In this document: positions 1 through 64,000 of the stretch, piece after piece | How the letters are laid out: each line of letters begins with the position of its first letter | Numbering within the stretch: position 1 is the stretch's first letter | Assembly (NCBI GenBank): GCA_964634255.1 | Contig: CAZWJC010000001.1 | Location: 6,116 to 70,115 of the forward strand | DNA from: an uncultured Verrucomicrobiota bacterium | Lineage (GTDB): Bacteria > Verrucomicrobiota > Verrucomicrobiia > Limisphaerales > MWDV01 | DNA: 64,000 nt | Direction of reading: 5' to 3' | Notes under the pieces: generated by a model | What the model was told of the DNA's origin: nothing | The model's input: only the letters and a program-made list of their open reading frames with translations | Database searches by the model: none | Translations under genes and position numbers: made by a program

Positions 1-483
1 CTCGGCGACGCTTGGACCCGTGATGGGGCCGTGGATCGCATCGGCAAGTTCGTCGATTTGGTCAAAGCGCAAGGCTTGATTGCTGGCGTTGGTGGGCACG
101 AGTTGCGCACCCCAATGACCGTAGATAAGGCGGGCATCAAACCGGACTTCTACATGAAGACGTATCACTCCACCAACTACTGGTCGGCCCGCAGGCCGGA
201 CCAACTCAAGGAAGTGATTGATAACTACGGGATCGACAACTACTGGTGCATGGATCCGGAAGGCACGGCGCGGTTCTTTGCCGAGCTAGACCGCCCTTGG
301 ATCGCGTATAAAGTCCTCGCCGCCGGAGCGATTCACCCGAAGGCTGGATTCAAACAGGCTTTCGCCAGCGGCGCAGACTTCTGCGTCGTGGGAATGTTCG
401 ATTTTCAGGTTGCCGAGAATGTAACGGTCGCTAAGCAGGTCCTTACAGACACTCGCAATCGCGAGCGGGCCTGGATGGCATGA
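1..483 (+). CDS. hypothetical protein (5' end cut by window edge)
   Basis: Frame 1 is open from base 1 to TGA 481-483, with no upstream stop. The track ORF begins at an internal GTG at 31. Third codon positions are GC-rich. No family recognised. Confidence 0.5.
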   Translation, partial: LGDAWTRDGAVDRIGKFVDLVKAQGLIAGVGGHELRTPMTVDKAGIKPDFYMKTYHSTNYWSARRPDQLKEVIDNYGIDNYWCMDPEGTARFFAELDRPWIAYKVLAAGAIHPKAGFKQAFASGADFCVVGMFDFQVAENVTVAKQVLTDTRNRERAWMA

Positions 484-510
484 GGAAACAATAGCCGCCC
501 ACCAGATAAG

Positions 511-1200
511 TCACTGACAGTCACTCAGCCTTCGGACCACGACCTCCACTGTTGCGCGGTTCTTGGCGATCGTGTTTGGCGGCAACACGCCGCGCCAATT
601 CACTCCTGGGTAGATGACCGCGCCTCGTCCGATGATGCTCCCGGGATTGAGCACCGCATTACACCCGACTTCCGCCCCATCGCCAATGATCGCTCCGAAT
701 TTCCTTAATCCTGTGTCCACAGGCTTCCCTTCAATCTCTACCGTGATATTTCCACCCAGCGACCGGAAGTTTGATAGAATCACTCCCGCCCCTAGATGCG
801 CTTTATGGCCCAAGATCGAATCACCCACGTAATTGAAGTGCGGCACGTGACAGTCGTTGAAGAGGATCGCGTTCTTTAGTTCGCAGGAATTGCCCACTAC
901 ACAACCATCGCCCACGATTACCTGCTCCCGGATGTAGGCGTTATGCCGTATTTGGCAGTTCCTGCCTATGATGGCAGGACCTTTGATCATCGCCCCATCT
1001 TCCACCACCGTCCCCTCGCCGATGAAAACCCGCTCTCCAATGAAAGCCACACCTTCACAGCGGTTGTGCAGTCCTGGCTCAAGGTTGGCTGAGATGTATG
1101 CCGCTATCCTCGAAAGCGCCTCCCAAGCCATTCCTACCCCTTCGAACAATGCGCAATGCTCAGTCTGCCGAAGTTCTAAGTAATCTGCCGGTTCGAACAT
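511..1200 (-). CDS. left-handed beta-helix (hexapeptide-repeat) transferase, GlmU C-terminal-like
   Basis: Serial hexapeptide repeats (IGEGTVV, IGRNCQI, VGDGCVV, LGAGVIL, IGDGAEV, IGRGAVI). Start placed at ATG 1198-1200 (MFEPADYL); the track ORF extends to 1287. Confidence 0.7.
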   Translation of the reverse strand: MFEPADYLELRQTEHCALFEGVGMAWEALSRIAAYISANLEPGLHNRCEGVAFIGERVFIGEGTVVEDGAMIKGPAIIGRNCQIRHNAYIREQVIVGDGCVVGNSCELKNAILFNDCHVPHFNYVGDSILGHKAHLGAGVILSNFRSLGGNITVEIEGKPVDTGLRKFGAIIGDGAEVGCNAVLNPGSIIGRGAVIYPGVNWRGVLPPNTIAKNRATVEVVVRRLSDCQ

Positions 1201-1562
1201 CCCGCTAACGTAGAAGAAACCTGCGATGCGGCAATTCCATTCTTCGCTTCTTATTTTCTGTCCGTTTCGGCTTTTGCATCTTTGCACTCCTCGGCCTTTT
1301 CTGCTCTTTTTTCAGTCTTTCTCAATTGCTTTCGTAGTGCATAGCCTACCCAATAATCTGTCGATTTACTGTGAATTGATCGCTCGTTCCTCCCAACAAC
1401 TCCTTTCTTTCTTCGACCTCGTTTTGTCTCCCTGTACGTTATTGACCGCCCCACCCTCTAAAAACTAGCCCCAATCCTTGACACCCAAAGCTGTTTCCCT
1501 TATTCACAGCCCTTAGGAATACGAGTATTTTGGTGCCAAAAGATACATCTATTATCGCCTGA

Positions 1563-2672
1563 ATGAACCTGACCATTGCAAAGGAGCAACTCATTAACGG
1601 CCTGCAAGCGGTGCAGAACGTCGTGGGCGCGCGGACGACTCTCCCGATTCTCTCCAATGTTTTGCTCCGAGCCGAGGGAGATCGCTTAGAGCTAACAGCC
1701 ACAGATCTCGATGTGAGTGTTTCCTGCAAGGTTGAGGCGAAAATAACACAGCCCGGCGCTTCTACAGTTCCTGTAAAGAAGCTGTTCGGCATCGTCCGAG
1801 AGCTTAACGGTGCGGAGATAGAGATGGAGGTGGACGAAAAGCACAACTGCAGCGTGCGTGCAGCGGGTTCTTTCTACCGAATAAATGGTCTGAGCGCAGA
1901 CGAGTTTCCGCCACTGCCAAAGATCAACGAGGACAAAAAAGTAACTCTCTCGCAGGAAACGGCTGCTGCGATGTTGAAGAAGACCTCATTTGCGGTGTCC
2001 ACGGACGAGTCGCGGTATGTATTGAACGGAATTTTTGTAAGTCTAAAAGACCACAAGTTGACCATGGTCGCGACCGATGGGCGAAGACTGGCGTTGGTGG
2101 ATGAAGAGGTGGAAGTGCCCGAGAAGAGTCAGGGCGAGTTCATTGTCCCAGCGAAGACGGTAAACGAACTCACTCGATTGCTCCAAGGGAAGGGGACGGT
2201 CGAATTGAAATATGGCGAGAACCAGGCCGCGTTCCTTCTGAATGACGAGAAAGGCGGCTCTGTGGTCATTACCACAAAGCTCATTGAGGGCAATTATCCG
2301 AACTATCGGCAAGTGATTCCTGCTGAAGCGAAGGAGCGAATTCCCCTAGTTCGAGAGGAGTTCCTGCACGCGTTGCGGCGTGCAGAGATCATGACCACGG
2401 ACAAGGCGAACTCCGTGAAACTATCGTTCGGGAAGAACAACTTGGCCATCACTGCAAACTCACCGGAGGTGGGCGAGGCGCGGGAAAGTATCGCAGTCAA
2501 CTACAAGGGCAAGGACATCTCCATTGCCTTTAACCCCCGGTATTTGATCGAGCCACTCAATGCGCTGGCACAAGACGAAGTCTTCTTTGAACTGACGGAT
2601 GAGTTGAGCCCTGGGGTGTTGAAGATCAATGGCCCGTTCCTTTACGTCGTAATGCCCATGAGGTTAAGCTGA
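1563..2672 (+). CDS. dnaN: DNA polymerase III beta sliding clamp
   Basis: 369 aa. The N-terminus MNLTIAKEQLINGLQAVQNVVGARTTLPILSNVLL, the three-domain length and the C-terminal MPMRL are typical of DnaN. Confidence 0.97.
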   Translation: MNLTIAKEQLINGLQAVQNVVGARTTLPILSNVLLRAEGDRLELTATDLDVSVSCKVEAKITQPGASTVPVKKLFGIVRELNGAEIEMEVDEKHNCSVRAAGSFYRINGLSADEFPPLPKINEDKKVTLSQETAAAMLKKTSFAVSTDESRYVLNGIFVSLKDHKLTMVATDGRRLALVDEEVEVPEKSQGEFIVPAKTVNELTRLLQGKGTVELKYGENQAAFLLNDEKGGSVVITTKLIEGNYPNYRQVIPAEAKERIPLVREEFLHALRRAEIMTTDKANSVKLSFGKNNLAITANSPEVGEARESIAVNYKGKDISIAFNPRYLIEPLNALAQDEVFFELTDELSPGVLKINGPFLYVVMPMRLS

Positions 2673-2881
2673 TCGTGCCTTAGCGATCACGAACCGCTTC
2701 CAACATCGAGCAGTCAACTCCAACATTCCACAGTGAGGTTGGGTTTATTTGGGTTAAACGGCACGACGGCGCAGCAAATGGATTACTCATGGAAGATGAT
2801 TATGGGAAGGGAAGTAAATGTCTGTTGACTTCAAGCGCCTCTCTGATAGTTTCTGCGCCCCTTGTTTCGGGGAATGGTTGA

Positions 2882-3316
2882 ATGAAGACGTATTTGCCCA
2901 AAGTTGATTTGGACGGACGCAAATGGCATGTGATTGACGCCGATGGCGTCGTCTTAGGCCGTTTGGCAGTTCGTGTTGCTGACATCCTTCGCGGGAAGAA
3001 CAAACCCGTGTTTACGCCGCATCTGGATGCCGGGGATTTTGTAGTGGTTATCAATGCCGCCAAAGTCCGGCTCACTGGCAAGAAGGAGACGGAGAAGGAA
3101 TACATGACCTACTCCGGCTGGAAAGGCGGCGAGAAATACACCTCCGTGGCGCAGTTGCGCGCCGCCCAGCCAGAGAAGCTCGTTCACCGCGCCGTGAAGG
3201 GGATGATCCCGAAGAATCGCCTCGGGCGGGTGTTGCTCACGAAGCTGAAAGTATACGCCGGCAGCGAGCACCCCCACGCCGCGCAAAAGCCCGAAAAATC
3301 CACGGTCAAGAAGTGA
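2882..3316 (+). CDS. rplM: 50S ribosomal protein L13
   Basis: 144 aa; WHVIDADGVVLGRLA..ILRGKNKPVFTPH.D.GD.VVVINA is the L13 signature. Followed by rpsI, the conserved pair. Confidence 0.97.
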   Translation: MKTYLPKVDLDGRKWHVIDADGVVLGRLAVRVADILRGKNKPVFTPHLDAGDFVVVINAAKVRLTGKKETEKEYMTYSGWKGGEKYTSVAQLRAAQPEKLVHRAVKGMIPKNRLGRVLLTKLKVYAGSEHPHAAQKPEKSTVKK

Positions 3317-3342
3317 TTTAGAACAGGAAGCAAGCAGCAGCC

Positions 3343-3738
3343 ATGAGCGAAAGCACCAAGATTCTCGGCACCGGACGGCGCAAGACTGCGGTCGCCCGGG
3401 TGCGCCTCTCGACCGGCACCGGCAAGATTCTCGTTAACGGTCGCACATTTGAGCAGTATTTTCCGCTGGATACGCTGCGGATGCACGCCACCCAACCCTT
3501 GGTAACGGCGGGCATGGCCGACAAGGTGGACGTGAGCGTCAATGTGGCGGGTGGCGGGCCGACCGGCCAAGCCGGCGCCGTGCGCTTGGGCATCGCCCGC
3601 GCGCTCCTGCGTCAGGACGCGAATCTGCGGCCCATGCTGAAGGCGGAGGGCCTGCTGACGCGCGATTCCCGAGAGAAGGAGCGCAAGAAATACGGCCAGC
3701 CAGGCGCGCGCAAGCGGTACCAGTTCTCGAAACGTTAA
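3343..3738 (+). CDS. rpsI: 30S ribosomal protein S9
   Basis: 131 aa; [12 protein letters not shown] near the N-terminus and a C-terminal [17 protein letters not shown], typical of S9. Confidence 0.97.
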
Positions 3739-3758
3739 TCGAAATCAACCTTTGAAAA

Positions 3759-3788
3759 CCCCGCTGGCGCACGTCGGCGGGGTTTCTT
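3759..3788 (+). terminator. candidate intrinsic terminator after rpsI
   Basis: Stem ccccgctg (3759-3766) pairs with cggcgggg (3775-3782), including one G-U pair. The loop is 8 nt and is followed by tttctt. It overlaps the annotated TTG start of the next ORF by 2 nt. Confidence 0.5.
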
Positions 3789-4263
3789 GCTTATGCACAG
3801 CGAATGGAAACGCGAGAATCTGCTCGTCTCCACGAATCCAGCAAGGCTGGACGCGGAAGCGGTGCATACATTTCTCAGCCGCGCCTACTGGTGCGCGGGC
3901 ATTCCTCTGGAAACAGTCGAGTGTGCGCTACGGCACTCCTTGTGTTTCGGGCTTTACGACGGCCAGGAGCAGGTTGGGCTTGCGCGGGTGATTACGGACC
4001 ACGCGACGTTTGCCTATCTCTGCGACGTTTACGTCCTGGAAAGCCACCGTGGGCGCGGCTTGGGCAAATGGCTGATCGAATGTGTCATGGACCACCCATC
4101 GATTCCGGGCTTGCGGCGTTTCAACTTGGCCACGCGTGATGCGCATGCGCTCTACGCGAGACACGGGTTCAAGCCATTGCGGCATCCGGAAAATCAGATG
4201 GAGCTGCATAAACCGGACATTTACAGAGGGGCCGGCTCCGGCGGAGAGGCCCTTTCGTCTTAG
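3787..4263 (+). CDS. GNAT family N-acetyltransferase
   Basis: 158 aa; acetyl-CoA binding motif-A-like segment YVLESHRGRGLGKWLIE and a C-terminal ALYARHGF. The real start may be ATG 3793. Confidence 0.8.
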   Translation: MLMHSEWKRENLLVSTNPARLDAEAVHTFLSRAYWCAGIPLETVECALRHSLCFGLYDGQEQVGLARVITDHATFAYLCDVYVLESHRGRGLGKWLIECVMDHPSIPGLRRFNLATRDAHALYARHGFKPLRHPENQMELHKPDIYRGAGSGGEALSS

Positions 4264-4300
4264 CCATGGACTTCAAACTACTGACTACTGACCACGAACC

Positions 4301-5356
4301 ATGAAGAAAGTCGCCATCGTCGGGGCCTCCGGCTATTCCGGGGAAGAACTGGTCCGCTTGCTCCTGTCGCATCCGCAGGTCGAACTGAGCGCCGTCACCT
4401 CGCGCCAATACGCCGGGCAGACGCTCGCCCAGATTTTCCCGCGCTTCGCGCACCATCCGTGCGCCAAGGCGCTGCGCTTTTGCGAGCCGAACGCCGAGCT
4501 CCTCGCCAAACAGGCGGACATCGTTTTCCTGGCCCTGCCCCACGGCGTCGCTGCCGAATACGCCATCCCGTTGCTCCAGCTTGGCTGCGTGGTGATCGAC
4601 TTGAGCGCCGACTTTCGCCTTCGCAGCGCAGCGGTTTACAAGGATTTCTACGCCCACGATCACCCCGCCCCAGAACTCCTGGCTAAGGCGGTTTATGGAT
4701 TGCCGGAGCACTATCGCGAGCAGATCCGGAAGGCTTCGCTCATCGCCTCACCGGGCTGCTATCCAACCAGCATTCTGCTGCCGACAATTCCACTGCTGAA
4801 GGCCGGCTTGATTCAGTCTGCCGGCATCATTGCCGATTCGCTCAGTGGTGTCAGCGGCGCCGGGCGCAAGGCGGAGCTCGACTATCTGTTCTGCGAGTGC
4901 AACGAAAGCGTCCGGCCCTACGGTTTGCCGAAGCACCGCCACCTTTCGGAGATCGAACAGGAACTCACCATCGCCGCAGGAACACCGGTGACGATGCAGT
5001 TCACACCGCACCTCATTCCCGTGAATCGCGGCATCCTGACGACATTGTATCTTACGCCAAAGGATGGCCTCAGGGACGCAGCCAGTACGGCGGCCTTCGG
5101 GGAAAAAGTAGCGGCCTGTTACAAAGCGGCGTATGCGGACGAACCGTTCGTCCGCCTGCTCGAAGGGAAGGCCCTGCCGGACACCAAGAATGTCGTTGGC
5201 ACGAACGTGTGCGAATTCGCGTGGCGGCTCGACCCGCGCACGGGCCGGCTCATCGTCTTGAGCGCTGAGGACAACCTCGTCAAAGGCGCCAGCGGTCAGG
5301 CCGTCCAGAGCATGAACATCGTGTGCGGCTTTCCGGAAACGGCAGGACTCATGTGA
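4301..5356 (+). CDS. argC: N-acetyl-gamma-glutamyl-phosphate reductase
   Basis: 351 aa; N-terminal VAIVGASGYSGEELVRLL NAD-binding motif and catalytic SPGCYPTS motif. Confidence 0.95.
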   Translation: MKKVAIVGASGYSGEELVRLLLSHPQVELSAVTSRQYAGQTLAQIFPRFAHHPCAKALRFCEPNAELLAKQADIVFLALPHGVAAEYAIPLLQLGCVVIDLSADFRLRSAAVYKDFYAHDHPAPELLAKAVYGLPEHYREQIRKASLIASPGCYPTSILLPTIPLLKAGLIQSAGIIADSLSGVSGAGRKAELDYLFCECNESVRPYGLPKHRHLSEIEQELTIAAGTPVTMQFTPHLIPVNRGILTTLYLTPKDGLRDAASTAAFGEKVAACYKAAYADEPFVRLLEGKALPDTKNVVGTNVCEFAWRLDPRTGRLIVLSAEDNLVKGASGQAVQSMNIVCGFPETAGLM

Positions 5357-6150
5357 ATCCAGCCTTTCAGTGGAATCCCGCGGACTACGCGGCGAACTCC
5401 GCTTCGCAGCAGAAATGGGCGCGTGAGCAGATCACGCGGCTGAACCTCCGCGGCAACGAGCGCATCCTGGATGTCGGCTGCGGCGACGGCAAAGTAACAG
5501 CGGAACTTGCGCGGGCGGTTGCGCAGGGTTCGGTCGTGGGCGTGGATAGTTCGCCGGAGATGATCCGCTTTGCACAAGCCTGCTTTCCGCCTGCCAGCTT
5601 CCCAAACCTGCGTTTCCGCGAAATGGATGCACGGAAGCTGGAATTCGCCGAACGCTTCGATCTCGTGTTCTCCAACGCTGCGCTGCATTGGGTGGATGAT
5701 CACCCTGCCTTCCTCCGCGGCGCAGCGGCGTGCTTGGTTGCGGGGGGGCGGTTGATCGTGTCGTGCGGCGGTCGGGGCAATGCGCAGGATGTCTTTCTGG
5801 TCGTGCGCTCGACCCTGCGCCTGAAACGCTGGCGCGAATTCTTCCGGAAGCTTACCCGCCCCTACTTCTTCCACGGCCCGGAGGAGTACGAGCGTTGGTT
5901 GCCGAAGTTCGGCTTCCGGACCAGCAGCGTTCGATTGGCGGAGAAGGACACGGTGTTCGCCACGCGCGAAGGCTTTGCCGGATGGTTTCGCACGACCTGG
6001 CTGCCCTATACGCAACGCGTGCCCGAAGCACAACGCGAGGAGTTCGTGAGCGCGGTGGTCGAGCGTTTCGTGGCGAAACACCCGCCCGATGCAGCCGGGC
6101 AAGTCCACGTCCGCATGGTGCGGCTGGAAATCAACGCCGAGAGGACTTGA
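5353..6150 (+). CDS. class I SAM-dependent methyltransferase (Tam/trans-aconitate methyltransferase-like)
   Basis: ILDVGCGDGKVT SAM motif I and N-terminal W.P..Y...S..Q..WA as in Tam-like enzymes. Start placed at GTG 5353, overlapping the argC stop (GTGA); the track ORF starts at 5323. Confidence 0.75.
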   Translation: MNPAFQWNPADYAANSASQQKWAREQITRLNLRGNERILDVGCGDGKVTAELARAVAQGSVVGVDSSPEMIRFAQACFPPASFPNLRFREMDARKLEFAERFDLVFSNAALHWVDDHPAFLRGAAACLVAGGRLIVSCGGRGNAQDVFLVVRSTLRLKRWREFFRKLTRPYFFHGPEEYERWLPKFGFRTSSVRLAEKDTVFATREGFAGWFRTTWLPYTQRVPEAQREEFVSAVVERFVAKHPPDAAGQVHVRMVRLEINAERT

Positions 6151-6161
6151 GTGCCGAGCTC

Positions 6162-6998
6162 ATGAAGATTCCCTATTACGAAGTCGCGGCTTTCACGAGC
6201 AAACCCTTTGGCGGAAACCCCGCGGGAGTTTGCCTGCTGTCGACGTGGTTGCCCGACGCGACGCTGCAGGACATCGCCGCAGAAAACAATCTGTCCGAGA
6301 CCGCGTTCCTCGTCCAGCGCGGTGAAGACTACGATCTGCGCTGGTTCACGCCGGAACTTGAAATTGATCTGTGCGGCCATGCCACGCTCGCGTCGGCGTT
6401 TGTGTTATTCACCGAGGCTGGCTTCAAAGGTGACGCCATCCGCTTTCACTCGAAGAGTGGCGTGCTGGGTGTGACAAGGGCGGGCGAGGTTTTGGAACTC
6501 GACTTCCCATCACGTCCGGCGCGGCCGTGTACCGCTCCCGACGCGCTCATCCGTGGCCTTGGCAGGACGCCGGCCCAAGTTTTGAAATCACGCGATTACT
6601 TTGCTGTCTTCGAATCCGAGGCCGACGTCCGCTCGCTGCAACCAGACTTCTCCGTGCTAGCTTCGGTGGATGCGCTGGGCATCATCGTTACCGCGCCGGG
6701 TGGAGATAGCGATTTCGTTTCCCGGTTCTTCGCCCCGAGCGCGGGTGTGCCTGAAGACCCCGTGACCGGTTCAGCCCATTGCACGCTCATTCCGTATTGG
6801 GCGGAGCGACTCGGCAAAACGCAGCTTTTCGCGAGGCAGCTATCCAAGCGCGGTGGCGAGTTATACTGTCGATTGGCGGGCGACCGCGTGCGCATTGGCG
6901 GCAAGGCTGTGCTGTTTCTCCGCGGCAGCATCGAGGTCGAAACATCCGCGCCCGCGCCCCAAGCGGCGATAAGAAGTGAGCAGACGGGCGAAACCTAG
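6162..6998 (+). CDS. PhzF family isomerase-like protein
   Basis: MKIPYYEVAAFTSKPFGGNPAGVCL...LSETAF...RWFTP..EIDLCGHATLA and ...PVTGSAHC are PhzF-family hallmarks. The track ORF (5730-) is an out-of-frame-neighbour extension; ATG 6162 is in frame. Confidence 0.85.
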   Translation: MKIPYYEVAAFTSKPFGGNPAGVCLLSTWLPDATLQDIAAENNLSETAFLVQRGEDYDLRWFTPELEIDLCGHATLASAFVLFTEAGFKGDAIRFHSKSGVLGVTRAGEVLELDFPSRPARPCTAPDALIRGLGRTPAQVLKSRDYFAVFESEADVRSLQPDFSVLASVDALGIIVTAPGGDSDFVSRFFAPSAGVPEDPVTGSAHCTLIPYWAERLGKTQLFARQLSKRGGELYCRLAGDRVRIGGKAVLFLRGSIEVETSAPAPQAAIRSEQTGET

Positions 6999-7008
6999 GT
7001 TTTGAAGC

Positions 7009-7500
7009 ATGACCTTCCGCGAGATCATTCCAGATTTGCAGATGGCCATCGGGCCGGTGATCCTTATTTCCGGCGTGGGGCTGCTGCTGTTGACCATGAC
7101 GAATCGCCTCGGACGCGCGATTGATCGGGCGCGGCAACTGGCGCGCGACGCCCAGGATTGCCCGACCGACGCCCGCCCGCGGCTCACGGGGCAGTTGAAT
7201 ATCATCTACCGGCGGGCGCGGGTCTTGCGGCTGACCATAACGCTGGCGGTCGTCAGCGTGTTGCTGGCGGCGGTGCTGGTGATCGCGCTGTTTCTCGCGG
7301 CGCTGTTCAAGCAGGATCACGGTGTGGCCATCTGCGTCCTGTTTATCGTTTGCCTGAGCGCGCTCATTCTGTCGTTGGTGGCGTTTTTGTACGACATCCA
7401 TCTGTCTCTGCTGGCGCTTCGCATGGAGCTGGAACAGGTCAATCCAAACTTGCGCAAGGTCCGCCGGGCGGATGAGGGAGCGGCGGAGTGTGCGAAATGA
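7009..7500 (+). CDS. DUF2721-like membrane protein
   Basis: 163 aa; N-terminal AIGPVILISGVGLLLLTMTNRLGRAIDRARQL plus two further hydrophobic helices, as I recall for DUF2721. Confidence 0.6.
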   Translation: MTFREIIPDLQMAIGPVILISGVGLLLLTMTNRLGRAIDRARQLARDAQDCPTDARPRLTGQLNIIYRRARVLRLTITLAVVSVLLAAVLVIALFLAALFKQDHGVAICVLFIVCLSALILSLVAFLYDIHLSLLALRMELEQVNPNLRKVRRADEGAAECAK

Positions 7501-7545
7501 ATTGCGGCGCAGAAGCGCCTTGGCAAGCTTTCATCCCACTGGAAT

Positions 7546-8871
7546 ATGAGAACAAAATTCAAACCTGTTGACGGCTCCATCGTCGCGCCCCAAGGCTTCC
7601 TCGCCAGCGGTGTGTTTTGCGACATCAAGCGACTGGGTACGGGCAAGGGTTCGCAGAAAGGCAAGAAGCGCGACCTCGCGCTGATCGTCTCTGAAGTGCC
7701 GGCGACCGTGGCCGGCATGTTCACCACCAACCAGGTTTGTGCCGCGCCGGTCAAGGTTTGCGCCGAACGCGTGAAAGGGGGCGAGGCCCAGGCCATCGTC
7801 GTCAATTCCGGTAACGCCAACGCCTGCACGGGCAAGCAAGGGTTGAAAGACGCCTATGCGATGACGGCGGAACTGGCGAAGCTCCTGCACATGCCGGCGG
7901 AGCACGTCCTCGTCGGCTCGACGGGCCGAATCGGCGTCAACATGCCGATGGCGAACGTTGTCGCCGGCATTCGCGAAGCCGCGCAACTTCTCGGCAACGA
8001 CGTGGCGCACGCGGCGGAAGCCGTCGAGGCCATCATGACCAGCGATACGCGCCCCAAGCAGATTGCGGTCGAATTCAAGCTCGGCGGCAAGCCCGTCCGC
8101 ATCGGCGGCATCTGCAAAGGCGCGGGCATGATCCAGCCCGGCATGAGCGTCACCGGGCATCGGCCCGCCGCCATGCCGCTTCACGCCACGATGCTGTGCT
8201 TCATCACCACGGACGCCGCCATTGAAGCGAAAGCGCTGCAGGCCGCCCTTCAGGAAGCCGTGGCCCAGAGCTTCAATCGCATCACCGTGGACGGCGACAT
8301 GAGCACGAACGACACGGTGCTCGTGCTGGCGAATGGCTTGGCCGAGAACAAGCAACTCGGAACGCGAAGCTCGGAACTCGGAACGTTCCAAGCCGCGCTC
8401 AACCACGTCTGTCTCGAACTCGCGAAGGTGATTGTCCGTGACGGCGAAGGCGTGCATCGCGTCGTGACCGTCCGCGTCTGCGGCGCCAAGACACCCGCAG
8501 ATGCCGATGCCGCGGCGCGTGCGGTGGCCAACAGCCCGCTCGTGAAAACAAGCTGGCACGGCGGCGACCCGAACTGGGGTCGCATCATTGACGCCATCGG
8601 CTACAGCGCGGCGACGGTCGTCGAAGAGAAGGTGGACATCGGCTACAGCGCGCCTGGTGGCCGGAAGATTCTCTGGAGTCTGAAACGCGGCCAGCCGACC
8701 AAGGCCGCTTTCAAGCAGCTTTGCCTTGCCGTCGCGCCGAAGGAATTTGACCTGCACATCCGGCTCAACCTCGGCCAAGCCAGCGCCGTGATGTACGCCG
8801 CCGACCTGACCGAGGACTACGTGGACTTCAACAAAGGCGACGTGACCGACCCGACGACGCTCGGCGGTTAG
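7546..8871 (+). CDS. argJ: bifunctional glutamate N-acetyltransferase / amino-acid acetyltransferase
   Basis: 441 aa; GF.A.G..CGIK-type N-terminus, autoprocessing site HATMLCFITTDA and a C-terminal DLT.DYV..N motif. Confidence 0.95.
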   Translation: MRTKFKPVDGSIVAPQGFLASGVFCDIKRLGTGKGSQKGKKRDLALIVSEVPATVAGMFTTNQVCAAPVKVCAERVKGGEAQAIVVNSGNANACTGKQGLKDAYAMTAELAKLLHMPAEHVLVGSTGRIGVNMPMANVVAGIREAAQLLGNDVAHAAEAVEAIMTSDTRPKQIAVEFKLGGKPVRIGGICKGAGMIQPGMSVTGHRPAAMPLHATMLCFITTDAAIEAKALQAALQEAVAQSFNRITVDGDMSTNDTVLVLANGLAENKQLGTRSSELGTFQAALNHVCLELAKVIVRDGEGVHRVVTVRVCGAKTPADADAAARAVANSPLVKTSWHGGDPNWGRIIDAIGYSAATVVEEKVDIGYSAPGGRKILWSLKRGQPTKAAFKQLCLAVAPKEFDLHIRLNLGQASAVMYAADLTEDYVDFNKGDVTDPTTLGG

Positions 8872-8878
8872 GAACGCC

Positions 8879-11650
8879 CTATTTCTTCCGCAACCGGAAG
8901 AACTGCTGCGGGCCGTCGAAGTTGACAGCGGCAGGGCTGGATTCTGCAGCGGTGGACCACACATTGGGTGATCCAAGGGAGGCAGTCTGTTCCAGGAGAA
9001 AGTCCGCGTTGTCCCAAGCCAGGAACGGCTCACCGCTGAATTCAAGCAGGCATAGCGAGGGTCGGGGTGCAGCTTCCAAGGAAAAGTCGAAGCTGACATC
9101 TGAACTGGTGCTGCTTTCCTGGTGAATCTCCACCGCGACAACGTTCGTGCCGGCTTGGAGCAATGCCGGCGGGACATTGGTGTTGAACCAAGATTTGCCG
9201 TCGTCATCCGCCAAGTCGGCGCGGGTCAGGTAATCCACCGGGCCGTTGGTGAGGTTGCTGCGGAACACTTCCGCGCCGTTGAGATAGACGATTCCGCCGT
9301 CATCGCGCTTGAGGCGAAGCGTGAGGCTGCCCACAGACTCGGGCGCGGTCACTGGGAACGCATGGCGGAAATAGGTCGTGATGATGCGGCCGCTGACGCC
9401 GTTGCTGCGGACGGGCGTGGCTTCGTCGCGCTCACCGTAACCGAGCTCCGCCACGCCATTGCTCCAGCCGGCGTCATTGAAAGTATTGAACCGCCAAGCG
9501 ATGCCGGCGTCTTCGCCCGTGTCGAGATAGCGCCAAAGCGCGCCGGTGGAGACAAGGAAGAAGTTCGTCGTCGCCGACGCACGCACGTAGAAGACGCTGC
9601 TCAGCCCGGTGAGTTCGGCGTTGGTCGGATTCCTCAAACTGACGCGAACCAGACTCAAGTCCGCAGGCGCGGCAGTGGGCTGGATCGTCCGCGAGATCTC
9701 GCCGGGCGGGAAGACGAGCGTTCCCAATTCGAGTATCTGGCTTGGGCCTTCGACCGCGTAGCCCACACTTACCGTCCGGGCCGTGAAGGTGCTCAACCGC
9801 ACGGGCAGGGCGTTAGTGAGTTCGGCGACGTTAAACTGGCTGGCGCGCACCGCGAGGCCGACGCCCACCGGCGCAGTGCCTGACGCAGTTGTATATGTCG
9901 CCAGTCGTGGCGCGTCAGCGTCCGGTTGCCACACATAATTGTCCGGGCACTGGGGTATCGGCGTGGTGAACCAATTGCCGGAGACGGTCATGGCGTTGGT
10001 GCGCCACAGCCAATCCTGCCAGGTGAGTCCCCACATGTCGCGGTAATTGTGGATCAGGATGGAATTGGTGACGCGAAGCGAGCCGGTGTAGGTCCAGTCG
10101 TAGTTGTCGCCGAAGCGCCCGCCGGTCAGGTTACCGATGAGCAGGCAGCCATTCAGGAAGCCCGCGGGACCGTCGTAACCGGCTTCCAAGCCCTGACCGC
10201 AATTAAGGAACACATCATGATGGTGGTTCACGACCTTGCCGTTCGCGGAGAGAGAATTGGCTTCGTGGAAGATGGACTCAAACCAGCAATCCTGGAAGTT
10301 GATCAAGCCCGCGCCGCTGCCCCCGCTATCCACCCCATCGTCCTTCGTCCACCCGAATAGGGTGTTGGTGAAGCCATGAGTGCCGCTCCAGAGGTAGAGG
10401 GCATCATTGTCGCCATCCACGAAGTTTGCGGAATCGTCGGGGCATTCGATGAAGGCGCTGTCGTTGACCGTGAAGCGCGCGCCGGTGAATTCGCCGCCAC
10501 TGGGAGTTCGTTGCATGAGGAATCGGGTGAGCGTAATCTCGCCGCCGTTGACGGAATGGCCTAGTTGGCCGGCCAGCGAAATAGCCGCACAGTCGGTGAG
10601 CGTGATGGTCGGAGTGTTCGTGCAGTAGAACAGCGCTTGCTCCTTACGATGGCTGCTGGGCCGTCCATTGCTGCCAAACCAGTTCGGCTCCGCGCCGCTG
10701 CCGGTAAAAATGGTGTGGGTAGCCTCGATGCGGGACGAGTTGAGTTCCAGCAGAAGACCGCCCCACGACTGTGCTGGGTTGGCTGGGAAGAACACCACGG
10801 GCTGTTCGGACGTGCCGTTTATAGTCATGGTGCCGTCGAGCTTGATCTCCACACGGCTGGCGAGGCGGACGAGCGTTCCCGCACCGATCGTGAGGGAGGA
10901 GCCGGCGGGGATGGTGAGCGTGTTTGTGAGGAGCATCCGCGAATTGGCAGGCCATGCGACACTACCGGTAAGGGAGCCGGAGATGGGAGTCCAAGAGATG
11001 TTGGCTTCGATGACAATGCTGCGGTTCGTCTGCAAACCGCCAAGCGAAACCAGGTAGTCGAGTGGTCCTGATGGATTCGTCGCGCCGAGGAAGCCGGAGC
11101 CGACGCCGCGTTTGATCGCGATGCTTGGGTGTCCGGGAGAGACGAGCGAGCCGTTCGCCCGGAGCGCGTGTCCCGCGTCGTCCATCACCCACGCCACGAC
11201 CGGGATGGCGCAGTCCGTCGGGAACGCCGCGGGTGCGAGCAGACGGAGATGCGCGCCGGCAAATTCGGCGGCGGCGGACGGAAACACCGGCGGCGGAGTC
11301 CAGGGAGGCAAACCGTTCTCCGTGCTCCCGCGCTCCGACGAGCGGACGATGAAGCGAAGAAAAGATGTCTCGACGACGGCGGTCGAGCTGTTCGTGCGCC
11401 CAACCGAGAGTTCGTGGTAACCAACGCTTGTTACGGTCACCGGGCGGCCGACCGCGACGGGGAATCCATCCATCCGGGCCTCGTAGCTCCAGCCGGTGGT
11501 TTGCGGGATCGTGAACGTGGCTTGGTCGGCATAAACCGACTTGTCTGCCACACCGCTGATCGTGATTTGGCCACGGGCGGTGGCGCACAGGCACACCGGC
11601 AGAAGCGAGAAGAGGGCGAGTTGGTTCATGGCACGGGTCATTATCGTCAT
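8879..11650 (-). CDS. large exported protein (signal peptide, beta-helix-like core, jelly-roll module, C-terminal sorting-like domain)
   Basis: 923 aa. Signal-like NQLALFSLLPVCLCATARG. The start ATG overlaps the upstream gene's stop (ATGA); ATG 11629 is an alternative start. It shares a W..Y...W...YFR...DDG.VYLNG...AVE.HQ..S.SSD module with the upstream giant protein. Confidence 0.8.
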   Translation of the reverse strand: MTIMTRAMNQLALFSLLPVCLCATARGQITISGVADKSVYADQATFTIPQTTGWSYEARMDGFPVAVGRPVTVTSVGYHELSVGRTNSSTAVVETSFLRFIVRSSERGSTENGLPPWTPPPVFPSAAAEFAGAHLRLLAPAAFPTDCAIPVVAWVMDDAGHALRANGSLVSPGHPSIAIKRGVGSGFLGATNPSGPLDYLVSLGGLQTNRSIVIEANISWTPISGSLTGSVAWPANSRMLLTNTLTIPAGSSLTIGAGTLVRLASRVEIKLDGTMTINGTSEQPVVFFPANPAQSWGGLLLELNSSRIEATHTIFTGSGAEPNWFGSNGRPSSHRKEQALFYCTNTPTITLTDCAAISLAGQLGHSVNGGEITLTRFLMQRTPSGGEFTGARFTVNDSAFIECPDDSANFVDGDNDALYLWSGTHGFTNTLFGWTKDDGVDSGGSGAGLINFQDCWFESIFHEANSLSANGKVVNHHHDVFLNCGQGLEAGYDGPAGFLNGCLLIGNLTGGRFGDNYDWTYTGSLRVTNSILIHNYRDMWGLTWQDWLWRTNAMTVSGNWFTTPIPQCPDNYVWQPDADAPRLATYTTASGTAPVGVGLAVRASQFNVAELTNALPVRLSTFTARTVSVGYAVEGPSQILELGTLVFPPGEISRTIQPTAAPADLSLVRVSLRNPTNAELTGLSSVFYVRASATTNFFLVSTGALWRYLDTGEDAGIAWRFNTFNDAGWSNGVAELGYGERDEATPVRSNGVSGRIITTYFRHAFPVTAPESVGSLTLRLKRDDGGIVYLNGAEVFRSNLTNGPVDYLTRADLADDDGKSWFNTNVPPALLQAGTNVVAVEIHQESSTSSDVSFDFSLEAAPRPSLCLLEFSGEPFLAWDNADFLLEQTASLGSPNVWSTAAESSPAAVNFDGPQQFFRLRKK

Positions 11651-14600
11651 GGCAGCGCGGGCGTGACGAGGCGGTAAAAGTGACTTGTCGTCGGTGGGGT
11701 TGGATCATGGACAGTCACCGGCCCCGCCGCATCCAGAGGCGCAACATCTGCCAGCCGCTGCCATGTGCCGCCCGAAAGGACCGCCGTCTCCAAGATTGTG
11801 TAACTGCGGCCAGCCACGGCCTCGAACCGGATATCCGTCCCGCCGTAGCTCGGCGTCGCCGAAATCAGGGCCAACACACTTGCAGCGCTCTGAGGGTCAG
11901 TGCCCGCCAGATACTCCAACCAGTTGCTGAAGCTATCCTTGTCCGGATCAAGCGCCGCGTCGTTCACAGAGGTGTTCAGCCCATGTGCCTCTTCCCAAGC
12001 GTCCGGCAAACCATCGCCGTCCGCGTCGCCGCCCGGACTGAATCCGGCCGAGGGCAAGGCCGCAAACCAGTTGGTCGGCTCGTTGCCGTAAGCAGCCGGC
12101 GTCAGACGTTGGAGCGACTGACCAAAGCCGTCGGCATTCGTGGGCCACGGCGACAAATCAGAGTAAACCACCTTCTCCATCAGGACATAGGGCGCGAATC
12201 CAACATCCGGCGGCAACGTCTGCGGATTGTCGGGCGCGTAGAGTTCCAGCGGTTCGCCCGCGTTATCAAGCCGGCCGCTGTAGGGGCCGACCAAGGTGGC
12301 GTTCGTGCCATACGCGGCTCGAAAGGCGGCCACAGCCGCGGGATCGCTCGCCGGATTGAAGCTGACCAACACCATGAATCCGCCCGGCGGGAGGCTGTGG
12401 CTGGTGTTGAAGTCAAAATCCACTCCGCCGCGCAGCCGCCAGCCGTTCGTCGGATGGTAAGCATCGTACAAGGGCACCGTGGCGAAGCCCAAATTGTGCA
12501 ATTCAACAAACTCGTCGCGGGCGCTGTCGTTTGTACCCAGCACGAGCGGGTGATACATGATTTCCGAGATGACGATCGGACCGACGTGCGGTGCGGCGTT
12601 GGGCGCGCCCGCACCAGCACGGAAAACCGGGAGCAGATTGGTGGGGCTCGCGGCCGTGACACTGGTGCCGAAGGTGTGCGTTTGCATCGCCGCGAAGTCC
12701 ACACCCACACTTGTCGGAACGCGCCCGAAGGACACGCCGTTGAACTGCGGGCCAAACTTCACGTGACCACGGAAGCCGGTAAGTTGACCGTTGGCGTCGG
12801 TCGCGCTCAGCCAGGCGGAATCGCCATAGGCCGAACTGAACTCGAAGCTGCTGCCCACTCCGGGTTCAGGGTTGAACTGGTATTCATAGAGGACCGCGAA
12901 GCCCCGTGGCGACAGAATCGTGCCGGCCGGGATGCGGAATTTGCGCAAGTCATCCTTGTCGTCGCTGAGCCACCAGCCGCTGACGTCCAGCGGGGCGTCG
13001 CTCGCGTTGAAAAGTTCGAGGGCGTCTTCCAAAGGCGGGTCTGTGTGGGAGAGGATTTCGTTGATGAAGACGTTGGTGAGCACCAGCCAGTTCGCTGCGC
13101 CGGGCGAAGACGCGGAGAAGAAAGTCCGGTTGGCCGCACCGTCCGGGAAGCGGCCTTCGGAGACACCGGTGGTCTGCGCGCCGAACGTTACGCTGTCAAT
13201 GGCGGGGGCGGTGCCGGGCGGGAACAAGCCGACCGCTTCTCCGCCAGCGTCGAGCGTGAACCCGACATGGTCCGTACCCTGCGTGGTGTCGTTGTCGGCG
13301 ACGAACTTCAAGAATCCGTTCGTGGCCGTGCCGATGAAGGAAAGCGGCGGGATGAGATGCTTCGTGCGGTTGTTGAGCTTGTCGGTGAGATAAAGGCCGC
13401 CGAGCGCCGCGGGTTGCAGGCTCGGATTGTAGAGCTCAAACCAATCCGGTCCGCCGGCGACACTGGCCGCCCATTCGTTGATGCGTATCTCCGCGGCGCT
13501 GCCCAGTTCGGCGGCGATGTTCGCGGACTCGGGCGTGGGCAGGGCGAGAGTCCAAGACCCGGACGCATCTGGCAGCCGGGCGAGTGAAAAGCCGTCCGCT
13601 TGCGGACCGAACACGAGAGCATCCAGCAAGGACGCGGTGGCGTTGTAGAGATAGACCGCATCCCCAGTGCTGCTCAATCCGAAGCCGGTGTTGAGCGGAG
13701 TGACGACGTTCGTGGACGGGGGCGCAGTAGCGTCAAACTTCACGACGAGCCGCGTCCCAGCCGCGAGCGTGACGCCCGTGGGGAACACCCAGCGATGTGA
13801 CGCGGGCGTGTCGTCGGTGAGGCTCATGCCGGCCAGGTTGATTGGGTTGGGCGAAGGGTTGAACAGCTCCACCCAGTCCGTGAGCGTGCCATCGCTGTTG
13901 GTTTGAGCACCTGGCGCAGCAAGGATTTCGCTGAGCACAAGCGAAGTCGTGATGAAGTTGGTGATCGAGCGCGTGGCCTCGAGCGACATGCCCCAGACAA
14001 CGTCGGAGCTGTTTGAATTTCCCTGATGAACTTCCACCGCGATGATGTTGGTGCCGACATGAAAGCGGCTGGCCGGAATGGTGAAGGGTTCGTCCACGTC
14101 GGCGTCGGTGTTTGCGCCAATCGCGCTGCTGCCGAAGGAGAGGTTGGTGATCGTGCCCCCACCCATGCGCGGACGTGAGAACTCGACGCCGTTGATGTAG
14201 ATCACGGCGCAGTCATCCAGACGCATCTTCGCGTTGATGGTATGGGCGGAAAGGTCGTTCGACACCACGAGCGGGCAGCGAAAGTAATAAGCGTGGCCGG
14301 GTTCCAAGCCCGGCGGGGGAGTGTTAGGGGCGAGCAGAACGGTGTTGCGGAGCGTGGAAATCCACGAGGAGGTTTCATACGCCAGCAAGCCTCGCCCGCT
14401 CTGCCATGCGCTGTCATTGTAGTTCGTCGCCATCCAACTGAAGCCGTCGAGATTGTTCGACTGGTTGAAGCGCCACACGTTGGTCATCGGCATCAAGGCG
14501 AGGGTTTCGGTGGTCACGCTTGTGGAGTGGCCGGGATTGCCCATGCCGGGCGTCGGCGTGGCGAAGAAGGCCAGCGTGGCGGTGCCATTCGGAGTGCGGC

Positions 14601-17600
14601 CCTGTGACAAACCAGTCGTTTGCGGGCCGTAGCTCACTTGATCAATCAGCGCGAGATCGGAGTCAAACAGACCGATGCGGCCCTGTTCTGGCGAGAGCTT
14701 GAAGTTCAAATGCTCGGGACCCGAGGCGGTGTTGCCGTCGGCTTTGAAGGCAATGAAACCGCCGGGAGGAATGAAACTCAGCGCCGCGATCTCGTGCAGC
14801 GCAGGCGCACCGTCTGGCGAATCCGTCAAAAACAAACCGCCCAACGCGACTGGTACGGGTTCGGGATTGTAGAGCTCGATGAAGTCATCCGGCGCCAGCG
14901 CCGCGCCCGACGCCAACCACTCGTTAATGCGCACCACGGCGGGATCGCCGGTAGGTTGAGCGAGGTTCGCCGCGCCAAAAGAGGGCATGCACGCGGCCCA
15001 AGAACCGTCCGCCAGCCGGCCCAACGCGAGATCGTTCACCTGCGGGCCGAAGCTGACTGAATCGAGCAACGCGCCGCCGCGGGAGGCTGCGTCGAAGAGA
15101 TACACCGTTTCCCCGCTGCTGTTCAGTCCGAAACCAAGATAACGCGTCTTGTCTGCGCCAGCGTCGGCGAACATCACGCGGAACTGGCCGGAACCGAGTG
15201 TCGTGGCCGCCGGGAACGTGAACTTGAACGGAGTGGCGGGATCGTCGGTCAGCCCCAAACCCGAGAGGTCTACCGTCGTGCCGCCATAGTTGAATAACTC
15301 GATGAGATCGGGCGCCTCGCCGTTTGTGAGCAACGTGCTCACGTTGCGCGCTAAAATCTCGTTGAGGCGAACACCGGCGAGCGCCGTGTTCACGGTCCAC
15401 GAACGCGAGACGGTGGGCGCGTTCGTGGATTGCCATTCGCCCGCATCGTTCCTGCCAATGACCTGCACCGCGTAGCTTCCGTTGGCGAGCCCACTCAAGA
15501 CGAGTGGCGTGGTCAGCGGTGTTTCCGCGCTCCACGTGCCGTCGTTCAGGCGGAACTTGTAGTGCGTGTAGCCCGAGCCGAGCGGAAAGCCGCCCGTGGG
15601 CAAGCCGTGGCCTGTGATGCGCGTGCCGAGGACTAGGGTGGCGGAGGTATCGCTAGTAAGTGACGGCGGTTCTCCGGAGATAGTCACGCTGCTGGAGACC
15701 AGAGCGCCCTTGTCGGATTTATTCGGGCCAGTGCCTTGGGCTGGCGATCCGGGCTGGAGGCTGAACCAGTCGCGCATCACCTGCGCCTCTTCCCAAGTGG
15801 TGAATTGGACTTCCGAATTCTGCGGAATGTGTTTCAGCCTTGCGTCGTTGGTGGAGTTTCCGCCGCCGGGTCCGGTCCAAACAAACGGCAGGAGATTGTT
15901 GCTGAACGTTACCGTCGAAAGCGTGTTACTGTAGTTCCGCACCAACGCCTCGGCGTCCACGATGATGTTGCCCTCGAGATAGAAACCTGCGCCGTAGGTC
16001 GTGCCGTCATCGGCGAGGTTGATCACCGCGGACGCCGTGTCCACGCCTCCGGCTTTCGTTGTGTGAACGATGGTGTTGTTGAGCAGTGTATAGAAGTTGC
16101 CTTGCTTGGCGGTGGCGGCGTGGTCGCAGTCGAAGACCAGGTTGCGAACCATCGTGATTTCAGAAGTATCCGAACCGTTCGAGCCGCCGGAAACCGCGCT
16201 GGAACTATCCGGCGCACCGTTGCGGTGGGTGTGCAGGAAGATATTTCCCTCGATCCACGCGTCCGTGCCATCGAGGTCCAGCAGATCGTCGCCGCTGCCG
16301 ATGAAGACGTTATCGTAGAACTGGAGGATCGGCTGGCCGAGATTTCGGTTGCCGCCGGTGAAATCCACCACGTCGTTGTAGCCGTTGGCCGCTCCGAAGA
16401 AGCATCTGCGGAAGATCCCCCGTCCCCCCGGCTTGATGCCTACGGTGCCGTGAACCAGTTCAAACGCTGCGGTTGCTGTGGGGAAGACACACTCGCTGAT
16501 CGCAAACGAAGCGTCATCAAGGGCGAGGTACTGTCTGGCGGTATTGGCGAAGCTGGCATGATCGAGTGACAGTGTTCCGCTGGCGACTTCGATGCAGGGA
16601 CTCACCCCGTTGCTCGCGAAATGGACAAAAGACAGTCGCGACTCTGGCGAACCGACGTCACCATTGATCGTGAGGTGTCCCCAATTCGTGCCGAGCGTGG
16701 GCGCGGCGGTGAAGCAAATCGGGGCGAGAGCCGTGCCTTCGGCAAGCAGCCGACCACCGGTGGCCACTGTAAAGTTGATGTTCGAACCAAGATAAACCGT
16801 GGTCCCGGGCTCAATCGTCAACGTCGCGTTGCTGGCGACTGTCAGGCTGGTGGTAACGTTGTAGGGGCCATTCGCTGCTGCCCAGGTTGTATCGGTCGCG
16901 ACGGTTCCGCCCGCTGTTTGCACGTTGCCGTCATCGTACCAGATGACCACGTTCGTCCGGGCGATTTCTGCACCGCGGCTATCCAGGCATTGCACCAGCA
17001 CGCTGTTGAGTCCTGGCCACAGCGACACGGCATTAGTCCAGCGCGCCTCCCAAACCGACCAAGCCGCGGCACTGCCGCCCACCACCACGGACTTTGTATC
17101 CAGCGCGTTGGCGGTGCCGCGCAGCGTCACGCTGGCGTTGGTAGTGTGCGGGAAGCCGTTGCTCTGCGCCAACGGGACCGTGACCGTGAAGTTCAACGGG
17201 AGCTGGCTGAGAATCGAAGCCCGGCGCGCCATGCCGAAGTTCTTCATGCTGGTGACGAGGCTCTCAGGGACCCAGCCCCCGAGGACCTGATCCAGCATGG
17301 AGTTGAACGGATCGGGCGCGAGCGTGGTGTCGCAGAGGCGCTTGAGTTCGCGGAAGTAGAGCGGCGCCGTCTCCGGGTGTCGCAGCAAACGCCGGGCGAC
17401 ATTCGCGCGCTGGTCTGGAGCTGTGCTGGCGGGCGAATCCACCACGCGCCAGATCGAACGGTTACCGTCCATGGAAGAATCGCCTTGGCCGAGGATGGTG
17501 TCGAAATCGTGCGGCACGAGCCGGAAGCGAGGGTCCACCACGCCACGGTACATTGCATAGTCGTCTCCCACGCCTCTCAGGAGGCTGGTCTCAGAAAAAT

Positions 17601-19440
17601 CAAGCGCGCTGCCCACGGCGAAATACCGCACAAAGAGTCCCAAGTCCATGTGTTGGCTGACGGTTTGCACGTAGCTGCTGTCGGGCGTGGCGGAGGACAA
17701 GGCGTAAGCAAGCGCGATCAAGTCGCGCCAGTCGTTCTCGCTGGTATTCGAGGTCTTGAAGTAGCCGCCGGATGAAGCATTGGTGTAGTTCCACAGATCT
17801 GGCCCTTCGTAATCGAGATTGGCATACCAGGGGTAAATCGAGGCCCGATAGACATTGCCGTTGCCGTCGGTCGGAAAATGATGAGCTGCCCACTCATTGT
17901 TGATCGGCTCGACCAGGACATAGGAACCAAATCCGGCCCCGGTGGACGTGCCGTTTACGGGCAGGCCGCTGCGGGTGTAATTGTGGCCGTTCAACCTCAC
18001 CTGCACCGCGCGTGCCTCGGCGGCAGCCAGTCCCGACCGCAGGGAAAAGGCGCTCCCGGCCAACTGGGAGTGGACATATTGGGAGTTGAGATTGATGGCG
18101 CTCTGATCGTTCCACAGCCGGTCGGTTGGAATGTTGACGCGCCAATTGGGGGGCACGCAATCGCGGGAGCCCTCCCCGCGAACGCGGACGCCAACGTTGT
18201 AGCGAACCTTGACGCCGGAGCCGTCGGCACTGATGAACGAGCCGTTCATCTCCGCGTTGCTGTCTTCCGTGTCAATTGCGCCCGGGTCGTTCATGAGCCG
18301 CTGGAACTCGGCGCGTTCCGATTCCGTCAGGACCAGGCGATAGAACGGTTGGTCCGCATTGGATACGCTAGGCGGATCCAGGTCTTCATCCACCTGGAGA
18401 AGCGCGTTGCAGGTTTGGGCAAACGAGCCATCCAACTGTCGGGCAGCCGCCGGCCAGGTGCGCCCATAAGCCTGGGCATCTGTGGCGGAGACGTAGAATT
18501 CGATGACGGCGCCGTTCGTTTGGGACGGCAGCACGGCGCCGAACAGCCGATCGTCCGCCAATCCGTCGCCATGTGCGCCGTCGTCGAACATGGGGAGTGG
18601 GGCGAACGCTGGAGGATTCGTCGTGCTGTGGTTGCGGTAGAATAGAGTGACGCCTACGCCGGGGATCTGTTCATCAATCACCCGCGCGGTAATCGTGATG
18701 GAATCTGCGGGCTTGGGGACGGGTGGATAATGGACCGTATCAAGAATGAGCGGCGCGATGTTCGTGGCGACGACGGAGTTCGGGAAGCCCGGCGTGCCAT
18801 TGGTGACCGTGCTGGCCAGCCAATTCTGACCGGTATCGTTCCGCAAACCTGGATTCACCAACTCCAGGGAACGCGCGCCTTCCACCGCACCGGTGGCGGT
18901 GGTCAGGTCGGCGCCGTCGTGCGCGGCGAACCACTTCCAGCCGCGGAAGGTGTGGTCCAGCGGCCCGCGCTGGCGGATGGCCCAGGCGCCTTCGTCGGCA
19001 TAGCTCACCACATCCACGCGCTGGCCGGTGGCGTCTCGCAGCTCGATCGTTTCGCGCGAATTGGCGAGCTGGCCCTGCCAGTTGCCGAGGACATTTGTTA
19101 CGCCCGGGTATTTGGCAACAAAGTTGGTCAGGTTGGCGGCCACGACCACGCAGCCACCCGGCGACAGCGTCAGGTTCGTCATCGGCACGAAATCAGCGCG
19201 TACGACAGTCAGTGCGTTCGAAAACGACAGGTTCACGCCCCCGCTCAACCGCCAGTTCGTGATGTTTGTTGGCGCATTGCCAGAGTTAAACAGTTCGATG
19301 TATTCCTCCCGGATATCCTCAGACGCGGGATGATACATGATCTCATTGATTACCACCTCCGCGGAGAGGTTAAGACCGCCGGCCAGGAACAACACGCCCA
19401 CCCTGCAGGCGAAGCGATTAAAAGACAACATACCCATCAT
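11647..19440 (-). CDS. giant exported surface protein with at least seven lamin-tail domains and a CotH kinase-like domain
   Basis: Start placed at ATGATGGGTATG (19440), giving a signal-like MMGMLSFNRFACRVGVLFLAGGLNLSA. LTD motifs recur (VVINEIMYHP..EYIELFN, VRLNEIL..LIELFN, INEWLA..FIELYN and others). The CotH-like segment is INLNSQY...VLVEPINNEW...VPHDFDTILG. Confidence 0.85.
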   Translation of the reverse strand: MMGMLSFNRFACRVGVLFLAGGLNLSAEVVINEIMYHPASEDIREEYIELFNSGNAPTNITNWRLSGGVNLSFSNALTVVRADFVPMTNLTLSPGGCVVVAANLTNFVAKYPGVTNVLGNWQGQLANSRETIELRDATGQRVDVVSYADEGAWAIRQRGPLDHTFRGWKWFAAHDGADLTTATGAVEGARSLELVNPGLRNDTGQNWLASTVTNGTPGFPNSVVATNIAPLILDTVHYPPVPKPADSITITARVIDEQIPGVGVTLFYRNHSTTNPPAFAPLPMFDDGAHGDGLADDRLFGAVLPSQTNGAVIEFYVSATDAQAYGRTWPAAARQLDGSFAQTCNALLQVDEDLDPPSVSNADQPFYRLVLTESERAEFQRLMNDPGAIDTEDSNAEMNGSFISADGSGVKVRYNVGVRVRGEGSRDCVPPNWRVNIPTDRLWNDQSAINLNSQYVHSQLAGSAFSLRSGLAAAEARAVQVRLNGHNYTRSGLPVNGTSTGAGFGSYVLVEPINNEWAAHHFPTDGNGNVYRASIYPWYANLDYEGPDLWNYTNASSGGYFKTSNTSENDWRDLIALAYALSSATPDSSYVQTVSQHMDLGLFVRYFAVGSALDFSETSLLRGVGDDYAMYRGVVDPRFRLVPHDFDTILGQGDSSMDGNRSIWRVVDSPASTAPDQRANVARRLLRHPETAPLYFRELKRLCDTTLAPDPFNSMLDQVLGGWVPESLVTSMKNFGMARRASILSQLPLNFTVTVPLAQSNGFPHTTNASVTLRGTANALDTKSVVVGGSAAAWSVWEARWTNAVSLWPGLNSVLVQCLDSRGAEIARTNVVIWYDDGNVQTAGGTVATDTTWAAANGPYNVTTSLTVASNATLTIEPGTTVYLGSNINFTVATGGRLLAEGTALAPICFTAAPTLGTNWGHLTINGDVGSPESRLSFVHFASNGVSPCIEVASGTLSLDHASFANTARQYLALDDASFAISECVFPTATAAFELVHGTVGIKPGGRGIFRRCFFGAANGYNDVVDFTGGNRNLGQPILQFYDNVFIGSGDDLLDLDGTDAWIEGNIFLHTHRNGAPDSSSAVSGGSNGSDTSEITMVRNLVFDCDHAATAKQGNFYTLLNNTIVHTTKAGGVDTASAVINLADDGTTYGAGFYLEGNIIVDAEALVRNYSNTLSTVTFSNNLLPFVWTGPGGGNSTNDARLKHIPQNSEVQFTTWEEAQVMRDWFSLQPGSPAQGTGPNKSDKGALVSSSVTISGEPPSLTSDTSATLVLGTRITGHGLPTGGFPLGSGYTHYKFRLNDGTWSAETPLTTPLVLSGLANGSYAVQVIGRNDAGEWQSTNAPTVSRSWTVNTALAGVRLNEILARNVSTLLTNGEAPDLIELFNYGGTTVDLSGLGLTDDPATPFKFTFPAATTLGSGQFRVMFADAGADKTRYLGFGLNSSGETVYLFDAASRGGALLDSVSFGPQVNDLALGRLADGSWAACMPSFGAANLAQPTGDPAVVRINEWLASGAALAPDDFIELYNPEPVPVALGGLFLTDSPDGAPALHEIAALSFIPPGGFIAFKADGNTASGPEHLNFKLSPEQGRIGLFDSDLALIDQVSYGPQTTGLSQGRTPNGTATLAFFATPTPGMGNPGHSTSVTTETLALMPMTNVWRFNQSNNLDGFSWMATNYNDSAWQSGRGLLAYETSSWISTLRNTVLLAPNTPPPGLEPGHAYYFRCPLVVSNDLSAHTINAKMRLDDCAVIYINGVEFSRPRMGGGTITNLSFGSSAIGANTDADVDEPFTIPASRFHVGTNIIAVEVHQGNSNSSDVVWGMSLEATRSITNFITTSLVLSEILAAPGAQTNSDGTLTDWVELFNPSPNPINLAGMSLTDDTPASHRWVFPTGVTLAAGTRLVVKFDATAPPSTNVVTPLNTGFGLSSTGDAVYLYNATASLLDALVFGPQADGFSLARLPDASGSWTLALPTPESANIAAELGSAAEIRINEWAASVAGGPDWFELYNPSLQPAALGGLYLTDKLNNRTKHLIPPLSFIGTATNGFLKFVADNDTTQGTDHVGFTLDAGGEAVGLFPPGTAPAIDSVTFGAQTTGVSEGRFPDGAANRTFFSASSPGAANWLVLTNVFINEILSHTDPPLEDALELFNASDAPLDVSGWWLSDDKDDLRKFRIPAGTILSPRGFAVLYEYQFNPEPGVGSSFEFSSAYGDSAWLSATDANGQLTGFRGHVKFGPQFNGVSFGRVPTSVGVDFAAMQTHTFGTSVTAASPTNLLPVFRAGAGAPNAAPHVGPIVISEIMYHPLVLGTNDSARDEFVELHNLGFATVPLYDAYHPTNGWRLRGGVDFDFNTSHSLPPGGFMVLVSFNPASDPAAVAAFRAAYGTNATLVGPYSGRLDNAGEPLELYAPDNPQTLPPDVGFAPYVLMEKVVYSDLSPWPTNADGFGQSLQRLTPAAYGNEPTNWFAALPSAGFSPGGDADGDGLPDAWEEAHGLNTSVNDAALDPDKDSFSNWLEYLAGTDPQSAASVLALISATPSYGGTDIRFEAVAGRSYTILETAVLSGGTWQRLADVAPLDAAGPVTVHDPTPPTTSHFYRLVTPALP

Positions 19441-19610
19441 TCTGCCCCCTTTTGGAATCGGTGCAAGCAAGGGAAAAAGAGACACGCGTTGGAGGAAAAG
19501 GAGACACGACGACACCCAGGCGGCCGAGGACAGGGGCGGCGATCCCGCATAGCCGTGAATTCCACGCTTCTCTTCTCCACGTTTTTCGGCCAACCATTGG
19601 GCCAGTCATC

Positions 19611-20528
19611 ATGAATACAATCCAAACCCTGGTGCTGCTGGCCGGATGCAGCAGTCTGTTTAGCACGGCATATGCCCAACCCACTCCCGTGGAATCGCCC
19701 GTGATCGCGCCGGAGGCGAAGCTGGAGAAGCTCGCCGGCGAGTTCAAGTTCACCGAAGGTCCGACGTGCGACAAGAGCGGCAACGTCTTCTTCACGGACC
19801 AGCCGAACAACCGCATCATGAAATGGAGCGTGGATGGCAAACTCTCCACGTTCCTGCAACCCGCAGGCCGGGCGAACGGCATGTATTTCGACGCGCAGGG
19901 GAACTTGATCGCCTGCGCCGACGAGCAGACCGAGTTGTGGTCGATCACCCAGGATGGCAAGCACACGGTGCTCGCCAACAAATACGAGGGCAAGAAGCTC
20001 AATGCGCCCAACGACGTCTGGGTGCGGCCCGACGGCGCACTGTATTTCACCGATCCGTTCTACAAACGCGACTGGTGGGATTACGACAAGCCCCCGCAGG
20101 AGACCGAACAGGTGTACTTCCTGTCTGCTGACCGCAAGACGCTTAAGCGCGTCACGACTGATCTCGCGCAGCCCAACGGCATCATTGGCGCGCCGGATGG
20201 CAAGACCTTGTTCGTCGCGGACATCAAGGCGGGCAAGACCTACGCATACGATATCCAGCCCGACGGCACACTGGCGAACAAGCGTCTCCGGTGCGAGCTG
20301 GGCTCGGATGGCATGACGCTCGACACCGAGGGCAACCTCTACCTGACTGGCAAGGGCGTGATTGTGTTCGACAAGACGGGCAGAAAGATCGAGCAGATTC
20401 CCGTCCCCGAAGGTTGGACTGCGAATGTCAGCTTCGGCGGCAAGGACCACAAGACGCTCTTCATCACGGCAAGCAAGGGCCTGTATTCCATCCGCCTGAA
20501 ATACGCGGGCGCAAACCCTGCGAAGTGA
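19611..20528 (+). CDS. SMP-30/gluconolactonase/LRE family protein (exported)
   Basis: In-frame ATG 19611 gives signal peptide MNTIQTLVLLAGCSSLFSTAYA. Motifs FTEGP, FTDQPNNRI, PNDV.V.PDG..YFTD and PNGI..APDGKTLFVAD are typical of the family. Confidence 0.8.
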   Translation: MNTIQTLVLLAGCSSLFSTAYAQPTPVESPVIAPEAKLEKLAGEFKFTEGPTCDKSGNVFFTDQPNNRIMKWSVDGKLSTFLQPAGRANGMYFDAQGNLIACADEQTELWSITQDGKHTVLANKYEGKKLNAPNDVWVRPDGALYFTDPFYKRDWWDYDKPPQETEQVYFLSADRKTLKRVTTDLAQPNGIIGAPDGKTLFVADIKAGKTYAYDIQPDGTLANKRLRCELGSDGMTLDTEGNLYLTGKGVIVFDKTGRKIEQIPVPEGWTANVSFGGKDHKTLFITASKGLYSIRLKYAGANPAK

Positions 20529-20556
20529 GCGCGGGAGAGTAAAGAAGGAGAAGCGA

Positions 20557-21510
20557 ATGAAAACCTCAGGATTGCTCATCGCTGTTGCGGGATTGGCGTT
20601 CACCCTCCTTGCAGGGTCAGTGCCTGATGCAAGCGGCCAGGCTGCGGTCAAGGCCAGTACACTGGCCTTTGTCGCGGGCGGAACCAACGGATTCACGTTC
20701 GACACCGGCGTGCTCCGCGGCAAGCTGCGCGCCGGCGGCAGCGCGCGCGGGCTTTCGGATGTAGAGCACATCCCGACCGGGAAGCGCCTAGACCGCAGCA
20801 TGGGCTTGTTTGGCCACTACCGCGTGTTTACCGCGAACCGGCGCTACGGCGCCGCGGCCTGGGATTGGCCGGGCGAGGCCAGTCTCCAGGCCGACGGTAG
20901 CGTGGAGTCGCGCTGGCCGGCGACCAGCGAGCGGCCATTCGAGCTGCGCGCCACCTACCGATGGACCGCGGCCAGCGCGCTGGATGTCGTGACGACTGTG
21001 CAGGCGAAAGCGAACCTCTCGAACTTCGAGTCCTTCCTCGCGTCCTACTTCGCGCCGAGCTTTACGAACTCGCGGGCGTACATCGCGGAGTTGCCGGGAC
21101 AGCCCGGGGTCGCTGGTTTCCTCACCGCTGAACCCTCGCTTGGCACCTGGCTGATGTTCCCGCGCGACGAAGCAGCGACCGCGGTCTTTCGCGATGGTCG
21201 GTGGAAGCTGCCGCCCAACCCGGTCGAGTGGGTGGCAATGCCGCGCTTGGCCAAGCCACTGGGCCTCCGGCGCGATCCTGCCACCGGCCTTACCGCGGTG
21301 ATCATGGCGCCCGCGGGCGACGCCTTCGCTTTGTGTACGCCGGAACAAACCGAAGGCCATTACTCGATGTATCTCTCGTTGTTTGGGCGGGATTTGAAAG
21401 CCGGCGAAACCGCCCAGGCGAGAGCACGGCTTGTCATCGGAACCGGCTTATCCAACGCAGACGCACTGAAGGCTTACACAGAATTGGTCCACCGTCCCGG
21501 CGCCAAGTGA
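20557..21510 (+). CDS. hypothetical exported protein
   Basis: 317 aa with signal peptide MKTSGLLIAVAGLAFTLLAGSVPDASG. GGAG-rich RBS-like aaggagaag sits upstream. No family recognised. Confidence 0.6.
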   Translation: MKTSGLLIAVAGLAFTLLAGSVPDASGQAAVKASTLAFVAGGTNGFTFDTGVLRGKLRAGGSARGLSDVEHIPTGKRLDRSMGLFGHYRVFTANRRYGAAAWDWPGEASLQADGSVESRWPATSERPFELRATYRWTAASALDVVTTVQAKANLSNFESFLASYFAPSFTNSRAYIAELPGQPGVAGFLTAEPSLGTWLMFPRDEAATAVFRDGRWKLPPNPVEWVAMPRLAKPLGLRRDPATGLTAVIMAPAGDAFALCTPEQTEGHYSMYLSLFGRDLKAGETAQARARLVIGTGLSNADALKAYTELVHRPGAK

Positions 21511-21548
21511 GTCTGCCGGGAGTCGCTGCACTGCGCCCTGCAGATGGC

Positions 21549-22886
21549 TCAGGGTAGTGTTAAGGCACGCAGGAAGCGCAAATCCGGGCCGACCGTGTTG
21601 GGGATGACGACGTCGAACTGACTGTTGGTGGCCAATGCCGTGACAAGGGGCTGCCAGACGGACAAGTCCGGTGACACTTGAACTTCATAACGCCAATCCA
21701 GGTTCCCCTGGATAGTCACCGCGAGCGACCCGCTTTGTAGCAGGCGCGGGTTCAGCAAAATCGCCGGTTGAGGACGACCCAGTGGCAGGAAGTGAAAACT
21801 CCGGATGACGAACTCCACCTCGGAATTGCCGGCGGGCGCGTCGCCATTTACGAGCCACAGGTTGAGGCGAACGTTCTCATCGCCCGGCTGGGGCACGGCG
21901 GGCGCATCGCTAAACGTCCACTCGCGAATCACGTTCGTGGCAGCCGGTGTGGGAGAATACCAGCCCCGCTGGCTTTGGAAGCGAACGCGGTTTGTCTCCC
22001 ATGTGAACATATGAGTGGATTGCGTCAGGCCCGCTGCCACAGCGTATCGCGTCAGGTGTCCGGAGACATCCCACGGCTGCACGACGAACTGCGCGTTGTT
22101 CGAGTCGCCGGCGTTTCTCCAACGGCTGCACTCGACGTCAATCTCCCGGTGCGCATAGGCCGGGTCGTCGCTCCACGTGAACAAGCCCAACACCGCGCCT
22201 GAGTTCAGATCGTTGACCGTTGACTCCAGCTCGAAGCGGTAGTGGCCACAGCCAAAGCTGCGGCGGGTGACCAACTCCGCGCATTGCCATTGGTTCGAGC
22301 GGTTCGTGATGCGCAGATGCAGCCGGCCTTGCGCGTCGAGCCAGACGTTATTCGAGCTCGACGAGAAATAGTTCGGCCCCGGCCCGACCTGCCCGGGACT
22401 GTCCTTCACCCACCAGTCATAGCCCGAGAAACTAATCTGCCGAACGGCGGGGTTGAAGCGCTCGACGGTGACGCTGGCCAGCGCCTGGGCCAGGACATTC
22501 GTGGGCAACGATGACAGTCCGGTCACACACGGTTCGCTGAAATTGGTGGTCACCAGCAACGCCGCGATCTTCGTCGCGTAGGCGTCGGCACCGCCCGTGG
22601 TGATGTCGGTGGTCCAATTCCCGTCCGCCTGAATGACCGTCAGCACGGGGTTGCAGAACGGCTTGGACCACCAGCCAGCGCCGGGTACGTAGATGAACAC
22701 CGCCACGCGATGTATCGCCGGCGCTGCTTCGCGGACGCGGCCAGCGAGGTCAGCCGTCGAGCCATACGGGGGGACGCTGGTGAATTCAATGGAGGGCGCC
22801 GCGCTTGCCACCAGCCTGCCAGCCGGTAGGAGACTGGCGAGGAGGCATGCCTGGCCAACCATCGCAAAGCGCGCGCTTATGGACAT
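21549..22886 (-). CDS. exported GH16-like (concanavalin-type) glycoside hydrolase with C-terminal sorting-like domain
   Basis: Start placed at ATG 22886 (MSISARFAMVGQACLLASLL). Contains the GH16-type catalytic pattern E-I-D-V-E (HREIDVECSRW). The C-terminus ends DLSVWQPL...LRFLRAL. Confidence 0.6.
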   Translation of the reverse strand: MSISARFAMVGQACLLASLLPAGRLVASAAPSIEFTSVPPYGSTADLAGRVREAAPAIHRVAVFIYVPGAGWWSKPFCNPVLTVIQADGNWTTDITTGGADAYATKIAALLVTTNFSEPCVTGLSSLPTNVLAQALASVTVERFNPAVRQISFSGYDWWVKDSPGQVGPGPNYFSSSSNNVWLDAQGRLHLRITNRSNQWQCAELVTRRSFGCGHYRFELESTVNDLNSGAVLGLFTWSDDPAYAHREIDVECSRWRNAGDSNNAQFVVQPWDVSGHLTRYAVAAGLTQSTHMFTWETNRVRFQSQRGWYSPTPAATNVIREWTFSDAPAVPQPGDENVRLNLWLVNGDAPAGNSEVEFVIRSFHFLPLGRPQPAILLNPRLLQSGSLAVTIQGNLDWRYEVQVSPDLSVWQPLVTALATNSQFDVVIPNTVGPDLRFLRALTLP

Positions 22887-23086
22887 GGGGCGATGGGAGC
22901 CGGGCGGCGCGCGGGAGGCAAGCCACATGTCAGATTCATCGCAGCGGGTTCTGTAGTCGCGTCGGGGAGGATCCCACCTGCAGACCACTCGGTGCGCGCA
23001 ATCAGGACGAGCAAAACGTCGACCGAGCAAGGCCGCCGGCAAATTCACTTCTGCACACCGCGAATCTGGGCTATGTTCCGCCCGCG

Positions 23087-23428
23087 ATGCACGAAGTCAG
23101 CATCATGACCGAAGCAGTGCGGCTCGCCGTGGAAACGGCGCGGGCACAGGGGGCAAAACGCATTTGTCAGTTGCGGCTGCGCGTCGGCGCCATGAGCGGA
23201 GCTGTGCCCGATGCCCTGCAGTTCGCCTTTGAAGCTGTGACCGAGGGGACCATGGCCCAGGGGGCGACCCTCGCCATCGAAGCCGTGCCCGCCACCTGGT
23301 GGTGCGCGCCCTGCGCTGCCACCTTCGACGTGGACCGCACGCTGCCAGAATGCCCGCGCTGTGGGACGTGGAGTCATGAGTTGCGCGGCGGACGGGAACT
23401 GAACATCGCTTCCATCGAGATCGAGTGA
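23087..23428 (+). CDS. hypA: hydrogenase/urease nickel incorporation protein HypA
   Basis: 113 aa; N-terminal MHE(V/L)SI motif and zinc site CxxC...CPxC (WWCAPCAA...CPRCG). Confidence 0.9.
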   Translation: MHEVSIMTEAVRLAVETARAQGAKRICQLRLRVGAMSGAVPDALQFAFEAVTEGTMAQGATLAIEAVPATWWCAPCAATFDVDRTLPECPRCGTWSHELRGGRELNIASIEIE

Positions 23429-23429
23429 T

Positions 23430-24236
23430 ATGTGCAAAGAATGCGGATGCGGCTTGGGTGGCGACGTGAAGATCGGCGGCCACAGTCACGGTGAGGCAGA
23501 TCATCACCACGCGCACGGCGGCGGGCATCAGGCCCATGAACACGGGCACGGCCATGCTCACCAGCACGAGCACGAACCAAAGACCGTCAGCATCCAACGC
23601 TCGCTGCTGGAGAAAAACGCGCGGCTCGCCGAGCGCAACCGCGGCTTCTTCCGCGCCAAGAAGCTGCTTGTGTTGAACGTGCTTTCGTCGCCCGGCTCGG
23701 GCAAGACCACCTTGATCCAGCAAACCGCCGCCGGCCTGCGCGGCAAGCTGCGGCTCGGCGTGATCGTCGGCGACCTGGCCACCGACAACGACGCGGCGCG
23801 GCTTCGTAGTGCGGGCGTGCCCGTCGTGCAAATCACCACGGGCACCGTTTGCCACCTCGAAGCCGACATGGTCGCCCGCGCCGCGGAGAAGCTGGACCTC
23901 GACGCGCTGGACGTGCTGGTGATCGAGAACGTCGGCAACCTCGTCTGCCCCGCCGATTACGATCTCGGCGAAGACCTGCGCGTGGTGTTGCTCTCGGTGA
24001 CCGAGGGAGAAGACAAGCCGTTGAAGTATCCGCCCATGTTCCACTCCGCCAGCGTGGCGTTGATCACGAAGTGCGATCTGGCGGCGGCGGCGGGTTTTAA
24101 TCGCGACGCCGCACTGGCCAACGTGCAACGCATCAGTCATCACGGCCGCGTGTTCGAGCTTTCGGCGAAAACCGGCGAAGGCATGTCCACGTGGCTGGAA
24201 TTTCTCGCGCAACACCACGCGGCAGCGAGGGGTTGA
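23430..24236 (+). CDS. hypB: hydrogenase nickel incorporation GTPase HypB
   Basis: N-terminal CxxCGC motif, a His-rich tract (HSHGEADHHHAHGGGHQAHEHGHGHAHQHEHE), P-loop SSPGSGKTTL and ENVGNLVCP. Starts 2 nt after the hypA stop. Confidence 0.95.
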   Translation: MCKECGCGLGGDVKIGGHSHGEADHHHAHGGGHQAHEHGHGHAHQHEHEPKTVSIQRSLLEKNARLAERNRGFFRAKKLLVLNVLSSPGSGKTTLIQQTAAGLRGKLRLGVIVGDLATDNDAARLRSAGVPVVQITTGTVCHLEADMVARAAEKLDLDALDVLVIENVGNLVCPADYDLGEDLRVVLLSVTEGEDKPLKYPPMFHSASVALITKCDLAAAAGFNRDAALANVQRISHHGRVFELSAKTGEGMSTWLEFLAQHHAAARG

Positions 24237-24329
24237 ACGAACGATCGCTGGTTTCAAAAGGCAATCGGATTGGGGTGCAGACCATGCCCCAGCCTGAAAG
24301 GTAGGAAGAAATTAGCTTGGGCGTAGAGC

Positions 24330-24386
24330 GCCGACGTGCCGTCGGCCTGGAACCGCCGCGCGCTAAGCCGCGCCAAAGACCGGCGC
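24330..24386. repeat. REP-like GC-rich hairpins in the hypB / sigma intergenic region
   Basis: Hairpin gccgacg-tgc-cgtcggc (24330-24346). A degenerate gcgcc-aaagacc-ggcgc (24370-24386) followed by tcca resembles the gcgccgg-agga-ccggcgc-actcca unit flanking the RAYT gene. Confidence 0.45.
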
Positions 24387-24491
24387 TCCAGTGTGTCTGA
24401 CGAGTGCAGACGTTGCTCCCATCGGTATGGATTCGGGCTATCCCGCCTCATACCCGCTTGCGCTTCCAGTCTGGCTCCCTACGCTCGCAAC

Positions 24492-25262
24492 GTGAGTGCC
24501 AGCCACACCGACCCAGCCACCACGCCATTGACGGCGGCGGAATCACCCGCGCGCTCCGCGTTTGTGACAACGCAGTGGTCGGCGGTGCTCGCGGCGGGGG
24601 GCGGAGATTCCGCACGTTCACACATGGCGTTGGAGCAACTTTGCCGCAACTACTGGCCGCCACTCTACGCTTACGTCCGGCGGCTCGGCCATTCGCCGCA
24701 CGACGCCCAGGACCTCACGCAAGAGTTCTTCGCCCGGTTGCTGGAGGGCCACGCCATGGCCAAGGCGGACCCTGAGCGGGGACGGTTTCGTTCCTTTCTG
24801 CTCGCGTCGTTCAAGAACTTCCTCGCGCATGAGTGGGAGAAGGCCCGGGCGCAAAAACGCGGCGGGCGGGCCCAAATCCTCTCGCTCGACCTCGACACCG
24901 CCGAAACTCGCTGCGTCCAACCGACTGCGCCGGATGATGCGCCGGACCGGGCTTTTGACCGGCAATGGGCGCTCGCGCTCCTGGACCTTGTGCTGCGCCG
25001 GCTGCGGCAGGAATACGCGGACTGCGGGCGCGATGACCTGTTCCTCGCCTTGAAGGACACGCTTTCCGGTGGCCGATCGGAAATTCCGTATCGCGAGCTG
25101 GGCGCACGGCTGGCGATGAGCGAAGGCGCGGTGAAGGTGGCAGCGCATCGGTTGCGGCAGCGGTATCGCGAACTGCTGCGCGAGGAAATCGCTAACACCG
25201 TGGCTGGCCCGGAGGAAGTTGAGGAAGAGTTGCGGCAGTTGTTTGCGGCGCTGGGTGGGTGA
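24492..25262 (+). CDS. ECF-type RNA polymerase sigma factor (kinase-associated type), copy 1
   Basis: TTQWSAVLAAG N-terminus, region 2 YWPPLYAYVRRLGHSPHDAQDLTQEFF and a region 4 HTH (AVKVAAHRLRQRYRE). Paralogous to 29721-30470 and 50571-51296. Start at GTG 24492 is uncertain; the track ORF begins at 24336. Confidence 0.85.
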   Translation: MSASHTDPATTPLTAAESPARSAFVTTQWSAVLAAGGGDSARSHMALEQLCRNYWPPLYAYVRRLGHSPHDAQDLTQEFFARLLEGHAMAKADPERGRFRSFLLASFKNFLAHEWEKARAQKRGGRAQILSLDLDTAETRCVQPTAPDDAPDRAFDRQWALALLDLVLRRLRQEYADCGRDDLFLALKDTLSGGRSEIPYRELGARLAMSEGAVKVAAHRLRQRYRELLREEIANTVAGPEEVEEELRQLFAALGG

Positions 25263-25434
25263 GCAGACGGACAGTGATCGGTCCCCGGGCACCGCCGCCG
25301 CGAATGCAGGAGCAGTTGAAATCGTCCGCCGGGACGCGTTTCTGTTCGTGCGTGCTGCGCGTCGGGGACGACGCGCGGTCCTGTTGGACCGGCGCGCTGT
25401 AACCTTGGCATTTCTTTCCGGTAGTAACCGGTGT

Positions 25435-28400
25435 ATGAACACAGAAATGTTCGCGTTTCTAGGCATGCCGGAGATCATCGTGATCTTCCTCGTGCTGCTG
25501 GGCATGGCCCTCATGGCCGCGACCGCCGCCGTGTTGCTGGTGTGGTTGCTCCGTCGCCACGAAGGGCAGCCCGAGGTCAATCCGCCGGCCCGGCAATCCG
25601 TCCAGCCGCTGCCGGAATCGGCCAGCACCTGCCCGCGCTGCGGCGCATCCTTGCCCGCCAACTCGCCGCAGGGTCTATGCCCGCGTTGTGTCATGGGCGT
25701 CGGCCTGGCGACACACACGGAAGCCCCTGGCGAAACAGGGCCGCACGGAACGAAGGTGGGCAAGCCCACTCCGTCGCCGGAAGAAATCGCCAAACACTTT
25801 CCGCAGCTCGAGATCATGGAATGCCTTGGGCGTGGTGGCATGGGCGTGGTGTACAAGGCCCGCCAGCCGAAGCTCAACCGGATGGTGGCGTTAAAGATCC
25901 TCGCGCCGGAAAAGGGCGCTGAACCGAAGTTCGCGGAGCGATTTCAGCGCGAGGCTTTGGCTCTCGCCCGGTTGAGTCACCCGAACATCGTCACGGTTCA
26001 CGACTTTGGCGAGGCGGAGGGAATGTTCTACCTGCTCATGGAATATGTGGATGGCGTGAGCTTGCGCCAGACGATGCGCGAAGGGCGCATGAAACCCGAG
26101 GAAGCGCTAGCCATCGTGCCGAAGATTTGCGAGGCGCTCCAGTTCGCCCACGAGCAGGGCATCGTGCATCGCGACATCAAGCCGGAGAACGTGCTGCTCG
26201 ACAGACAGGGCCGCGTGAAGATCGCAGATTTCGGGATCGCGAAGATTGTGGGTGAAGTAGGTCGGGCGGGCAGTCCTCTGCCCGCCGCAGTGCTAGAAGC
26301 AGAAGGCGGCGCGCACGGAGTGACGCGCCATACCAGTGCGCTCACCCAGGATCAGGTCCTCGGCACGCCGCATTACATGGCCCCGGAACAGGTGGAAAAG
26401 CCACAGTTGGTGGATCATCGCGCGGACATCTATTCGCTGGGTGTGGTGTTCTACGAAATGCTCACGGGCGAACTGCCGCTGGGCAAGTTCCAGCCGCCGT
26501 CAAAGAAGGTGCAGGTGGACGTGCGCTTGGATGAAGTAGTGTTGCGCGCGTTGGAGAAGAAGCCGGAACTGCGTTACCAGCAGGCCAGCGTGCTCAAGAC
26601 GCAGGTGGAGACGATTGCCGGCACTGGGACAGAAGGCGTTTCCTCTCATCCGCCAAAGACAGAGCCACGTTTCTTTGATTTCACCATTGGCATGCCGCAG
26701 TTCGTCCAGCGCGATGGACAAGCGCGGTGCTATTGGCCGGGGATCTTGTTGCTGTTCTCCACAATTGGGTTTGCGGTATGCGGCTTCAATCTCGCCAGCG
26801 GCCTCATTATCTGGCTGCTGGACTTGAAACTGCCGCCCGTCATTTCGTTCATCAACCTTGGCGACCTATGGCTGTGGCTGGTCTGGCTCGTGTTCAGCGC
26901 CATCGGTCGCTTGGCGGCCTTGAACTTGGGGGCGGAGAAGATCGGCAGGGCCAGCCTTACGGCATCGAAGAGCGTGAACGTGCTTCTCGTCCTTCTGGTC
27001 GCTGCCGCTTGGGCCTTCGGATTGGGGCATCTGGCTTGGTGGTTGCGCCGCACCTCCACAACCCTGCAGGCGGACAGTGGCTTCCGGATTATTTTGGGGA
27101 TCGCTCTATTGATTTTGGTCGGCTCGTTTCTGATCCGCCGCGTCTGGCGCGCTGTGAACAAGCCTCTCGCGCCCGGCGCACCGGTCGCGGCAGAGTCCGA
27201 GTCTGCTCGCCCGCCTCTCTCCCGGGCTCGCAAACGAGGGTTGTGGCTGAGTCTGGTGGTCCTGCTGGTGGTCGGATTGGTAACACTGGCTATGTGGAGT
27301 GTGCGACGGCAGGACGCAGACCGCCTTTGGGAGCAGCGGAGCTATGTGCAGCAAAAGTTGATGATCGAAACCGAGTCAAGACTTGGAGAGCTTGGCTACA
27401 GCCAAACTTGGTCAAGGACGACGGTCTCAGACGATCTTTCCAAGGCGTGGCGCGAATCCGGCCCGATGACGCGGCGCCGGACAGGTGGCGATCCGGAGTC
27501 GGTCACGAATGCGGCGGTGAGCTTGCATTATCTCGGCAACGGACGCTGGCTGGCGCTCGGTTTAGGGCAACTCTGCGAAGTCCGCTTTGAGATCAACACG
27601 CTGGCGGAGATGGCGCGCGGGCCGCTCCCCGTTCCGCCTCCGCCGCCGAGCAAGTCGTTTGACGATCTGGGGCTGCCGGTTCCACGACTGAACGTCATCG
27701 CCGGATGGAATGGGGAAACGCACGCTTTGCCGGAGCCGGTGTCTGCCGCGGAAGCATGGAAGCAGACGGAGGAATACGCAGCGTGGGAGAAGGTCCGCAA
27801 TGTCCGCAGCTTTACCTTCACCAACGCCTGCGGGTACACGTTTGAAATCCAAGCTTTGATGATGGGGCAACAGGACCAACGTCCGCGACCATTGCTCGGT
27901 GAGACGAAGCTTCGCCGACCTGACGGTGTCCTGTTGGCTTCAGCGCCGGGCGCGAACGGCGCAAACCAGCATTGGGACATCAACGTCATGGATGAGGCTG
28001 GCAACGACGTGACCGCCAAGGTGTCCGTCGAACGAGCCGCCCCCGCCGCCCCGCTTCGCGTCACCGAAGTGCGCTGGCGTCCCGACACGGCAGAGGAACG
28101 GATCTGGTCCGTCAACCGCTTTGGCGTGGCCTACGCAGAAGCCGTGGTGTCGTCCGATGGTATGCGCAAGACCGTTCGGCTGATCGAGGAATTGAAAGAC
28201 GCGCCTTACCCGCAGACGCCCGCCGGTGACGACACCAACGTCGGATTCGGCCCAACGCGCGAGGTCGTCTTGCGTGCCAAGGCGGACTGGACGGATTGCT
28301 TCCTCGACCTGCACACAGGCCGGGTAATCAGCGCTCCGCCGGAGTTGCTCGACAAGCTGCAGGAGACGCGCCCGCTTAATGATCGATTGCGCTCAATCAC

Positions 28401-28794
28401 GGACTGGCTGCGGGACAGCGGCGTCGAACTGGTGGCGCCACCTGGCGAGCACATGCGGTTTGTGGACGGCAATGTCTGCGCGCTGGATACAGGGAGCGGC
28501 AGCGTGTTTGACCGGCAGACACCGCAGTCGGTTTTGAATCTGACCCAGCGCTTTCGCCCGCAGAGCGGAGCCATCACCTTTCCCCCAATCCACGGCCGAG
28601 CAGGGCCGGCCAGCAAGGAAACGGGGACGTGGTTCTTCTGCCGGAGAGAGGAAATGGCCGGAGTGATTGAGATTCTCGATCACGATCGCAATGCGAACGT
28701 GTGGAGACTGCGATACAAGCTGGTGCAGGCGATGCCTTTGACCGAGAGCGAGATGAATTCGTCGCCCGCCTTCGCGCTGGAGAAAGGGCATTGA
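25435..28794 (+). CDS. Hanks-type Ser/Thr protein kinase with N-terminal TM + CxxC..CPxC ribbon, multi-TM region and large C-terminal domain of unknown function, copy 1
   Basis: In-frame ATG 25435. Kinase motifs GRGGMGVVYKA, VALK, HRDIKPENVLL, DFGIAK and GTPHYMAPE, followed by several hydrophobic helices and about 550 aa with no recognised family. Confidence 0.85.
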   Translation: MNTEMFAFLGMPEIIVIFLVLLGMALMAATAAVLLVWLLRRHEGQPEVNPPARQSVQPLPESASTCPRCGASLPANSPQGLCPRCVMGVGLATHTEAPGETGPHGTKVGKPTPSPEEIAKHFPQLEIMECLGRGGMGVVYKARQPKLNRMVALKILAPEKGAEPKFAERFQREALALARLSHPNIVTVHDFGEAEGMFYLLMEYVDGVSLRQTMREGRMKPEEALAIVPKICEALQFAHEQGIVHRDIKPENVLLDRQGRVKIADFGIAKIVGEVGRAGSPLPAAVLEAEGGAHGVTRHTSALTQDQVLGTPHYMAPEQVEKPQLVDHRADIYSLGVVFYEMLTGELPLGKFQPPSKKVQVDVRLDEVVLRALEKKPELRYQQASVLKTQVETIAGTGTEGVSSHPPKTEPRFFDFTIGMPQFVQRDGQARCYWPGILLLFSTIGFAVCGFNLASGLIIWLLDLKLPPVISFINLGDLWLWLVWLVFSAIGRLAALNLGAEKIGRASLTASKSVNVLLVLLVAAAWAFGLGHLAWWLRRTSTTLQADSGFRIILGIALLILVGSFLIRRVWRAVNKPLAPGAPVAAESESARPPLSRARKRGLWLSLVVLLVVGLVTLAMWSVRRQDADRLWEQRSYVQQKLMIETESRLGELGYSQTWSRTTVSDDLSKAWRESGPMTRRRTGGDPESVTNAAVSLHYLGNGRWLALGLGQLCEVRFEINTLAEMARGPLPVPPPPPSKSFDDLGLPVPRLNVIAGWNGETHALPEPVSAAEAWKQTEEYAAWEKVRNVRSFTFTNACGYTFEIQALMMGQQDQRPRPLLGETKLRRPDGVLLASAPGANGANQHWDINVMDEAGNDVTAKVSVERAAPAAPLRVTEVRWRPDTAEERIWSVNRFGVAYAEAVVSSDGMRKTVRLIEELKDAPYPQTPAGDDTNVGFGPTREVVLRAKADWTDCFLDLHTGRVISAPPELLDKLQETRPLNDRLRSITDWLRDSGVELVAPPGEHMRFVDGNVCALDTGSGSVFDRQTPQSVLNLTQRFRPQSGAITFPPIHGRAGPASKETGTWFFCRREEMAGVIEILDHDRNANVWRLRYKLVQAMPLTESEMNSSPAFALEKGH
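26265..26329. repeat. two GC-rich hairpins inside the kinase-1 activation-loop coding region
   Basis: ggcgggcag-tcct-ctgcccgcc (26265-26286; perfect 9-bp stem) and ggcgcgcac-gga-gtg(a)cgcgcc (26308-26329; 9-bp stem with one bulge). They encode ...AGSPLPAA...GGAHGVTRH.... Confidence 0.8.
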
Positions 28795-29060
28795 GCTAGA
28801 TGACGTGAGTGGATCAGCCTTCGACCGAGAGCAGACAAGCGGCATACTGCGCAGGGCCACGCACCATGGTGGTTGAGTGATAAGGGGCAAAAGTTTTTCG
28901 ATTAACACCCGCGCCGCCGGTTGAGGCACGCTCCACGCGCGGATTAGAACGTAGCACATACCGGCCGCATGATGGACCGAGACGCGCAAGCAGAATCCGC
29001 CTTGCGCCGCGAGGAAACAACGTGCCAGCGTGTGCGACACTCAGAACGAAGGTGATAGAC

Positions 29061-29624
29061 ATGAGACTGACAAGGTGGATGGCAATAGGTTTAGCCTGCG
29101 GTTTGATCAGCGTGGGAAGCGTTCGCGCGACGGACACCCCCGGCAAATCTGCGGCGACCGGCGACGAACGCATCGGCATCTACGACTCGCGGGCGATCGC
29201 TTACGCCGAGTTCTGGACCGAGGCGCATCAACGCAAGATCAGCGAGATGGTGAAGGCAGCCAAGGCGGCCAAGAACGCCGGCGAAACGGAGCGGCTCAGA
29301 AAACTGGAGACCGAGCTGAAGGCTGAACAGGAACGCAATCATCTGCAAGTGTTCAGCACGGCGCCAGTGGAAGCGATCATGGCCGGCATGAAGGATCGCG
29401 TGGAGGCGATTCAGAAGGAGGCGGGCGTATCGCAACTGGTGTCCAAGTGGGATGACAAGACGCTCAAAGATCACGCCCGCGCCGAGCAGGTGGACGTCAC
29501 CGACCTGCTGTTGCGCGGCTTCACGCTGAACGAGAAACAGCAAAAGGTCGTGGCTGATCTGCGGGCGAAGAAACCGCTTGCCCTGAAAGAGGCCGAGAAA
29601 CTGATGCGGGAAGGAAAGCTCTGA
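29061..29624 (+). CDS. hypothetical exported protein (weakly Skp/OmpH-like, coiled coil)
   Basis: In-frame ATG 29061 gives signal peptide MRLTRWMAIGLACGLISVGSVRA. The central region is lysine/glutamate-rich and helical. Family assignment is weak. Confidence 0.55.
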   Translation: MRLTRWMAIGLACGLISVGSVRATDTPGKSAATGDERIGIYDSRAIAYAEFWTEAHQRKISEMVKAAKAAKNAGETERLRKLETELKAEQERNHLQVFSTAPVEAIMAGMKDRVEAIQKEAGVSQLVSKWDDKTLKDHARAEQVDVTDLLLRGFTLNEKQQKVVADLRAKKPLALKEAEKLMREGKL

Positions 29625-29720
29625 ACGGGCGGACATCCGCTATCAACTGAACGTGTTGGTTGCGTCACCGCAAGTTCTGGCTGTCATGCTGGCGGCGGTC
29701 TGTGGCAGGCTGCCGCACAG

Positions 29721-30470
29721 ATGAGAACGTCCAGCCCGCCAACTGCCAATCCAGCGCCGCAGGTCTTTCCCAACACGCATTGGTCACTGGTCCTAACGGC
29801 TGGTCGCAGGGACACCCCGCGGGCGCACGAAGCGCTTTCGCGGTTGTGCGAGACTTACTGGTATCCGCTCTACGCCTATGTGCGCCGGCGCGGTCAGTCG
29901 CCCCACGATGCTCAGGACCTTACGCAGGAGTTCTTCGCGCGGCTGCTGGAGCACAACTGGCTGGCCGCGGTCGATCAGGAGCGAGGTCGGTTTCGCACCT
30001 TCCTGCTCACCGCCCTGGAGCGTTTTCTTGCGAATGAGTGGGACAAGGCCCGCGCCCAGAAGCGCGGCGGCGGGAAGCCGGTCTTGCCGCTGCAATTCGA
30101 CACTGCCGAAACGCGCTTCAGCGCCGAGCCAGCCGACACCCGCACGCCGGAACAGACCTTCGAGCGGCGTTGGGCGCTGACGCTGCTGGACGAGGTGTTG
30201 CGCAGGTTGGAAGCGGAGCAACGTGCCGAGGGCAAGGCGGAACACTTCGCCACGCTCAAGCAGTGCCTCGTGGGCGACCGTGCGTCGTTGCCCTACGATC
30301 AAATCGCGCAGGCGACCGGTCTCAGCGAAGGGGCGGTAAAAGTGGCGGTGCATCGCCTCCGCGTGCGCTACCGGGAGCTGCTCCGCGCCGAAATCGCCAA
30401 CACCGTGGCGTCGGCCGATGAAGTGGACGTTGAAATGCGGCATCTCTTTAACGTGCTGACAGGGGGATGA
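29721..30470 (+). CDS. ECF-type RNA polymerase sigma factor (kinase-associated type), copy 2
   Basis: 249 aa; NTHWSLVLTAG, YWYPLYAYVRRRGQSPHDAQDLTQEFFARLLE and AVKVAVHRLRVRYRE. High similarity to copy 1. Confidence 0.9.
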   Translation: MRTSSPPTANPAPQVFPNTHWSLVLTAGRRDTPRAHEALSRLCETYWYPLYAYVRRRGQSPHDAQDLTQEFFARLLEHNWLAAVDQERGRFRTFLLTALERFLANEWDKARAQKRGGGKPVLPLQFDTAETRFSAEPADTRTPEQTFERRWALTLLDEVLRRLEAEQRAEGKAEHFATLKQCLVGDRASLPYDQIAQATGLSEGAVKVAVHRLRVRYRELLRAEIANTVASADEVDVEMRHLFNVLTGG

Positions 30471-30703
30471 AATCCGAAATCCGAAATCCCAAGCACGGCA
30501 GAACAGCCACGGCTGGTTCAAGCAAGGAGCGCGGACAGCCTTGTCCGCGCTGCTTTCGTCGGTCTTCTTCTACCAGCCGCGACAGGACAGCGGTCGAGCG
30601 CCTGGCGGATAGACTCCTGGAGTGGTTCGGGCAAGGGCCGGCTTGGTATTCGGTCTTCGGACTTCGGCATTCCTTCGGTTTTCGACCTTCGGGTTTGAAT
30701 TCC
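30469..30703. repeat. MITE/REP-like palindromic element between sigma-2 and kinase-2
   Basis: Three perfect GAAATCC heptads (30469-30489) on the left. About six degenerate inverse heptads (GGTCTTC, GGACTTC, GGCATTC, GGTTTTC, GACCTTC...) lie at about 30649-30697. Internal perfect 10-bp hairpin agcgcggaca-gcct-tgtccgcgct (30528-30551). Confidence 0.65.
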
Positions 30704-30752
30704 TGTAACCTGCCGCTCCCGGTTGCTTAAGAAGACAGATGGAAGCAGGATC

Positions 30753-33737
30753 ATGGAAACGAAACGCATCTGTCAAAGTTGCGGGCGACCTCTGGCGGAC
30801 GATGCGCCGCAGGGGATGTGCCCGGAGTGCCTCATAAGGGCGGGCTTCGGTACGGGCATTGTGCCCGAACCCGGCGCGCCCACCAGCCAGCCGCCGTTCA
30901 CGCCGCCGCCGCTGGCGGAGATGGCGAAGCTATTTCCGCAGTTCGAGATTACCGAGCTGCTGGGGCGAGGTGGCATGGGCGCGGTCTATCGGGCGCGCCA
31001 GCCCGCTCTGGATCGTTGGGTGGCGCTGAAAGTCCTGCCACCACAGTCCACCTCGAAGCCGGGTTTTGCCGAGCGGTTCAATCGCGAAGCGCGGGCGCTG
31101 GCCCGCCTGAGCCACCCGAACATCGTGGCGGTGCATGAATTTGGCGAGGTGGGCGGCATGCCGTATTTTGTGATGGAATACGTCGAGGGCGTAACGCTGC
31201 GGCAGTTGGTGCGGGAGCGCCGGCTCGAACCGCGCGAGGCGCTGAAGATCGTGCCTCAAATCTGCGAAGCCCTGCAGTTCGCCCACGACGAAGGCGTCGT
31301 CCATCGCGACATCAAGCCGGAGAACATCCTGCTCGACAAACAAGGCCGGGTGAAGATCGCGGACTTTGGCATCGCAAAACTGCTGGAGCGCGGCTGTCCC
31401 AGCCGCAGCGGGAGCGGGAGTTCCGAGGTTGGCGGAGAAGTAGGAGCGTCACATTCAGTTGGAAGTGCTGCGGCTGAGACAGCCGCGCTCCAAGCCGGTC
31501 TCACACAAAACCAGGTCCTCGGTACGCCGCATTACATGGCGCCGGAGCAGGTGGAAAGACCGGCGACCGTGGATCATCGCGCCGACATTTATTCGTTGGG
31601 CGTGGTGTTCTACGAAATGCTCACTGGCGAGCTGCCATTGGGAAGGTTTCAGCCACCGTCGAAGAAGGTTCAAGTGGACGTGCGGCTCGACGAAGTTGTC
31701 CTGCACGCGTTGGAAAAGGAACCGGAGCGCCGTTATCAGCACGCCAGCGAAGTGAAGACGGCCGTCGAGAACCTCTCGACACCAAATGGTAGTCCAGCGG
31801 TGGCGGCACGACTTGGCGCGATCCCGCAGCCGGCATTTGCAGACAAAACCGCTCCTTCAAAGCGACGCGTCCCTTGGCAAATCTGGGTGGCGACGGCGCT
31901 GTTGGCGCTGGAAGGCATCGGCAACTTGTTTGCCATCCCGCGCCAACCGCAGGCAGCCGTGTGGCTGCTGGCGAAGGTCCTCTTCATCACCGGCCTGCTG
32001 CTCGGTTGGCGACCTGTGTTCGTCTTGAACCTCGTCGTCGCTGGCATCCACGTGGTTTACTTCGCCGCCGTTTCCATTCCCGTGGCGCTGATGAACCTCG
32101 TTCTGATGGTGCTCGTCGGCTCGGCGTATCGGTTCTACTTCAACGGAGCACAAGGCGCGTCGCGCCCTGCCGCCGAGGACGAGGCGACGTTGCCGCCGGA
32201 GCAAGCGACTCCCAACGCCGCCTCAGCCACCGCAACGAAGTCGCCGCGGCAAAACACGGCGCTACTGATCCTGGGTGCCGGCTTCGTGCTGCCCTCGGTG
32301 TTGTTCATTTGGTTTCTGCTCGCGGGTCATCGGCTCTATGGCGTGGACCTCGATGCCGATGTGCAGTTCTGGCTGGGTGTCGCCGGTCTGCCGATGAGTG
32401 CCGCGTTGGGATTGATGCTGGCGTGGCTCGGGCATTTGGCCTGCCGTAACGCCGGCTGGTTGTCGGGTTTGGATAGCAGGCCCGGACGCTGGTGTCCGCA
32501 AGCATGGGTGGCGGCGGCCTTGCTCGCCGTCAGCCTGCCCTTCGCAGGCGGGGCTGCGGTGATGGCGCAGCTCATCTCCAAGGACACGAGCGGTTGGCAT
32601 CCGGCCAGCGGTGAATTCTGGCTCGTGATGCTGGTGGCCGCAGGCACGCTGATGACGTTGTTCTCTTCCACGCTGCTGGGGATCACGGCTGCGAGTAAGA
32701 TCCGTCGCGGCCAGCCGCTACTGCGCGGACGTTGGCCCGCGATGGCGGCAGCCTTGTATTGGCCGGCAGTTCTGGTGTTGGTTGGCAGCCTGTTGGCACT
32801 TCCGGGTGGCGCGGACAGCGAGCCCAACCTCCTCGTCACCGGAACAGTGGCGGATGCGGAAACAGGTAAGCCGATTGCCGGCGCGCGCGTGGACGATTCG
32901 CGCTACGGCCCCAACCGCGTTCCCCAAGAAGCATGGACGGACGAAGGCGGGCGGTACGAGTTGCGGACCTGGTATGAGGAGCACACGATCTCGGCGTCCG
33001 CGCCCGGCTACGAACCCGACCTCCAGACCCTGCTGACCAAGCCGTTCGGGAAGGAGAAAGTGACGCAGATGGACTTCAAGTTACGCGCAATCGCCAAACC
33101 AGCCCCCACATCCAAGTCTGGCGTGGACCAAAGCGCTGCTCAGGAGATCGCGCGACTGAAACTCCAGAATGCCGAACAGGAACTGAAGATTGCGGAGAAC
33201 AAGTTCTCCGTGGGCGTCATGACGAAATATGACCTCCAGAAGATCCAGTGGCTGCGCGATATCGCAGTGGCGGAGGTCCAGGGCGATGTGCTGGAAGTCG
33301 CTCGGCTCAAATTGGCGATCGCCGAACTGGAGCTGCAGGTGGCCGACCAGAAGCGTTCTGTCGGCAAGGCCACGCCGCAGGACTGCGAGCAGGCCAGGCT
33401 CGCCCGCGATATCGAGATGGTCCGGTTCAAACAAACCCAAAACGCTCGCAGCAGCGCAACCAACTCAGCACCTGACAGCGCAGGTCGAAGCGAACTCAGA
33501 TTCTCCGCCAAAGGAGATCGCGTCGTGGTGGAATCATCCGATGGCCACAAGCTGACCGCCGACGATGTCAGGCTTGGCACCAACGACACGCTGGTGGCCA
33601 AGGGCAATGGGATTCTCGAGAGGCAGGAACGAAACCTGGAAATGCCGCCCCCCGCCAACCAGCCCTCCAACATCACGAGCGGACGCGCGATTCGAGCACC
33701 TTCCGAGGCGCCGAGCACCAACTCTCCGCCGAAGTGA
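30753..33737 (+). CDS. Hanks-type Ser/Thr protein kinase with CxxC..CPxC ribbon, multi-TM region, carboxypeptidase-regulatory-like domain and coiled coil, copy 2
   Basis: In-frame ATG 30753 (METKRICQSCGRPL...CPEC). Kinase motifs GRGGMGAVYRA, VALK, HRDIKPENILL, DFGIAK and GTPHYMAPE. Later VTGTVADAETGKPIAGARV...GGRYEL resembles a CarboxypepD_reg fold. Confidence 0.9.
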   Translation: METKRICQSCGRPLADDAPQGMCPECLIRAGFGTGIVPEPGAPTSQPPFTPPPLAEMAKLFPQFEITELLGRGGMGAVYRARQPALDRWVALKVLPPQSTSKPGFAERFNREARALARLSHPNIVAVHEFGEVGGMPYFVMEYVEGVTLRQLVRERRLEPREALKIVPQICEALQFAHDEGVVHRDIKPENILLDKQGRVKIADFGIAKLLERGCPSRSGSGSSEVGGEVGASHSVGSAAAETAALQAGLTQNQVLGTPHYMAPEQVERPATVDHRADIYSLGVVFYEMLTGELPLGRFQPPSKKVQVDVRLDEVVLHALEKEPERRYQHASEVKTAVENLSTPNGSPAVAARLGAIPQPAFADKTAPSKRRVPWQIWVATALLALEGIGNLFAIPRQPQAAVWLLAKVLFITGLLLGWRPVFVLNLVVAGIHVVYFAAVSIPVALMNLVLMVLVGSAYRFYFNGAQGASRPAAEDEATLPPEQATPNAASATATKSPRQNTALLILGAGFVLPSVLFIWFLLAGHRLYGVDLDADVQFWLGVAGLPMSAALGLMLAWLGHLACRNAGWLSGLDSRPGRWCPQAWVAAALLAVSLPFAGGAAVMAQLISKDTSGWHPASGEFWLVMLVAAGTLMTLFSSTLLGITAASKIRRGQPLLRGRWPAMAAALYWPAVLVLVGSLLALPGGADSEPNLLVTGTVADAETGKPIAGARVDDSRYGPNRVPQEAWTDEGGRYELRTWYEEHTISASAPGYEPDLQTLLTKPFGKEKVTQMDFKLRAIAKPAPTSKSGVDQSAAQEIARLKLQNAEQELKIAENKFSVGVMTKYDLQKIQWLRDIAVAEVQGDVLEVARLKLAIAELELQVADQKRSVGKATPQDCEQARLARDIEMVRFKQTQNARSSATNSAPDSAGRSELRFSAKGDRVVVESSDGHKLTADDVRLGTNDTLVAKGNGILERQERNLEMPPPANQPSNITSGRAIRAPSEAPSTNSPPK
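31386..31492. repeat. 25-bp inverted repeat (24/25) inside the kinase-2 activation-loop coding region
   Basis: The left arm ggagcgcggctgtcccagccgcagc (31386-31410) is the reverse complement of the right arm gctgcggctgagacagccgcgctcc (31468-31492) with one mismatch. The spacer is 57 nt. Confidence 0.85.
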
Positions 33738-33739
33738 AT

Positions 33740-34813
33740 TCACTTGGGCGGTTTGAGCTGAGCGGCGGCGACCATCAAGCGAACCGCTTGGTTGCATTTG
33801 CTCTCCGGATTGCCGGGCGATTGATCGTGGTCGTTGACGCCTGAATCGTTCCAGCAGACAACGAGGTCAAGACTGGGAAGAACCCACAGCGCGCGTTGAC
33901 CGCCGTGACCGCTGGCCACAAACGTGTCGGGCGGCGCGTCCACGAACAAGCGTTGGCCGGTTTGGTTCGTGCCGTTGAGCCACCAGTTGAAGCTGTAGTA
34001 GCCCGGCCCCACCGGCGTGATGTTCTTGGTGCCCCCAACGGCCCGTTGACCCGGCAGCATTGCGGCATCCCGGCCACCGGTCACTGGAATCGCCAGCGGC
34101 AGCGGGCTGCTGATGGCCATACGAACCAGTTCGGGTTTCAGGAGTTGCCGGTCGCGCCACTTGCCGCCGCGCAGGTAAAGCAATCCAAGCCGCGCGAAAT
34201 CCCGGCAGGACAGCGCCAGCCGGCCCGGGCGGTCCTTCGCCCCAAACGCGTTGAATGTGTGCCGGTCCTCAAATTGCAGCGGGCCGGCCAGCCTCGATTG
34301 CAGAACCGCGTCGCCATCCAGCTGATAGACTCGGTTCATCAGGGTGTCGTAGTAGAGCGCCAGGGCATAGTCGTTGTAGGCGTAGGCGACGCCCGGTTTC
34401 TCTGCCAGACCGTAGCCAGACGTTTGCGAAGCCAGGTGACGCCAGGTGATCGCGGCGTCTTTGCCATCGTTCAGGGTTTTCAGTCGCGGCTCAAAATCCG
34501 CGACCGCACTGTCCACGCTTGGCAGCTTTCCTTCTTGAACGGCGATCAACATCAGCGTGCTGAGCAGTGGCTTGAACGCCGACGCCACGTCGCTGCTTTT
34601 CGCCACCTCGCCCCACGTGTAAACCAGAAACCCCTGCCGCACGACACAGCCACGGCCGCCGACGAGCCCACGCAGTTGATCCAACTTGTCCGCCGTTAAG
34701 CCCGCGGATTCAGGCGAGCGGGTTTCCCAGTGTTCGGCGGGGAACACATCCTTGGCCGCGCCAATTCCAGCAAGACTCAGGAGAGCGAGAGCGAGCAGCA
34801 CCAGCGGTTTCAT
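33740..34813 (-). CDS. beta-lactamase-related serine hydrolase (exported)
   Basis: Start ATG 34813 gives signal peptide MKPLVLLALALLSLAGIGAA. Candidate SxxK motif (SAFK). Length and composition fit class C/esterase-type serine hydrolases. Confidence 0.7.
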   Translation of the reverse strand: MKPLVLLALALLSLAGIGAAKDVFPAEHWETRSPESAGLTADKLDQLRGLVGGRGCVVRQGFLVYTWGEVAKSSDVASAFKPLLSTLMLIAVQEGKLPSVDSAVADFEPRLKTLNDGKDAAITWRHLASQTSGYGLAEKPGVAYAYNDYALALYYDTLMNRVYQLDGDAVLQSRLAGPLQFEDRHTFNAFGAKDRPGRLALSCRDFARLGLLYLRGGKWRDRQLLKPELVRMAISSPLPLAIPVTGGRDAAMLPGQRAVGGTKNITPVGPGYYSFNWWLNGTNQTGQRLFVDAPPDTFVASGHGGQRALWVLPSLDLVVCWNDSGVNDHDQSPGNPESKCNQAVRLMVAAAQLKPPK

Positions 34814-34960
34814 GTGCCCGATGCTAGCAGCGGCGGCGGCGCAATCCCAGCTCAGGCGGCGCCACACGTGAGGACAAGGCGTTCCTCAATCTGGGTGGTG
34901 CTGGCTTGGCGAAAGCAACCTTTTTGCAGGATTTGCACTTGGCAGACGTGTCCAAAGTGA

Positions 34961-35848
34961 ATGAACTCTGTCAACATCATGAAAACGAGACTTCCACAGT
35001 TGTTCACCCTGTTTGCGGGCGCAGTCCTGCTGCTCGCGGCGAACGGTCACAGCCAAGGCGTCCCAGCCCCCGCGCCGCTCCCCGCACCAGGCGCGGTGGA
35101 CCCCACCACGGGCCTGCCCATCCGGCCCTCCGCACCTGAGCTGATCGCGTTTAGCAATGCGGTCGAGAAGATGCGGGTGGAGGCGAACTTCGACGCCATT
35201 CCGTTGTCGGAAGTTGTGCAATGGCTGTGGAAGACGTTTCCGGAAGTGAATTTTGTTTTGCCTCAGAGTGTGGCGGACTTGAATCCACCAGTGAGTCTGC
35301 GGCTGCGGGCGGTTGGGTTACGCGACATCCTCGAAGCCATCAACATCGCCACCGACGGTGCGGTCGGCTACGAGGTGCGCAGTTCCACCTTGGTGGCCTT
35401 CCTTTCGCGAGCGGGGGCGGCTTTTGGTGGCGGAGGCTATGGCGCAGGCTATGGCGTAGGCTTCGCGGGCCAAGCCCTGCCTGGCGTGGCGATCGAACCC
35501 CCGCCCACGTACCAAGTGATGAACCTGCGGGAGGTGCTCCGGCTCAAAGACCCGGAAGCGATCCGCCGCACCTTGGATACGATCAAAGAGATCACCGGCC
35601 GGACGTTGGAGATCATGGCCGCGGATTCCCCGGGGTCGCGCCCCAGCCAGCCAATCAAGTCGTTCGATTACCATGAAGGCTCGGGCGTGCTGGTCATCAT
35701 CGGCCAACCTACCGCGATCAAGGTGGCGATGGATGTGATCCGCAACCTCCGGACGCAAGACTCAGGTGGGGGAGGCGGTAATACCGGTGGGGCCGAGCCG
35801 GCCGAAAAGCAGCCGGCGACAAAGGCTTCGACCGGCGACGCCAAGTAA
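34961..35848 (+). CDS. hypothetical exported protein (weak secretin/TonB N-terminal-like segment, Gly-rich tail)
   Basis: Signal-like MKTRLPQLFTLFAGAVLLLAANGHS; ATG 34979 is an alternative start. The FDAIPLSEVVQWL...VNFVL...VSLRLRAVGLRDILEAI pattern resembles STN/N0 domains. Lies directly upstream of an ECF sigma gene. Confidence 0.55.
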   Translation: MNSVNIMKTRLPQLFTLFAGAVLLLAANGHSQGVPAPAPLPAPGAVDPTTGLPIRPSAPELIAFSNAVEKMRVEANFDAIPLSEVVQWLWKTFPEVNFVLPQSVADLNPPVSLRLRAVGLRDILEAINIATDGAVGYEVRSSTLVAFLSRAGAAFGGGGYGAGYGVGFAGQALPGVAIEPPPTYQVMNLREVLRLKDPEAIRRTLDTIKEITGRTLEIMAADSPGSRPSQPIKSFDYHEGSGVLVIIGQPTAIKVAMDVIRNLRTQDSGGGGGNTGGAEPAEKQPATKASTGDAK

Positions 35849-35854
35849 CCGGGC

Positions 35855-36493
35855 GTGACCCAGACCCTCGACATCGTGAGCCCGACCTTGCCCGCGGCAG
35901 GCACGGCGGCGCCCGACGTGGCGCCAGCCGTGCCTTCGCAACGGAGCATCGCGGCGCTTACGCGAGGTCTGGCGGCGGGCGACGAGGCGGCGTTTCGCGA
36001 GTTCCACCGGCGTTACTTCGACCGCCTATTGCGGCTGGCCCTGGTGCTCACCCGCGGCGATCAGGCCGCCGCCGGGGACGTGGTTCAAGACACCTTCTGC
36101 CGGGTGGTCCGCCACGCGCGCCGGTTCGATGACGAGGAAGTCTTCTGGTGCTGGCTGGCCGCGTTGGCGCGCAGCGCGGCGCACGATGCCGGGCGCAAAC
36201 GGCGTCGCTACCTGGCGCTGCTGGAGAACTACGTGCGCCGCTGGTTGCCACTGCAAACGGAACCCGCCGTGGAGCACGAACAGCTTCTGGATGCATGGGC
36301 GGCGGAGTGTCTGGACGAACTCGACCCAGTGGACCGCGCGCTGGTCGAGGGCAAATACCTGGAGCGCCAGAGCGTCCGGGAACTGGCCGAGCGCGCGGAC
36401 CTGACGGAAAAAGCGGTCGAATCGCGCCTCAGCCGGCTGCGGCAGCACTTGCGCGCCCGGCTGCTCGACCGGTTGCGGGAGGATGAACGATGA
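35855..36493 (+). CDS. ECF-type RNA polymerase sigma factor (classical, with downstream anti-sigma candidate)
   Basis: Region 2 (AAAGDVVQDTFCRVVRHARRFD) and region 4 (SVRELAERADLTEKAVESRLSRLRQHL). GTG start; the exact start is uncertain. Confidence 0.8.
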   Translation: MTQTLDIVSPTLPAAGTAAPDVAPAVPSQRSIAALTRGLAAGDEAAFREFHRRYFDRLLRLALVLTRGDQAAAGDVVQDTFCRVVRHARRFDDEEVFWCWLAALARSAAHDAGRKRRRYLALLENYVRRWLPLQTEPAVEHEQLLDAWAAECLDELDPVDRALVEGKYLERQSVRELAERADLTEKAVESRLSRLRQHLRARLLDRLREDER

Positions 36494-36921
36494 GTGATTT
36501 CAAACATGATCCGTTGTTGAACGAACTGCTGTCCGGCGAGGAAGCGGCGGCATACCGTGCGGCTTCTTTGGAACAGATGCTCGCGCAGGCGCGCGACCGT
36601 CGTCGCCAACGCCAGACACGCCGTCTCGCCGTGCTGGCGACCGTGCCCGCTCTGCTGGTGCTGGTGTTGGTCTTTACGCGCCCGCCGGCCCCTGTGACTC
36701 AAGTCGCAGGAAACGAGTCTCCCAGCACAGCCACCGCCACCGCCGACGTGGCTACCGCGGAGTCCGCTGCTGCGAAGGACGGCGCCACGGTGCGGTTCAT
36801 CTCCGACGATGAACTCCTCAACCTGTTCCCCGGACGCGCAGTGGCCTTGATCGGCCCTCCGGGCCAGCAGCAATTCGTCTTCCTGGATCAGAAGCGTCGG
36901 ACTCCGACCGCCAACCGGTGA
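36490..36921 (+). CDS. putative anti-sigma factor (single-pass membrane protein)
   Basis: ATGA overlap with the sigma gene's stop. 143 aa with one TM (LAVLATVPALLVLVLVF) after a short cytoplasmic N-terminal region. Assignment is by position only. Confidence 0.5.
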   Translation: MSDFKHDPLLNELLSGEEAAAYRAASLEQMLAQARDRRRQRQTRRLAVLATVPALLVLVLVFTRPPAPVTQVAGNESPSTATATADVATAESAAAKDGATVRFISDDELLNLFPGRAVALIGPPGQQQFVFLDQKRRTPTANR

Positions 36922-36927
36922 CGGTGC

Positions 36928-37332
36928 GTGCTGGACGTTCCCGGCCAGTGGACGTCACCCCGGCATCCCGTTCCGGGTGCGCAGTTGCTCCGCCGCCTTC
37001 CGAATACCCGCCGCAATGTCCGGCATCTGAAAATCCTCGAGGAGCGGCCGGGTAACGCGCTGGGGAACGTCGCGGCGGCGAAGGCGTTGCTGCGCTGGAG
37101 CGCTACGGAACGCGAGGCGTGGCTGGACGCGGTGATCAACGATCCGCTGCTGCCGGGCCGGATTCTGCCGTCGGATTATCTGGGGCAACGAGAGCGGTGG
37201 CCGTCTGCCAAGGCCGACGGCGGGTGGAAGTGCTCCGGGCCGCCAACCGGCAACTCCGCACTTTCAACGCTGCAAAAACCGGCGCAGGCCGCGCGTGACG
37301 CAGGACAACCTTTTGTTGCATATGTAACATGA
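36928..37332 (+). CDS. hypothetical ORF, possibly a gene remnant at the edge of an insertion
   Basis: Very GC-rich third positions over about 37050-37300, but an AT-rich last nine codons. No family recognised. A competing GC3-rich frame exists on the minus strand (36955-37188). Confidence 0.3.
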   Translation: MLDVPGQWTSPRHPVPGAQLLRRLPNTRRNVRHLKILEERPGNALGNVAAAKALLRWSATEREAWLDAVINDPLLPGRILPSDYLGQRERWPSAKADGGWKCSGPPTGNSALSTLQKPAQAARDAGQPFVAYVT

Positions 37333-37358
37333 AGTTGGGTGAGACTGCGGCAGTATAC

Positions 37359-38960
37359 TCAGACTCCGCCGCTGAGATTGTCGAGGCGAGTAGCCAGCCA
37401 ACGAATGCCACCTGCATTCAGCCGGTGCGGGTAGACGCACAAGAAGCACAGGAGAAAAATCGGGAATTCCTTAATCAACCTCGGCAAGTCGTTACCACGC
37501 GATTCGAACGCCGCTTTCTTAAGGGTGTCCCAGTTCTGCCTTCGGATGACCTGTCTTTCCCAATCCGTTCCTTGCGAAGACCGCCAAAGGTAAAACTGCC
37601 ATCTGTGAGCAGGAACAAACGATGAGAAGGCAATCTTTGTAATGCTCGGCCAGAGGAGCTTGAGTTGCTGCTTCAGATTTGTCCGCGCTGCCAAGTGGAG
37701 CAGGGCCTCCAGTGTGTGGGAATGGCCGGCAAACGTGTCGTCGAGCGGTTCATCGCTTAGGCCAGTAAGATGAGGCAGGATTTCGTCCACAGAGTAGTAT
37801 GGGTTCGCTAGGAAGGATTTCCCTCGCGGCTTGTTCAAAGTTGTGATTGCTGAGACTAACTGTAGTAACATGCCATCGCTACGAATGCTGCCGTCAATCC
37901 GCGACTGGTAGAAGTGCCAAGCCAAAAACTGAGGGGCTGCGTATTCACCCCAAAGAACCATTTTGCCCGAGTTTCGCAGACAAAACTCTCTGATGAATGT
38001 ATCCGATGCCTCAGACAGACCTTGCGCATCTCGCCAGAGTGCGAGCAGGCTCATCAAGCTGACGAGGTATGTAATTCTCGGCCGTTGCACAAGATGGTCG
38101 GTCAGCGGATCGCCTTCGACTAAATGCTTTCGCTCGCGAAGCTCTTCACACAATCGTCCTAACGCATTCAGCATCGACATCAACGCAATGTCGAATTCGC
38201 CCTTCCAGACCTTTGGAGGCAAATTCCATCGCTCCGCTGCCGCAAGGATGCAGGCCGCGCATATCGTCCATGCTTCAAATTCGGCAGCGTGGTTGTCGGC
38301 ATTCGAGAAGGACGAAGTGGCAAGCGCATTGAGAATCGCCGCGTTGGCAATCGCGCGCCCAGCCTCCTGCACTGTGGGCTTTTGTTTCCCGTGCAAGCTC
38401 AAGGCGCTTTCGAGAAGTGGAGCGAGTTTGTCCTTCGGCAAGGTCTCGCGCCCCGTCATCAGGAACATCTCAATGAGGGTTTTGGTTTGCGGAATGTCGG
38501 GCGGCCAGAAATTCGTCTGGAGCTTCTTAAACATCCGGAAGAGCTCTCCCATCAGGATGGTCCGGATGCGGTGTCTCGGGTGAGCGCGATTGAAATCGTC
38601 AATGGCTCGGATGACCTCTTCCTCAAGTTCCCCGTTTACAACCAAGTATGAGCGGTGTGCTTTTGTGCTTGAGACGGAGGGGTGAACCACTTTTCCAAGT
38701 GCGAGGTCAACAATCTGCTTGCTGATTTCATCTCGCCACTTTTTCAGTCCGATTTTTCCACCATGCGCGCCCTTCAACTGATAGGCACAGGGAATCCCGT
38801 CCGGCGCAATGGTGATTACATCCTTGCCCATCTCCATGCCACAATGGCGAGAGAGATGGAGGACCGTGTGGCCTTCCAATGACAAGGCGTGGCAGAAGGG
38901 TAATTGAAACGTGCGCTCGTTTGCCTTAGCCAACCAGTTTTCGACGACTCTCTCGATCAC
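37359..38960 (-). CDS. unknown-function protein, 533 aa, N-terminal Mrr/PD-(D/E)xK-like motif (second gene of the low-GC pair)
   Basis: GTG start at 38960 preceded by AAAGGAG with an 8-nt spacer. Long ORF in visibly lower-GC DNA. N-terminus E15...GKD47VITIAPDGIPCAYQ61LK63 resembles restriction-endonuclease-like cores. The remainder is helical with no NTPase motif. Confidence 0.7.
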   Translation of the reverse strand: MIERVVENWLAKANERTFQLPFCHALSLEGHTVLHLSRHCGMEMGKDVITIAPDGIPCAYQLKGAHGGKIGLKKWRDEISKQIVDLALGKVVHPSVSSTKAHRSYLVVNGELEEEVIRAIDDFNRAHPRHRIRTILMGELFRMFKKLQTNFWPPDIPQTKTLIEMFLMTGRETLPKDKLAPLLESALSLHGKQKPTVQEAGRAIANAAILNALATSSFSNADNHAAEFEAWTICAACILAAAERWNLPPKVWKGEFDIALMSMLNALGRLCEELRERKHLVEGDPLTDHLVQRPRITYLVSLMSLLALWRDAQGLSEASDTFIREFCLRNSGKMVLWGEYAAPQFLAWHFYQSRIDGSIRSDGMLLQLVSAITTLNKPRGKSFLANPYYSVDEILPHLTGLSDEPLDDTFAGHSHTLEALLHLAARTNLKQQLKLLWPSITKIAFSSFVPAHRWQFYLWRSSQGTDWERQVIRRQNWDTLKKAAFESRGNDLPRLIKEFPIFLLCFLCVYPHRLNAGGIRWLATRLDNLSGGV

Positions 38961-39516
38961 GCCAATCGCTCCTTTTCTTGCTGATCATCTCCTCCACTTT
39001 CTTGCGAAGGGTCGGGTCAGCCTCAATTTGGTCCACAACCTTCTTAAAAGTCTCAAACGCTTCCTTTCCGCAAACGATTGACGGCATGTATGGGTTGCCT
39101 TCGTCGTCAAACTCCGTCTGAATTTGCTCGAACAGTTGGATGAACACCTCTGGCGTTAGCGGTTTACCGCCAAGATTAACCGAGTTGCCGACGCTGCTGA
39201 CGACTTGATCGACCTTCTCAAACATAGCCTTGCTCTGCTGGAAGTGCATTTGGTCTGCCTGCTGCTGAACCATGCGAGCGACATCTTCAGTTTTTGCGTT
39301 TTCGAGTTCCTTGACGTTGAGCTTCATTTCGCTCTTAAACGTCATGAATTTTGAGACATCGACTGAACCATCTTCACGCGCAATGCCCATCCTGTTTCCT
39401 TCAAAGAACCGACGCTTCGGAATTTGGGAGAAGAATCCACGGTTTGGCATCTTAGAGAACGACCGCAGCAAGAGCTTGCGGAGCATTTCTTTACTTTCAG
39501 GATAATCAGGAAGCAT
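38926..39516 (-). CDS. unknown-function protein, 196 aa (first gene of the low-GC pair)
   Basis: ATG at 39516; overlaps the downstream gene by 35 nt. The protein is charged and helical, with no TM segment and no motif I recognise. No clear SD upstream, so the start is uncertain. Confidence 0.6.
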   Translation of the reverse strand: MLPDYPESKEMLRKLLLRSFSKMPNRGFFSQIPKRRFFEGNRMGIAREDGSVDVSKFMTFKSEMKLNVKELENAKTEDVARMVQQQADQMHFQQSKAMFEKVDQVVSSVGNSVNLGGKPLTPEVFIQLFEQIQTEFDDEGNPYMPSIVCGKEAFETFKKVVDQIEADPTLRKKVEEMISKKRSDWRDRESRRKLVG

Positions 39517-39531
39517 TTCGCAATGCGGATT

Positions 39532-39780
39532 CTATTGACCGCTGAAAAGCTTTTCCACCTTCGCCTTCACGCTTTCATCCATCTTGATGAGCGGCGGCCA
39601 GGGGCGTTTGAAACCTTCGCCCGGAATCTTCTTCGTCGCGTCAATGCGGAGTTTGCTGCCGCTGGCGATTTCGCTGGTGGCGTGGTCGAGCACGTCGGAC
39701 GGGCCTTTGTTGAAGATGCTGTCGCGTTGCGGATCGGTGTTGGGGCAGAGGCGAAAGAAAACTTCGCTGGTGTTGTACAT
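39532..39780 (-). pseudogene. C-terminal fragment of a UbiD-family decarboxylase (5' part missing)
   Basis: The 82 codons DPQRDSIFNKGPSDVLDHATSEIASGSKLRIDATKKIPGEGFKRPWPPLIKMD match the extreme C-terminus of UbiD-family enzymes (E. coli UbiD: DPARD...[25 protein letters not shown]...W..PI..D). The roughly 400 upstream codons are absent and replaced by a repeat and a TA cassette. Confidence 0.6.
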
Positions 39781-39847
39781 GTTCTCTTCCTGGCTGCCAT
39801 GCGTCGAATCCTCTCTCCGCCGCCGCCCCAAATCCAGCCCGGAATTG
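39781..39847. repeat. 67-bp direct repeat, copy 1
   Basis: gttctcttcctggctgccatgcgtcgaatcctctctccgccgccgccccaaatccagcccggaattg matches 40798-40864 at 64 of 67 positions, in the same orientation. Confidence 0.9.
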
Positions 39848-39863
39848 TTCGGCCCCCGAGTCG

Positions 39864-40160
39864 TTAACTCAGTCTCCGCGCCCAGTAGCCCGGTCTGCGG
39901 CTCAAGTGCGCCACCGCCACAATCCAGATGCGGTCAGGCTGGATTTCATAGACAACCCTGAAGGGAAACCGTTTGGTCGGGAAGCTCCGTGTGCCGTGGG
40001 AACCTAACTGACCCAATTCGGGCTGTGCCCGGACGAACTCCACGACCGCCTCGACTTCCGTCAGGAACTCGTCTCCCAACCCGGCCCTACGCCCGTCGTA
40101 AAACAGGGCCGAGTCAACGAGTTCTCGGGCGGCGAGCCGATGATAGACCACGCGCATCAT
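39864..40160 (-). CDS. type II toxin, RelE/ParE family
   Basis: 98 aa; A..EL..A..FY...AGLGDEF...V......P..G......R.F...RFPF.VVYEI..D.I.IVAVAH..R.PGYW matches the ParE/RelE plasmid-stabilisation fold family. Confidence 0.85.
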   Translation of the reverse strand: MMRVVYHRLAARELVDSALFYDGRRAGLGDEFLTEVEAVVEFVRAQPELGQLGSHGTRSFPTKRFPFRVVYEIQPDRIWIVAVAHLSRRPGYWARRLS

Positions 40161-40386
40161 GGAGCGTTCGACGAGCCTCGGTCATTGCTTCCTCCGCCGG
40201 TATTCCTTCGACACGCCCAGCGCGAATGTCCTTCACCCGCGCCCCGATTTCATCATCCCAAGCCGCTTTAATATCCGGCGTGGCAAAGCCTTCGACGCTG
40301 GCGACCAATTCCTCGGCAAGTTCAATCCGACGTCGGGCCGGCCATTTCATCACCTGCTTCGCGAGCGTTTCCTGAGCGGTCGTCAT
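40114..40386 (-). CDS. putative addiction-module antitoxin (TIGR02574-like)
   Basis: Start ATG 40386. W(P)ARRRIELAEELVASV....PDIKAAWDDEIGARVKDIRAGRVEGIPAEE is the pattern of the addiction-module-component family found upstream of ParE/RelE toxins. It overlaps the toxin start by 47 nt. Confidence 0.75.
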   Translation of the reverse strand: MTTAQETLAKQVMKWPARRRIELAEELVASVEGFATPDIKAAWDDEIGARVKDIRAGRVEGIPAEEAMTEARRTLHDARGLSSARRPRTR

Positions 40387-40447
40387 GGGTGGATTGTCGA
40401 GCAGGGTTGGAGGTTTGGCAAGGGGGCAGCGAATCCCGCGCATTCGT

Positions 40448-40702
40448 TCACGGCTTGCCTTGCGTGCGCTTGGCGATGAGTTGACGGACCCGCCCGGCGT
40501 CTTGCTTCGTCCAAGGAGTGGCCGGCCCCGTGAAGCCCTTCTCGATCTCCTCCCGCAGCCAGGTCAGGCGTTGCTGTCGTTCATCATCCGCTTCCAGCCG
40601 GCGCAGACCGTCCCGGACGACTTCTTCGGCGGAGCCGTACGCCCCACTCTTGACCTTGCGGGAGATGAAGCGCTCATGACGCGGTGTGAGAACGATGTTC
40701 AT
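40448..40702 (-). CDS. parD: type II antitoxin, ParD family (no adjacent cognate toxin)
   Basis: 84 aa; MNIVLTP.HERFI..KVKSGAYGSAEEVVRDGLRRLE......L.WLREEIEKG is the ParD/COG3609 ribbon-helix-helix pattern. Confidence 0.85.
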   Translation of the reverse strand: MNIVLTPRHERFISRKVKSGAYGSAEEVVRDGLRRLEADDERQQRLTWLREEIEKGFTGPATPWTKQDAGRVRQLIAKRTQGKP

Positions 40703-40797
40703 ACGGCAAAGGTGTTGCCACCCAGCCGATGGGTTGTCAATCCGGTTCAGCGATTTCCTCCGGGGTCATCCCGCGGTCCTCGCTACCTGTTTCGGGT

Positions 40798-40864
40798 GTT
40801 CTCTTCCTGGCGGCCATGCGTCGCATCCTCTTTCCGCCGCCGCCCCAAATCCAGCCCGGAATTG
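40798..40864. repeat. 67-bp direct repeat, copy 2
   Basis: 64/67 identity to 39781-39847. Lies upstream of parD and is immediately followed by a REP-like unit. Confidence 0.9.
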
Positions 40865-40880
40865 GCCGCGCCGCTTAGCC

Positions 40881-41000
40881 TCACGCGAAGCGTCTTGGAC
40901 TGCGGCCGCCCTCTGCCGCTTTCACCTCGCAACGCACACCGCAGAACCGACCGCCACGCCAAAGCGCCGGAGGGCCGGCGCACTCCAAAACGCTGGTGCG
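40881..41000. repeat. REP-like unit, left flank of the RAYT gene
   Basis: The conserved ends tcacgcgaagcgtcttggactgcggc... and ...aaagcgccggagggccggcgcactccaaaacgctggtgcg are shared with 41706-41838. Contains the hairpin gcgccgg-aggg-ccggcgc. Confidence 0.7.
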
Positions 41001-41124
41001 TTGAACTGAGTACTGACTGGCATATCAGTGCCCAGTGGCCAATACGGCGTGGAACCATTCTCTCCATCAGGTGAGTCTCAACTTCTGGCTTCCCACGCAG
41101 GCCTGCGCGCGGCATTGTCGCGTT

Positions 41125-41703
41125 ATGCCAGCGCCCAAGACACCTTGGCCTCACGCACCAACACACCGACTCTCCGATCGCGGCACTTACTTCGTCACCG
41201 CCTCCACTTATCGAAAGGCGCACCATTTTCGCGGCGCAGCACGACTGCGCGTTCTGCACCGTGGCTTACTGACCGTGGCGCGACAGTTCGCCTGGCAACT
41301 GGAGGCTTGGGCTGTTTTCTCCAATCACTACCACTTTGTCGGCCATTCGCCTGCGGATGCGCCTGATGCTTCCAGTTTGAGTGCCATGCTCAGCGTGTTG
41401 CACGTGAAGACTGCCGAGTGGGTCAACAAGCTGGACACCACTCCGGGCCGGCAGGTCTGGTTCAACTACCGTGAGACCAAACTCACCCATCAGCGCTCGT
41501 ATCTGGCGCGGTTGAACTACGTGCATCAGAACGCTGTGAAACATGGCTTGGTGCCAGTGGCATGCCAATACCCGTGGTGCTCGGCGGCGTGGTTTGAACG
41601 CGTTGCTTCGCCCGCCATGGTGAACTCCATCTACCGGTTCAAGATAGATCACGTGTCGATCGAGGATGACTTCGCGCCGGATTCTGACTGGCAACCGAGG
41701 TGA
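41125..41703 (+). CDS. REP-associated tyrosine transposase (RAYT; IS200/IS605 TnpA-like Y1 HuH enzyme)
   Basis: In-frame ATG 41125. HuH motif in VFSNHYHFVG and catalytic Tyr region LNYVHQNAVKHGLV. Flanked on both sides by related hairpin repeats. Confidence 0.85.
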   Translation: MPAPKTPWPHAPTHRLSDRGTYFVTASTYRKAHHFRGAARLRVLHRGLLTVARQFAWQLEAWAVFSNHYHFVGHSPADAPDASSLSAMLSVLHVKTAEWVNKLDTTPGRQVWFNYRETKLTHQRSYLARLNYVHQNAVKHGLVPVACQYPWCSAAWFERVASPAMVNSIYRFKIDHVSIEDDFAPDSDWQPR

Positions 41704-41705
41704 AC

Positions 41706-41838
41706 TCACGCGAAGCGTCTCGGAGTGCGGCAGCCCCCTGCCGCTTTCGGCCTGGCGCGCGTGGTCACTGAATCGCGCACCTTCGCCGCCTCACCTTAAA
41801 GCGCCGGAGGACCGGCGCACTCCACGACGCTGGCGCGC
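41706..41838. repeat. REP-like unit, right flank of the RAYT gene
   Basis: tcacgcgaagcgtctcggagtgcggcagccccctgccgctttc ... aaagcgccggaggaccggcgcactccacgacgctggcgcg. Hairpins gcggcag-cccc-ctgccgc and gcgccgg-agga-ccggcgc. Same orientation as the left unit. Confidence 0.7.
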
Positions 41839-42124
41839 ACTTCGGAACCAGCGGAGTCCCTGGGCCTTGCTTCCTTGCGCGCCGCTTCAGCCAATCCGCT
41901 CTTCGGCGTCTGCTTGCGGTCGTTCCCCATCCGCCCTTCCCGGTCGCGGGATAGGAATGGAATTGAGGTGGCGAGCCTTCTCGCGACGCTCCATGGCGCA
42001 TGGCATGCCTCGCGCATATTCGGAACAGTTGCGGGCTGGAGTCAACCGAAGCTTGCCTGCGGGAGTCGCCGCCGCTTACTCTGCTGTCGGGCCGCAGCCG
42101 GGGACGCCCCCGCGGCCCGATCGC

Positions 42125-42313
42125 ATGTTACCCTTTTTGAGGTCCAAGCAGAAGCGGGAGCACCAGCGGTTTTACCTTCTGCCGGGAATGGGCGGACGGG
42201 CATATCACCGCAAGCAACGGCGCTTTGGCATTGCCGCGATCATCGTGGGCCTGCTGGCCTCGGCCGCGCTGGCTGCCGCGATGTACTTCATCAATACCCG
42301 GATGGGGAAATAA
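42125..42313 (+). CDS. possible small membrane protein
   Basis: 62 codons from ATG 42125, with a basic N-terminus and one C-terminal TM (IAAIIVGLLASAALAAAMYFI). No family recognised and it could be spurious. Confidence 0.3.
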   Translation: MLPFLRSKQKREHQRFYLLPGMGGRAYHRKQRRFGIAAIIVGLLASAALAAAMYFINTRMGK

Positions 42314-42332
42314 TCCGGCAGCAGGTCTTCGG

Positions 42333-44039
42333 TCAGACAAAGAGGCTTGTCCGCCGCAGGTTCACGGCGTCAATCAATCCCTGGTCCGTCAGCTTCAATT
42401 CCGGGATCGGCGACAGGCTCAGGAAGGAGAGTGTCATGAATGGCGCGGCCAGGTCGCAGCCCAACGCCTGCGCCGCCGTGTTCAATCCTTCCATGCGGCT
42501 GATAACTTCCTCCAGCGGCCGGTCAGAAACCAAGCCCGCGATGGGCAAACCCAGTTCCGCCACCACCCGCCCCTCCCGCACCACCACCTGTCCGCCCTGC
42601 AATTGGTCGAGTGCTTCGATGGCGCAGATGATGTCCGCATCGTCCACGCCGACCACGACCACATTGTGCGCGTCGTGCGCCACCGTCGAGCCGAGCGCGC
42701 CCTTCTTGAGGTTGAAACCGCGCACGAAACCCACGCCCACGTTCCCGGTGGCGCGATGGCGCTCAACGACCACCAGCTTCAGTATGTCGCGCTCCACATC
42801 CGTCACCACCTTGCCGCCGGTCGTTTTCGGCGAGACGAGCGCCTGTTTCGTAATGATCTGCTCGGGCACAATCTCGATCACACGAATCTGGCCGGTCGTG
42901 CGGGCCGCAACTTCCAGATCGGTGGGCCGGTAGCGGAGGTTCATGGTGCTGCGGGGTAACGGCACGGGCGGCGGCGGCGGCGCCAGGTGCATGCCGTTCT
43001 CCGCCACCAGAAGACCCTTCTTCCAGGTCTGGCGGATGCGAAACGCCTTCGGATCGTCGAACACGATGAAGTCCGCCCAATTGCGCGGGGCGATCGCGCC
43101 ATAGTTGCGGAGGCAGTAATGGCGTGCCGTGTTGATGGTGGCCATTTGCAGGGCGGAAATCAGCGGCAAGCCGCGCTCGACCGCCTTGCGCACGGCGTGG
43201 TCAATGTGGCCCTCCTTGACGAGGTCGCTGGCCAGCTTGTCGTCTGTGGCGAAAGAGCAGTTGGCCGCGTTGTGCGGGTTGATCAGCGGGAGGAGCGCGG
43301 CGAGATTTCGCTCCGTGCTGCCTTCGCGCAGGAGGATGTGCATGCCGAGCCGAAGCTTCTCCGCGGCTTCGTCAAGCTCGGTGGATTCGTGATCCGAGCG
43401 CACGCCGGCGAGCACGTAGGCATTCAAGTTCTTGCCGCGCAAACCCGGCGCGTGGCCGTCAATCGCCTTCCCTTTGCCCGCCTTGATCTTCGCCAGCTCG
43501 GTTTCGTGGCCGAGATAGACGCCGGGATAGTTCATCAGCTCGGCGATGCCTGCGATGCGTTCGTCGGCAATCATCAGGCGCAAATCGTCCGGCGTGATGC
43601 GCGCGCCCGCGGTTTCCAGCGGCGTGGCCGGAACGCAGCTTGGCAGCATGATGAAGAAATCCACGGGCAGGTGCTTGCTCGATTCCAGCACATAGCGGAT
43701 GCCGTCCAGGCCCAGCACGTTGGCGTATTCGTGCGGGTCAATCACGGCCACGCCCGTGCCGTGCGGCACGACCGCACGCACAAACTCAGCCGCGGTAAGC
43801 ATCGAGCTTTCGATGTGGAAGTGCCCGTCAATCAAACTCGGCGCGAGGTGCGCTCCGGCCAGGTCCACGACCTTCTTCGCCTCGTAATCGCCGAAGCCGA
43901 CGACGCGGCCATCGTCCACGGCGATATTCGCGGGGTGGATTTCGCCACTCAGGACGTTGACGAGGCGGGCGTTCTTGAGCAGTAATTCCGCCGGCTTCTC
44001 CCCGCGGGCGATGCTGAGCTTCTGCTGGACGTTGCGCAT
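42333..44039 (-). CDS. ade: adenine deaminase
   Basis: 568 aa from ATG 44039. LLLKNARLVNV..GEI....IAV.DGRVVGFG, metal ligands GHFHIESS, and the PGLRG...AYV.AG..SDHE pattern of amidohydrolase-type adenine deaminase. The 986-aa track ORF is an upstream extension. Confidence 0.9.
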   Translation of the reverse strand: MRNVQQKLSIARGEKPAELLLKNARLVNVLSGEIHPANIAVDDGRVVGFGDYEAKKVVDLAGAHLAPSLIDGHFHIESSMLTAAEFVRAVVPHGTGVAVIDPHEYANVLGLDGIRYVLESSKHLPVDFFIMLPSCVPATPLETAGARITPDDLRLMIADERIAGIAELMNYPGVYLGHETELAKIKAGKGKAIDGHAPGLRGKNLNAYVLAGVRSDHESTELDEAAEKLRLGMHILLREGSTERNLAALLPLINPHNAANCSFATDDKLASDLVKEGHIDHAVRKAVERGLPLISALQMATINTARHYCLRNYGAIAPRNWADFIVFDDPKAFRIRQTWKKGLLVAENGMHLAPPPPPVPLPRSTMNLRYRPTDLEVAARTTGQIRVIEIVPEQIITKQALVSPKTTGGKVVTDVERDILKLVVVERHRATGNVGVGFVRGFNLKKGALGSTVAHDAHNVVVVGVDDADIICAIEALDQLQGGQVVVREGRVVAELGLPIAGLVSDRPLEEVISRMEGLNTAAQALGCDLAAPFMTLSFLSLSPIPELKLTDQGLIDAVNLRRTSLFV

Positions 44040-44056
44040 GGTTGGTAGGCGTGAAC

Positions 44057-45472
44057 CTAACCCATGCGGCTGCGAACGAAAACGAAATATGCCAGCAACA
44101 CGACCGCCAGCAGATAGGTGAGCCAGCCCACGCCACGCCCCCGGCCGGCCAGCAGCTTGATCAGCGGATACGCGATGAACCCCAGCGCCAGCCCGTCGGC
44201 GATGGAGAATGACAGGGGGATGCCGATCAACACCAGGAAGGCGGGCACTGCTTCGGTCGCGTCGTTCCATTCGATCCGGGCGACGTTTTGCATCATCAGC
44301 GCGCCGACGATCACCAACGCCGGGGCGGTGATGGGTGGGTAGCTGCCGACCATCGCAATCACCGGCCCGAAGAACAACGCAAGCAGGAACAACAACGCCA
44401 CCACCAATCCGGTCAACCCTGTGCGCCCGCCTTGTTCCACGCCGGCGGCGCTCTCGATGAAGCTCGTCACCGTGCTCGTCCCCATGGCCGCGCCCGCCAC
44501 CGTGCCGACCGCGTCCGACACCATCGCTTGCCGGGCACGCGGCAGGCGGTTGTCGCGCATGAACCCAGCCTGCTCGCACACGCCGATGAGTGTGCCGATG
44601 GCATCGAACATCAGCATGAATAGGAACACAAAGATGAAGGGGAGCATCTTCGGCGAAACGGCGCCGGCGAGGTCCATTTGCAGGAACGTCGGGGCGAGCG
44701 ACGGCGGCGCGGCAACCAGCGCGGAGGCAAATTGAAACTGCGTGGCCAGCTTGGATTCGGCGATGAGCGGCGACTGGGTGAAGGCCTCCGGCAGGTTCAG
44801 CACGGCTGCTTTGAAAACCACTGCGGCCAGCGTGGCCGCAACCATGCCCCACAGGATCGAGCCGCGCACCCGGCGCGCGTGTAGGACCGCGGTCGTCATC
44901 AGGCCGAAAAAGAAAATCAGCAGGTCCGGCGAGGCGAAGTGCGGGTTGAGCTTCACCGCCGTGCCTGGGTCTTTCAAGATGAGTCCCGCGTTCTGCAGGC
45001 CGATGAAGGCAATGAACAGCCCGATGCCGCCGGCGATGCCATGTTTGAGGCTTGGGCTGACCGCATTGAAAACCAATTCGCGCACGCCCACGAGAGACAA
45101 GATCAGGAATAGCAGGCCCGAGATGAAGACCGCTCCCAGCGCCACCTGCCAGGGATTTGTGAAACCCGCGGCTGCGGCCGCCGGTACGGCGGAGAAGACA
45201 AAGAAGAAGTTCTCCCCCATGCCGGGCGCCTGGGCGATGGGATAGCGCGCGAGCAGCGCCATCAGGACGGTGGCCAGCGCGGCCGAAAGGCACGTTGCGG
45301 CCATCACCGCGCCGAAATCCATGCCCGTTTCCCGGCCGAACATCTTCCCGGAAAGCACCGCGGGCTGAACCACGATGATGTAGGCCATCGTCAGGAAAGT
45401 GGTGACTCCCGCCAGTGCCTCAGTGCGCACGGTGGTGCCGTTTTCCGCGAGACGAAAGAAGCGATCTAACAT
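44057..45472 (-). CDS. NCS2/AzgA-family purine (adenine/guanine/hypoxanthine) permease
   Basis: 471 aa; FRL.ENGTTVRTE..AG.TTFLTMAYII.VQP..L N-terminus and about 12 hydrophobic helices. Lies 17 nt upstream of ade in an operon-like arrangement. Confidence 0.9.
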   Translation of the reverse strand: MLDRFFRLAENGTTVRTEALAGVTTFLTMAYIIVVQPAVLSGKMFGRETGMDFGAVMAATCLSAALATVLMALLARYPIAQAPGMGENFFFVFSAVPAAAAAGFTNPWQVALGAVFISGLLFLILSLVGVRELVFNAVSPSLKHGIAGGIGLFIAFIGLQNAGLILKDPGTAVKLNPHFASPDLLIFFFGLMTTAVLHARRVRGSILWGMVAATLAAVVFKAAVLNLPEAFTQSPLIAESKLATQFQFASALVAAPPSLAPTFLQMDLAGAVSPKMLPFIFVFLFMLMFDAIGTLIGVCEQAGFMRDNRLPRARQAMVSDAVGTVAGAAMGTSTVTSFIESAAGVEQGGRTGLTGLVVALLFLLALFFGPVIAMVGSYPPITAPALVIVGALMMQNVARIEWNDATEAVPAFLVLIGIPLSFSIADGLALGFIAYPLIKLLAGRGRGVGWLTYLLAVVLLAYFVFVRSRMG

Positions 45473-45601
45473 AGTCGGCGAAAGCGCGGCAATTGTTTAT
45501 TCTGTCGGTGACTGCTGTTTGGAGACGTTTAAGAACTCACGAACGTGAATCAAGTCGAGCGGTCAAGCGATTCTGTAATCCGACGCGTCGCTATGACTTG
45601 G

Positions 45602-45976
45602 TCATAGACGGTGCGTACTCCACCGCGCCGAACCTGAGCCCCGTGGCAACCGAATCTCCCAACATGACCCGTTGGTAGTTACGGTCAGGATTTCCAGATC
45701 CTGCTCAGCCTGTGACAACGCTCCTGCGTGGAACAAGTTTGTCATGTAAGCAGCTCTCTCAGTGAGATCATACTCGAATGAACCTGTGCCGGTGTTTGCG
45801 TCCAGGTCGTTGCGTTCCTCGATAGCCCGAGCTGATGCTGGCAACATTGGTGGCAGCCACCCTCGATCAAACGCCCGTCGCGACTTCGCCTCCTCCAAAG
45901 TTGCGAAATGAGTCGTGACCACATCCCGGCACCCCGTTAATACCAGCGCAGCGAATATGGCAAGAGTGCGTTGCAT
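45602..45976 (-). CDS. hypothetical lipoprotein
   Basis: 124 aa; signal plus lipobox MQRTLAIFAALVLTGC. No family recognised. Confidence 0.5.
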   Translation of the reverse strand: MQRTLAIFAALVLTGCRDVVTTHFATLEEAKSRRAFDRGWLPPMLPASARAIEERNDLDANTGTGSFEYDLTERAAYMTNLFHAGALSQAEQDLEILTVTTNGSCWEIRLPRGSGSARWSTHRL

Positions 45977-46031
45977 GCTGCCTCGAACGATTAGGCGTCC
46001 ATGTCCGAACCGGCACTCGTAATTGGCGCGA

Positions 46032-46682
46032 TCACCGCGGCTTGGCCTGCTTGAGCGACTTGCGAGCAGGCGGAGCCGGCTTCCGGGCTTTGACTTGCTG
46101 CAATTGCCCGCGAGCGGCGGCGAGTTGCACCTGCACCCGCTCGAGTTCGCGATTCAACTGCGCACCGGACCGCCGGGCGGTGGCGAGTTCGCGCGCGTGT
46201 CGGCGAAGTTCGAGCTGGGTGACGACGTGCCGGGCCAGCACCCGCAACGCCTGGCATTGGTCGGGAGTCAACTGGCGCGGCATCCGGTCAATCACACACA
46301 ACGTCCCGAGCGCGTAGCCGTCCGGTGTCACCAGCGGCGCGCCGGCGTAAAACCGGATCTTCGGATCGGAGGTGACCAGTGGACTTTTGGCAAACCGCGG
46401 ATCGAGCGTCGCGTCAGGAATGATAAAGAGGTCTTCCTGCAAGATGGCGTGGGCGCAGAAGGAGATGTCCCGGGCAGTTTCGGTCTGGCGCACCCCCACC
46501 CGGGCCTTGAACCATTGCCGGTTTTCGTCCACCAGCGAGATGAGGGCGATGGGCGCGCCGCAAATCCGGGCGGCCAGCTCGGTGAGATCGTCGAACACTT
46601 CCTCCGGGACGGTATCGAGCACGTCGTATTGCCAGAGGACCTTGAGTCGCTGTTTCTCGTTCTTAGGCACAGGTGTAATCAT
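46032..46682 (-). CDS. GAF domain-containing protein with C-terminal coiled coil
   Basis: NE..RL..L..Y.ILDT.PE..FDDLT.LAA.ICG.PIALISLVD..RQWFKA..G........RD.SFCAH is the common stand-alone GAF pattern. The tail is Arg/Gln-rich and helical. Confidence 0.8.
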   Translation of the reverse strand: MITPVPKNEKQRLKVLWQYDVLDTVPEEVFDDLTELAARICGAPIALISLVDENRQWFKARVGVRQTETARDISFCAHAILQEDLFIIPDATLDPRFAKSPLVTSDPKIRFYAGAPLVTPDGYALGTLCVIDRMPRQLTPDQCQALRVLARHVVTQLELRRHARELATARRSGAQLNRELERVQVQLAAARGQLQQVKARKPAPPARKSLKQAKPR

Positions 46683-46939
46683 GGTTAATCCACGGATCAG
46701 CGCGGCTCACCGTAGGGATTCCGACCGCCGAAACCAAGCTCTTTTGCGGGGGACCGCGTCGTGCCTCAGTTCTCCGCAGTAGGCAGGGCGCGACCAGCGG
46801 CTCGTTGATGAAAACTCGCCGCGCGTGAGACCGGCCGGGTCCTGCGGGAAATCACTTCCCTGCGGGGATGGACTTGGCTACGGTGGAAGCACCCTCGACG
46901 GTCGGTCGCGCTGTCGCCACCGCCGCCGTGCCACGCTGT

Positions 46940-48250
46940 ATGAAGTTGCTGGTGTTCGCACACACGCCGCCGCCGCACCATGGCCAAAGCTACATGGTGA
47001 AGCTGTTCTTGGAGGGTTTCGGAGGCGATTGCCGTCGCTGGGCCGCGGGCAAGACTTCCCCCTACGGCATCGAGTGCTACCACGTGAACGCCCGTCTCTC
47101 CAAGGAGATGGAGGACATCGGCGACTTGCGCGCGGGCAAGCTGCTCCTGCTCTGTGGGTATTGCCTGCAAGCCATCTATATCCGCTTTCGTTACGGGGTG
47201 GAGAACTTTTACTACGTGCCGGCGCCGGGCAAACGCTCCGCCCTTTACCGCGATTGGATGGTGATGGCCTTGTGCCGTCCGTTCTTTAAACGGTTCATCC
47301 TGCACTGGCACGCCGCCGGTCTGGCCAAATGGCTGGAAACCGAGCGCCAGATGAACTCCCGCGTGCTGACCTACCGGCTGATGCGCGAGGTGGACCTGAG
47401 CGTGGTGCTCTCCCGCTTCAACCTTGGCGACGCGGAGAAACTCATGGCGCGGAAGGTTCGCGTCATCGGAAATGGCATTCCGGATCCGTGTCCGGACTTC
47501 GAACAGAGCCTCCTGCCGCGGCAACGTGCCCGGGCGGCCGCGCGCCGCAAACTGCTGGCGGGCGAGCGCCTGTCGCCGGAAGAGCGCGAGCGTGCCGGGG
47601 GCGATCCCGAGTGTTTCCGGGCGCTGTTCCTCGCCCATTGCACGCGGGAGAAAGGCGTCTTCGACGCCCTGGACGGCGTGGCGTTAGCCAACGCACGCCT
47701 CGCCGCCGCCGGTTCGCCCTTGCGGATCCACCTGACGGTGGCGGGAGCGTTTCTCGACCCGCAGGAGCAAACCGAGTTCGAGCGGCGCATTGCCCGAGAG
47801 GATCTCCAACCGTTGTCCGCTCCCGGCCCCTCGGGTGAAACCCGACCGCAGAGCTGCGTCAGTTATGCGGGGTTCGTGGCCGGCGCCGAAAAGAACCGGG
47901 CGTTTGCCCAGAGCGACGTCTTCTGCTTTCCGACCTACTACTACGCGGAGAACTTCCCGCTCGTGATCTTGGAGGCGATGGCCTATGGGTTGCCGGTCAT
48001 CGTAAGCCGGTGGCGTTCGATTCCCGAGTTGATGCCCCAGGACTTGGCGGGCCTGGTGCCGCCGCAATCGCCGAGTGATGTCGCCCACGCCTTGGTCGAA
48101 ATGGCCACGCAGCCTGCCCCCGAGCATTTGCGCTCCTATTTCGTGGAGAACTTCAGCTTGGAGAAACACCTCGCGACGCTCTCCAAGGCCATTCGCGATC
48201 TGGAATCGCCGCCCGTGCCGACGCGCACCGAGGTGCGCTCCCCAGCCTAA
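46940..48250 (+). CDS. glycosyltransferase (GT-B fold, GT4-like)
   Basis: In-frame ATG 46940 (MKLLVFAHTPPP). C-terminal E..FP.TYYYAENFPLVILEAMAYGLPVI resembles the GT4 EX7E region. Confidence 0.75.
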   Translation: MKLLVFAHTPPPHHGQSYMVKLFLEGFGGDCRRWAAGKTSPYGIECYHVNARLSKEMEDIGDLRAGKLLLLCGYCLQAIYIRFRYGVENFYYVPAPGKRSALYRDWMVMALCRPFFKRFILHWHAAGLAKWLETERQMNSRVLTYRLMREVDLSVVLSRFNLGDAEKLMARKVRVIGNGIPDPCPDFEQSLLPRQRARAAARRKLLAGERLSPEERERAGGDPECFRALFLAHCTREKGVFDALDGVALANARLAAAGSPLRIHLTVAGAFLDPQEQTEFERRIAREDLQPLSAPGPSGETRPQSCVSYAGFVAGAEKNRAFAQSDVFCFPTYYYAENFPLVILEAMAYGLPVIVSRWRSIPELMPQDLAGLVPPQSPSDVAHALVEMATQPAPEHLRSYFVENFSLEKHLATLSKAIRDLESPPVPTRTEVRSPA

Positions 48251-48371
48251 CGAACGGGCTGGCGGCGCAGCCGGTCGGATGCGGGCCGCGGAGTGTTCTC
48301 GGTGTCCGATTCGTCCATCCTTGGCGCTTTCTGGATTCCATCGTCGTGGGCCCGCGGTTATTCTCCCGGCC

Positions 48372-48635
48372 GTGAACGAGCGGCAGATCATCTTTCTCTG
48401 CATGGGCTCGGCGTGCCACCAATTGGGCGGCTACCGACTACTGCCCGTATTGGAGAAGCTGATCGAAGAGCATGGAGTGAAGGACCGGCTGGAAGTGAAA
48501 GGCGCGTTTTGCCTGGAAACCTGCCAGCAAGGCCGCTCGCTGAAATTCGCCAGCCGCATCTTCACCGGGCTCGACGAACACACGCTCGAAGCCCTCTTCG
48601 TCCGCGAGATTCTGCCCCAACTGAAAGTCCCCTGA
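48372..48635 (+). CDS. thioredoxin-like [2Fe-2S] ferredoxin domain protein
   Basis: GTG 48372; 87 aa with Cys pattern C-x4-C (CMGSAC) ... C-x3-C (CLETC), as in NuoE/HndA-type [2Fe-2S] ferredoxins. Confidence 0.65.
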   Translation: MNERQIIFLCMGSACHQLGGYRLLPVLEKLIEEHGVKDRLEVKGAFCLETCQQGRSLKFASRIFTGLDEHTLEALFVREILPQLKVP

Positions 48636-48636
48636 C

Positions 48637-49146
48637 ATGGAAGCCACCACGACCCTTTGGAAGCGCCTTTGGGAATTCGATCCCAACGGTCTGATGGTGC
48701 TCGACGAGCAGATGAAGATCATCCTCGTCAACCCGGCCCTGTGTCGCATTTTCAGGGCAGATGCCGATGCGCTCGTCGGGCAGAGCGCGGAAACCATTCT
48801 GGGCGACGTGGAGGAGTTCCGGTTGGCCCTGACCGAGCGGCGCAAGATCGTCGGTGTCGAACGCGAGTATCCGCGCTACGACCTTTACGTGCGCAAGGTC
48901 ATCTTTCCCATCCCCGACGAGCGGATCGTGGCCGGAATCTTCGTGGACCAGACAACCGAGTGGCGGCACGAACAGGAACTGCACCGGCTCAAGCAGGAAG
49001 CCATCGCCGAAGTGCGCCAGGTCGTGGACAAACAGATGCGCGTGGCGCAAGAAATCGCCGGTCTGCTGGGCGAAACCACGGCGGAAACCAAGGTGAGCCT
49101 GCTCCGCCTCCTCGACATGCTCGGCCGCGAGAAACCCCAGCCGTGA
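48637..49146 (+). CDS. PAS domain protein with C-terminal helical tail
   Basis: 169 aa; the pattern W...FD.NGLMVLDEQMKIILVNPA..RIF....D.LVGQSA..IL is PAS-like. Starts 1 nt after the ferredoxin stop. Confidence 0.7.
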   Translation: MEATTTLWKRLWEFDPNGLMVLDEQMKIILVNPALCRIFRADADALVGQSAETILGDVEEFRLALTERRKIVGVEREYPRYDLYVRKVIFPIPDERIVAGIFVDQTTEWRHEQELHRLKQEAIAEVRQVVDKQMRVAQEIAGLLGETTAETKVSLLRLLDMLGREKPQP

Positions 49147-50300
49147 TCTACTACGACACCCACGAGCGCAGCCTCAACCACCACGGCGAGGAATTGTGCG
49201 GCGATCAGGTCAAGGTCGTCCGCACGTCTGATAAGACGCTCGTGGTCGTGTCGGACGGTTTGGGCAGCGGCGTGAAGGCGAACATCCTCGCGCGCCTCAC
49301 AACGGAGATTCTCGTCACGATGCTCTGCGAAGGTGTGGCCCTAAAGGACGTGCTGGAAACCGTCGTCGGCACGCTGCCCACGTGCAAGGTGCGGCAGATC
49401 GCTTATGCGGCATTCGTTGTCGTGGAAATCGAGAACTCCACCGGCGCGTTTCGCGTGATCAACTTCGATTGCCCGCCGCCGTTTCTCGTGCGCGCCGGAC
49501 GGCTGCTCCGCATCGAGCCGCGTGTGGAGACGATCCTTGGCCGCGACCTGAAACTGTCCGAAGGCGTGCTGGAGCGGGGTGATTTCCTCGCCGTCATCAG
49601 CGACGGCGTCATGTATGCCGGCATGGGGGTGAGCATGAATTTCGGTTGGGGTTGGGAGCAGATTGGCGCGTTCCTCGAGCAAGTTGCCAAAGGTCGCCCT
49701 TCCTCCGCCGAGGCAGTGGTCCGCAAGCTCATGGACAAGACCGGCGCGCTTTACGGCGGCCAGCCGGGCGACGACGCCACGTGCGTGGGCATTCTCGCTC
49801 GCAGCCCAAACCGGCTCATGGTTTTCACCGGTCCGCCCGTGGACAGGGCCCGCGACGCGCAGTGCGTGGACCGCCTGCTGAGTTTCGAAGGCCGCAAGGT
49901 CGTTTGCGGCGGCACCACGGGTAACATGGTCGCCGAACACCTTGGCGAAGTCGTGGACCTCGATCTGACGACACTGCGCGAAGACGTGCCGCCGATCGGC
50001 TCGCTCCCGGACATTGACCTGATGACCGAGGGGATTCTCACGCTGGCCAAGACGCTGCGCCTGCTGAAAGAGAGCCAGGGTTTGCTGACGCGGGTCAGCT
50101 ACGACCGCAACGGCGCGGCGTTGCTCGCTCGTGAACTGCTCCGTGCTGACTCCATCTTCTTCCTCGCCGGGGAACAAATGAACCCGTTCTACCACAACCC
50201 CCTCCTGCCACGGAACATCTCGATCCGGCATAACCTCATCGAACAAATCGTCGAGGTCCTGCGCGGCTGCCACAAGAGTGTTGAAGTGGAGTGGGTCTGA
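49143..50300 (+). CDS. SpoIIE/PP2C-family protein phosphatase
   Basis: GTG 49143 overlaps the PAS gene's stop (GTGA). GEELCGDQV......L.VVSDGLGSGVKA and ...FLAVISDGV....G....W matches the SpoIIE-type phosphatase core. An extra C-terminal domain of about 170 aa follows. Confidence 0.8.
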   Translation: MIYYDTHERSLNHHGEELCGDQVKVVRTSDKTLVVVSDGLGSGVKANILARLTTEILVTMLCEGVALKDVLETVVGTLPTCKVRQIAYAAFVVVEIENSTGAFRVINFDCPPPFLVRAGRLLRIEPRVETILGRDLKLSEGVLERGDFLAVISDGVMYAGMGVSMNFGWGWEQIGAFLEQVAKGRPSSAEAVVRKLMDKTGALYGGQPGDDATCVGILARSPNRLMVFTGPPVDRARDAQCVDRLLSFEGRKVVCGGTTGNMVAEHLGEVVDLDLTTLREDVPPIGSLPDIDLMTEGILTLAKTLRLLKESQGLLTRVSYDRNGAALLARELLRADSIFFLAGEQMNPFYHNPLLPRNISIRHNLIEQIVEVLRGCHKSVEVEWV

Positions 50301-50570
50301 GTCGCCCTTGTGTTTCCGAATTACTCGACGGACAAGTTGCTTGATGGCGCTTGAAGTTCAACTCACGGCGAACACCTTTACGCGCGGCCTGTCAGTGCAT
50401 CCACGAGCGCGTTCATGAGGTTGCTGGCCCAACCACGTTACTGGTTACATCAGAGAACAGCTTCAGGTCATGGCCTGCGCGGGCGCGTGACCTCCAGGCT
50501 GCTCCAAAACGGACTTGACTCCTGCCTTCCAAGTCGCACGCTCCCCAGCGAGCTCTTTAGGGAAAACGCC

Positions 50571-51296
50571 ATGAATTCCACCGCAGCCGTCTTTGCTACG
50601 ACTCACTGGAGTGTGGTGCTGGCAGCAGGCCAACGCCCAGATGTAGAGGCGTCGGCAGCATTGGAGCATCTTTGCAGCCTCTATTGGTATCCACTTTACG
50701 CCTACATCCGACGTCGCGGCTACGGCGTGCATGATGCCCAAGACTCGACCCAAGGTTTCTTTGCCCACCTCCTGCGCGGGGAAAGGTGGTGCAAGCTCGC
50801 CCCCGAGAAGGGGAAGTTCCGCTCATTTCTCATCACGTCGCTCAATAACTTCCTGGCTGATGAATTCGACCGCGCCCAAGCGCAGAAGCGCGGCGGCGGT
50901 CTGCAAATCATTCCCTTTGAGAGCGAAGATGCCGAACGCCGTTATCAACTCGAGCCTCTGGACCACGACACAGCGGAGCGACTTTTTGAGCGGCGTTGGG
51001 CGTTAGCTTTGACGGACCACGCACTGGCGCGACTTGAGGGAGAATACCGGGAGCAAGGACGAGCGGCGCTCTTCTCGCATCTGTGCGGTACGCTTGTTGA
51101 GAGGGGGGCGGTGGACTCACATGCCGTCGCTGCGGAACGCCTGGGGATGACCGAAGCTGCCGTCCGAAAGGCTGCTCAACGTTTACGCCAGAGGTATCGT
51201 GAGATCCTACGCGACACGGTGAGCCAGACGGTTGGCAGCCGGGGCGAAATTGAAGAGGAATTGCGCTACCTGAGGTCCGTAGTTGGGCGTGGATGA
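50571..51296 (+). CDS. ECF-type RNA polymerase sigma factor (kinase-associated type), copy 3
   Basis: In-frame ATG 50571. TTHWSVVLAAG, YWYPLYAYIRRRGYGVHDAQDSTQGFFAHLL and AVRKAAQRLRQRYRE. Paralogous to copies 1 and 2. Confidence 0.85.
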   Translation: MNSTAAVFATTHWSVVLAAGQRPDVEASAALEHLCSLYWYPLYAYIRRRGYGVHDAQDSTQGFFAHLLRGERWCKLAPEKGKFRSFLITSLNNFLADEFDRAQAQKRGGGLQIIPFESEDAERRYQLEPLDHDTAERLFERRWALALTDHALARLEGEYREQGRAALFSHLCGTLVERGAVDSHAVAAERLGMTEAAVRKAAQRLRQRYREILRDTVSQTVGSRGEIEEELRYLRSVVGRG

Positions 51297-51535
51297 GGAT
51301 CGCGCTGCTGTGCCAGCAAGAGCGAATACGCATGCTCCGCTGAGATGTGGATGGTTACGGCGGTGAGGATTTCTTGTCCCGTTTCCCGTTTTTTTCCGTG
51401 GTACGCGGTGACGGACAGAAATGGTGATTAGACGGAGTGACTATGAACGGATGGCGACCGATATTATCGCGGGCGTGCCAGCGAACCAGTTATCGCCCTG
51501 GGCGATGCAGTCGCAGCGCGCGGTGTGGGAGTCAG

Positions 51536-53413
51536 ATGGCAAGCACCGCTGGCAGGCGGATTAGGCGCTGGACGATACTGATTTTGCTCATCGACCTGAA
51601 CGTCCGGCTTGTGTCCGGTCAACTCGCGATCACGGAGGTGATGTCTTCTGAAGCCGGGAACAGCCCCGTGGGCTCTGACTTTTGGGAGCTGTCGAACTTT
51701 GGAACGAACGACATTGACCTGACTGGCTACTATTTCACGGATGACAAGACGACGCCCGAGGTGCGACTTATTCAGGCCGGCGATACGAATTCTCTGCTGC
51801 GCGCAGGAGAGTCGGCTGTCTTCATCCGTACTGCGGTTACTACCAACGTCGCTCAGTTTAGGGAATGGTGGGGAGCATTACTTCCGGCACAACTGCAACT
51901 ACGTATGTACGGACCATCTCCGGGGCTAAGCAGTGTGGGAGACAAGCTCCAACTGTACAACCGGACCAGGCAGCTGGTGGATGCGGTGGCGTTTGGTGAG
52001 GCGCTGCCGGGGGTGAGTTTCACCTGTGACTCGGTCACGGGTGAGTTTGGTGTCCGCAGCGTGAGCGGCCAGTGTGGCGCATTCTGCGCCGCGATTGTGC
52101 CGCCGGATGCCCCGGCCCCAGATCTTGGCTCGCCGGGCTTCCATTGCGGTTCGATTCCTTTGGGGATTTTGCAGCAACCCACAAGTCAGGAAGTCTGTGC
52201 AGGTACGGAGGCCACTTTCAGCGTGCGAGCTGCCGGACTCCCGCGACCGAAGTATCAGTGGTATTTCAAGGATACGCCGCTTGCCGATGCCACCACCGCA
52301 ACGCTGACAATCACGAATGCAACGCCTGACAACGAAGGGAAATACCAAGTTGAGCTGAGCAGCAGCCTGGGGGCGCTCCGCAGTTCAATTGCTGTCCTGA
52401 CAGTAAACGCCAGCCCATGCGCGCCCACGCTGTTACTGCCGCCCGCCGATCTCGAGTTGTATGCTGGGCAGGTCGCGCGATTCGCCGTCACCGTCTGTGC
52501 CTTCCCAATGCCCAACTATCAGTGGTTCTCCAACGGCATCCCCATCGAGGGCGCGATTGAGCATGTCCTGCGGATGGAGAACTGTCAAACCACCATGTCG
52601 GGCGCCGAATTCTGCGTGGTTATCGAGAACGCGCTTGGCATCACCAATGCCTACGCCCGGTTGACGGTCACCCCTAAACCGACCCTCAGGATCACGGAAC
52701 TCTTTGCCTCCGCGTTGCCCGATTGTCCACCAGCACATGACTGGTTCGAGGTGACTAATCTGGGGACAAAGGCTGTCGATCTCAACGGTTACCGGATTTT
52801 GGATCAGTTCGATATTGAACACGCAGTGCGATTGACAAACACGGGGTCCATCCTGCCCGGAGAATCCGTCATCTTCGTGGAGCGCATGACGCCTGACGGC
52901 TTTGAAGCCTGGTGGGGGACGGACAACTTGCCCCGCGGGCCTAAGGTCATTCCGTTTGCCGGATTCGGACTCAAGGGCACGGGCGGAGAGCTATACCTTT
53001 GGAATGCGGCGGCCGAGGAAAATGGTGACGTGATTGACAGCGTATCGTACGCAGGGGCGTTAGCTGGGCGAAGCATTTATTTCCGGGAACCGGGTTGTGG
53101 CTATGGCTGCGATAGTGAGACGGGCATGTTTGGCGCTTTTCGGTCAGAAGGTTGCGGAGATATAGGTTCTCCGGGATACACGGCGAATCCCCTCCCGCAC
53201 TTCCTCGACATCCGGCGAGAAGGCGTATCGGTCCTGCTGAAATGGCGTGCGGTGGAGGCCCGACGTTACCGTATAAGGTACAAGGCAGACTTAGCTGAAG
53301 CGACGTGGAAAGAGCTTGGCGTCTTCACCGCGACTGCGGCAGTTCAAACCACAACAGACACCAATGCCGGAGACTCAGCGCGGCGGTTCTATTGTTTGGA
53401 GGAGCTGCCTTGA
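51536..53413 (+). CDS. exported protein with two lamin-tail domains, two Ig (I-set-like) domains and a C-terminal sorting-like domain
   Basis: In-frame ATG 51536. LTD motifs (LAITEVMS...FWELSNFG..IDLTGYYFTDD; LRITELFA...WFEVTNLG..VDLNGYRILD). Ig-like PKYQWYF...L.I.NATPDNEGKYQV. Ends ...RRFYCLEELP. Confidence 0.75.
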   Translation: MASTAGRRIRRWTILILLIDLNVRLVSGQLAITEVMSSEAGNSPVGSDFWELSNFGTNDIDLTGYYFTDDKTTPEVRLIQAGDTNSLLRAGESAVFIRTAVTTNVAQFREWWGALLPAQLQLRMYGPSPGLSSVGDKLQLYNRTRQLVDAVAFGEALPGVSFTCDSVTGEFGVRSVSGQCGAFCAAIVPPDAPAPDLGSPGFHCGSIPLGILQQPTSQEVCAGTEATFSVRAAGLPRPKYQWYFKDTPLADATTATLTITNATPDNEGKYQVELSSSLGALRSSIAVLTVNASPCAPTLLLPPADLELYAGQVARFAVTVCAFPMPNYQWFSNGIPIEGAIEHVLRMENCQTTMSGAEFCVVIENALGITNAYARLTVTPKPTLRITELFASALPDCPPAHDWFEVTNLGTKAVDLNGYRILDQFDIEHAVRLTNTGSILPGESVIFVERMTPDGFEAWWGTDNLPRGPKVIPFAGFGLKGTGGELYLWNAAAEENGDVIDSVSYAGALAGRSIYFREPGCGYGCDSETGMFGAFRSEGCGDIGSPGYTANPLPHFLDIRREGVSVLLKWRAVEARRYRIRYKADLAEATWKELGVFTATAAVQTTTDTNAGDSARRFYCLEELP

Positions 53414-53427
53414 GACTGACTCTTCCA

Positions 53428-54315
53428 ATGCGGCGACTTCCATGCTGTGGAGGCCAGCGACCCTGGCTTCACTCATGGGCAGTACGTTGGTGCGGAGGCT
53501 TGGGGGGCCAAGGATGGCCGCATGCCGATCAGGGCGGCAGAACGGGCTTTACCTTGATCGAGTTGCTCGTCGTGATCACCATCCTCGCGATTCTGGCTGG
53601 GCTTCTTCTCCCGGCCCTGATAAGGGCGAAATCGTCGGCGCGGCGTATTGAGTGTGTGAGCCGGCAGAGCCAGTGGGCCAAGGCCTTTCTCTCCTATACA
53701 GACGATCACGATGGATGGATTCCACGCGAAGGCTACCACTCGAATGGTGAAGTGTACCGGAATAACTGGGCGCAAGTGCAGGATTCAAGCGCGGCGGCTG
53801 TTTGGTACAATGCCCTTTCGGATTCGAATGACATCCGGCGGCCGCCTGCTTCGTATTACGCTTCGAAGGAAGATGCAGAAAAGCAGATGTTGTTCTACAA
53901 ACGGAACAGCTTTTTCCACTGTCCGAGTGCCCCCTTACCCAAGGACGTATGGGATTCCACATACCAGACGGTGATCTTCTCCATTGCGATGAACTCACGG
54001 TTGATCGAACCAGGTCGAGCTCCGACGATAAAACTCAGTCGAATCAATCATGATTCCCAAACGGTCTTGTTTCTCGACAATCTTTTGGATGGGGAGCGAA
54101 AGGTGGTTTCGGAACAAGCGAATGACTACCTTGGCCAACCGGGCGCCAGTGCCAACCGGTACGCGGGAGTGCGGCACGGCAAATGTGGCGTGATGGCCTT
54201 TGCCGATGGCCACGTAACACCTGTGCGGGGTGACAGGGCGGTTACCATGAAAGGGGCGTACGCGGGAATGGAGATCATGCCGCCGGTGGACATTTTCTGG
54301 GAGCCGGACGAGTAA
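53428..54315 (+). CDS. prepilin-type N-terminal cleavage/methylation domain protein with C-terminal H-X9-DG motif
   Basis: GFTLIELLVVITILAILAGLLLPAL pseudopilin N-terminus and C-terminal RHGKCGVMAFADGHV (H-x9-DG). The leader from ATG 53428 is unusually long, so the true start may be further downstream. Confidence 0.8.
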   Translation: MRRLPCCGGQRPWLHSWAVRWCGGLGGQGWPHADQGGRTGFTLIELLVVITILAILAGLLLPALIRAKSSARRIECVSRQSQWAKAFLSYTDDHDGWIPREGYHSNGEVYRNNWAQVQDSSAAAVWYNALSDSNDIRRPPASYYASKEDAEKQMLFYKRNSFFHCPSAPLPKDVWDSTYQTVIFSIAMNSRLIEPGRAPTIKLSRINHDSQTVLFLDNLLDGERKVVSEQANDYLGQPGASANRYAGVRHGKCGVMAFADGHVTPVRGDRAVTMKGAYAGMEIMPPVDIFWEPDE

Positions 54316-54338
54316 CTGTCTGCGTAGGCGAGGATACG

Positions 54339-56588
54339 ATGAGCAATTGTCAACACTGTGGGAAAGAAGTGCCGCCGGGCGTACGCCTCGGACTGTGCCC
54401 CGAGTGTTTGTTGGCGGCTGGATCAGAGACAGAAACAGGCGAGGGACACGAGTTTGGAGACGTGGTGGGGGTGGGCAGTCGTCGTTTTGGGGACTATGAG
54501 TTTGGGGAGCAAATCGGGCGCGGAGGGATGGGAGTCGTGTACCGCGCTACCCAGGTGAGCCTGCGGCGGCCGGTCGCCGTCAAGATGATCCTGGATGCGT
54601 TGCTCGACTCACCCACCGCGCGCAGGCGCTTTATGATTGAGGCCGAGGCGGCGGCCAAGCTCGACCATCCGAACATCGTTCGGATCTTTGACGTGGGGGA
54701 ACACGCCGAGCAGCCGTTTTTGAGCATGCAGTTGATCGAAGGCGAAAGCCTGCGTGTGAAATTAGGGCGGGGTGAAATGGGAGTGTCAGTCCGAGATGGT
54801 GAGCCAAAGAAAGGCCAGCTTCAGGCCCGGCAACGCGCCGTGGCTGAACTCATGGCGCTTGTTGCCCGTGCGGTGCATCACGCGCACCAGAAGGGGGTCC
54901 TGCACCGGGATCTGAAGCCGGGCAACATTCTGGTGGATTCAGACGGGCAGCCGCACCTGACGGACTTTGGATTGGCGAAGATTCTGGAAACCGGACCGGG
55001 TGAAGCCTCCACCGCTCCAGCGACCGTCTCTGGAACCGCTCAAGGCACGCCAAGCTACATGTCCCCGGAACAGGCGCTGGGGAGGCCGGTGACGCCGGCC
55101 TCAGACATCTACAGCCTCGGCGCCGTGCTCTATGAATTGCTGACAGGTCAACCTCCGTTCAAGGCTCACACGCCGCTCGAGACGCTGAAACTCGTGGTGG
55201 AGCAGGAACCGCGCAAACCTCGAACGCAGCAACCCGGGGTGGCTTTGGACTTGGAGACCATCAGCCTGAAGTGTCTCGATAAACAGCCGGAGAAACGCTA
55301 CGGCTCGGCGTTGGCGTTGGCGGAAGACTTAGAGCGGTGGCTGCGAGGCGAGCCCATCAAGGCCCGTCCGGCTGGATGGGCGGTCAGGTCTGGCCGCTGG
55401 GTGCGGCGCAACCGAGTCGTCGCCGGGCTCATTGCCAGCCTTGGCCTCGGTCTCACCAGTGCCGCATTGCTGCTGGTCAACGTGGCGGAGAAGCAAAAGG
55501 GGTTGGAGCAGTTTCGTTACGTCGAGACAAAGCGGTTCACCCGAAGCATTGAGAGCCTTTGGAGTGATTCCACGAAATCGCATGTGGAGATTGAGTCGGA
55601 GTACCTGGCAGCCATCGCTCGCCTCCAGCAACAGGAATTCGTCCCCGAAGCCCAGCGATTGACCTTCGCGTTGAATATCGGAGGTGACCCGTTTGGTCGC
55701 GCTGAGAGCTACGCCCCGGTTTTGCGGGTCATTGAAGAACGGCTTCAAGCCCACCTCCAACGGCCGATCCGTATGGATCTGAGATTGTATCGTAACAGTA
55801 ATCGGGCGTTTATGGCTGTGGCCCGGGGTGAGGTGGATTTCCAGCGTTTCAGCGCGCTCAATTACCTCCGTGCTGATGCTCTCTCCCACGATGTCGAGCC
55901 GATCGTGCAGCAGAATGCAATTCAGCAGGGAGTGATTTTCGCACGGGCGGACGCGGGCATTAGCAACTTGAGCCAGGTGGTCGGCAAACGAATTGCCTTT
56001 GCTCACACGAACTCCATGATGAGTTTCCAGGCCAAAGTGTGCCTGATCCAGGCCGGGGTAACACCTGCGAATGTGGCTTCCTTCGAAAACTTGAACCTGT
56101 CCGAGCCTGCTTCATCGGATTCAACAAATCGCAACGACGATGAGCAGCCTGCCGACGAGCGGTTCTCGCACTTCGAAGTCATCAAACGCGTGCTGGCCGG
56201 CCAGTATGACGTCGGTGAAGCGCCGTTGCGCCATTTCCGGAATAATATGTTCAAGGGGCGTAAGACCGTGCTGGTGGAACTGGTTACGTTCACCATTCCC
56301 CCGAACGTCATTGTCGCTCGGGCGGGATTAGAGCGTAACGTGATCGAAGGCTGTCGCCAGGGATTTCTGAAATTGAACGCGAGTCGGTACACGGGACTGC
56401 TCGGGAAACTCCACGGCTATTCCATCACCGGATACGAACCGGTTACGGACGCTTCGTTCAATGAACTGCGCACCGCGCTAGTCAGCCAAGCCATTTTGTT
56501 CGATCAGGAGCGTGCGCCGTCTTCGACTGTGCCTCCTACGGTCATCCCGTCCAACGCTCCACCATCTGCCACTTCCGCTGTATGGTGA
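54339..56588 (+). CDS. Hanks-type Ser/Thr protein kinase with CxxC..CPxC ribbon, one TM and a periplasmic PhnD-like substrate-binding domain, copy 3
   Basis: MSNCQHCG...CPEC. Kinase motifs GRGGMGVVYRA, VAVK, HRDLKPGNILV, DFGLAK and GTPSYMSPE. TM VVAGLIASLGLGLTSAALLLV. C-terminal ...GEVDFQRFSALNY...IAFAHTNSMMSFQAK... resembles phosphonate-type periplasmic binding proteins. Confidence 0.9.
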   Translation: MSNCQHCGKEVPPGVRLGLCPECLLAAGSETETGEGHEFGDVVGVGSRRFGDYEFGEQIGRGGMGVVYRATQVSLRRPVAVKMILDALLDSPTARRRFMIEAEAAAKLDHPNIVRIFDVGEHAEQPFLSMQLIEGESLRVKLGRGEMGVSVRDGEPKKGQLQARQRAVAELMALVARAVHHAHQKGVLHRDLKPGNILVDSDGQPHLTDFGLAKILETGPGEASTAPATVSGTAQGTPSYMSPEQALGRPVTPASDIYSLGAVLYELLTGQPPFKAHTPLETLKLVVEQEPRKPRTQQPGVALDLETISLKCLDKQPEKRYGSALALAEDLERWLRGEPIKARPAGWAVRSGRWVRRNRVVAGLIASLGLGLTSAALLLVNVAEKQKGLEQFRYVETKRFTRSIESLWSDSTKSHVEIESEYLAAIARLQQQEFVPEAQRLTFALNIGGDPFGRAESYAPVLRVIEERLQAHLQRPIRMDLRLYRNSNRAFMAVARGEVDFQRFSALNYLRADALSHDVEPIVQQNAIQQGVIFARADAGISNLSQVVGKRIAFAHTNSMMSFQAKVCLIQAGVTPANVASFENLNLSEPASSDSTNRNDDEQPADERFSHFEVIKRVLAGQYDVGEAPLRHFRNNMFKGRKTVLVELVTFTIPPNVIVARAGLERNVIEGCRQGFLKLNASRYTGLLGKLHGYSITGYEPVTDASFNELRTALVSQAILFDQERAPSSTVPPTVIPSNAPPSATSAVW

Positions 56589-56616
56589 GCGCCCTGAACC
56601 GCAACCAACGACGACA

Positions 56617-57276
56617 ATGCCTCGCCTGGTCTTTACAGAAACACCCTTTGCCGAGCGGTCCTTCGAGTTTGTGCTGGAAACGACCCGAGTCGGTCGGAGC
56701 GAAGCCAACAACTTGGTAATCCGGGATGCCCGGGTCTCTCGCACCCACTGCGAGATTCTGGTCTGGCGGGACGAAGTGATCGTGCGTGATCTTGGCTCGT
56801 GCAATGGAACTCTGCTGAACGGTCGCTGTCTCCGCAGGCAACAAGCACAGATGCAACCAGGGCAGGTTCTGCAAATTGGTGCGATAAAGGCACGACTGGA
56901 GCTCGATGTGCCACAGCGTCCATCACCGGTTGCCATAACCGACACTGGCTCGGGGCAAGAACCGCGATCGCAGCGACGAGATTCGGAAACGGTGGACAGC
57001 ATCACTGCGGTCCACGCCTATGTGCGGTTTCTCCGGAGCCGGGCTGAGACCGGTAAGGGGGCGAATGCGCTGCATGCCAAGGTTGTTCTTGATGGTGGTG
57101 CGGGAATCGACTCCGAGAAGCCGACGACAGTCGCCTCGGTTCTGCCCGGCCCACATAATCAGGAAGCGGCGAGTGCCACTAATCCGGTCCCACCGCAAGA
57201 ACAACCGTCGAACCGGGTTCGCCGCAGGGCTGGGTGGATGCAGTGGTGCTTCAAGTGGTGGCGTAGGGAAAAGTGA
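56617..57276 (+). CDS. FHA domain-containing protein
   Basis: In-frame ATG 56617. The N-terminal 100 aa (...TTRVGRSEANNLVIRDARVSRTHCEILVWRDEVIVRDLGSCNGTLLNG) is a canonical FHA core (GR...S.H...NGT). Confidence 0.8.
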   Translation: MPRLVFTETPFAERSFEFVLETTRVGRSEANNLVIRDARVSRTHCEILVWRDEVIVRDLGSCNGTLLNGRCLRRQQAQMQPGQVLQIGAIKARLELDVPQRPSPVAITDTGSGQEPRSQRRDSETVDSITAVHAYVRFLRSRAETGKGANALHAKVVLDGGAGIDSEKPTTVASVLPGPHNQEAASATNPVPPQEQPSNRVRRRAGWMQWCFKWWRREK

Positions 57277-57344
57277 GCGAGTCAGAGGATAACGCACAAA
57301 ACACCAAGGCGTCCTCGTCAGCACCTAACCGTGGGCTCTGAACA

Positions 57345-58175
57345 ATGGGGCGAGAGCACAACAATGATATGACACTCAAGGAAGAACAACAGACCGTGCA
57401 ACGCCAACGCCGAAGAGAATGGTTCGACGACGACCGGTTCTGGCGTGACCTCGCGCCGTTTCTCCTTTCGGAGCGAGCTTTCGCCGACGCGGCCGAGCAG
57501 GTTGACAAGTTGTTGCGGTTGACCAAACCGCGAGGCAAAGCGGTGCTTGACCTCTGCTGTGGTGGAGGTCGCTTTGCCGTTCCGTTAGCCAGACGGGGTT
57601 TCGCGGTTACGGGAGTGGATCGCACCCGGTTCTACTTGCGAGACGCCCGCGCAAAGGCCCGCCTCGCCCGCGTCAACATCGAATGGGTTCAAGCCGACAT
57701 GCGTGACTTTCTCAGGCCCCAGGCCTATGACCTCGTGATCAGCATGTTGACTTCGCTGGGGTACTTCGGCGACAAACAAGAGGACCTCCGAGTTCTCGGA
57801 AATGTATTCCGCAATCTCCGTCCGGGTGGGCGATGCCTCGTGGACGTCATGGGTAAGGAAATACTCGCGCGCATTGCCCAACCAACGACTTCCGAGGTGC
57901 TGCCGGATGGCACCCGGTCCGTGATTCGCCATGAGATCTGTGACGGGTGGAGCCGCGTCCGCAACGAATGGCTGTTCATCCGCAACGGGAAAGCCCGAAC
58001 CTATCGCTTTGAGCACACGGTCTATTCTGGGCAGGAACTGCGCGATCTTCTGGAGCGGACGGGTTTTGTGGATGTGCATTTGTTCGGCAGCCTCGACGGC
58101 AAAGAATACGGCCTGCAGGCACAACGGCTCATCGTAGTGGCGCAGAAGCCGAAAGACCCTCCGTCTGTGGTATGA
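57345..58175 (+). CDS. class I SAM-dependent methyltransferase
   Basis: 276 aa; motif I VLDLCCGGGRFAVPLARRGFAVTGVD and post-I/II motifs (DLVISM, LRPGGRCLV). Confidence 0.8.
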   Translation: MGREHNNDMTLKEEQQTVQRQRRREWFDDDRFWRDLAPFLLSERAFADAAEQVDKLLRLTKPRGKAVLDLCCGGGRFAVPLARRGFAVTGVDRTRFYLRDARAKARLARVNIEWVQADMRDFLRPQAYDLVISMLTSLGYFGDKQEDLRVLGNVFRNLRPGGRCLVDVMGKEILARIAQPTTSEVLPDGTRSVIRHEICDGWSRVRNEWLFIRNGKARTYRFEHTVYSGQELRDLLERTGFVDVHLFGSLDGKEYGLQAQRLIVVAQKPKDPPSVV

Positions 58176-58362
58176 GCGTCTGTACCGGTCGGGGGGAAAT
58201 CAATGGTCGACAGGTCGAGCGTGTGGTGGTTAGCGATTGAGGGTGAATCCCGCTTTGGCAGATTCGGTGGCTGGCCGAACTTGCCGTTGCGAGACTCCTG
58301 GCACACCTGTCGCAAGCACGACCGCTTGGTGTGCGGCGCGCTATAAGGCCTGCGGGAGACTG

Positions 58363-59007
58363 ATGGAATCACCCGTGTCTTCATGGCGGGGGAGATTGAG
58401 TCAACTGAAGATGGTCACTCGGCCCAAGCCTCCTTGGGCAGTCGAGGGGCGAGCGCCCACCGCCGCGCGCCTCGGCAAAATCTATTTTGACACCGTTAAC
58501 CAGAGCGTTTACCCGTCTGCCGTGAGCGACGACGTGTTCCCCTCCGGCCCGTGGACGGGCTTCTACAACTACCAGCCCGGCGACCGGCATCGCATGGATT
58601 TGCACCTGACCTTCGGGAACGGGCGGATATCGGGCAATGGCAACGATGATGTTGGGCGCTTCACGATCTGTGGACGCTATGACGTGACGACCAAGGAGTG
58701 TTGGTGGACGAAGAGCTATCCCGGCAGCCACGACGTGTCGTATCGCGGCTTTCGTGAGGGTAAAGGGATTTGGGGTGCCTGGGACATCAAGGTGTTCGCC
58801 CACGGGGGCTTTCACATCTGGCCAAAGCAGGCAGGGGAGAGAGAAACAGAATCAGTATTCGCTGCGCAAGACGAGCGCGTGGAGGCGGTCGCGTGCCAAG
58901 CGGCTCTGACGCCCGAGATCGCGGAGTTCTGTGGCAAGAAAATGAAAACCCAGCCACCCCGGGATGGCTGGGTCACAGATTCGAAATACACCCCACAGGC
59001 CGGGTGA
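58363..59007 (+). CDS. hypothetical protein
   Basis: ORF with GC-rich third positions. The conserved-looking core is FPSGPWTGFYNY...GNGNDDVGRF.I.G.Y......W.K.Y.G.H.V.Y.G......IWG.W. The start is uncertain (58237, 58363 or 58411). Confidence 0.4.
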   Translation: MESPVSSWRGRLSQLKMVTRPKPPWAVEGRAPTAARLGKIYFDTVNQSVYPSAVSDDVFPSGPWTGFYNYQPGDRHRMDLHLTFGNGRISGNGNDDVGRFTICGRYDVTTKECWWTKSYPGSHDVSYRGFREGKGIWGAWDIKVFAHGGFHIWPKQAGERETESVFAAQDERVEAVACQAALTPEIAEFCGKKMKTQPPRDGWVTDSKYTPQAG

Positions 59008-59048
59008 CTCACCCGTTTCCCAGTCTGTCTGGTGTGGTAATGCAGCGC

Positions 59049-59363
59049 TTAGCGCCGCACCCCTTGGCGATTGAGCACCTGCGATAGCGTCGAGGCGCCA
59101 GAACGCCGGATAGTCTCTTCGTTGATCACCACCAACTGGTAAGGACCATCAGTAATGCGGCCGCTGAGATCCACGGTGCGCCCGGTTTGAGAGCCCGTTC
59201 GTGTTTCGAGCTTCTGCTTGTTCGTCTTGGATTTCGAGCACGAGCAAGTCTTGTTGTCCGCGGCTGTTTTCGACGCAGTCGCCTGCTTATCCGGCGCGGC
59301 GACGGCCACCCCACCTGCCAGCGCGAGGGCGCCAAGGAATGCGAAGGTTCTTTTCATAGGCAT
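59049..59363 (-). CDS. small exported protein ending in a TonB-dependent-receptor plug-like motif (possible gene remnant)
   Basis: Start ATG 59363 or 59357 gives signal peptide MPMKRTFAFLGALALAGGVAVA. The C-terminus VVINEETIRRSGASTLSQVLNR resembles the first conserved strand of TBDR plug domains, then stops. Confidence 0.35.
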   Translation of the reverse strand: MPMKRTFAFLGALALAGGVAVAAPDKQATASKTAADNKTCSCSKSKTNKQKLETRTGSQTGRTVDLSGRITDGPYQLVVINEETIRRSGASTLSQVLNRQGVRR

Positions 59364-59457
59364 ATGTGCTGAAGTTGAGCCAACTGTGCGCGCAATCCGG
59401 CTGATTTCAAGTCGAAAGTTCATCGCTGTTTCCGTTGTCACCCGCCCCCCTCAAACG

Positions 59458-59488
59458 AAAAAGGCCGGGCGACGTAGGTCGCCCGGCC
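59458..59488 (-). terminator. intrinsic terminator downstream of the TonB-dependent receptor gene
   Basis: Perfect 11-bp stem ggccgggcgac (59463-59473) / gtcgcccggcc (59478-59488) with a 4-nt loop. On the minus strand it is followed by a run of five U (plus-strand aaaaa 59458-59462). It lies 19 nt after the TBDR stop. Confidence 0.7.
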
Positions 59489-59506
59489 CTGCAAACAGAT
59501 TCCGGT

Positions 59507-62479
59507 TTAGAACTTCTTCGACAGTTCGAAGTAGATGAACCGGCCCATGATGTCGTACGTGCTCTTGTCTGTGTTGTCCTCGCTGGAGGAGGCCATCAGT
59601 GGGGCAATGTTGTCGGTGATATTGTTGCAGCCCACGGCGATCCGGGTGCCGTCATACCATGCCTTGGCAGCCTTGCCCTTGCCGAATTCATAGGCGAGCT
59701 GCATGTCGATCGTGTAGTAGCTATCGATAGTCCACTTCCCGCCATCCAGCGTGTAGTTATTTACCGGTGAGCCACCGCTTTCGGTCATGTCACCCAGGTC
59801 ATCCACTTCGGGGATGTAGCGGGCGTTGATCGTGTAGGTGAAACCCTGGTAATCCCACGACAGCCCCGTGTTGATCACGAAGTCAGGCAGTGTCCCTTGG
59901 GCGCCGCCCGCCGGACCGTTGTCCGTGAACTCGCCGGCGAACTCATACGGACCGCCAATCAGCGGGTCGGAGTACTCGTAGCTAAACAACACGTTGGCCG
60001 CCGCGTAAAGATTGAAGCGGCCGTACTTCTCGGTCGGGATTTCGTAATCCGCGCGGAGATCCAAACCGTCGGTTTCCTGCTGCGCACCGTTCCGGTAGGG
60101 CCGTCCGCCCGTGCCCCAGTTGGCGACCGTGACTTGATTCGGGGCCGTGGTCGTCAAACGCGATCCATCATCAAACCGGAACGAGGGGGCAAACGGGGAA
60201 GCGGAGCCCAAGGCGTTGAGGCTGTCTGCGACCGCCTGTGCCCCGATGCGATACACGTCGTTCTCAGTCTTGATGTGATAGTAGTCCACGCTGAGCGTCA
60301 GGCCGTTGACAAACTTGGGAGAGTAAACAAAACCAAAGCCGTAGTTCTCGGCATCGGCCGGTTCCAACTCGGGGTTGGAAATCCAGTTCATCTGCACCTG
60401 GCCGACGCCACCGGCGTTGATCGTATCATAGCTCACTACGGGCGCACCGTAGAGCTGCCAGATATTCGGAGCGAGGAAGCTCTGCGAATAACTGCCGCGT
60501 AGCGTCAACTGTTTGTCAAACGGCTGCCAACGCACGCCGACTTTCGGCACCGCTTCGTCACCGCCCGGGTCGAAGGATTCGTACCGGCCAGCAGCGGTGA
60601 TTTCAAAGCTCCTGAGGCCAGCGAAATTCTTTTCCTCAGAAGTGATCGGGATGCGGGTTTCGATGAAAGCAGCCCAAGAGTCGCGGTGGCTGGTTGGCGT
60701 CGGGTAGGATGTGTTGCCGCCGACGAGTTTTCCTAAGATCGAGAGACCATCATAGTCAACTCCGAGGGTTTCGCGAAGCATCGAGCCGCCCACGGCGAAT
60801 TGCACTTTCCCGGCCGGCAGTGAGAACGGAGCGCCGGTGACATTTCCATCCAAACCCCACAACTCCGAAAGTCCAGTCTGGATTTGCGAGGCGCGCAGCA
60901 TCTCGATCGTTCGGGGGTCATTTCCTCCCGGGAGCGCAAACGGATTGAAGAGCGGCACCGCACCGAGCGGGTCGCTGAGGGCACTGTAGCCCAAGGCGGC
61001 CAAGCCGGGATCCGGATTTGCCGTGGTTGCCAGTTCCAACGCCGCGGCGTTGACATAGTTCTTCACAGTCTGCACTTGATCGTTGCGGTTGTAGTTGTAA
61101 GCCAACTCGTACTTGTAATCGCCCTCTGATTCGAACGCCCCCTTCAGGCCGGCGACGAAGTGATAAGTATCGCTTTGGTTCTCGTAGTATCGGTTGCCCA
61201 CCTCGATGAAGCGGGTGCGAACGCGCGGCGAGCCGGCGGCGTTTAGCCCCAACGCCTTCTGGAATGGATTGATCGGAGAATCTGCGGCGATCTGCACGCC
61301 GCCGATGGACAGGCTGGACATAGGCGACGGCGCCAGTGCGCCTTCGCTAATTGTGTTTGCATAGAGGAAATTGCCGAAGATTTCCATCTGCTTGCCAAAC
61401 AACTCATGATTGAAATTTGCGAACGCCTGCCGCCGGTCTTGCGACTGGATCGAGTGCGTCCCCAGCAACGTCGTATTAATCAACGGCCAACCCGCGGCGG
61501 CCCCGGAGCTGCCGATCGCCCCATATGCCGCATCCAGCGCTTGGCCCGCAGGCGTGGAGGAAATCGGGATGTAAACGCCCGGATGCGCGGCCAGATAATC
61601 AGCCATGGTGTTGTACGTCACGCCCGGATCCACCGGCGGCCTTGTGATCGCCGGATTGTATCCCGGAGCGCCCACCGCAAACGGCGACCCGGCAAGAATG
61701 TAGTTGTCCACGCGTCCCGGATAGGTCGGGCTGACATAGGTACCCGGGAACACGCCTTTGTTCAGGAGATCGGCAATCCCGTACGAGGCCACGTCGCGAT
61801 CGGCGGACATGAGCGGATCACTCTGGTAGTACTGCACACCGCCCACGAAGGAGCTCTTTTCCGTTGTGAGTCCACCCACGGCATACGCGCGAACTTCGGA
61901 AACATTCCCGTCGCCCGTGGCAAAACCGTAGCGCCCACCCACCTCAACGCCAGACCAGTTCTTCTTGGTGATGATGTTGACCACACCGCCGATGGCCTCG
62001 GAACCGTAGAGCACCGAAGAGCCGTCCTTCAGCACCTCGATGCGGTCAATCATCGCCAGCGGGATGGTGTTCAAGTCCACGGCCGTGCCGCTGCTGAACG
62101 CCGAATTGGCCAACCGCCGCCCGTCCAACAAGACCAGCGTGGGCAAGTTACGAATCGCCACATACGACTCACCGCCACCGCCGTTGTTTTGCGATTGGCC
62201 GACGTTGCCGTTGCCGGTGAACGAAGGGCTCAGTTTCTTCAAGGTTTCCAAGACATCCTGCGAGCCGATCTTTTCGATCACCGTCGTGTCGATCGTTTCC
62301 ACCGGCGTGGCAGTAACCGTTTCAGCGGTGGGGATCAGAGAGCCGGTGACGACAACTGGTTTCATCGTTTCCGGCGCATCGGCATCTTGTGCCCGGGCGT
62401 GCATGGTCAGGGTCAGCAGGGCGCCCGCGATACACGTCACGCCTCCAGCCCCTGTGAGTTTCTGCAATGTACGTTTCAT
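59507..62479 (-). CDS. TonB-dependent outer-membrane receptor
   Basis: 990 aa. Signal peptide, plug motifs (VVVTGS...ETID...I...G..DV.E.L..L, AIRNLPTLVLLDGRR, IDRIEVLKDGSSVLYGSEAIGGVVNIITK) and a terminal aromatic residue (..YFELSKKF). Confidence 0.92.
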   Translation of the reverse strand: MKRTLQKLTGAGGVTCIAGALLTLTMHARAQDADAPETMKPVVVTGSLIPTAETVTATPVETIDTTVIEKIGSQDVLETLKKLSPSFTGNGNVGQSQNNGGGGESYVAIRNLPTLVLLDGRRLANSAFSSGTAVDLNTIPLAMIDRIEVLKDGSSVLYGSEAIGGVVNIITKKNWSGVEVGGRYGFATGDGNVSEVRAYAVGGLTTEKSSFVGGVQYYQSDPLMSADRDVASYGIADLLNKGVFPGTYVSPTYPGRVDNYILAGSPFAVGAPGYNPAITRPPVDPGVTYNTMADYLAAHPGVYIPISSTPAGQALDAAYGAIGSSGAAAGWPLINTTLLGTHSIQSQDRRQAFANFNHELFGKQMEIFGNFLYANTISEGALAPSPMSSLSIGGVQIAADSPINPFQKALGLNAAGSPRVRTRFIEVGNRYYENQSDTYHFVAGLKGAFESEGDYKYELAYNYNRNDQVQTVKNYVNAAALELATTANPDPGLAALGYSALSDPLGAVPLFNPFALPGGNDPRTIEMLRASQIQTGLSELWGLDGNVTGAPFSLPAGKVQFAVGGSMLRETLGVDYDGLSILGKLVGGNTSYPTPTSHRDSWAAFIETRIPITSEEKNFAGLRSFEITAAGRYESFDPGGDEAVPKVGVRWQPFDKQLTLRGSYSQSFLAPNIWQLYGAPVVSYDTINAGGVGQVQMNWISNPELEPADAENYGFGFVYSPKFVNGLTLSVDYYHIKTENDVYRIGAQAVADSLNALGSASPFAPSFRFDDGSRLTTTAPNQVTVANWGTGGRPYRNGAQQETDGLDLRADYEIPTEKYGRFNLYAAANVLFSYEYSDPLIGGPYEFAGEFTDNGPAGGAQGTLPDFVINTGLSWDYQGFTYTINARYIPEVDDLGDMTESGGSPVNNYTLDGGKWTIDSYYTIDMQLAYEFGKGKAAKAWYDGTRIAVGCNNITDNIAPLMASSSEDNTDKSTYDIMGRFIYFELSKKF

Positions 62480-62822
62480 AGGTATGTTTTTGAACTAGGT
62501 TTCCACGGAATCTTGGGGTGGTTCTAGCGGGTCACTCTCTGTGATGCAAGGCTTTTTCTACGGAAAAGTGGCCCAAAGTGCGAAAAGCAGTTGCGGTCAA
62601 AGCCCAGCCGGCTAGACTCTCCGCCTGCCCGCGTGCTAGGTCAATGCTGGTCGTGGGCTGTGTTTCGGTCACGTGTTTGAGTTGAAACCAGGCAAATGAA
62701 TGCTGGTGCTGATAGTCTGAAAAGCGCAGTTCACCGCTGTCCGGAGTTGGGCGGCGGATCGCACCTCCACTCCCCTCCGTGGGGGGAGTAAACCGTTCTT
62801 TGCGCGCCTTGTAGGATTCGTC

Positions 62823-63548
62823 ATGCAAAACACAGCCTCAGTCCCAGCCTCCAGTCAGTACGCGCTGACCTCGGATCTGGCTCGGCTGTGCCTGCCGGCC
62901 GCCACGCGGGATTCCAACCGCAAACTGGCTTACACCAACTCCATCTGCCTGCTCTTTCTGTTGATCGGTTTGATTGGTCTGAAAATGCCGCAACCCTACG
63001 TTCGCCCGCTTCCCGAGGTGGTGGACATTGTGCCGGTAGTCTTCACGCCGCCTGACCAACCGCCGCCCCAATCTCAAGATCAACCTCAAGAACAACCGGA
63101 GGAGACAACCGAACCATCGCTCGATGCGCCCGTGGTAGCTACGGTAGTGGCCGCGGATGCCAGCGCCGTGAAGTTTGCAGTTCCGGTGTCGGGCCCAGTA
63201 ATCCTCGCCCCTGCTCGGTTTGCCTCAGCTCCGCCGCCACAAACGACAAGGCAGTCATCTAACGACCAGCCAAAAAGATATGTTGCCAGTGTGGAGGATT
63301 GGATTGGCGGAAAGAGTGCGCCGGCTTATCCGGCGGTGGCTCAGCGGAATCGTTACGAGGGTAAATGCAGTGTGCTCGTCGTTGTCGATGCTACTGGCGC
63401 GGTCCAATCTGCCTCGATTCAGGAAAAGTCAGGATACAAATTGCTTGATGATGCTGCTGTCGAGCACGTGCAGAAGTATTTCCGATTGCGCAATCCACCC
63501 GGAGAGACGAGAAGCCTCATACTGCCATTCATCTGGCAGCTTAGGTGA
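62823..63548 (+). CDS. tonB: energy transducer TonB family protein
   Basis: 241 aa with an N-terminal TM (ICLLFLLIGLIGL), a Pro/Gln-rich spacer (PPDQPPPQSQDQPQEQPEE) and a C-terminal TonB domain (PAYPAVAQRNRYEGKCSVLVVVDATGAV.S..I...SGYKLLDDAAVE). Confidence 0.8.
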   Translation: MQNTASVPASSQYALTSDLARLCLPAATRDSNRKLAYTNSICLLFLLIGLIGLKMPQPYVRPLPEVVDIVPVVFTPPDQPPPQSQDQPQEQPEETTEPSLDAPVVATVVAADASAVKFAVPVSGPVILAPARFASAPPPQTTRQSSNDQPKRYVASVEDWIGGKSAPAYPAVAQRNRYEGKCSVLVVVDATGAVQSASIQEKSGYKLLDDAAVEHVQKYFRLRNPPGETRSLILPFIWQLR

Positions 63549-63685
63549 CGAGGGTCAGTGATACAGTTATTCGTAGACAAAAAGCGTCTGTCGCCGCTAG
63601 GGTACGGTGATCACAGTTGGAAACTCGAAACGGCATTTGGTGGCCAAGAGTGGTTTCGTGGTGAGCAACGACAAAATACAGATTT

Positions 63686-64000
63686 ATGTTACTAGCCAAC
63701 ATCCTTGTGGAGTACTTCGAAAAGGGTGGCCCGATCATGTGGCCAATTCTCATCACGGGCTTGGTTGCCTGCGCCGTCGTCGGCGAGCGGGTCTTCTGGT
63801 GGACGCGCGAGGGGATGCGGCGGAAACCCGCCGATCTCGAGAAGATATTCGGCGCCATTGAGAGCGGCGATTTTCGCGCGGCGGCGGAGTTCTCCAAGGA
63901 CTCGACCGATCCGGTGATTCGCATGATCTGGCACGGGATGAATCACCATCATTCCTCCCTCCAGGGGGCGCTCCAAGTCGCTGCCGGCGTTGAATTGCAG
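63686..64000 (+). CDS. exbB: MotA/TolQ/ExbB proton-channel protein (3' end cut by window edge)
   Basis: This ORF is not in the track because it has no stop within the window. ATG 63686 is open to base 64000 (105 codons). MLLANILVEYFEKGGPIMWPILITGLVACAVVGERVFWW is the typical ExbB/TolQ N-terminus. Follows tonB. Confidence 0.8.
   Translation, partial: MLLANILVEYFEKGGPIMWPILITGLVACAVVGERVFWWTREGMRRKPADLEKIFGAIESGDFRAAAEFSKDSTDPVIRMIWHGMNHHHSSLQGALQVAAGVELQ

Follow-up and report, generated by a model that had tools for sequence, protein, structure and literature searches.

A probable GTAG-tagged REP dimer lying in frame in the activation loop of a verrucomicrobial Hanks-type kinase

Overview

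The stretch of DNA analysed here (64,000 nucleotides from an uncultured Verrucomicrobiota bacterium, hereafter the window) encodes a Ser/Thr kinase, kinase 1, whose lengthened activation loop contains 75 nt of palindromic DNA. These nucleotides, at positions 26260-26334, are very probably a GTAG-tagged REP dimer in the REPIN arrangement, lying in frame, immobilised, inherited within a kinase subfamily and maintained in its units at the level of the nucleic acid. REPIN-type elements cannot move autonomously; RAYT (HUH/Y1) transposases mobilise them in the form of single-stranded hairpins. Kinase 1 would offer a clean and checkable case of selfish repeat DNA built into the working regulatory loop of a bacterial signalling kinase.

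Kinase 1 and its activation loop

24336..25262, + strand: gene for an ECF-type sigma factor, immediately preceding kinase 1 and making up a sigma-kinase pair with it (Pfam Sigma70_r2)
25435..28794, + strand: kinase 1, Hanks-type Ser/Thr kinase, 1119 aa, ORF intact
26227..26388, + strand: activation segment of kinase 1, DFG and APE codons included, as seen in the sequence itself

Kinase 1 matches Pfam Pkinase with E = 1e-52, has predicted membrane segments as well as a long C-terminal region, and is identical to the protein-database entry P0001. All catalytic motifs (GRGGMG, VALK, HRDIKPEN, DFG and APE) can be read in its translation. The initial annotation had considered that the gene might turn out to be a pseudogene; its ORF of 1119 aa is intact and its catalytic motifs are complete. 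The order of sigma factor gene followed by kinase gene is also found in the loci L206-L212.

The DFG codons occupy 26227-26235 and the APE codons 26380-26388, leaving 48 residues between them, compared with 30 in kinase 3 of the window (HRD at 54903); both lengths had been given in the initial annotation and were confirmed from the sequence. The PknB loop measures about 25 residues from DFG to APE. Among 80 kinase relatives, found with patterns lying outside the loop, 70 have loops of 25-27 residues, and the short loop is therefore taken as ancestral. In an AlphaFold2 model of the kinase domain, residues 159-200 are coil with a pLDDT of about 30, against 80-96 in the catalytic core, the model being poor in the C-lobe (mean pLDDT 66) and adding little to general kinase knowledge.

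Structure and extent of the element

26260..26334, + strand: whole in-frame candidate REP dimer, 75 nt, 25 codons, reading GRAGSPLPAAVLEAEGGAHGVTRHT and matching the dispersed consensus GGTAGGGCGGGCAGTCCTCTGCCCGCC...GGCGCGCACGGAGTGACGCGCCCTACC
26260..26286, + strand: left REP unit (M1), tag GGTcG (mutated GGTAG) followed by the hairpin GGCGGGCAG-TCCT-CTGCCCGCC
26287..26307, + strand: spacer, 21 nt, GCAGTGCTAGAAGCAGAAGGC
26308..26334, + strand: right REP unit (M2), inverted, hairpin GGCGCGCAC-GGA-GTG(A)CGCGCC followed by the tag aTACC (mutated CTACC)

The two hairpins that had initially drawn attention to the loop are both present as described. Hairpin 1 (26265-26286) has a perfect 9-bp stem and a 4-nt loop; hairpin 2 (26308-26329) has a 9-bp stem, a 3-nt loop and a single bulged A. 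The interval of 26265-26329 first proposed for the insert does contain them and falls short of its true extent. Because each hairpin carries a 5-nt tag, the element is 5 nt longer on each side and runs from 26260 to 26334. Each tag bears one substitution, the left one reading GTCG instead of GTAG and the right one ATAC instead of CTAC. The family consensus consists of GGTAGGGCG-GGCAGTCCTCTGCC-CGCC, a variable spacer and GGCG-CGCACGGAGTGaCG-CGCCCTACC, and the kinase-1 element differs from the dispersed consensus solely by one base in each terminal tag. This comparison supports the reading of 26260-26334 as an inverted pair of GTAG-tagged REP units placed in frame. The length of 75 nt is a multiple of three, no stop codon occurs in the kinase frame, and the translation is a flexible peptide rich in Gly, Ala, Pro and Ser (GR...PT). 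The initial proposal that the insert had left the frame unbroken was thereby borne out.

A hairpin alone is no more than chance would provide: dinucleotide shuffles yield 2.4 +/- 1.5 perfect hairpins with stems of at least 9 bp and 3-8-nt loops, where the window has 5 independent ones. A 96-nt segment folds better than its shuffles (z = -3.1). What sets the element apart from chance is that its nucleotides are almost identical to those of a repeat scattered over other genomes. Within the 64-kb window itself, no further copy of either hairpin was found at up to 3 mismatches, and Rfam gave no match at gathering thresholds.

A dispersed repeat family

A scan of species-representative genomes located exact copies of the 22-nt right unit in at least 120 genome stretches, nearly all of them from Verrucomicrobiota MAGs. 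Among the 141 copies listed, 112 are followed by CTACC, giving the family consensus GGTAGG...CCTACC, and 102 lie outside long ORFs. A left partner occurs within 110 nt in 112 of the 141; of these partners, 55 are M1-like, 41 are M2 in reverse complement and 16 are of other kinds. The spacers of these dimers are mostly 17-22 nt long, and both their length and their sequence vary widely across the family. The M1 unit, for its part, has 66 matching sites at up to 3 mismatches in 59 loci, all taken from genomes other than that of the window. The hairpin stem is supported by covariation: 5 of its 9 pairs change on both sides, a score reached by none of 500 shuffles, and 93.7% of the cells pair across 37 distinct family members.

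A peptide search retrieved 31 short ORFs without domains that encode GRAGSPLPAA, a variable stretch of 7-15 aa and GAHGVTRPT. Their flanks are unrelated, and a derivation of the dispersed copies from kinases was rejected on this ground. Genomic position was looked up for two such copies (loci L001 and L004), which are intergenic, lying between called genes, and identical to kinase 1 in both units except for the tags. The initial annotation had taken peptides of this kind to be encoded by dispersed palindromic repeats of PVC genomes; the 31 domain-less ORFs and intergenic DNA matching almost base for base bear this out. Many short hypothetical ORFs and long 'lineage-specific' loops in PVC genomes are translations of repeats, and their annotation should say so. 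In-frame copies also occur in other genes, namely GlnRS, GyrB/ParE, an N6_N4 DNA methylase and a Pyr_redox_2 oxidoreductase, with Pfam domains on both sides. The only Rfam match on L001 and L004 was Acido-Lenti-1, which adjoins the element without overlapping it.

The same insert in other kinases

Kinase 1 is not alone in carrying the insert: it recurs in eight other kinases, where neither its site nor its reading frame differs, and the spacer measures 21 nt in all nine. In seven of these eight the spacer is clearly homologous, with 13-19 matches out of 21 among the seven. The kinase-1 spacer is the most diverged: compared in fixed register with those of the other kinases, it agrees at 9-11 of 21 positions. 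Spacers of 96 intergenic dimers reached at most 12/21 against the kinase spacers, even with sliding, and the 112 intergenic dimers provided no convincing case of a kinase-type spacer. The shared site, frame and 21-nt spacer in all nine genes indicate that the insert was inherited within the kinase subfamily, although homology with the other inserts is not as secure in the case of kinase 1. Conservation in orthologues had been named beforehand as a sign of an ordinary lineage-specific loop; the insert is indeed shared with eight kinases, and its repeat origin stands nonetheless. A particular arrangement is found in the two tandem kinases of locus L112, where the left unit reads GRARHSVRA, the reverse complement of the right unit, and the spacers still match the kinase spacer family at 11-14/21.

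Conservation of the REP units

Among the insert-bearing kinases, nucleotide identity amounts to 97% in the REP units, 70% in the spacer and 75.5% in the rest of the kinase domain. The corresponding codon identities at identical residues are 96%, 74% and 63%. In 9-codon windows taken across the domain, the two REP units are highest (0.95-0.975), against a median of 0.64 and values of 0.67-0.73 at HRD, DFG and APE. Rare codons are among those conserved in the units (AGG, 5%; AGT, 10%; CCT, 13%; GGA, 16%). Within the units, CAC became CAT in the L209 kinase, which keeps a G-U pair, and GCG became GAG in the L207 and L210 kinases, which breaks one stem pair.

Since the units remain near-identical to the genome-wide consensus while spacer and kinase codons drift, a process acting on the nucleic acid keeps them so. 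Short-tract conversion or replacement from other copies most likely accounts for it, and one kinase pair, that of L112, in which the left unit was swapped and the spacer kept, supports such a process. The unit-level conservation could equally reflect selection on the function of an RNA or DNA hairpin. Units conserved above the catalytic motifs at synonymous sites provide a handle on how REP populations stay uniform, whether by conversion or by structural selection.

Proposed explanation and alternatives

The following sequence of events is proposed. A copy of the repeat would have landed in the codons for the activation-loop tip of an ECF-sigma-linked Hanks-type kinase. This tip lies upstream of what we take to be the phospho-acceptor Thr (LTQDQ) and of the P+1 loop. 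The insert would have been tolerated, being a multiple of three, encoding a stop-free flexible peptide and falling in a surface segment predicted to be disordered. It would then have been passed down within the kinase subfamily, its unit sequences presumably being renewed from the repeat's numerous other copies, through replacement or conversion over short tracts. As both GTAG tags are mutated, the kinase-1 copy is probably no longer mobile. The effect on the kinase is probably small: the loop would gain length, flexibility and a handful of additional Ser/Thr residues.

The most substantial alternative accepts the repeat origin and holds that the hairpins have been co-opted in the kinase gene, either in its mRNA, as a structure slowing translation or determining transcript stability, or in its DNA, as a protein-binding site. 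Its proponents could point to the REP units being the most conserved stretches of the domain at synonymous sites, to stems that keep pairing across the family, including the G-U pair retained in L209, and to a segment folding better than shuffles. The same units are, however, equally conserved at hundreds of unrelated positions between and within genes, so that the constraint belongs to the repeat family and not to the kinase. Moreover, the unit swap in L112 alters both peptide and stem and yet keeps a family consensus, and one stem pair is broken in L207 and L210. Co-option is regarded as rather unlikely, though it is the most probable of the competing accounts. Less probable still is an independent and fairly recent gain of the copy by kinase 1 at a preferred target site. 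The low match of its spacer to the other kinase spacers (9-11/21) would fit such an event, as would the fact that near relatives have other repeat families at this very site, which indicates that repeated hits occur; the nearest domain relative, P0013 (83% identity), carries a different type, B. Against this, the 21-nt spacer, the orientation, the frame and the flanks (IAKIVGE-/-ALTQDQVLGTPHYM) are the same in P0002 and P0007, 11/21 matches in fixed register exceed the approximately 6 expected by chance, and the mutation of both tags suggests an old copy.

An ordinary lineage-specific loop extension under protein selection, with hairpins arising as a by-product of GC-rich Gly/Ala/Arg/Pro codons, would be compatible with a peptide conserved among kinases and with a single perfect 9-bp hairpin being within the chance expectation for the window. 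It fails to explain DNA identical to at least 120 copies outside kinases, synonymous sites (rare codons included) conserved far above the catalytic motifs, and an inter-unit spacer less conserved than the domain. This explanation was rejected on the dispersed identical copies and the synonymous-site conservation, and is given hardly any credence. A pseudogene or an assembly artefact, in favour of which no point was found, is the least credible of all: the uninterrupted ORF of 1119 aa retains every catalytic motif and matches Pkinase strongly, and eight further kinase genes, assembled independently, contain this insert too. The reading retained is that of an inherited, in-frame REP dimer with its units maintained at the nucleic-acid level.

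Kinase 2 and the activation loop as a landing site

29721-30470: ECF sigma factor gene of kinase 2, upstream of it (Sigma70_r2)
30526..30548, + strand: one isolated REP unit with a GGAGC tag (GGAGC-GCGGACA-GCCT-TGTCCGC), in the interval separating the sigma-2 gene from kinase 2
30753..33737, + strand: kinase 2, paralogue of kinase 1 (Pfam Pkinase, E = 8e-52)
31385..31491, + strand: palindromic insert of the kinase-2 activation loop, an inverted GGAGC-GCGGCTG-TCC-CAGCCGC pair whose arms form stems of 15 and 10 bp (tag-plus-hairpin scan)

The activation loop of kinase 2, overlooked in the initial annotation, is longer than that of kinase 1 (56 residues) and holds a palindromic insert of its own, whose DNA folds with z = -4.6. 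Membership of this insert in the kinase-1 family was rejected since its arms are GGAGC-tagged. Its spacer contains GTAGG-GCGTCAC, a possible decayed GTAG unit that is suggestive at most. Relatives carry other repeat families at the same position of the activation loop, P0013 with its type B being one example. In total, at least 7 insert forms occur at the loop tip (A, B, C, C', D, the kinase-2 type and M2rc/M2, a variant of A). Tentatively, and with somewhat less than even confidence, the loop tip of this expanded verrucomicrobial kinase family may be viewed as a recurrent landing pad for several unrelated palindromic families, whose units, once in place, would follow the genome-wide repeat population through conversion or replacement as the kinase changes around them. 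If true, mobile DNA would continuously rewrite the regulatory segment of a signalling protein, each new insert being in frame. The occurrence of several repeat families at the same few codons in a large kinase family points to either a target preference or a very narrow tolerance.

The RAYT-like gene and its REP units

40880..41000, no strand assigned: inverted GGAGT/GGACT-tagged REP pair, upstream of the RAYT-like gene
41125..41703, + strand: RAYT-like (REP-associated tyrosine transposase) gene (NCBIfam NF047646)
41705..41837, no strand assigned: inverted GGAGT-tagged REP pair, downstream of the RAYT-like gene (GGAGT-GCGGCAG-CCCC-CTGCCGC and GGAGT-GCGCCGG-TCCT-CCGGCGC)

The window also contains a RAYT-like gene, which matches NCBIfam NF047646 over model positions 7-146 of 146 (E = 2.8e-19; 69 bits, below the curated cut-off of 80) and PDB 4ER8 (TnpAREP) with E = 2e-4, both matches coming with a shorter ORF; the full 222-aa ORF had no Pfam match. 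The similarity to Pfam Y1_Tnp is weak (E = 0.08). The units beside this gene and the kinase-1 element have in common a 5-nt tag, a GC stem of 7-9 bp, a loop of 3-4 nt and an organisation in inverted pairs. The resemblance first noticed between the kinase-1 hairpins and the REP units next to the RAYT gene is thus real in architecture, while the tags differ. Given that the gene is flanked by GGAGT units and the kinase-1 element belongs to a GGTAG family, the RAYT of the window is probably not the mobiliser of that element. A tblastn search of 1.4 Mb of loci with the RAYT-like protein of the window found no RAYT, and a cognate RAYT flanked by GGTAG-tagged units was encountered neither there nor in the window.

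Relation to known systems

The closest known elements are the GTAG REPs described by Di Nocera, De Gregorio and Rocco (2013, BMC Genomics 14:522; PMC3733652). These are GC-rich stem-loops of 6-9 bp with GTAG at one end, arranged mostly in opposite pairs with spacers of about 20-100 bp. They are mostly intergenic; where they fall inside genes, dimers encoding 20-30 aa make up over half of the inserts (PMC3733652). The highest intragenic count was reported in the verrucomicrobium Opitutus terrae (PMC3733652). Genes listed as carrying such inserts include those for tRNA synthetases, for a DNA methylase, for DnaE2 and for a single Ser/Thr kinase (PMC3733652). The element of kinase 1 shares with them the GC stem-loop, the GTAG tag, the inverted pairing, the mostly intergenic distribution and the intragenic dimers. 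Its consensus, GGTAGGGCG-GGCAGTCCTCTGCC-CGCC, was nevertheless not matched to any family of that study, whose supplement contains neither of the peptide strings GRAGSPLP and SPLPA (PMC3733652). The O. terrae kinase insert lies at residues 625-640, outside the kinase domain (PMC3733652), whereas that of kinase 1 lies in the activation loop. Neither recurrence at an activation loop nor synonymous conservation at the unit level is reported there (PMC3733652); both are seen here. In-frame GTAG dimers in Verrucomicrobia are therefore already known, and the loop hotspot and the unit-level conservation appear to be new.

The Rickettsia palindromic elements (RPEs), as cited in PMC3733652, are similar in being palindromes found in frame in several unrelated, functional genes, at surface or loop locations. 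They differ in having unrelated sequences and in belonging to another phylum, RPE-1 being longer and RPE-4 and RPE-6 of the CGTC type, and they are compared here as a functional analogue only. To our knowledge, a recurrent site within one protein family has not been reported for RPEs. The REPIN/RAYT system (E. coli TnpAREP, PDB 4ER8) is paralleled by the inverted REP doublet, the covarying stems and a RAYT-like gene with REP doublets 15 kb away; in contrast to that system, the RAYT-like gene of the window is flanked by GGAGT units rather than by the GGTAG family, and the spacers vary widely. Literature searches for the insert peptide strings returned nothing, the combination of REP with 'activation loop' returned nothing relevant, and the papers found on ECF-sigma/kinase pairs or REPs make no mention of a repeat-derived activation loop. 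By gene order, kinases 1 and 2 with their sigma factor genes can be likened to the ECF-sigma/Hanks-kinase pairs (group ECF43-like; PknS-EcfK of Xanthomonas, PMC13147305), in which the sigma gene lies directly upstream of a membrane kinase and tandem arrays occur.

Anatomy of the kinase 1 insert

The initial annotation had placed two hairpins in a lengthened activation loop of kinase 1, a Hanks-type Ser/Thr kinase of the window. Both coordinates are borne out by the sequence, as is the length of the loop when the DFG and APE motifs are read directly: 48 residues lie between them, compared with 30 in kinase 3. Kinase 2 (30753-33737), the downstream paralogue with its own sigma gene, was overlooked in that reading and has a loop of 56 residues.

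Features of the kinase 1 region
24336-25262: ECF sigma gene, preceding kinase 1
25435-28794: kinase 1, intact 1119-aa Hanks-type kinase gene (Pfam Pkinase, E = 1e-52)
26227-26235: DFG of kinase 1
26260-26334: kinase 1 element, 75 nt = 25 codons, assigned as an inverted dimer of GTAG-tagged REP units
26265-26286: hairpin 1, GGCGGGCAG-TCCT-CTGCCCGCC, perfect 9-bp stem
26308-26329: hairpin 2, GGCGCGCAC-GGA-GTG(A)CGCGCC
26380-26388: APE of kinase 1

A perfect 9-bp hairpin is by itself nothing unusual for the window, in which five are found against 2.4 +/- 1.5 in shuffles, and no further copy of either hairpin occurs in these 64 kb. The 96-nt segment carrying both folds better than its shuffles (z = -3.1). 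The proposed origin of the insert from a repeat element is supported by its DNA, which is near-identical to dispersed GTAG-tagged dimers. A search with the peptide of type A, the family of the kinase 1 insert, returned 31 short domain-less ORFs, common to all of which are only GRAGSPLPAA, 7-15 variable residues and GAHGVTRPT. Two of these were looked up and both lie between called genes; their DNA consists of GGTAG(G/A)GCGGGCAGTCCTCTGCCCGCCGC, a spacer and then GACGGCGCGCACGGAGTGACGCGCCCTACC, kinase 1 differing by one base in each terminal tag and by nothing else. The hairpin-2 22-mer, scanned in one genome per species, is present in at least 120 stretches, nearly all from Verrucomicrobiota MAGs. 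Among the matches listed, CTACC directly follows the 22-mer on its 3' side in 112 of 141 occurrences, and an upstream partner unit stands at most 110 nt away, again in 112 of 141; 55 of these partners are M1, the unit on the left in kinase 1, and 41 are an exact reverse complement of M2, the right, inverted unit (hairpin 2). The element termini, GGTAGGGCG and CGCCCTACC, are mutual reverse complements. In variant units, five of the nine stem pairs change on both sides, a value reached in 0/500 shuffles. These features match the anatomy that Di Nocera et al. 2013 (PMC3733652) gave for GTAG-tagged REPs paired as inverted dimers. Judged by its sequence, the kinase 1 element is such a dimer, and its limits are accordingly 26260-26334.

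Exact copies of the 22-mer are also found in MAGs labelled Bifidobacterium, Bifidobacteriaceae, Klebsiella, Hyphomicrobiales and Sulfotelmatobacter (L018, L019, L034, L035, L037, L054, L058, L064, L076-L078, L085), mostly 'binchicken' or co-assembly bins. Wrong binning or labelling of contigs may account for these, as may transfer between phyla. At locus L001, two inverted matches to Rfam Acido-Lenti-1 (RF01687), at 9800-9845 (-) and 9956-10001 (+), lie ~110 nt apart; a GTAG REP dimer follows ~100 nt downstream in the intergenic gap that holds them. The pair looks more like another REP-type doublet than a stand-alone sRNA gene.

In-frame copies in other genes

About one fifth of the 22-mer copies (27/141 among the matches listed) lie in frames that stay open over 100 codons or more to either side. 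Pfam domains flank the insert on both sides in glutaminyl-tRNA synthetase, pyridine-nucleotide disulphide oxidoreductase, GyrB/ParE and N6/N4 DNA methylase. Three of the six frames of the 75-nt consensus element are open, and the GTAG tag yields a TAG stop in one frame per strand. Intragenic GTAG dimers encoding 20-30 aa, commonest in the verrucomicrobium Opitutus terrae, have already been reported in genes for tRNA synthetases, a DNA methylase, DnaE2 and one Ser/Thr kinase (PMC3733652). In-frame dimers have thus been known since 2013 and the kinase 1 insert is a further example, located inside the activation loop, whereas the repeat of the kinase reported earlier lies outside the kinase domain.

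History and conservation of the insert

The notion that the insert is special to kinase 1 stands only as to its presence there, as the same site, frame and spacer length recur in eight more kinases. Among 80 kinase relatives fetched by patterns outside the loop, 70 have loops of 25-27 residues, because of which the short loop is taken as the ancestral state. The type-A kinase DNA set comprised nine sequences (kinase 1 and loci L132, L133 and L206-L211), all with the element at the identical site, in the identical frame and with a 21-nt spacer. In fixed register, the spacers of seven kinases share 13-19 of 21 positions and that of kinase 1 shares 9-11 with the others, compared with 96 intergenic spacers that reach no more than 12, even if free to slide. 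Since site, frame and spacer length are shared and the spacer identities of the seven lie above the intergenic ones, most of the kinase copies trace back to a single insertion; kinase 1 likely derives from it as well, though less securely.

In these nine kinases, nucleotide identity amounts to 97% in the REP units, 70% in the spacer and 75.5% in the rest of the kinase domain, and codon identity at identical residues to 96%, 74% and 63%, respectively. Ranked by 9-codon windows, the REP units come first in the domain (0.95-0.975, median window 0.64), while HRD, DFG and APE reach 0.67-0.73. Codon bias was rejected as the cause because the conserved codons include rare ones. Nor can the pattern be put down to entire loops having been transferred recently, as the spacer separating the units is diverged and old. 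At locus L112, two tandem kinases carry the other unit type on the left (GRARHSVRA, reverse complement of M2), and their spacers, with 11-14/21 identities, retain membership of the kinase spacer family. This swap and the conservation of the units are read as the outcome of units being replaced or converted by copies elsewhere in the genome; in the main alternative, the units would be kept by selection on hairpin function in mRNA or DNA. The L112 loops lie at ~1069 and ~6312 on the minus strand with a truncated right unit, and the left and right units pair in a perfect long stem of 18 bp, GGTAGGGCGCGTCACTCC / GGAGTGACGCGCCCTACC.

Possible recurrent insertion in the activation loop

All of the best 120 homologues are verrucomicrobial kinases whose C-termini vary widely. 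Their DFG-APE distances form two groups, 25-27 or 37-68 residues, and the long loops include a small set of recurring peptides.

Peptide types of the long loops
Type A (kinase 1): GRAGSPLPA..EGGAHGVTRPT
Type B: PLTPSLSPSDGERV..GEG
Type C: GRDALPRVQADQQVGPT
Type C': GRADLPVSQ..AAQQHRPT
Type D: VPPSGG..RLKPELQT

Types C and C' are also found in short domain-less ORFs with unrelated flanks, type D between genes as well as in frame within an IleRS gene, and type B outside kinases in locus L110. The type-C DNA of L212 is again a GGTAGG...CCTACC dimer; that of type B is a nested palindrome devoid of the GTAG tag. Over the 120 homologues, repeat-type motifs match 62 times in the activation loop (2.8% of residues) and twice elsewhere, both in the beta4-beta5 loop; the list is biased to type A by the insert contained in the query, and 34 of the 62 loop matches belong to families absent from it. 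Loop types are interleaved on a crude NJ domain tree computed with the loop removed and carrying no support values. In half of the cases the nearest neighbour, at 78-92% domain identity, differs in loop type; same-type neighbours (59/120 vs 27 expected) are still clustered above chance. It is plausible but unproven that the activation loop serves as a recurrent landing pad and that uniformity of the units is maintained at the DNA level. A literature search of partial coverage found no paper linking REPs with kinase activation loops.

Kinases P0012 (residue ~103) and P0022 (residue ~143) carry a second REP dimer (GRAGSPLPAE...RRTRSDAPF) in the N-lobe beta4-beta5 loop, between HEFG and the hinge strand. 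The in-frame type D of the L001 IleRS gene (6054-9089; insert ~7900-7990), also seen in L002 and L003, reads GGAGT-TCCGCC-TTCA-GGCGG...CCGCC-TGAA-GGCGGA-ACTCC and is translated as FGVPPSGG...PPEGGTPN. Two or three in-frame inserts of different families occur within single genes of L093 (1469 codons, presumably MetH-like, a methionine synthase) and L039 (1628 codons, presumably DnaE2-like), those of the former being EGRAGSPLPAERRARSVAPYQ, a type-B-like stretch and SSEGRAGSPLPATERRARSDAPYP. Short ORFs P0151, P0152, P0157, P0162 and P0164 share MAKK.SG.K...PSALLDTRV(V/I)(Y/F)CGDNLE, which we take to resemble the N-terminus of a DNA methyltransferase. At one position they hold differing repeats, A in P0151 and C' in the other four, with B in addition in P0152; the position would then be a second site of recurrent insertion.

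Expected effect on the protein

AlphaFold2 models the N-lobe and catalytic core of the kinase domain with confidence (pLDDT 80-96); residues 159-200, the whole activation loop including the insert, come out as coil at ~30. Since the C-lobe is modelled poorly, the support this gives is weak. Both what we take to be the phospho-acceptor Thr (ALTQDQ) and the P+1 loop (GTPHYMAPE) come after the insert, which is expected to be a tolerated, floppy extension.

Kinase 2 insert and RAYT-like gene

Features of the kinase 2 and RAYT-like gene regions
31385-31491: palindrome in the kinase 2 loop, 107 nt, stems of 15 + 10 bp, fold z = -4.6
41125-41703: RAYT-like gene, NCBIfam NF047646 E = 2.8e-19, below the curated cut-off

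The palindrome arms are GGAGC-tagged REP-like units (GGAGC-GCGGCTG-TCC-CAGCCGC) sharing their tag and stem design with the units flanking the RAYT-like gene, and with a single unit at 30526. GTAGG-GCGTCAC in the spacer of this insert is possibly a decayed GTAG unit. The RAYT-like product matches TnpAREP (4ER8) with E = 2e-4. Just upstream of its gene stands a 68-nt direct repeat of 96% identity (39780-39847 and 40797-40864, ~1 kb apart), adjoined by DNA of lower GC (0.54) at 38000-40000. This low-GC stretch holds a 533-aa ORF (37359-38960) without Pfam match and two small overlapping minus-strand ORFs (39864-40160 and 40114-40443), presumably a toxin-antitoxin pair; with the direct repeat, it may be a mobile island. 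Tandem sigma-kinase-sigma-kinase arrays (ECF sigma and Ser/Thr kinase genes) are observed in the window at 24336-33737 and in loci L206, L207, L210 and L212.

Follow-up and report, generated by a model that had tools for sequence, protein, structure and literature searches.

The activation loop of kinase 2, a Hanks-type Ser/Thr kinase encoded in the window (the whole 64-kb stretch of DNA that was analysed), contains an in-frame 107-bp palindrome. This palindrome is probably a REP doublet, i.e., a non-autonomous selfish element of the REPIN/RPE-like kind, which is tolerated in a permissive loop. The element consists of two REP-like units of 25 nt in inverted orientation, which have a small hairpin each and are placed about 57 nt apart. 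A copy that lands in a permissive loop in the right register can be read through, as in this activation loop of a sigma-linked kinase. Its 35 extra codons add a stretch rich in Gly, Ser and Ala, for which disorder is predicted, and leave the catalytic core intact. The features on which this reading is based are as follows.

29721..30470, + strand: ECF-type sigma factor gene upstream of kinase 2 (Pfam Sigma70_r2, r4_2)
30753..33737, + strand: kinase 2 CDS, from ATG 30753; the longest ORF starts at TTG 30723 (ORF, Pfam)
31362..31547, + strand: kinase 2 activation segment, DFGIAK to GTPHYMAPE, 47 residues between the motifs
31385..31491, no strand assigned: 107-bp palindromic element ("family B"), two inverted REP-like arms and a spacer
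31385..31409, + strand: left arm GGAGCGCGGCTGTCCCAGCCGCAGC, translated ERGCPSRS
31390..31406, + strand: left-arm mini-hairpin GCGGCTG, loop TCC, CAGCCGC (direct repeat D2, ssDNA fold)
31410..31466, + strand: 57-nt spacer, translated GSGSSEVGGEVGASHSVGS
31467..31491, - strand: right arm, reverse complement GGAGCGCGGCTGTCTCAGCCGCAGC, translated AAAETAAL
31470..31486, + strand: right-arm mini-hairpin GCGGCTG, loop AGA, CAGCCGC (repeat finder, ssDNA fold, compensatory changes in the family)

Kinase 2 matches Pkinase (PF00069, E = 8e-52) and possesses the HRD, DFG and APE motifs (HRDIKPEN...DFGIAK...GTPHYMAPE). The remainder of the protein comprises a membrane region, a CarboxypepD_reg domain (Pfam) and a coiled-coil tail. 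Pairing of an ECF sigma factor with a Hanks-type kinase is known from the ECF43 type, as in EcfP/PknT of Vibrio. Kinase 2 is similar to such kinases in its HRD/DFG/APE motifs and in its location immediately downstream of a sigma gene of the ECF type, which shows 82% identity to the sigma gene upstream of the homologous kinase L118 k532. However, its activation segment exceeds that of 194 of 240 close homologues by about 30 residues because of the repeat element.

The placement of the palindrome in frame between DFGIAK and GTPHYMAPE, as proposed in the initial annotation, was borne out by translation of the Pkinase ORF (30723/30753-33737), in which the element encodes ERGCPSRSGSGSSEVGGEVGASHSVGSAAAETAAL. 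Its first base is the third position of a Leu codon and its last base the first position of a Gln codon, with 35 full codons in between, and it lies just upstream of the LTQ threonine that is conserved in the activation loop. Since 107 bp is not a multiple of three and the loop exceeds the normal length by only about 30 residues, either the insertion was imprecise or about 14-20 nt were deleted afterwards. AlphaFold gave the kinase core pLDDT values above 90 and residues 155-197, which make up the insert, values below 50, and the insert is thus predicted to be disordered.

The inverted repeat first noticed in kinase 2 is real, with 24 of 25 arm positions matching (25 of 26 if the arms are extended) and 57 nt between the arms, but the coordinates first given were off by one base. 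The exact 25-mers are 31385-31409 and 31467-31491, and a repeat finder run on the window returned arms of 26 nt (31384-31409 and 31467-31492) that are 96% complementary. The lone mismatch (31399 C versus 31477 A) lies in the mini-hairpin loop and is the family's one polymorphic position. Stable folding was predicted for the 107-bp unit both as RNA (-72.8 kcal/mol, z = -6.3) and as ssDNA (-35.6 kcal/mol, z = -6.7). The left-arm mini-hairpin, with a 7-bp stem and a 3-nt loop, folds as ssDNA at -10.1 kcal/mol (z = -3.6; about -3.5 for the arm).

Several other classes of structured DNA were considered and rejected. attC sites have RYYYAAC/GTTRRRY ends, CRISPR repeats form a regular direct-repeat array and an intrinsic terminator has a T-run; the element lacks these ends and a T-run, and no regular direct-repeat array is present there. 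A search against Rfam gave sub-threshold matches to microRNA-like hairpins only. A resemblance to the hairpin at 30528-30551, upstream of kinase 2, had also been suggested, but the kinship was not supported: the two have only the 9-mer GGAGCGCGG and the ending GCGCT in common. That hairpin matched no family arm at up to 5 mismatches, and a search of 0.93 Mb of related DNA, with up to 4 mismatches allowed, yielded no further copy of it.

The presence of only one family-B doublet in the 64-kb window would be in keeping with a local origin of the palindrome, whether by chance, through replication with template switching or fold-back, or as an artefact of assembly or sequencing. We give this explanation practically no weight. 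The arm was not matched at up to 3 mismatches in any of 100 dinucleotide shuffles of the window. Arms that are the same as those in the window, or that differ only at the polymorphic loop base, were present in independent assemblies representing at least 25 species. Moreover, kinases in four other assemblies carry homologous in-frame copies of exactly 107 nt. The sequencing errors envisaged in the initial annotation are refuted by these matches.

An arm pattern scan revealed that the arm GGAGCGCGGCTGTCYCAGCCGCAGC is a dispersed repeat, present in at least 115 stretches that are nearly all from Verrucomicrobiota MAGs. Family B occurs as many dispersed copies in Verrucomicrobiota of the Limisphaerales/Pedosphaera type, and the highest tally for a single MAG among the matches listed was 17 loci. 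The arm statistics were obtained from the 199 arms among the matches listed, with 0.93 Mb of surrounding loci. By megablast, none of these loci matches the window, and kinase 2 has no exact counterpart among protein records. In this set, 136 arms sit in inverted pairs with spacing classes of 80-82 or 119-121 nt, and 63 have no inverted partner within 220 nt. The modal start-to-start spacing is 80-82 nt (82 in the window copy), and most copies are inverted doublets sharing the 107-bp geometry. The left arm of the window is the commonest arm sequence (73 of the 199 listed arms) and its right arm is the second commonest variant (29 of 199); at the polymorphic loop, 140 arms have TCC and 49 have TCT. 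At stem pair 10-18 of the mini-hairpin, C:G is changed to G:C in 27 arms and unpaired combinations occur in only 5, and compensatory changes were seen at pairs 10-18, 9-19 and 12-16. The units end in Y-GGAGCGC...GCGCTCC-R and have heterogeneous flanks. Text searches of 8 million papers with either mini-hairpin sequence gave no match; by this measure, family B is apparently an undescribed repeat family.

It is also conceivable that family B is a classical MITE, that is, a deletion derivative of an insertion sequence that has 25-bp terminal inverted repeats and is moved in trans by a DDE transposase. MITEs duplicate their target, which is TA in the case of Correia, and can be traced to a recognisable insertion sequence. 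Family B resembles the Correia/NEMIS, ERIC and Nezha MITEs in being small and non-coding, with inverted ends of about 25 bp, many copies and sometimes an in-frame position. Its terminal inverted repeats, its length of about 107-145 bp, its several copies per genome and the conservation of its interior within one MAG, where the entire unit is repeated with its spacer in both orientations, would all be expected of a MITE. However, target-site duplication was absent (0 nt shared at 52 of 68 family-B junctions, longest match 3 nt), and the loci showed no parent insertion sequence bounded by family-B arms. Just one transposase was encountered between two arms, an IS110 enzyme in L108, and it looks like a secondary insertion into a doublet. 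Each arm has a conserved hairpin of its own with compensatory changes, which is a signature of REPs rather than of transposase-binding terminal repeats, and almost a third of the listed arms (the 63 noted above) stand without an inverted partner. Across many species, in addition, the arms are nearly identical and the interiors are unrelated. We consider a MITE very unlikely on these grounds.

As a REP doublet, the element would have spread through a single-stranded hairpin intermediate with the help of a trans-acting enzyme, and a RAYT-type HUH tyrosine transposase would be the obvious candidate. Two regular-expression scans and tblastn with the RAYT of L006 detected no RAYT flanked by family-B arms in the 0.93 Mb of loci and the window, and clustering of all ORFs within 2.5 kb of the arms yielded no recurrent transposase. 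The sole RAYT in the loci, that of L006 (Pfam Y1_Tnp), is flanked by GTAG-type REPs and not by family B.

Most family-B doublets gave no indication of an intragenic position. Most lie near one end of the longest open frame that spans them, or are spanned by a short frame only. Outside the window, 5 of 67 doublets are inside confirmed genes, a figure that includes only individually confirmed cases. The copies in question are in frame inside the Pfam domains of TrpE (L026), GlnRS (L042), MnmA (L115) and an MbnP/CCP peroxidase protein (L077), and in a kinase activation loop (L013). More kinases with family B are P0185, P0226, P0127, L118 k532 and L120; a scan of metagenomes for the right arm followed by YMAPE returned a single contig, L120. 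The arms are read in three different frames in unrelated enzymes. They contain no stop codons in any of the six frames, so that a copy in a permissive surface loop can be read through when it is in the right register.

The initial annotation had suggested that palindromes entered a tolerant or hot site in these kinases, either by independent insertion or by replacement of one element with another. This suggestion is supported not only by the dispersal of family B but also by the kinase homologues: the interval between DFGIAK and GTPHYMAPE has 16-19 residues in 194 of 240, versus 47 in kinase 2, and about 46 of the 240 carry activation-loop inserts from at least 6 unrelated repeat families. Within the kinase domain, inserts of 10 or more residues were confined to the beta4-beta5 loop and the activation loop in the 240 homologues. 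Orthologous genes have different repeat families or none at the activation loop; the orthologue in L117 has a different family, and P0001, the closest homologue by kinase domain, has no insert. The same loop is occupied in kinase 1 of the window by the following feature.

26257..26333, + strand: kinase 1 insert, GTAG-tagged REP dimer ("family A"), in the same loop as in kinase 2

This insert is composed of GTAGG and the hairpin GGCGGGCAG/CTGCCCGCC, followed by the hairpin GGCGCG..CGCGCC and ATAC. It had been described as unrelated to the kinase 2 insert and located at the same site, and alignment agrees with this: the flanks align well and the inserts do not. A canonical intergenic family-A copy in L060 has GTAGGGCGGGCAG and GACGCGCCCTAC at its two ends. 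The kinase 1-type insert peptide is also found in P0154, P0178, P0239, P0143, P0198 and P0058, and the GTAG tag is borne by the kinase 1 insert and by that of P0121. With repeat families in a central signalling loop of about 1 in 5 close homologues, these kinases provide a natural experiment on how far an activation loop can be altered.

Residues 1 to ~320 of kinase 2 are 88-97% identical to L118 k532, a neighbouring-paralogue kinase in GCA_037975375.1, and those from ~340 onwards show 85-97% identity to P0121. Kinase 2 is thus a chimera, a fusion of two tandem paralogues. Its kinase domain as a whole shares 88% identity with L118 k532, and the spacer (31410..31466) matches that of the orthologous L118 kinase at 38 of 57 positions, versus 8-27 of 57 for the spacers of other family-B copies. 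Judging from these identities, the kinase 2 copy was inherited rather than recently acquired and is older than the split from GCA_037975375.1. The copy came with the kinase domain, whose orthologue in that genome bears the element too. All five kinase-borne family-B copies are exactly 107 nt. They are more alike mutually than the non-kinase copies, which indicates that descent and paralogue exchange contribute besides new insertion. Two candidates for an empty site were set aside: P0001, the best kinase-domain match, is a shorter paralogue, and P0122, which is syntenic, adjoins a beta-lactamase gene and has an empty loop, does not represent a genuine empty site because it is orthologous to the C-terminal half of kinase 2 only.

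The persistence of the element in the kinase may be due to near-neutrality at this position. Between orthologous copies, however, the arms have changed at about one third the rate of the spacer (6/50 versus 19/57 changes, and 7/50 versus 27/57), and pure neutrality fails to explain this conservation of the arms. It is possible that an element of selfish origin was later co-opted, with the Ser/Gly-rich loop tuning the kinase or the mRNA or DNA hairpin controlling expression, which would explain the intact arms. The slower change of the arms is consistent with co-option, as are the high stability predicted for the hairpin and the position of the insert next to the LTQ threonine. The kinase 2 arms are also still the exact family consensus, allowing for the polymorphic base in the loop, even though the element is older than the split from GCA_037975375.1. 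On the other hand, the element of L118 k532 is decaying and has lost its left arm (4-5 changes), and the long hairpin is therefore dispensable there. The different family in the L117 orthologue and the lack of an insert in P0001 also argue against a retained function. The peptide encoded by the spacer is not conserved, the insert is predicted to be disordered, and the same arms occur in unrelated enzymes in three reading frames. Taken together, we regard co-option as unlikely. A broader proposal is that, in sigma-linked Ser/Thr kinases of Verrucomicrobiota, the activation loop and, less markedly, the beta4-beta5 loop serve as recurrent landing and exchange sites for at least 6 palindromic repeat families whose arms are actively maintained by selection or homogenisation. 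Hairpin DNA would then diversify the regulatory loops of kinases or act as a DNA or RNA switch within the gene, rather than being tolerated junk. This proposal is somewhat more doubtful still. Near-invariant arms beside freely diverging spacers point to a protein partner or a homogenising process that is worth finding.

A selfish REP doublet, the reading that we prefer, places family B close to the REP doublets, REPINs and BIMEs of other bacteria (Bertels and Rainey 2011, PMC3116915; Di Nocera et al. 2013, PMC3733652). Family B is like them in its unit of about 25 nt with a short G+C-rich palindrome, in the inverted pairing of units around a spacer of tens of nucleotides to form a long hairpin, and in its many dispersed copies, repetition of the entire unit within one MAG, lack of target duplication and occasional intragenic dimers that add a few tens of residues. 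It differs in that its arms start with Y-GGAGC and have at the end neither GTAG nor CGTC, the tetranucleotides typical of RAYT-linked REPs, and in that no cognate RAYT flanked by its arms was found in the loci or the window. REPIN sequences usually differ between species, whereas the family-B arm hardly varies over many of them. Opitutus terrae, a verrucomicrobium, and R. conorii have the largest numbers of REP dimers within genes, where these encode 20-30 residues (PMC3733652). RPE (Ogata et al. 2000, cited in PMC3733652) are about 100-150 bp long, and these palindromic repeats lie in frame in intact genes and are also intergenic. Family B is comparable in lying in frame inside intact genes (TrpE, GlnRS, MnmA, MbnP and kinases), where it adds a surface peptide, and in occurring between genes as well. 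RPE have Rickettsiales as hosts and family B resides in free-living Verrucomicrobiota, where a kinase activation loop has been occupied repeatedly by several families. By its structure and placement, family B may be viewed as an analogue of RPE and not as a member. Peptides of Verrucomicrobiota such as ERGCPSRS..AAAGTAALQ, GRAGSPLPA..GAHGVTRPT and PPSGGPDRLKPEL are repeat-derived and should not be annotated as conserved motifs. The insertion of palindromic repeats into genes is a type of event already known from Rickettsia and Opitutus, and the results presented here extend the Rickettsia-style read-through of selfish palindromic DNA to free-living Verrucomicrobiota with large genomes.

A repeat finder recovered the 25-bp inverted repeat with a 57-nt spacer that the initial annotation had described in kinase 2, as arms of 26 nt (31384-31409 and 31467-31492) that are 96% complementary and have 57 nt between them. 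The repeat itself stood, and its positions moved by one base, the 25-mers lying at 31385-31409 and 31467-31491 rather than at 31386-31410 and 31468-31492. Each arm of this element, called family B here, is also a small hairpin in itself, a feature absent from that annotation.

Features of the window
25219-28794, kinase 1
26257-26333, insert of kinase 1, a GTAG-tagged REP dimer of two different hairpins
30753-33737 (+), kinase 2, a Ser/Thr kinase gene downstream of an ECF-type sigma gene
31385-31491, family-B element of kinase 2, 107 bp
31390-31406 and 31470-31486, mini-hairpins of the two arms (GCGGCTG, 3-nt loop, CAGCCGC)

Folding energies of the 107-bp unit are -72.8 kcal/mol for RNA (z = -6.3) and -35.6 kcal/mol for ssDNA (z = -6.7), and each mini-hairpin reaches -10.1 kcal/mol as ssDNA. 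When the window was dinucleotide-shuffled 100 times, no match to the arm appeared at 3 or fewer mismatches. The proposed in-frame position between DFGIAK and GTPHYMAPE was borne out by an open reading frame with a Pkinase domain, in which the unit encodes ERGCPSRSGSGSSEVGGEVGASHSVGSAAAETAAL. The activation loop exceeds the normal length by about 30 residues instead of 36; some codons of the native loop were therefore lost. AlphaFold gave a confident core for the kinase domain (pLDDT >90 over most of residues 1-150) and pLDDT <50 over the insert (residues 155-197).

Searching for the arms in other genomes revealed that they are multi-copy in related MAGs, the source genome not being among these; the 64-kb window holds a single family-B doublet. 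With GAGCGCGGCTGTCNCAGCCGC as query and one genome per species, at least 115 stretches were matched. Among the matches listed, nearly all were MAGs labelled Verrucomicrobiota, Limisphaerales, Pedosphaera or subdivision 3 (17 loci in CAIQKM01, 7 each in JBEKSU01 and JACRJZ01), and 136 of the 199 arms at 5 or fewer mismatches stood in inverted pairs. The start-to-start spacing of the arms has its mode at 80-82 nt (82 in the window) and a second class at 119-121 nt. The unit ends sharply (Y-GGAGCGC...GCGCTCC-R) in flanking DNA that is otherwise unrelated between copies, and the spacers vary from genome to genome. No target-site duplication was found at family-B copies (52 of 68 junctions had 0 common bases), and a DDE-type MITE was rejected on this test. 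One MAG repeats the entire unit in both orientations, showing that it is the whole doublet that multiplies.

The family-B arm is nearly invariant in at least 25 species. Substitution between orthologous copies is about three times slower in the arms than in the spacers: 6/50 vs 19/57 positions between kinase 2 and k532 (a 532-residue kinase of GCA_037975375.1), and 7/50 vs 27/57 between the kinases of contigs L013 and L120. Stem pair 10-18 of the mini-hairpin has switched from C:G to G:C in 27 arms, with unpaired combinations in 5, and pairs 9-19 and 12-16 also show compensatory changes in smaller numbers; across family B the mini-hairpin is kept by compensatory change. The near-invariance of the arm points to binding by a conserved partner, to homogenisation with other copies, or to selection that acts on the hairpin.

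A tandem array of six copies of a 213-bp unit (L001:3110-4405, 95% matches) carries one family-B arm variant per unit (GCGGGTG...CACCCGC). In a Hyphomonadaceae MAG, four contigs have a shortened doublet with arms 38-42 nt apart from start to start. Family-B repeats also occur in several MAGs labelled Bifidobacteriaceae, Bifidobacterium or Klebsiella (L013, L018, L044, L060, L072, L113, L055 and others). The contigs inspected included a kinase of Verrucomicrobiota type (L013) and a REP dimer of family A (L060), and these third-party assemblies appear to be mislabelled taxonomically.

No mobilising enzyme for family B was found in the loci examined. Their sole RAYT (L006:1000-2350; Pfam Y1_Tnp, HVH motif and SYDHLIR) has GTAG REP doublets on both sides (GTAGGGCAGG...CCTGCC plus a second hairpin) and is with them a classical REPtron; a family-B doublet lies 4 kb away on the same contig. 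At L108:2975-4693, two inverted family-B arms stand 1.7 kb apart with an IS110-family transposase gene between them (Pfam DEDD_Tnp_IS110 and Transposase_20), most likely an IS110 inserted into a family-B doublet. REP sequences are known targets of IS110 elements. They have also been noted as insertion-sequence targets in general (PMC3733652).

The arm is free of stop codons in every frame, the left one reading ERGCPSRS, GARLSQPQ or SAAVPAAA and the right one AAAGTAAL, LRLGQPRS or CGWDSRAP. For most doublets, the longest spanning open frame is short or has the doublet close to one of its ends, which suggests, as judged from open frames rather than individual annotation, that they are intergenic. 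Outside the window, five doublets are located well within genes and fall in the span of Pfam domains.

Family-B doublets inside genes
L026, TrpE
L042, GlnRS
L115, MnmA
L077, MbnP/cytochrome-c-peroxidase protein
L013, kinase of the kinase 2 family, at the same activation-loop position

The activation loop is a recurrent site. The distance from DFGxxK to GTPxYMAPE is 16-19 residues in 194 of 240 close homologues and longer in about 46, and the inserts sort into recognisable, mutually unrelated types.

Types of activation-loop insert
Family A, GRAGSPLPA..GGAHGVTRPT, kinase 1 and six others
Family B, ERGC(P/L)SRS..AAAGTAALQ, kinase 2, P0185, P0226, P0127, L013, L120 and k532 of L118
Family C, PLTPSLSPSDGERV.., eight homologues
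Family D, RDASPRRP.., three homologues
Family E, GEAGQADAAQ.., five homologues
Family F, VVPPSGGPDRLKPEL, P0121, P0135 and kinase k1 of L117

The inserts of kinases 1 and 2 are indeed unrelated and occupy the same site, with closely aligned coding flanks. The suggestion of independent insertions into a tolerant or hot site was also upheld, since different repeat families at the loop must be separate insertions. In DNA sequence, families A and F prove to be REP dimers with a GTAG tag. Both are also present outside kinases, F in L002 and L052, and A as a canonical copy between genes in L060, where a family-B arm lies about 90 nt away; different repeat families therefore cluster. Within the kinase domain, inserts of at least 10 residues occur at two sites only, the activation loop (about 45 sequences) and the beta4-beta5 loop (about 10); most simply, selection acts as a filter and lets inserts persist in permissive loops alone. 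Orthologous kinases in L013 (6773-7999) and L120 (ORF near 1614) have two inserts each, the second of about 30-45 residues in the N-lobe beta4-beta5 loop beside family B in the activation loop. A third Ser/Thr kinase of the window, near 54903, has a near-normal loop of 21 residues without a repeat element. What most deserves follow-up is that one regulatory loop is occupied time and again.

The nearest kinase domain to that of kinase 2 is k532 (L118:3380-4978, 88% identity), which has a family-B copy in the corresponding place, with a decayed left arm and 1 change in the right arm. Their spacers match at 38/57 positions, vs 8-27 for other copies. L118 and the window are syntenic: sigma, k532, sigma, P0122 and beta-lactamase follow one another in L118, and sigma, kinase 2 and beta-lactamase in the window. 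In sliding identity, residues 1 to about 320 of kinase 2 track k532 (88-97%), and those from about 340 to the end track P0121 and P0122 (85-97% to P0121). Upstream, the sigma gene shares 82% identity with the sigma preceding k532 and 67% with that preceding P0122. Taken together, these identities and the synteny make kinase 2 a fusion of two tandem paralogues, with the crossover near 31700-31780. The family-B element came with the 5' half, and the arrangement implies that one sigma gene was lost between tandem sigma-kinase units, by deletion or by unequal crossover.

The P0122 loop is empty. In L117, the k532 orthologue has family F, not B, at the orthologous position, and the neighbouring P0121 has a near-identical insert with similar junctions in the same loop (L117:1-330 and L117:2641-2787), suggesting gene conversion between tandem paralogues. 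Every kinase-borne family-B copy is exactly 107 nt. Their spacers match one another at a mean of 29.2/57 positions, vs 20.7/57 to non-kinase spacers (Mann-Whitney p = 2e-5, the pairs not being independent). Given this closeness, family B probably entered the kinase loop once or a few times, followed by descent and paralogue exchange.

Relative to the orthologous L118 spacer, the sigma-kinase 2 spacer (about 30472-30695) contains about 218 extra nt, with (ATCCGAA)n-like repeats at the start and their approximate reverse complement (TTCGG-rich) at the end. This segment, which looks like a separate inserted element, contains a 10-bp-stem hairpin (30528-30551) that had no other copy in 0.93 Mb of related DNA.

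Rfam gave no match above threshold, and the literature searched contained neither a text match to the mini-hairpin sequence of either arm nor a link of REPs to kinase activation loops. At the sequence level, the features of family B are hallmarks of REP units in a REPIN/BIME-like doublet, and the element works like a REP doublet or REPIN. RAYT-linked REPs typically carry a GTAG or CGTC tag, and the family-B arm has neither; without the tag, and with no cognate RAYT among the loci examined, membership of that class cannot be claimed. In its coding copies, family B behaves within genes as the Rickettsia palindromic elements do, and as intragenic GTAG/CGTC REP dimers have also been described to do. 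Those dimers were commonest in the verrucomicrobium Opitutus terrae, encoding 20-30 residues there (Di Nocera et al., PMC3733652).

Follow-up and report, generated by a model that had tools for sequence, protein, structure and literature searches.

The window analyzed here, a 64,000-nucleotide stretch of DNA from an uncultured Verrucomicrobiota bacterium, carries on its minus strand a pair of overlapping genes that form an operon and that are unnamed in every database searched, this novelty being judged by databases and not by the literature. We favor, with a confidence slightly above even, the view that the pair is a self-contained mobile two-gene module and a candidate immune system against foreign DNA, of a still unnamed kind. 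The sequence-only reading of this DNA had proposed a candidate new defense system; the absence of a named family, the nuclease-like domain and the defense neighbors described below support that proposal, while the role in defense is still one that we infer.

The first gene of the pair (38926-39516, minus strand) starts with ATG and encodes a protein of 196 aa, referred to below as the partner. The second gene (37359-38960, minus strand) starts with GTG at 38958-38960 and encodes a large protein of 533 aa. As the sequence-only reading had stated, the two ORFs lie on the same strand and overlap by 35 nt (38926-38960, minus strand), a segment that is dual-coding and read out of frame by the two genes. 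The Shine-Dalgarno-like sequence AAAGGAG, also correctly placed in that reading, is located at 38969-38975 (minus strand) inside the partner coding sequence, with a spacer of 8 nt to the GTG of the large gene, and a purine-rich AAAGGAGG-like sequence can be observed at the equivalent position in most of the related loci. Upstream of the partner gene, no conserved regulatory DNA or operator was found in the related loci beyond a weak Shine-Dalgarno region. Approximately 65 nt downstream of the large-gene stop codon there is a terminator-like hairpin followed by a T-run (37282-37294, minus strand); this call was made by a consensus scan only, which returned 10 sites in the region versus 5.2 expected. 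Since the homologs of the partner support the start that gives 196 aa, the 154-aa public gene call P0123 looks truncated.

The two genes are conserved as a unit. Homologs of the large protein (n = 183) are all about 540 aa long, and none of them bears a functional name, those with a name being designated "hypothetical protein". An exhaustive profile search with the N-terminal domain yielded a family of 895 clusters at 50% identity, each of about 540 aa, and its top 150 matches were all members of the same architecture, with no other domain architecture among them. Homologs of the partner (n = 26) are 195-209 aa long and are covered in full. The partner gene immediately precedes the large gene in 73 loci of genomes that span more than 15 phyla, synteny of the two genes is seen in nearly all relatives for which upstream DNA is available, and the family includes one archaeal MAG. 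Moreover, 74 of the 78 pairs from other genomes have an overlap of precisely 35 nt. In the synteny check suggested earlier, the 196-aa gene is conserved next to the 533-aa gene with the overlap retained. The two proteins also co-vary (r = 0.84, Mantel p = 0.001, 59 pairs), and, judging by mean identities of 32% for the partner versus 41% for the large protein, the partner is the faster-evolving of the two. Two metagenome proteins, P0199 and P0230, read as partner-nuclease fusions. The pair was found in 1 of 72,556 plasmid records and had no match among 50,697 phage records; a search of E. coli genomes at the DNA level, which distant protein relatives could escape, gave no match either.

Base composition and the limits of DNA homology indicate that the pair has been acquired horizontally and is mobile as a unit. 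In 500-nt windows, the GC content is 0.49-0.56 between about 37250 and 39750 and 0.60-0.71 on either side, and that of the pair as a whole is 0.525 versus 0.614 in the remaining window. GC3 is 0.635 in the large gene (z = -1.7) and 0.584 in the small gene (z = -2.6), the reference being the 19 other long ORFs of the window (0.73 +/- 0.06). Of 66 related loci, 64 likewise show a lower GC content in the pair than on either side of it, with a mean difference of -8.8 points; the low-GC drop noted earlier at the pair is therefore reproduced by sliding-window GC, by GC3 and by the related loci. The closest relative, L001, shares 85% DNA identity with the window over 37365-39531 (minus strand). The upstream edge of this homology is 15 nt before the partner ATG, directly after the TAG of a UbiD_C fragment, and the downstream edge falls 6 nt short of the last base of the large-gene stop codon, and thus the transferred unit apparently comprises little more than the two genes. 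The neighborhoods of the related loci are unrelated to one another. Neither inverted nor terminal repeats were found at or around the cassette, and across the related loci the flanking DNA was not conserved and neither an integrase nor a transposase traveled with the pair. There is usually one copy per locus, and two MAG assemblies gave two loci each (L019/L021 and L020/L026). Integrase and transposase genes are occasional neighbors in related loci.

The N-terminal domain of the large protein (residues 1-146; 38523-38960, minus strand) is predicted by structure modeling, HHalign and Foldseek to have an Mrr-type PD-(D/E)xK-like topology. The 533-aa protein contains E15, G45-K46-D47 and Q61-L62-K63, and in alignments of 41 and 111 homologs D47, Q61 and K63 are invariant and E15 is nearly so. 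The codons of the putative catalytic motif D47-(x13)-Q61-x-K63 are located at 38772-38822 (minus strand), and further invariant residues around the motif are H35, H39, E43, Q82 and H93. The AF2 model of the large protein has a pLDDT of 91.3 and a pTM of 0.91. According to DSSP, its N-terminal domain consists of helices at 2-12 and 15-28, strands at 32-36, 48-51 and 57-63, a helix at 72-88, a strand at 103-108, a helix at 114-126 and a strand at 132-135, and the modeled domain thus has the alpha/beta core topology of restriction-endonuclease-like folds. D47 is positioned just ahead of strand 48-51, and Q61 and K63 within strand 57-63, which places the conserved D...(D/E/Q)xK at the second and third core strands.

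Comparison of the N-terminal domain with the Mrr_cat_2 domain of Type ISP enzymes by HHalign gave a probability of 40% (P = 3e-4), and of 53% (P = 1.3e-4) when deeper profiles were used. The catalytic motifs were in register, with D47...Q61-x-K63 aligned onto the D...QxK of the Type ISP domains. The scores of the real comparisons were 30.5-30.9, versus 21.3 for the reversed control, at most 17.2 for the shuffled ones and at most 22.4 for other segments. The top viral matches, obtained by Foldseek in BFVD, were restriction endonuclease, Mrr and VRR-NUC proteins, including a [quoted passage not shown], with a probability of 1.00, an rmsd of 2.6-4.1 A over 105-143 columns, and E-values of 0.012-0.17, none being 0.001 or lower. 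No HMM match at threshold was obtained for the domain, and in a scan at E <= 10 one of 21 N-terminal domains touched Mrr_cat (E = 0.24). Searches of PDB by sequence, performed with single sequences, with the N-terminal domain profile and with the corresponding domain of a Rhodococcus relative described below, gave chance-level matches or none. Foldseek searches of PDB with both models returned nothing at E <= 0.001, the large protein having a weak match to MUS81-EME1; its helical bulk probably masks the N-terminal domain in this structure search. An Mrr/PD-(D/E)xK-like N-terminus, as suggested earlier, is thus supported by the invariant D47/Q61/K63, the secondary-structure order, and the HHalign and Foldseek matches. 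On the basis of the alignments and the model we regard the link to Mrr as moderate, and the invariant D/Q/K triad argues for catalysis by the domain.

The remaining C-terminal domain of approximately 390 aa (37362-38522, minus strand) is predicted to consist mainly of helices, and a small sheet occupies residues 444-469. Many polar residues of this domain are invariant, and it has no PDB neighbor by Foldseek (best E = 0.24, TM about 0.2). The AF2 model of the partner (pLDDT 79, pTM 0.58) is mostly helical as well, with one beta-hairpin, and Foldseek found no structural neighbor for it; its N-terminus, MLPDYPE, is invariant and its C-terminus, EWRDRESRRKLVG, is conserved. Neither protein contains a Walker A/NTPase motif or a TM-like segment. 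The earlier descriptions of the large protein as mostly helical beyond its N-terminus and free of NTPase motifs, on which the confident AF2 model and the motif scan agree, and of the partner as helical and without a TM segment, therefore hold. No usable match to either protein was found in Pfam, NCBIfam, PHROGs or PADLOC. In PADLOC-DB v2.0.0 zero families matched at E <= 1, the outcome that had been expected of a PADLOC run, and profile and structure searches gave no housekeeping or named defense family, in agreement with the first impression that neither protein could be placed. An NCBIfam match of the partner to HK97-fold capsid proteins (E = 0.002) was rejected as noise, since it occurred in only 2 of 27 family members. 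The large protein gave no sign of a known fold for reading modified bases (SRA, YTH, winged helix), no methyltransferase was found within the cassette, and neither protein showed an antitoxin DNA-binding fold (RHH, HTH, AbrB, Phd/YefM) or belonged to a known toxin family, by the same tools that detected the neighboring ParE, ParD and Unstab_antitox.

In the window itself, the neighbors of the pair are toxin-antitoxin genes, without restriction-modification or other classical defense genes. Pfam identified the UbiD_C fragment (39532-39831), ParE (39864-40160), Unstab_antitox (40114-40443) and ParD (40448-40702), all on the minus strand. A direct repeat with 96% identity is located at 39780-39847 and 40797-40864; it measures 68 nt and not 67 nt as given earlier. 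Further upstream there is a RAYT-like ORF (41035-41703, plus strand), flanked by REP-like repeat pairs and without a Pfam match at E <= 0.1. The UbiD fragment, the ParD/antitoxin/ParE genes on the strand of the pair, the repeats and the REP-flanked RAYT-like ORF of the earlier description are all present, but the RAYT-like ORF does not share that strand.

In related loci, the pair is frequently situated among defense genes. Position -1 is occupied in many of them by a Type ISP, Type I or Type IIG restriction-modification enzyme, and restriction-modification, CBASS, Septu, Ssp, Hma and GmrSD genes are recurrent neighbors. According to Pfam and PADLOC, positions -2 to +2 include REase_MTase_IIG (10), Type_ISP_C (8), CBASS 2TM/Cap15 (3), GmrSD (3), Schlafen/AlbA_2 (3), PtuA (2), SspE (2) and DpdE (2), in addition to HmaA/B, BrxL and BsoBI. 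The PADLOC families matched numbered 207 and 250 in the proximal sets versus 76 in an equal-sized distal control composed of genes 6-10 kb from the pair; by this count, which is crude and ignores kinship, known defense genes are commoner beside the pair than at that distance. Of 76 loci, 14 contain a Type ISP/helicase-type ORF cluster; in 8 of these the cluster occupies position -1, on the same strand and with short spacers. Thirteen of the 14 loci belong to Poribacteria or unclassified MAGs, and the adjacency may reflect one ancestral arrangement in one lineage. Type I HsdR, Eco57I-like or BsoBI genes are directly upstream in other loci, the type of restriction-modification system varies from locus to locus, and no restriction-modification gene adjoins the pair in most loci, the window and L001 among them. 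Many loci have housekeeping genes around the pair, as in L005/L006, where it lies between dnaK and dnaJ, or in L001, where it adjoins an aminotransferase gene.

If the pair is an immune system, the 533-aa protein would be its effector. Residues 1-146 would constitute an Mrr-type PD-(D/E)xK nuclease in which D47, Q61 and K63 form the metal-binding/catalytic core, with E15 on the first helices, and the novel helical domain of about 390 aa would be the regulatory or sensing part. Because the last 35 nt of the partner gene overlap the start of the nuclease gene on the same mRNA, the two products would be made together. The 196-aa partner would then bind the large protein and either silence the nuclease or supply recognition of the target or trigger; what is proposed here for the partner and the helical domain is guesswork. 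DNA cleavage by the complex would follow infection or the arrival of foreign DNA, and we infer protection against phages or plasmids as the outcome. The fixed overlap might set the stoichiometry of the proteins or permit an occasional +1 frameshift fusion, as hinted by the natural fusions P0199 and P0230. More broadly, it is possible, although we would put it somewhat below an even chance, that a widespread, hitherto undescribed two-component immune system of at least 650 clusters (50% identity) in more than 15 phyla uses sensing folds without known relatives, those of the 390-aa helical domain and of the 196-aa partner, to control an Mrr-type nuclease.

Among known enzymes, the Mrr nuclease domains (Mrr_cat PF04471 and Mrr_cat_2 PF13156, in Type IV Mrr and at the head of the Type ISP enzymes LlaGI/LlaBIII) have in common with the N-terminal domain the D-(x13)-Q-x-K on strands 2-3, an acidic residue on the N-terminal helices, and the alpha-beta-beta-beta-alpha-beta order. 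The domain of the pair differs in its location at the extreme N-terminus, its fusion to an unmatched 390-aa helical domain, its extra invariants (H35, H39, E43, Q82 and H93) and its position below the HMM threshold; the pair moreover has no helicase, methyltransferase or winged-helix reader, and its 196-aa partner is always present. The Type ISP domain set (nuclease, SF2 helicase, coupler, methyltransferase and target recognition) is absent from the pair and occurs in the neighbors of some loci. Hachiman (HamA/HamB), Shedu and Gabija are nuclease-based defense systems of defense islands. The features shared with them are a nuclease effector of PD-(D/E)xK or related type, encoded compactly in one operon with a partner, as well as horizontal spread, low GC, and siting among restriction-modification, CBASS, Septu and Ssp genes. 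However, the pair matches no PADLOC v2 model, and it has a small helical partner and no helicase, ATPase or NTPase motif; to our knowledge, a fixed 35-nt gene overlap is not a described feature of these systems.

We consider it unlikely, although in part compatible with the immune reading, that the pair is a toxin-antitoxin or addiction module, in which the large nuclease would be the toxin and the small, upstream, coupled protein the antitoxin, and which would persist by stabilizing itself or the DNA that carries it, and not chiefly by stopping phages. The pair resembles type II (ParDE-type) modules in being an operon of two genes, of which the small one comes first and tightly overlaps the effector gene, in the co-inheritance and co-evolution of its proteins, of which the partner evolves faster, and in its horizontal spread without conserved regulatory DNA, and in the window it adjoins ParE/antitoxin/ParD genes. 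Typical type II toxins, however, are far smaller than this effector of 533 aa with its conserved 390-aa extra domain, the partner has no recognizable RHH, HTH or AbrB domain, and neither protein falls into a toxin-antitoxin family or shows a sequence relation to one. Nor is there a conserved upstream operator, and the pair is nearly absent from plasmids (1 of 72,556 records), where addiction modules abound. Toxin-antitoxin function and abortive-infection defense are compatible, and this explanation therefore overlaps the preferred one. The defense reading can also be narrowed to a stand-alone modification-dependent (Type IV-like) restriction enzyme, in which the helical domain would read a foreign modification, the Mrr-like domain would cut the DNA that carries it, and the partner would act as an accessory or as the specificity subunit; in that form we judge it quite unlikely. 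The Mrr-type D...QxK motif, the fold matches to type IV Mrr-domain proteins, the lack of a methyltransferase in the cassette, and the frequent proximity to restriction-modification systems and GmrSD-type enzymes are consistent with it, but characterized Mrr-type enzymes have an N-terminal reader domain and a C-terminal nuclease domain (Mrr_cat), the reverse of the order found here, where the nuclease-like domain occupies residues 1-146, and neither an SRA, YTH or winged-helix reader nor an NTPase motif was detected.

The remaining explanations place the function of the pair outside immunity or make it dependent on other systems. PD-(D/E)xK domains are employed in repair, recombination and transposition as well as in restriction, and the large protein could be a mobile-element nuclease (for homing or transposition) with a helper, a sporadic repair or recombination factor, or a protein whose inactive N-terminal domain binds DNA. 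The precisely bounded cassette in varied sites, including that between dnaK and dnaJ, and the occasional integrase or transposase neighbors would fit such a role. We nevertheless find it distinctly improbable, given the lack of terminal repeats, conserved flanks or a co-traveling integrase or transposase, the usual single copy per locus (the two MAG assemblies excepted), the absence from 50,697 phage records and near absence from plasmids, the invariant triad that argues for catalysis, and the neighbor enrichment that favors defense. Similarly, the Type ISP/helicase-type clusters in 14 of 76 loci (8 of them at position -1) and the Type I HsdR, Eco57I-like or BsoBI genes that immediately precede the pair elsewhere would fit an accessory that modulates or complements adjacent restriction-modification enzymes, especially Type ISP. 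This is very improbable in our opinion, because most loci, including the window and L001, have no adjoining restriction-modification gene, the types of these systems are inconsistent across loci, the transferred unit comprises the two genes only, and the Type ISP loci, 13 of 14 from Poribacteria or unclassified MAGs, may represent the arrangement of one lineage.

If the pair proves to be a working immune system, a large, phylogenetically broad and wholly unannotated family would join the bacterial defenses. This family comes mainly from Poribacteria, Planctomycetota, Acidobacteriota and Chloroflexota, beyond the reach of E. coli-centered screens. It would contribute two protein folds without solved relatives and a compact nuclease. 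The fixed 35-nt dual-coding overlap offers a clean example in which to study how overlapping reading frames constrain a pair of proteins and tie them together across great evolutionary distance. Defense annotation tools could take up the family HMMs constructed in this analysis.

A very distantly related pair of like architecture is present on plasmid pdjl-6-4 of Rhodococcus qingshengii, where WP_054801557.1 ("hypothetical protein", 195 aa) and WP_064075238.1 (annotated by NCBI as "restriction endonuclease", 511 aa) are encoded with a 35-nt overlap and a GKD...QSK motif. Its N-terminal domain matches the family profile with an HH probability of 99.6%, and its partner matches the partner HMM with E = 6e-12. 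The Rhodococcus pair differs in being plasmid-borne and in belonging to Actinomycetota; its large protein has 34% identity over the N-terminal domain, and the C-terminal domain aligns only at HMM positions 286-335. As a sequence bridge to Mrr_cat_2 this relative was discarded (HH probability 0.5%), the NCBI annotation alone pointing to a restriction endonuclease. The neighbors of the Rhodococcus pair include genes for an OLD-type ATP-dependent endonuclease, an exonuclease and a DEAD-box helicase.

Both ORFs proposed in the sequence-only reading were found on the minus strand, the partner ORF (196 aa, ATG start) at 38926-39516 and the large ORF (533 aa, GTG start) at 37359-38960, with an overlap of 35 nt, and the AAAGGAG Shine-Dalgarno sequence of the large gene is located at 38969-38975, separated from the GTG by an 8-nt spacer. 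The reported drop in base composition was also confirmed, the GC content of 500-nt windows being 0.49-0.56 between about 37250 and 39750 and 0.60-0.71 on both sides. The GC content of the pair is 0.525, compared with 0.614 for the rest of the window, and GC3 is 0.635 for the large gene and 0.584 for the partner, compared with 0.73 +/- 0.06 for 19 other long ORFs. Neither a Walker A motif nor a TM-like segment was detected in either protein. In the public annotation of the contig from which the window is taken, the partner is called as a protein of 154 aa (P0123) starting at M43. Judging from sequence conservation, the 196-aa ORF rather than this shorter call is the real partner gene, because its homologues are conserved over their full length, including an invariant MLPDYPE start, in which L2, P3, D4 and P6 are invariant residues.

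The two genes form an operon that is conserved as a unit. With a partner HMM, the partner was detected directly in front of the large gene in essentially all loci that include upstream DNA. Of 78 pairs, 74 have an overlap of exactly 35 nt; the start codon of the large gene is GTG (43), ATG (24) or TTG (11), preceded in most loci, at a distance of 8-10 nt, by a purine-rich Shine-Dalgarno-like stretch. The overlap is dual coding, as it specifies both the conserved C-terminus of the partner (EWRDRESRRKLVG) and the likewise conserved first helix of the large protein (MIERVxENWL). The pairwise identities of the two proteins are correlated (r = 0.84, Mantel p = 0.001, 59 pairs), the partner evolving faster, with a mean identity of 32% vs 41% for the large protein. 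In two metagenome proteins, P0199 (361 aa) and P0230 (245 aa), the partner reads as fused in frame to the nuclease N-domain (residues 1-146 of the large protein); they are devoid of the WRDRESRRKLVG tail, their junctions are …KKWRKL-MLSKLIESWL… and …KQKEIG-MLERLIENWL…, and they may represent either genuine fusions or frameshift artefacts. A highly divergent counterpart of the pair was identified on the Rhodococcus qingshengii plasmid pdjl-6-4 (NZ_CP096567.1, 10597-12685), with proteins of 195 aa and 511 aa and a 35-nt overlap. The large protein of this pair is annotated by NCBI as "restriction endonuclease", its N-domain matches the family profile with an HH probability of 99.6%, and the small protein is recognised by the partner HMM at E = 6e-12. 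The surroundings of this pair, which comprise genes for an OLD-type ATP-dependent endonuclease, an exonuclease-domain protein, an AAA ATPase fragment and a 1167-aa DEAD/DEAH helicase, resemble a defence island on a plasmid.

Moreover, the pair is a horizontally mobile cassette. The window shares 85% DNA identity with the locus of the closest relative (L001) over 37365-39531 and nothing outside this segment, the homology extending from 15 nt before the partner ATG, i.e. the next base after the TAG of an upstream UbiD fragment, to a position within the stop codon of the large gene. In 64 of 66 loci, the GC content of the pair is below that of its flanks, by a mean of 8.8 points and by up to 29. 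The neighbourhoods are otherwise unrelated, since clustering of 984 neighbour ORFs yielded only one recurrent family, and, apart from a weak Shine-Dalgarno region, the DNA preceding the partner gene shows no conservation. In two JGI metagenome loci of one lineage (L005:7439-9617 and L006:4081-6259), the pair is inserted into a heat-shock gene cluster, between dnaK (HSP70) and dnaJ and on the downstream side of an Hsp20 gene, which is an uncommon place for a mobile cassette to insert. Two assemblies, one Poribacteria MAG (L019 and L021) and one uncultured bacterium MAG (L020 and L026), each contain the pair twice, at separate loci.

Searches of Pfam, NCBIfam, PHROGs and PADLOC returned nothing for the large protein and sub-threshold noise only for the partner, and PDB sequence searches gave chance-level matches for both. 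The partner weakly matched an HK97 capsid family; this match was not reproduced among its relatives and was rejected as noise. A word-indexed search retrieved 183 full-length relatives of the large protein (39-55% identity, about 530-560 aa each), none containing a Pfam domain; this search overlooked the 88.6% identical L001, which surfaced via the partner gene. The exhaustive N-domain profile search yielded 895 clusters (50% identity) at a threshold of E <= 1e-3, of which 646 also pass E <= 1e-10. In nearly all of the best 150 of the 895 clusters, the N-domain starts at residue 1 or only a few residues away and the proteins are about 540 aa long, the exceptions being the two fusion reads and one further homologue, P0186; shorter entries look like fragments. 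Apart from the Rhodococcus relative, members bearing any name in public sources are called "hypothetical protein". A scan of one genome per species revealed 73 loci, distributed among Poribacteria (about 20), Planctomycetota, Acidobacteriota, Chloroflexota, Bacteroidota and relatives, Lentisphaerota, Verrucomicrobiota, Bacillota (Neomoorella, Desulfovirgula), Cyanobacteria (Pleurocapsa), several Desulfobacterota-type lineages, Alpha- and Betaproteobacteria (Roseomonas, Martelella, Neorhizobium, Massilia) and one Bathyarchaeia MAG. The family was found on one of 72,556 plasmids, was absent from 50,697 phage records, and was not detected in E. coli at the DNA level.

The AlphaFold2 model of the large protein, based on 111 sequences, has a pLDDT of 91.3 and a pTM of 0.91. 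In this model, residues 1-146 are arranged as helix, helix, strand 32-36, strand 48-51, strand 57-63, helix 72-88, strand 103-108, helix and strand, a predicted order that is that of a restriction-endonuclease-like core, in which D47 opens the second strand and the third contains Q61-x-K63. Invariant among the 111 sequences are D47, Q61, K63, H35, H39, E43, G45 and Q82, and E15 is nearly so. HMM-level searches tied the N-domain to no nuclease family (the best Mrr_cat match, E = 0.24, occurred in one of 21 members), and a PDB profile search with the N-domain found nothing. An HHalign profile-profile comparison with the Mrr_cat_2 domain of neighbouring Type ISP enzymes gave a probability of 40% (P = 3e-4, 72 columns), aligning GKD47 and Q61-L-K63 with the D and QCK of the template; with deeper profiles on both sides it gave 53% (P = 1.3e-4, 85 columns) in an unchanged register. 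In a control run, the real template scored 30.5 and the reversed one 21.3; none of 40 column shuffles exceeded 17.2, and no other Type ISP segment exceeded 22.4. Foldseek comparison of the large-protein model with solved structures gave no significant match (best E = 0.24), the sole nuclease, MUS81-EME1, being ranked 13. Among predicted viral structures, the top matches included phage proteins named "Restriction endonuclease" and [quoted passage not shown] (E = 0.012-0.17, rmsd 2.6-4.1 A over 105-143 columns, Foldseek probability 1.00), followed at lower ranks by giant-virus Rpb5, VRR-NUC and MmcB-like proteins (E up to about 2). Taken together, the model topology, the conserved residues, and the profile-profile and Foldseek results indicate that the N-domain likely adopts an Mrr-type PD-(D/E)xK fold with an intact putative catalytic triad.

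The remainder of the large protein (residues 147-533) is helical in the model, with a small sheet at 444-469, and Foldseek found no neighbour for it among solved structures. It carries many invariant polar residues, among them E227, E229, E273, D288, R295, W337-G338-E339, N376, Y388-Y389, E418, H422, R426, K430, H512-R513 and R520. The partner was modelled with moderate confidence (pLDDT 79, pTM 0.58) as a helical protein with one hairpin and a long central helix, to which Foldseek likewise found no structural neighbour; the median pI is 5.6.

The neighbourhoods of the pair are rich in defence genes. Large same-strand ORFs directly upstream encode Type ISP enzymes (Mrr_cat_2, ResIII, coupler, N6_Mtase and Type_ISP_C domains), an Eco57I/MmeI-like enzyme, a Type I HsdR and a CHAT-AAA-TPR protein, and one locus contains BsoBI together with a methylase. 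The Type ISP/helicase-type cluster, including the Type I HsdR of locus L018, is represented in 14 of 76 loci, in 8 of them at position -1. In the set of 126 proteins located at -1 and -2, Pfam identified ResIII (12), Type_ISP_C (8), Mrr_cat_2 (7), Eco57I (4), Cap15 (3), integrase (2), BrxL (1) and BsoBI (1), and PADLOC identified REase_MTase_IIG (10), CBASS 2TM effectors (3), DpdE (2) and HmaA (2). The 127 proteins at +1 and +2 include GmrSD (3) and Schlafen/AlbA_2 (3) by Pfam, and PtuA (2), SspE (2), HEC-06 (2) and HmaA/B by PADLOC. At E <= 1e-10, 207 and 250 PADLOC families were matched in the proximal sets vs 76 in an equal-sized set of ORFs located 6-10 kb away in the same loci, where no family was matched more than once; these are crude, phylogenetically uncorrected counts, but they point in the same direction as the individual defence-gene cases. 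Even so, many loci lie in housekeeping surroundings, e.g. between dnaK and dnaJ, and in the window itself the pair has toxin-antitoxin genes and REP/RAYT elements as neighbours, not classical defence systems. Additionally, an ORF of about 910 aa two genes upstream in two loci (L063:5920-8655 and L026:1839-4571) clusters by BLAST with the Type ISP enzymes; that of L063 has no Pfam match at E <= 0.001, and the ORF may be a degraded or divergent restriction-modification gene.

We lean towards the view that the pair is a self-contained mobile two-gene immune module with an Mrr-type nuclease effector. The nuclease would be under the control of the novel helical domain and of the co-translated small partner, which would interact with the large protein, and upon its trigger the module would cut DNA catalytically and confer a protective phenotype. 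The pair is closest to nuclease-based defence modules in its presumed mode of working and to Mrr-type domains in its putative catalytic domain. The N-domain matches neither the Mrr_cat nor the Mrr_cat_2 HMM, and the pair matches no PADLOC v2 system and is not a Type ISP enzyme. Because it is Mrr-like and defence-like, yet formally a member of none of the known groups, it was filed as a nuclease-effector defence candidate with two components of unmatched fold.

As an alternative, an addiction module of the toxin-antitoxin type is conceivable, if unlikely; the pair falls outside the type II TA families, and addiction overlaps with abortive-infection defence. Somewhat less probable is that the pair represents a Type IV-like restriction enzyme acting alone, which would be a particular form of the defence reading: the large protein has the putative nuclease domain, but in characterised Mrr Type IV enzymes the domain order is the opposite, and no reader fold was detected in the pair. 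A function in a mobile element or in repair we regard as improbable; the cassette is mobile, and no inverted repeats flanking it were found in the window. Finally, we give very little credence to a dependent accessory of the neighbouring restriction-modification enzymes.

The context described in the sequence-only reading proved largely right as to the UbiD fragment, the toxin-antitoxin genes and the repeats, and was corrected as to the strand of the RAYT-like ORF and the length of the direct repeat. Directly upstream of the pair and on the same strand, Pfam identified a UbiD_C fragment, ParE, an Unstab_antitox protein and ParD. The first of these (39532-39831, minus strand) is a remnant of a UbiD-type decarboxylase, of which only about 50 C-terminal residues are left (profile positions 78-127 of 127). 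The direct repeat is 68 nt long instead of 67 (39780-39847 and 40797-40864, 96% identity). Since it brackets the ParE/Unstab_antitox/ParD block and one copy provides the first codons of the ORF holding the UbiD_C fragment, the block and the repeat element seem to have been inserted jointly into a ubiD-like gene. The RAYT-like ORF (41035-41703) had been placed on the strand of the pair, and is in fact on the plus strand, opposite to it; it has no Pfam match at E <= 0.1 and carries HYHF and a YVHQNAVKHGLV-type tyrosine motif. REP-like repeat pairs of about 40 nt with 90-91% identity (40880-40923/41705-41748 and 40961-41000/41798-41837) lie on both sides of it. Other low-GC spots can be observed in the window at 1563-2672 (plus strand), where a 369-aa ORF has a GC content of 0.529, and at about 45250-46000, with a dip to 0.55-0.57, and these may represent further acquired DNA.
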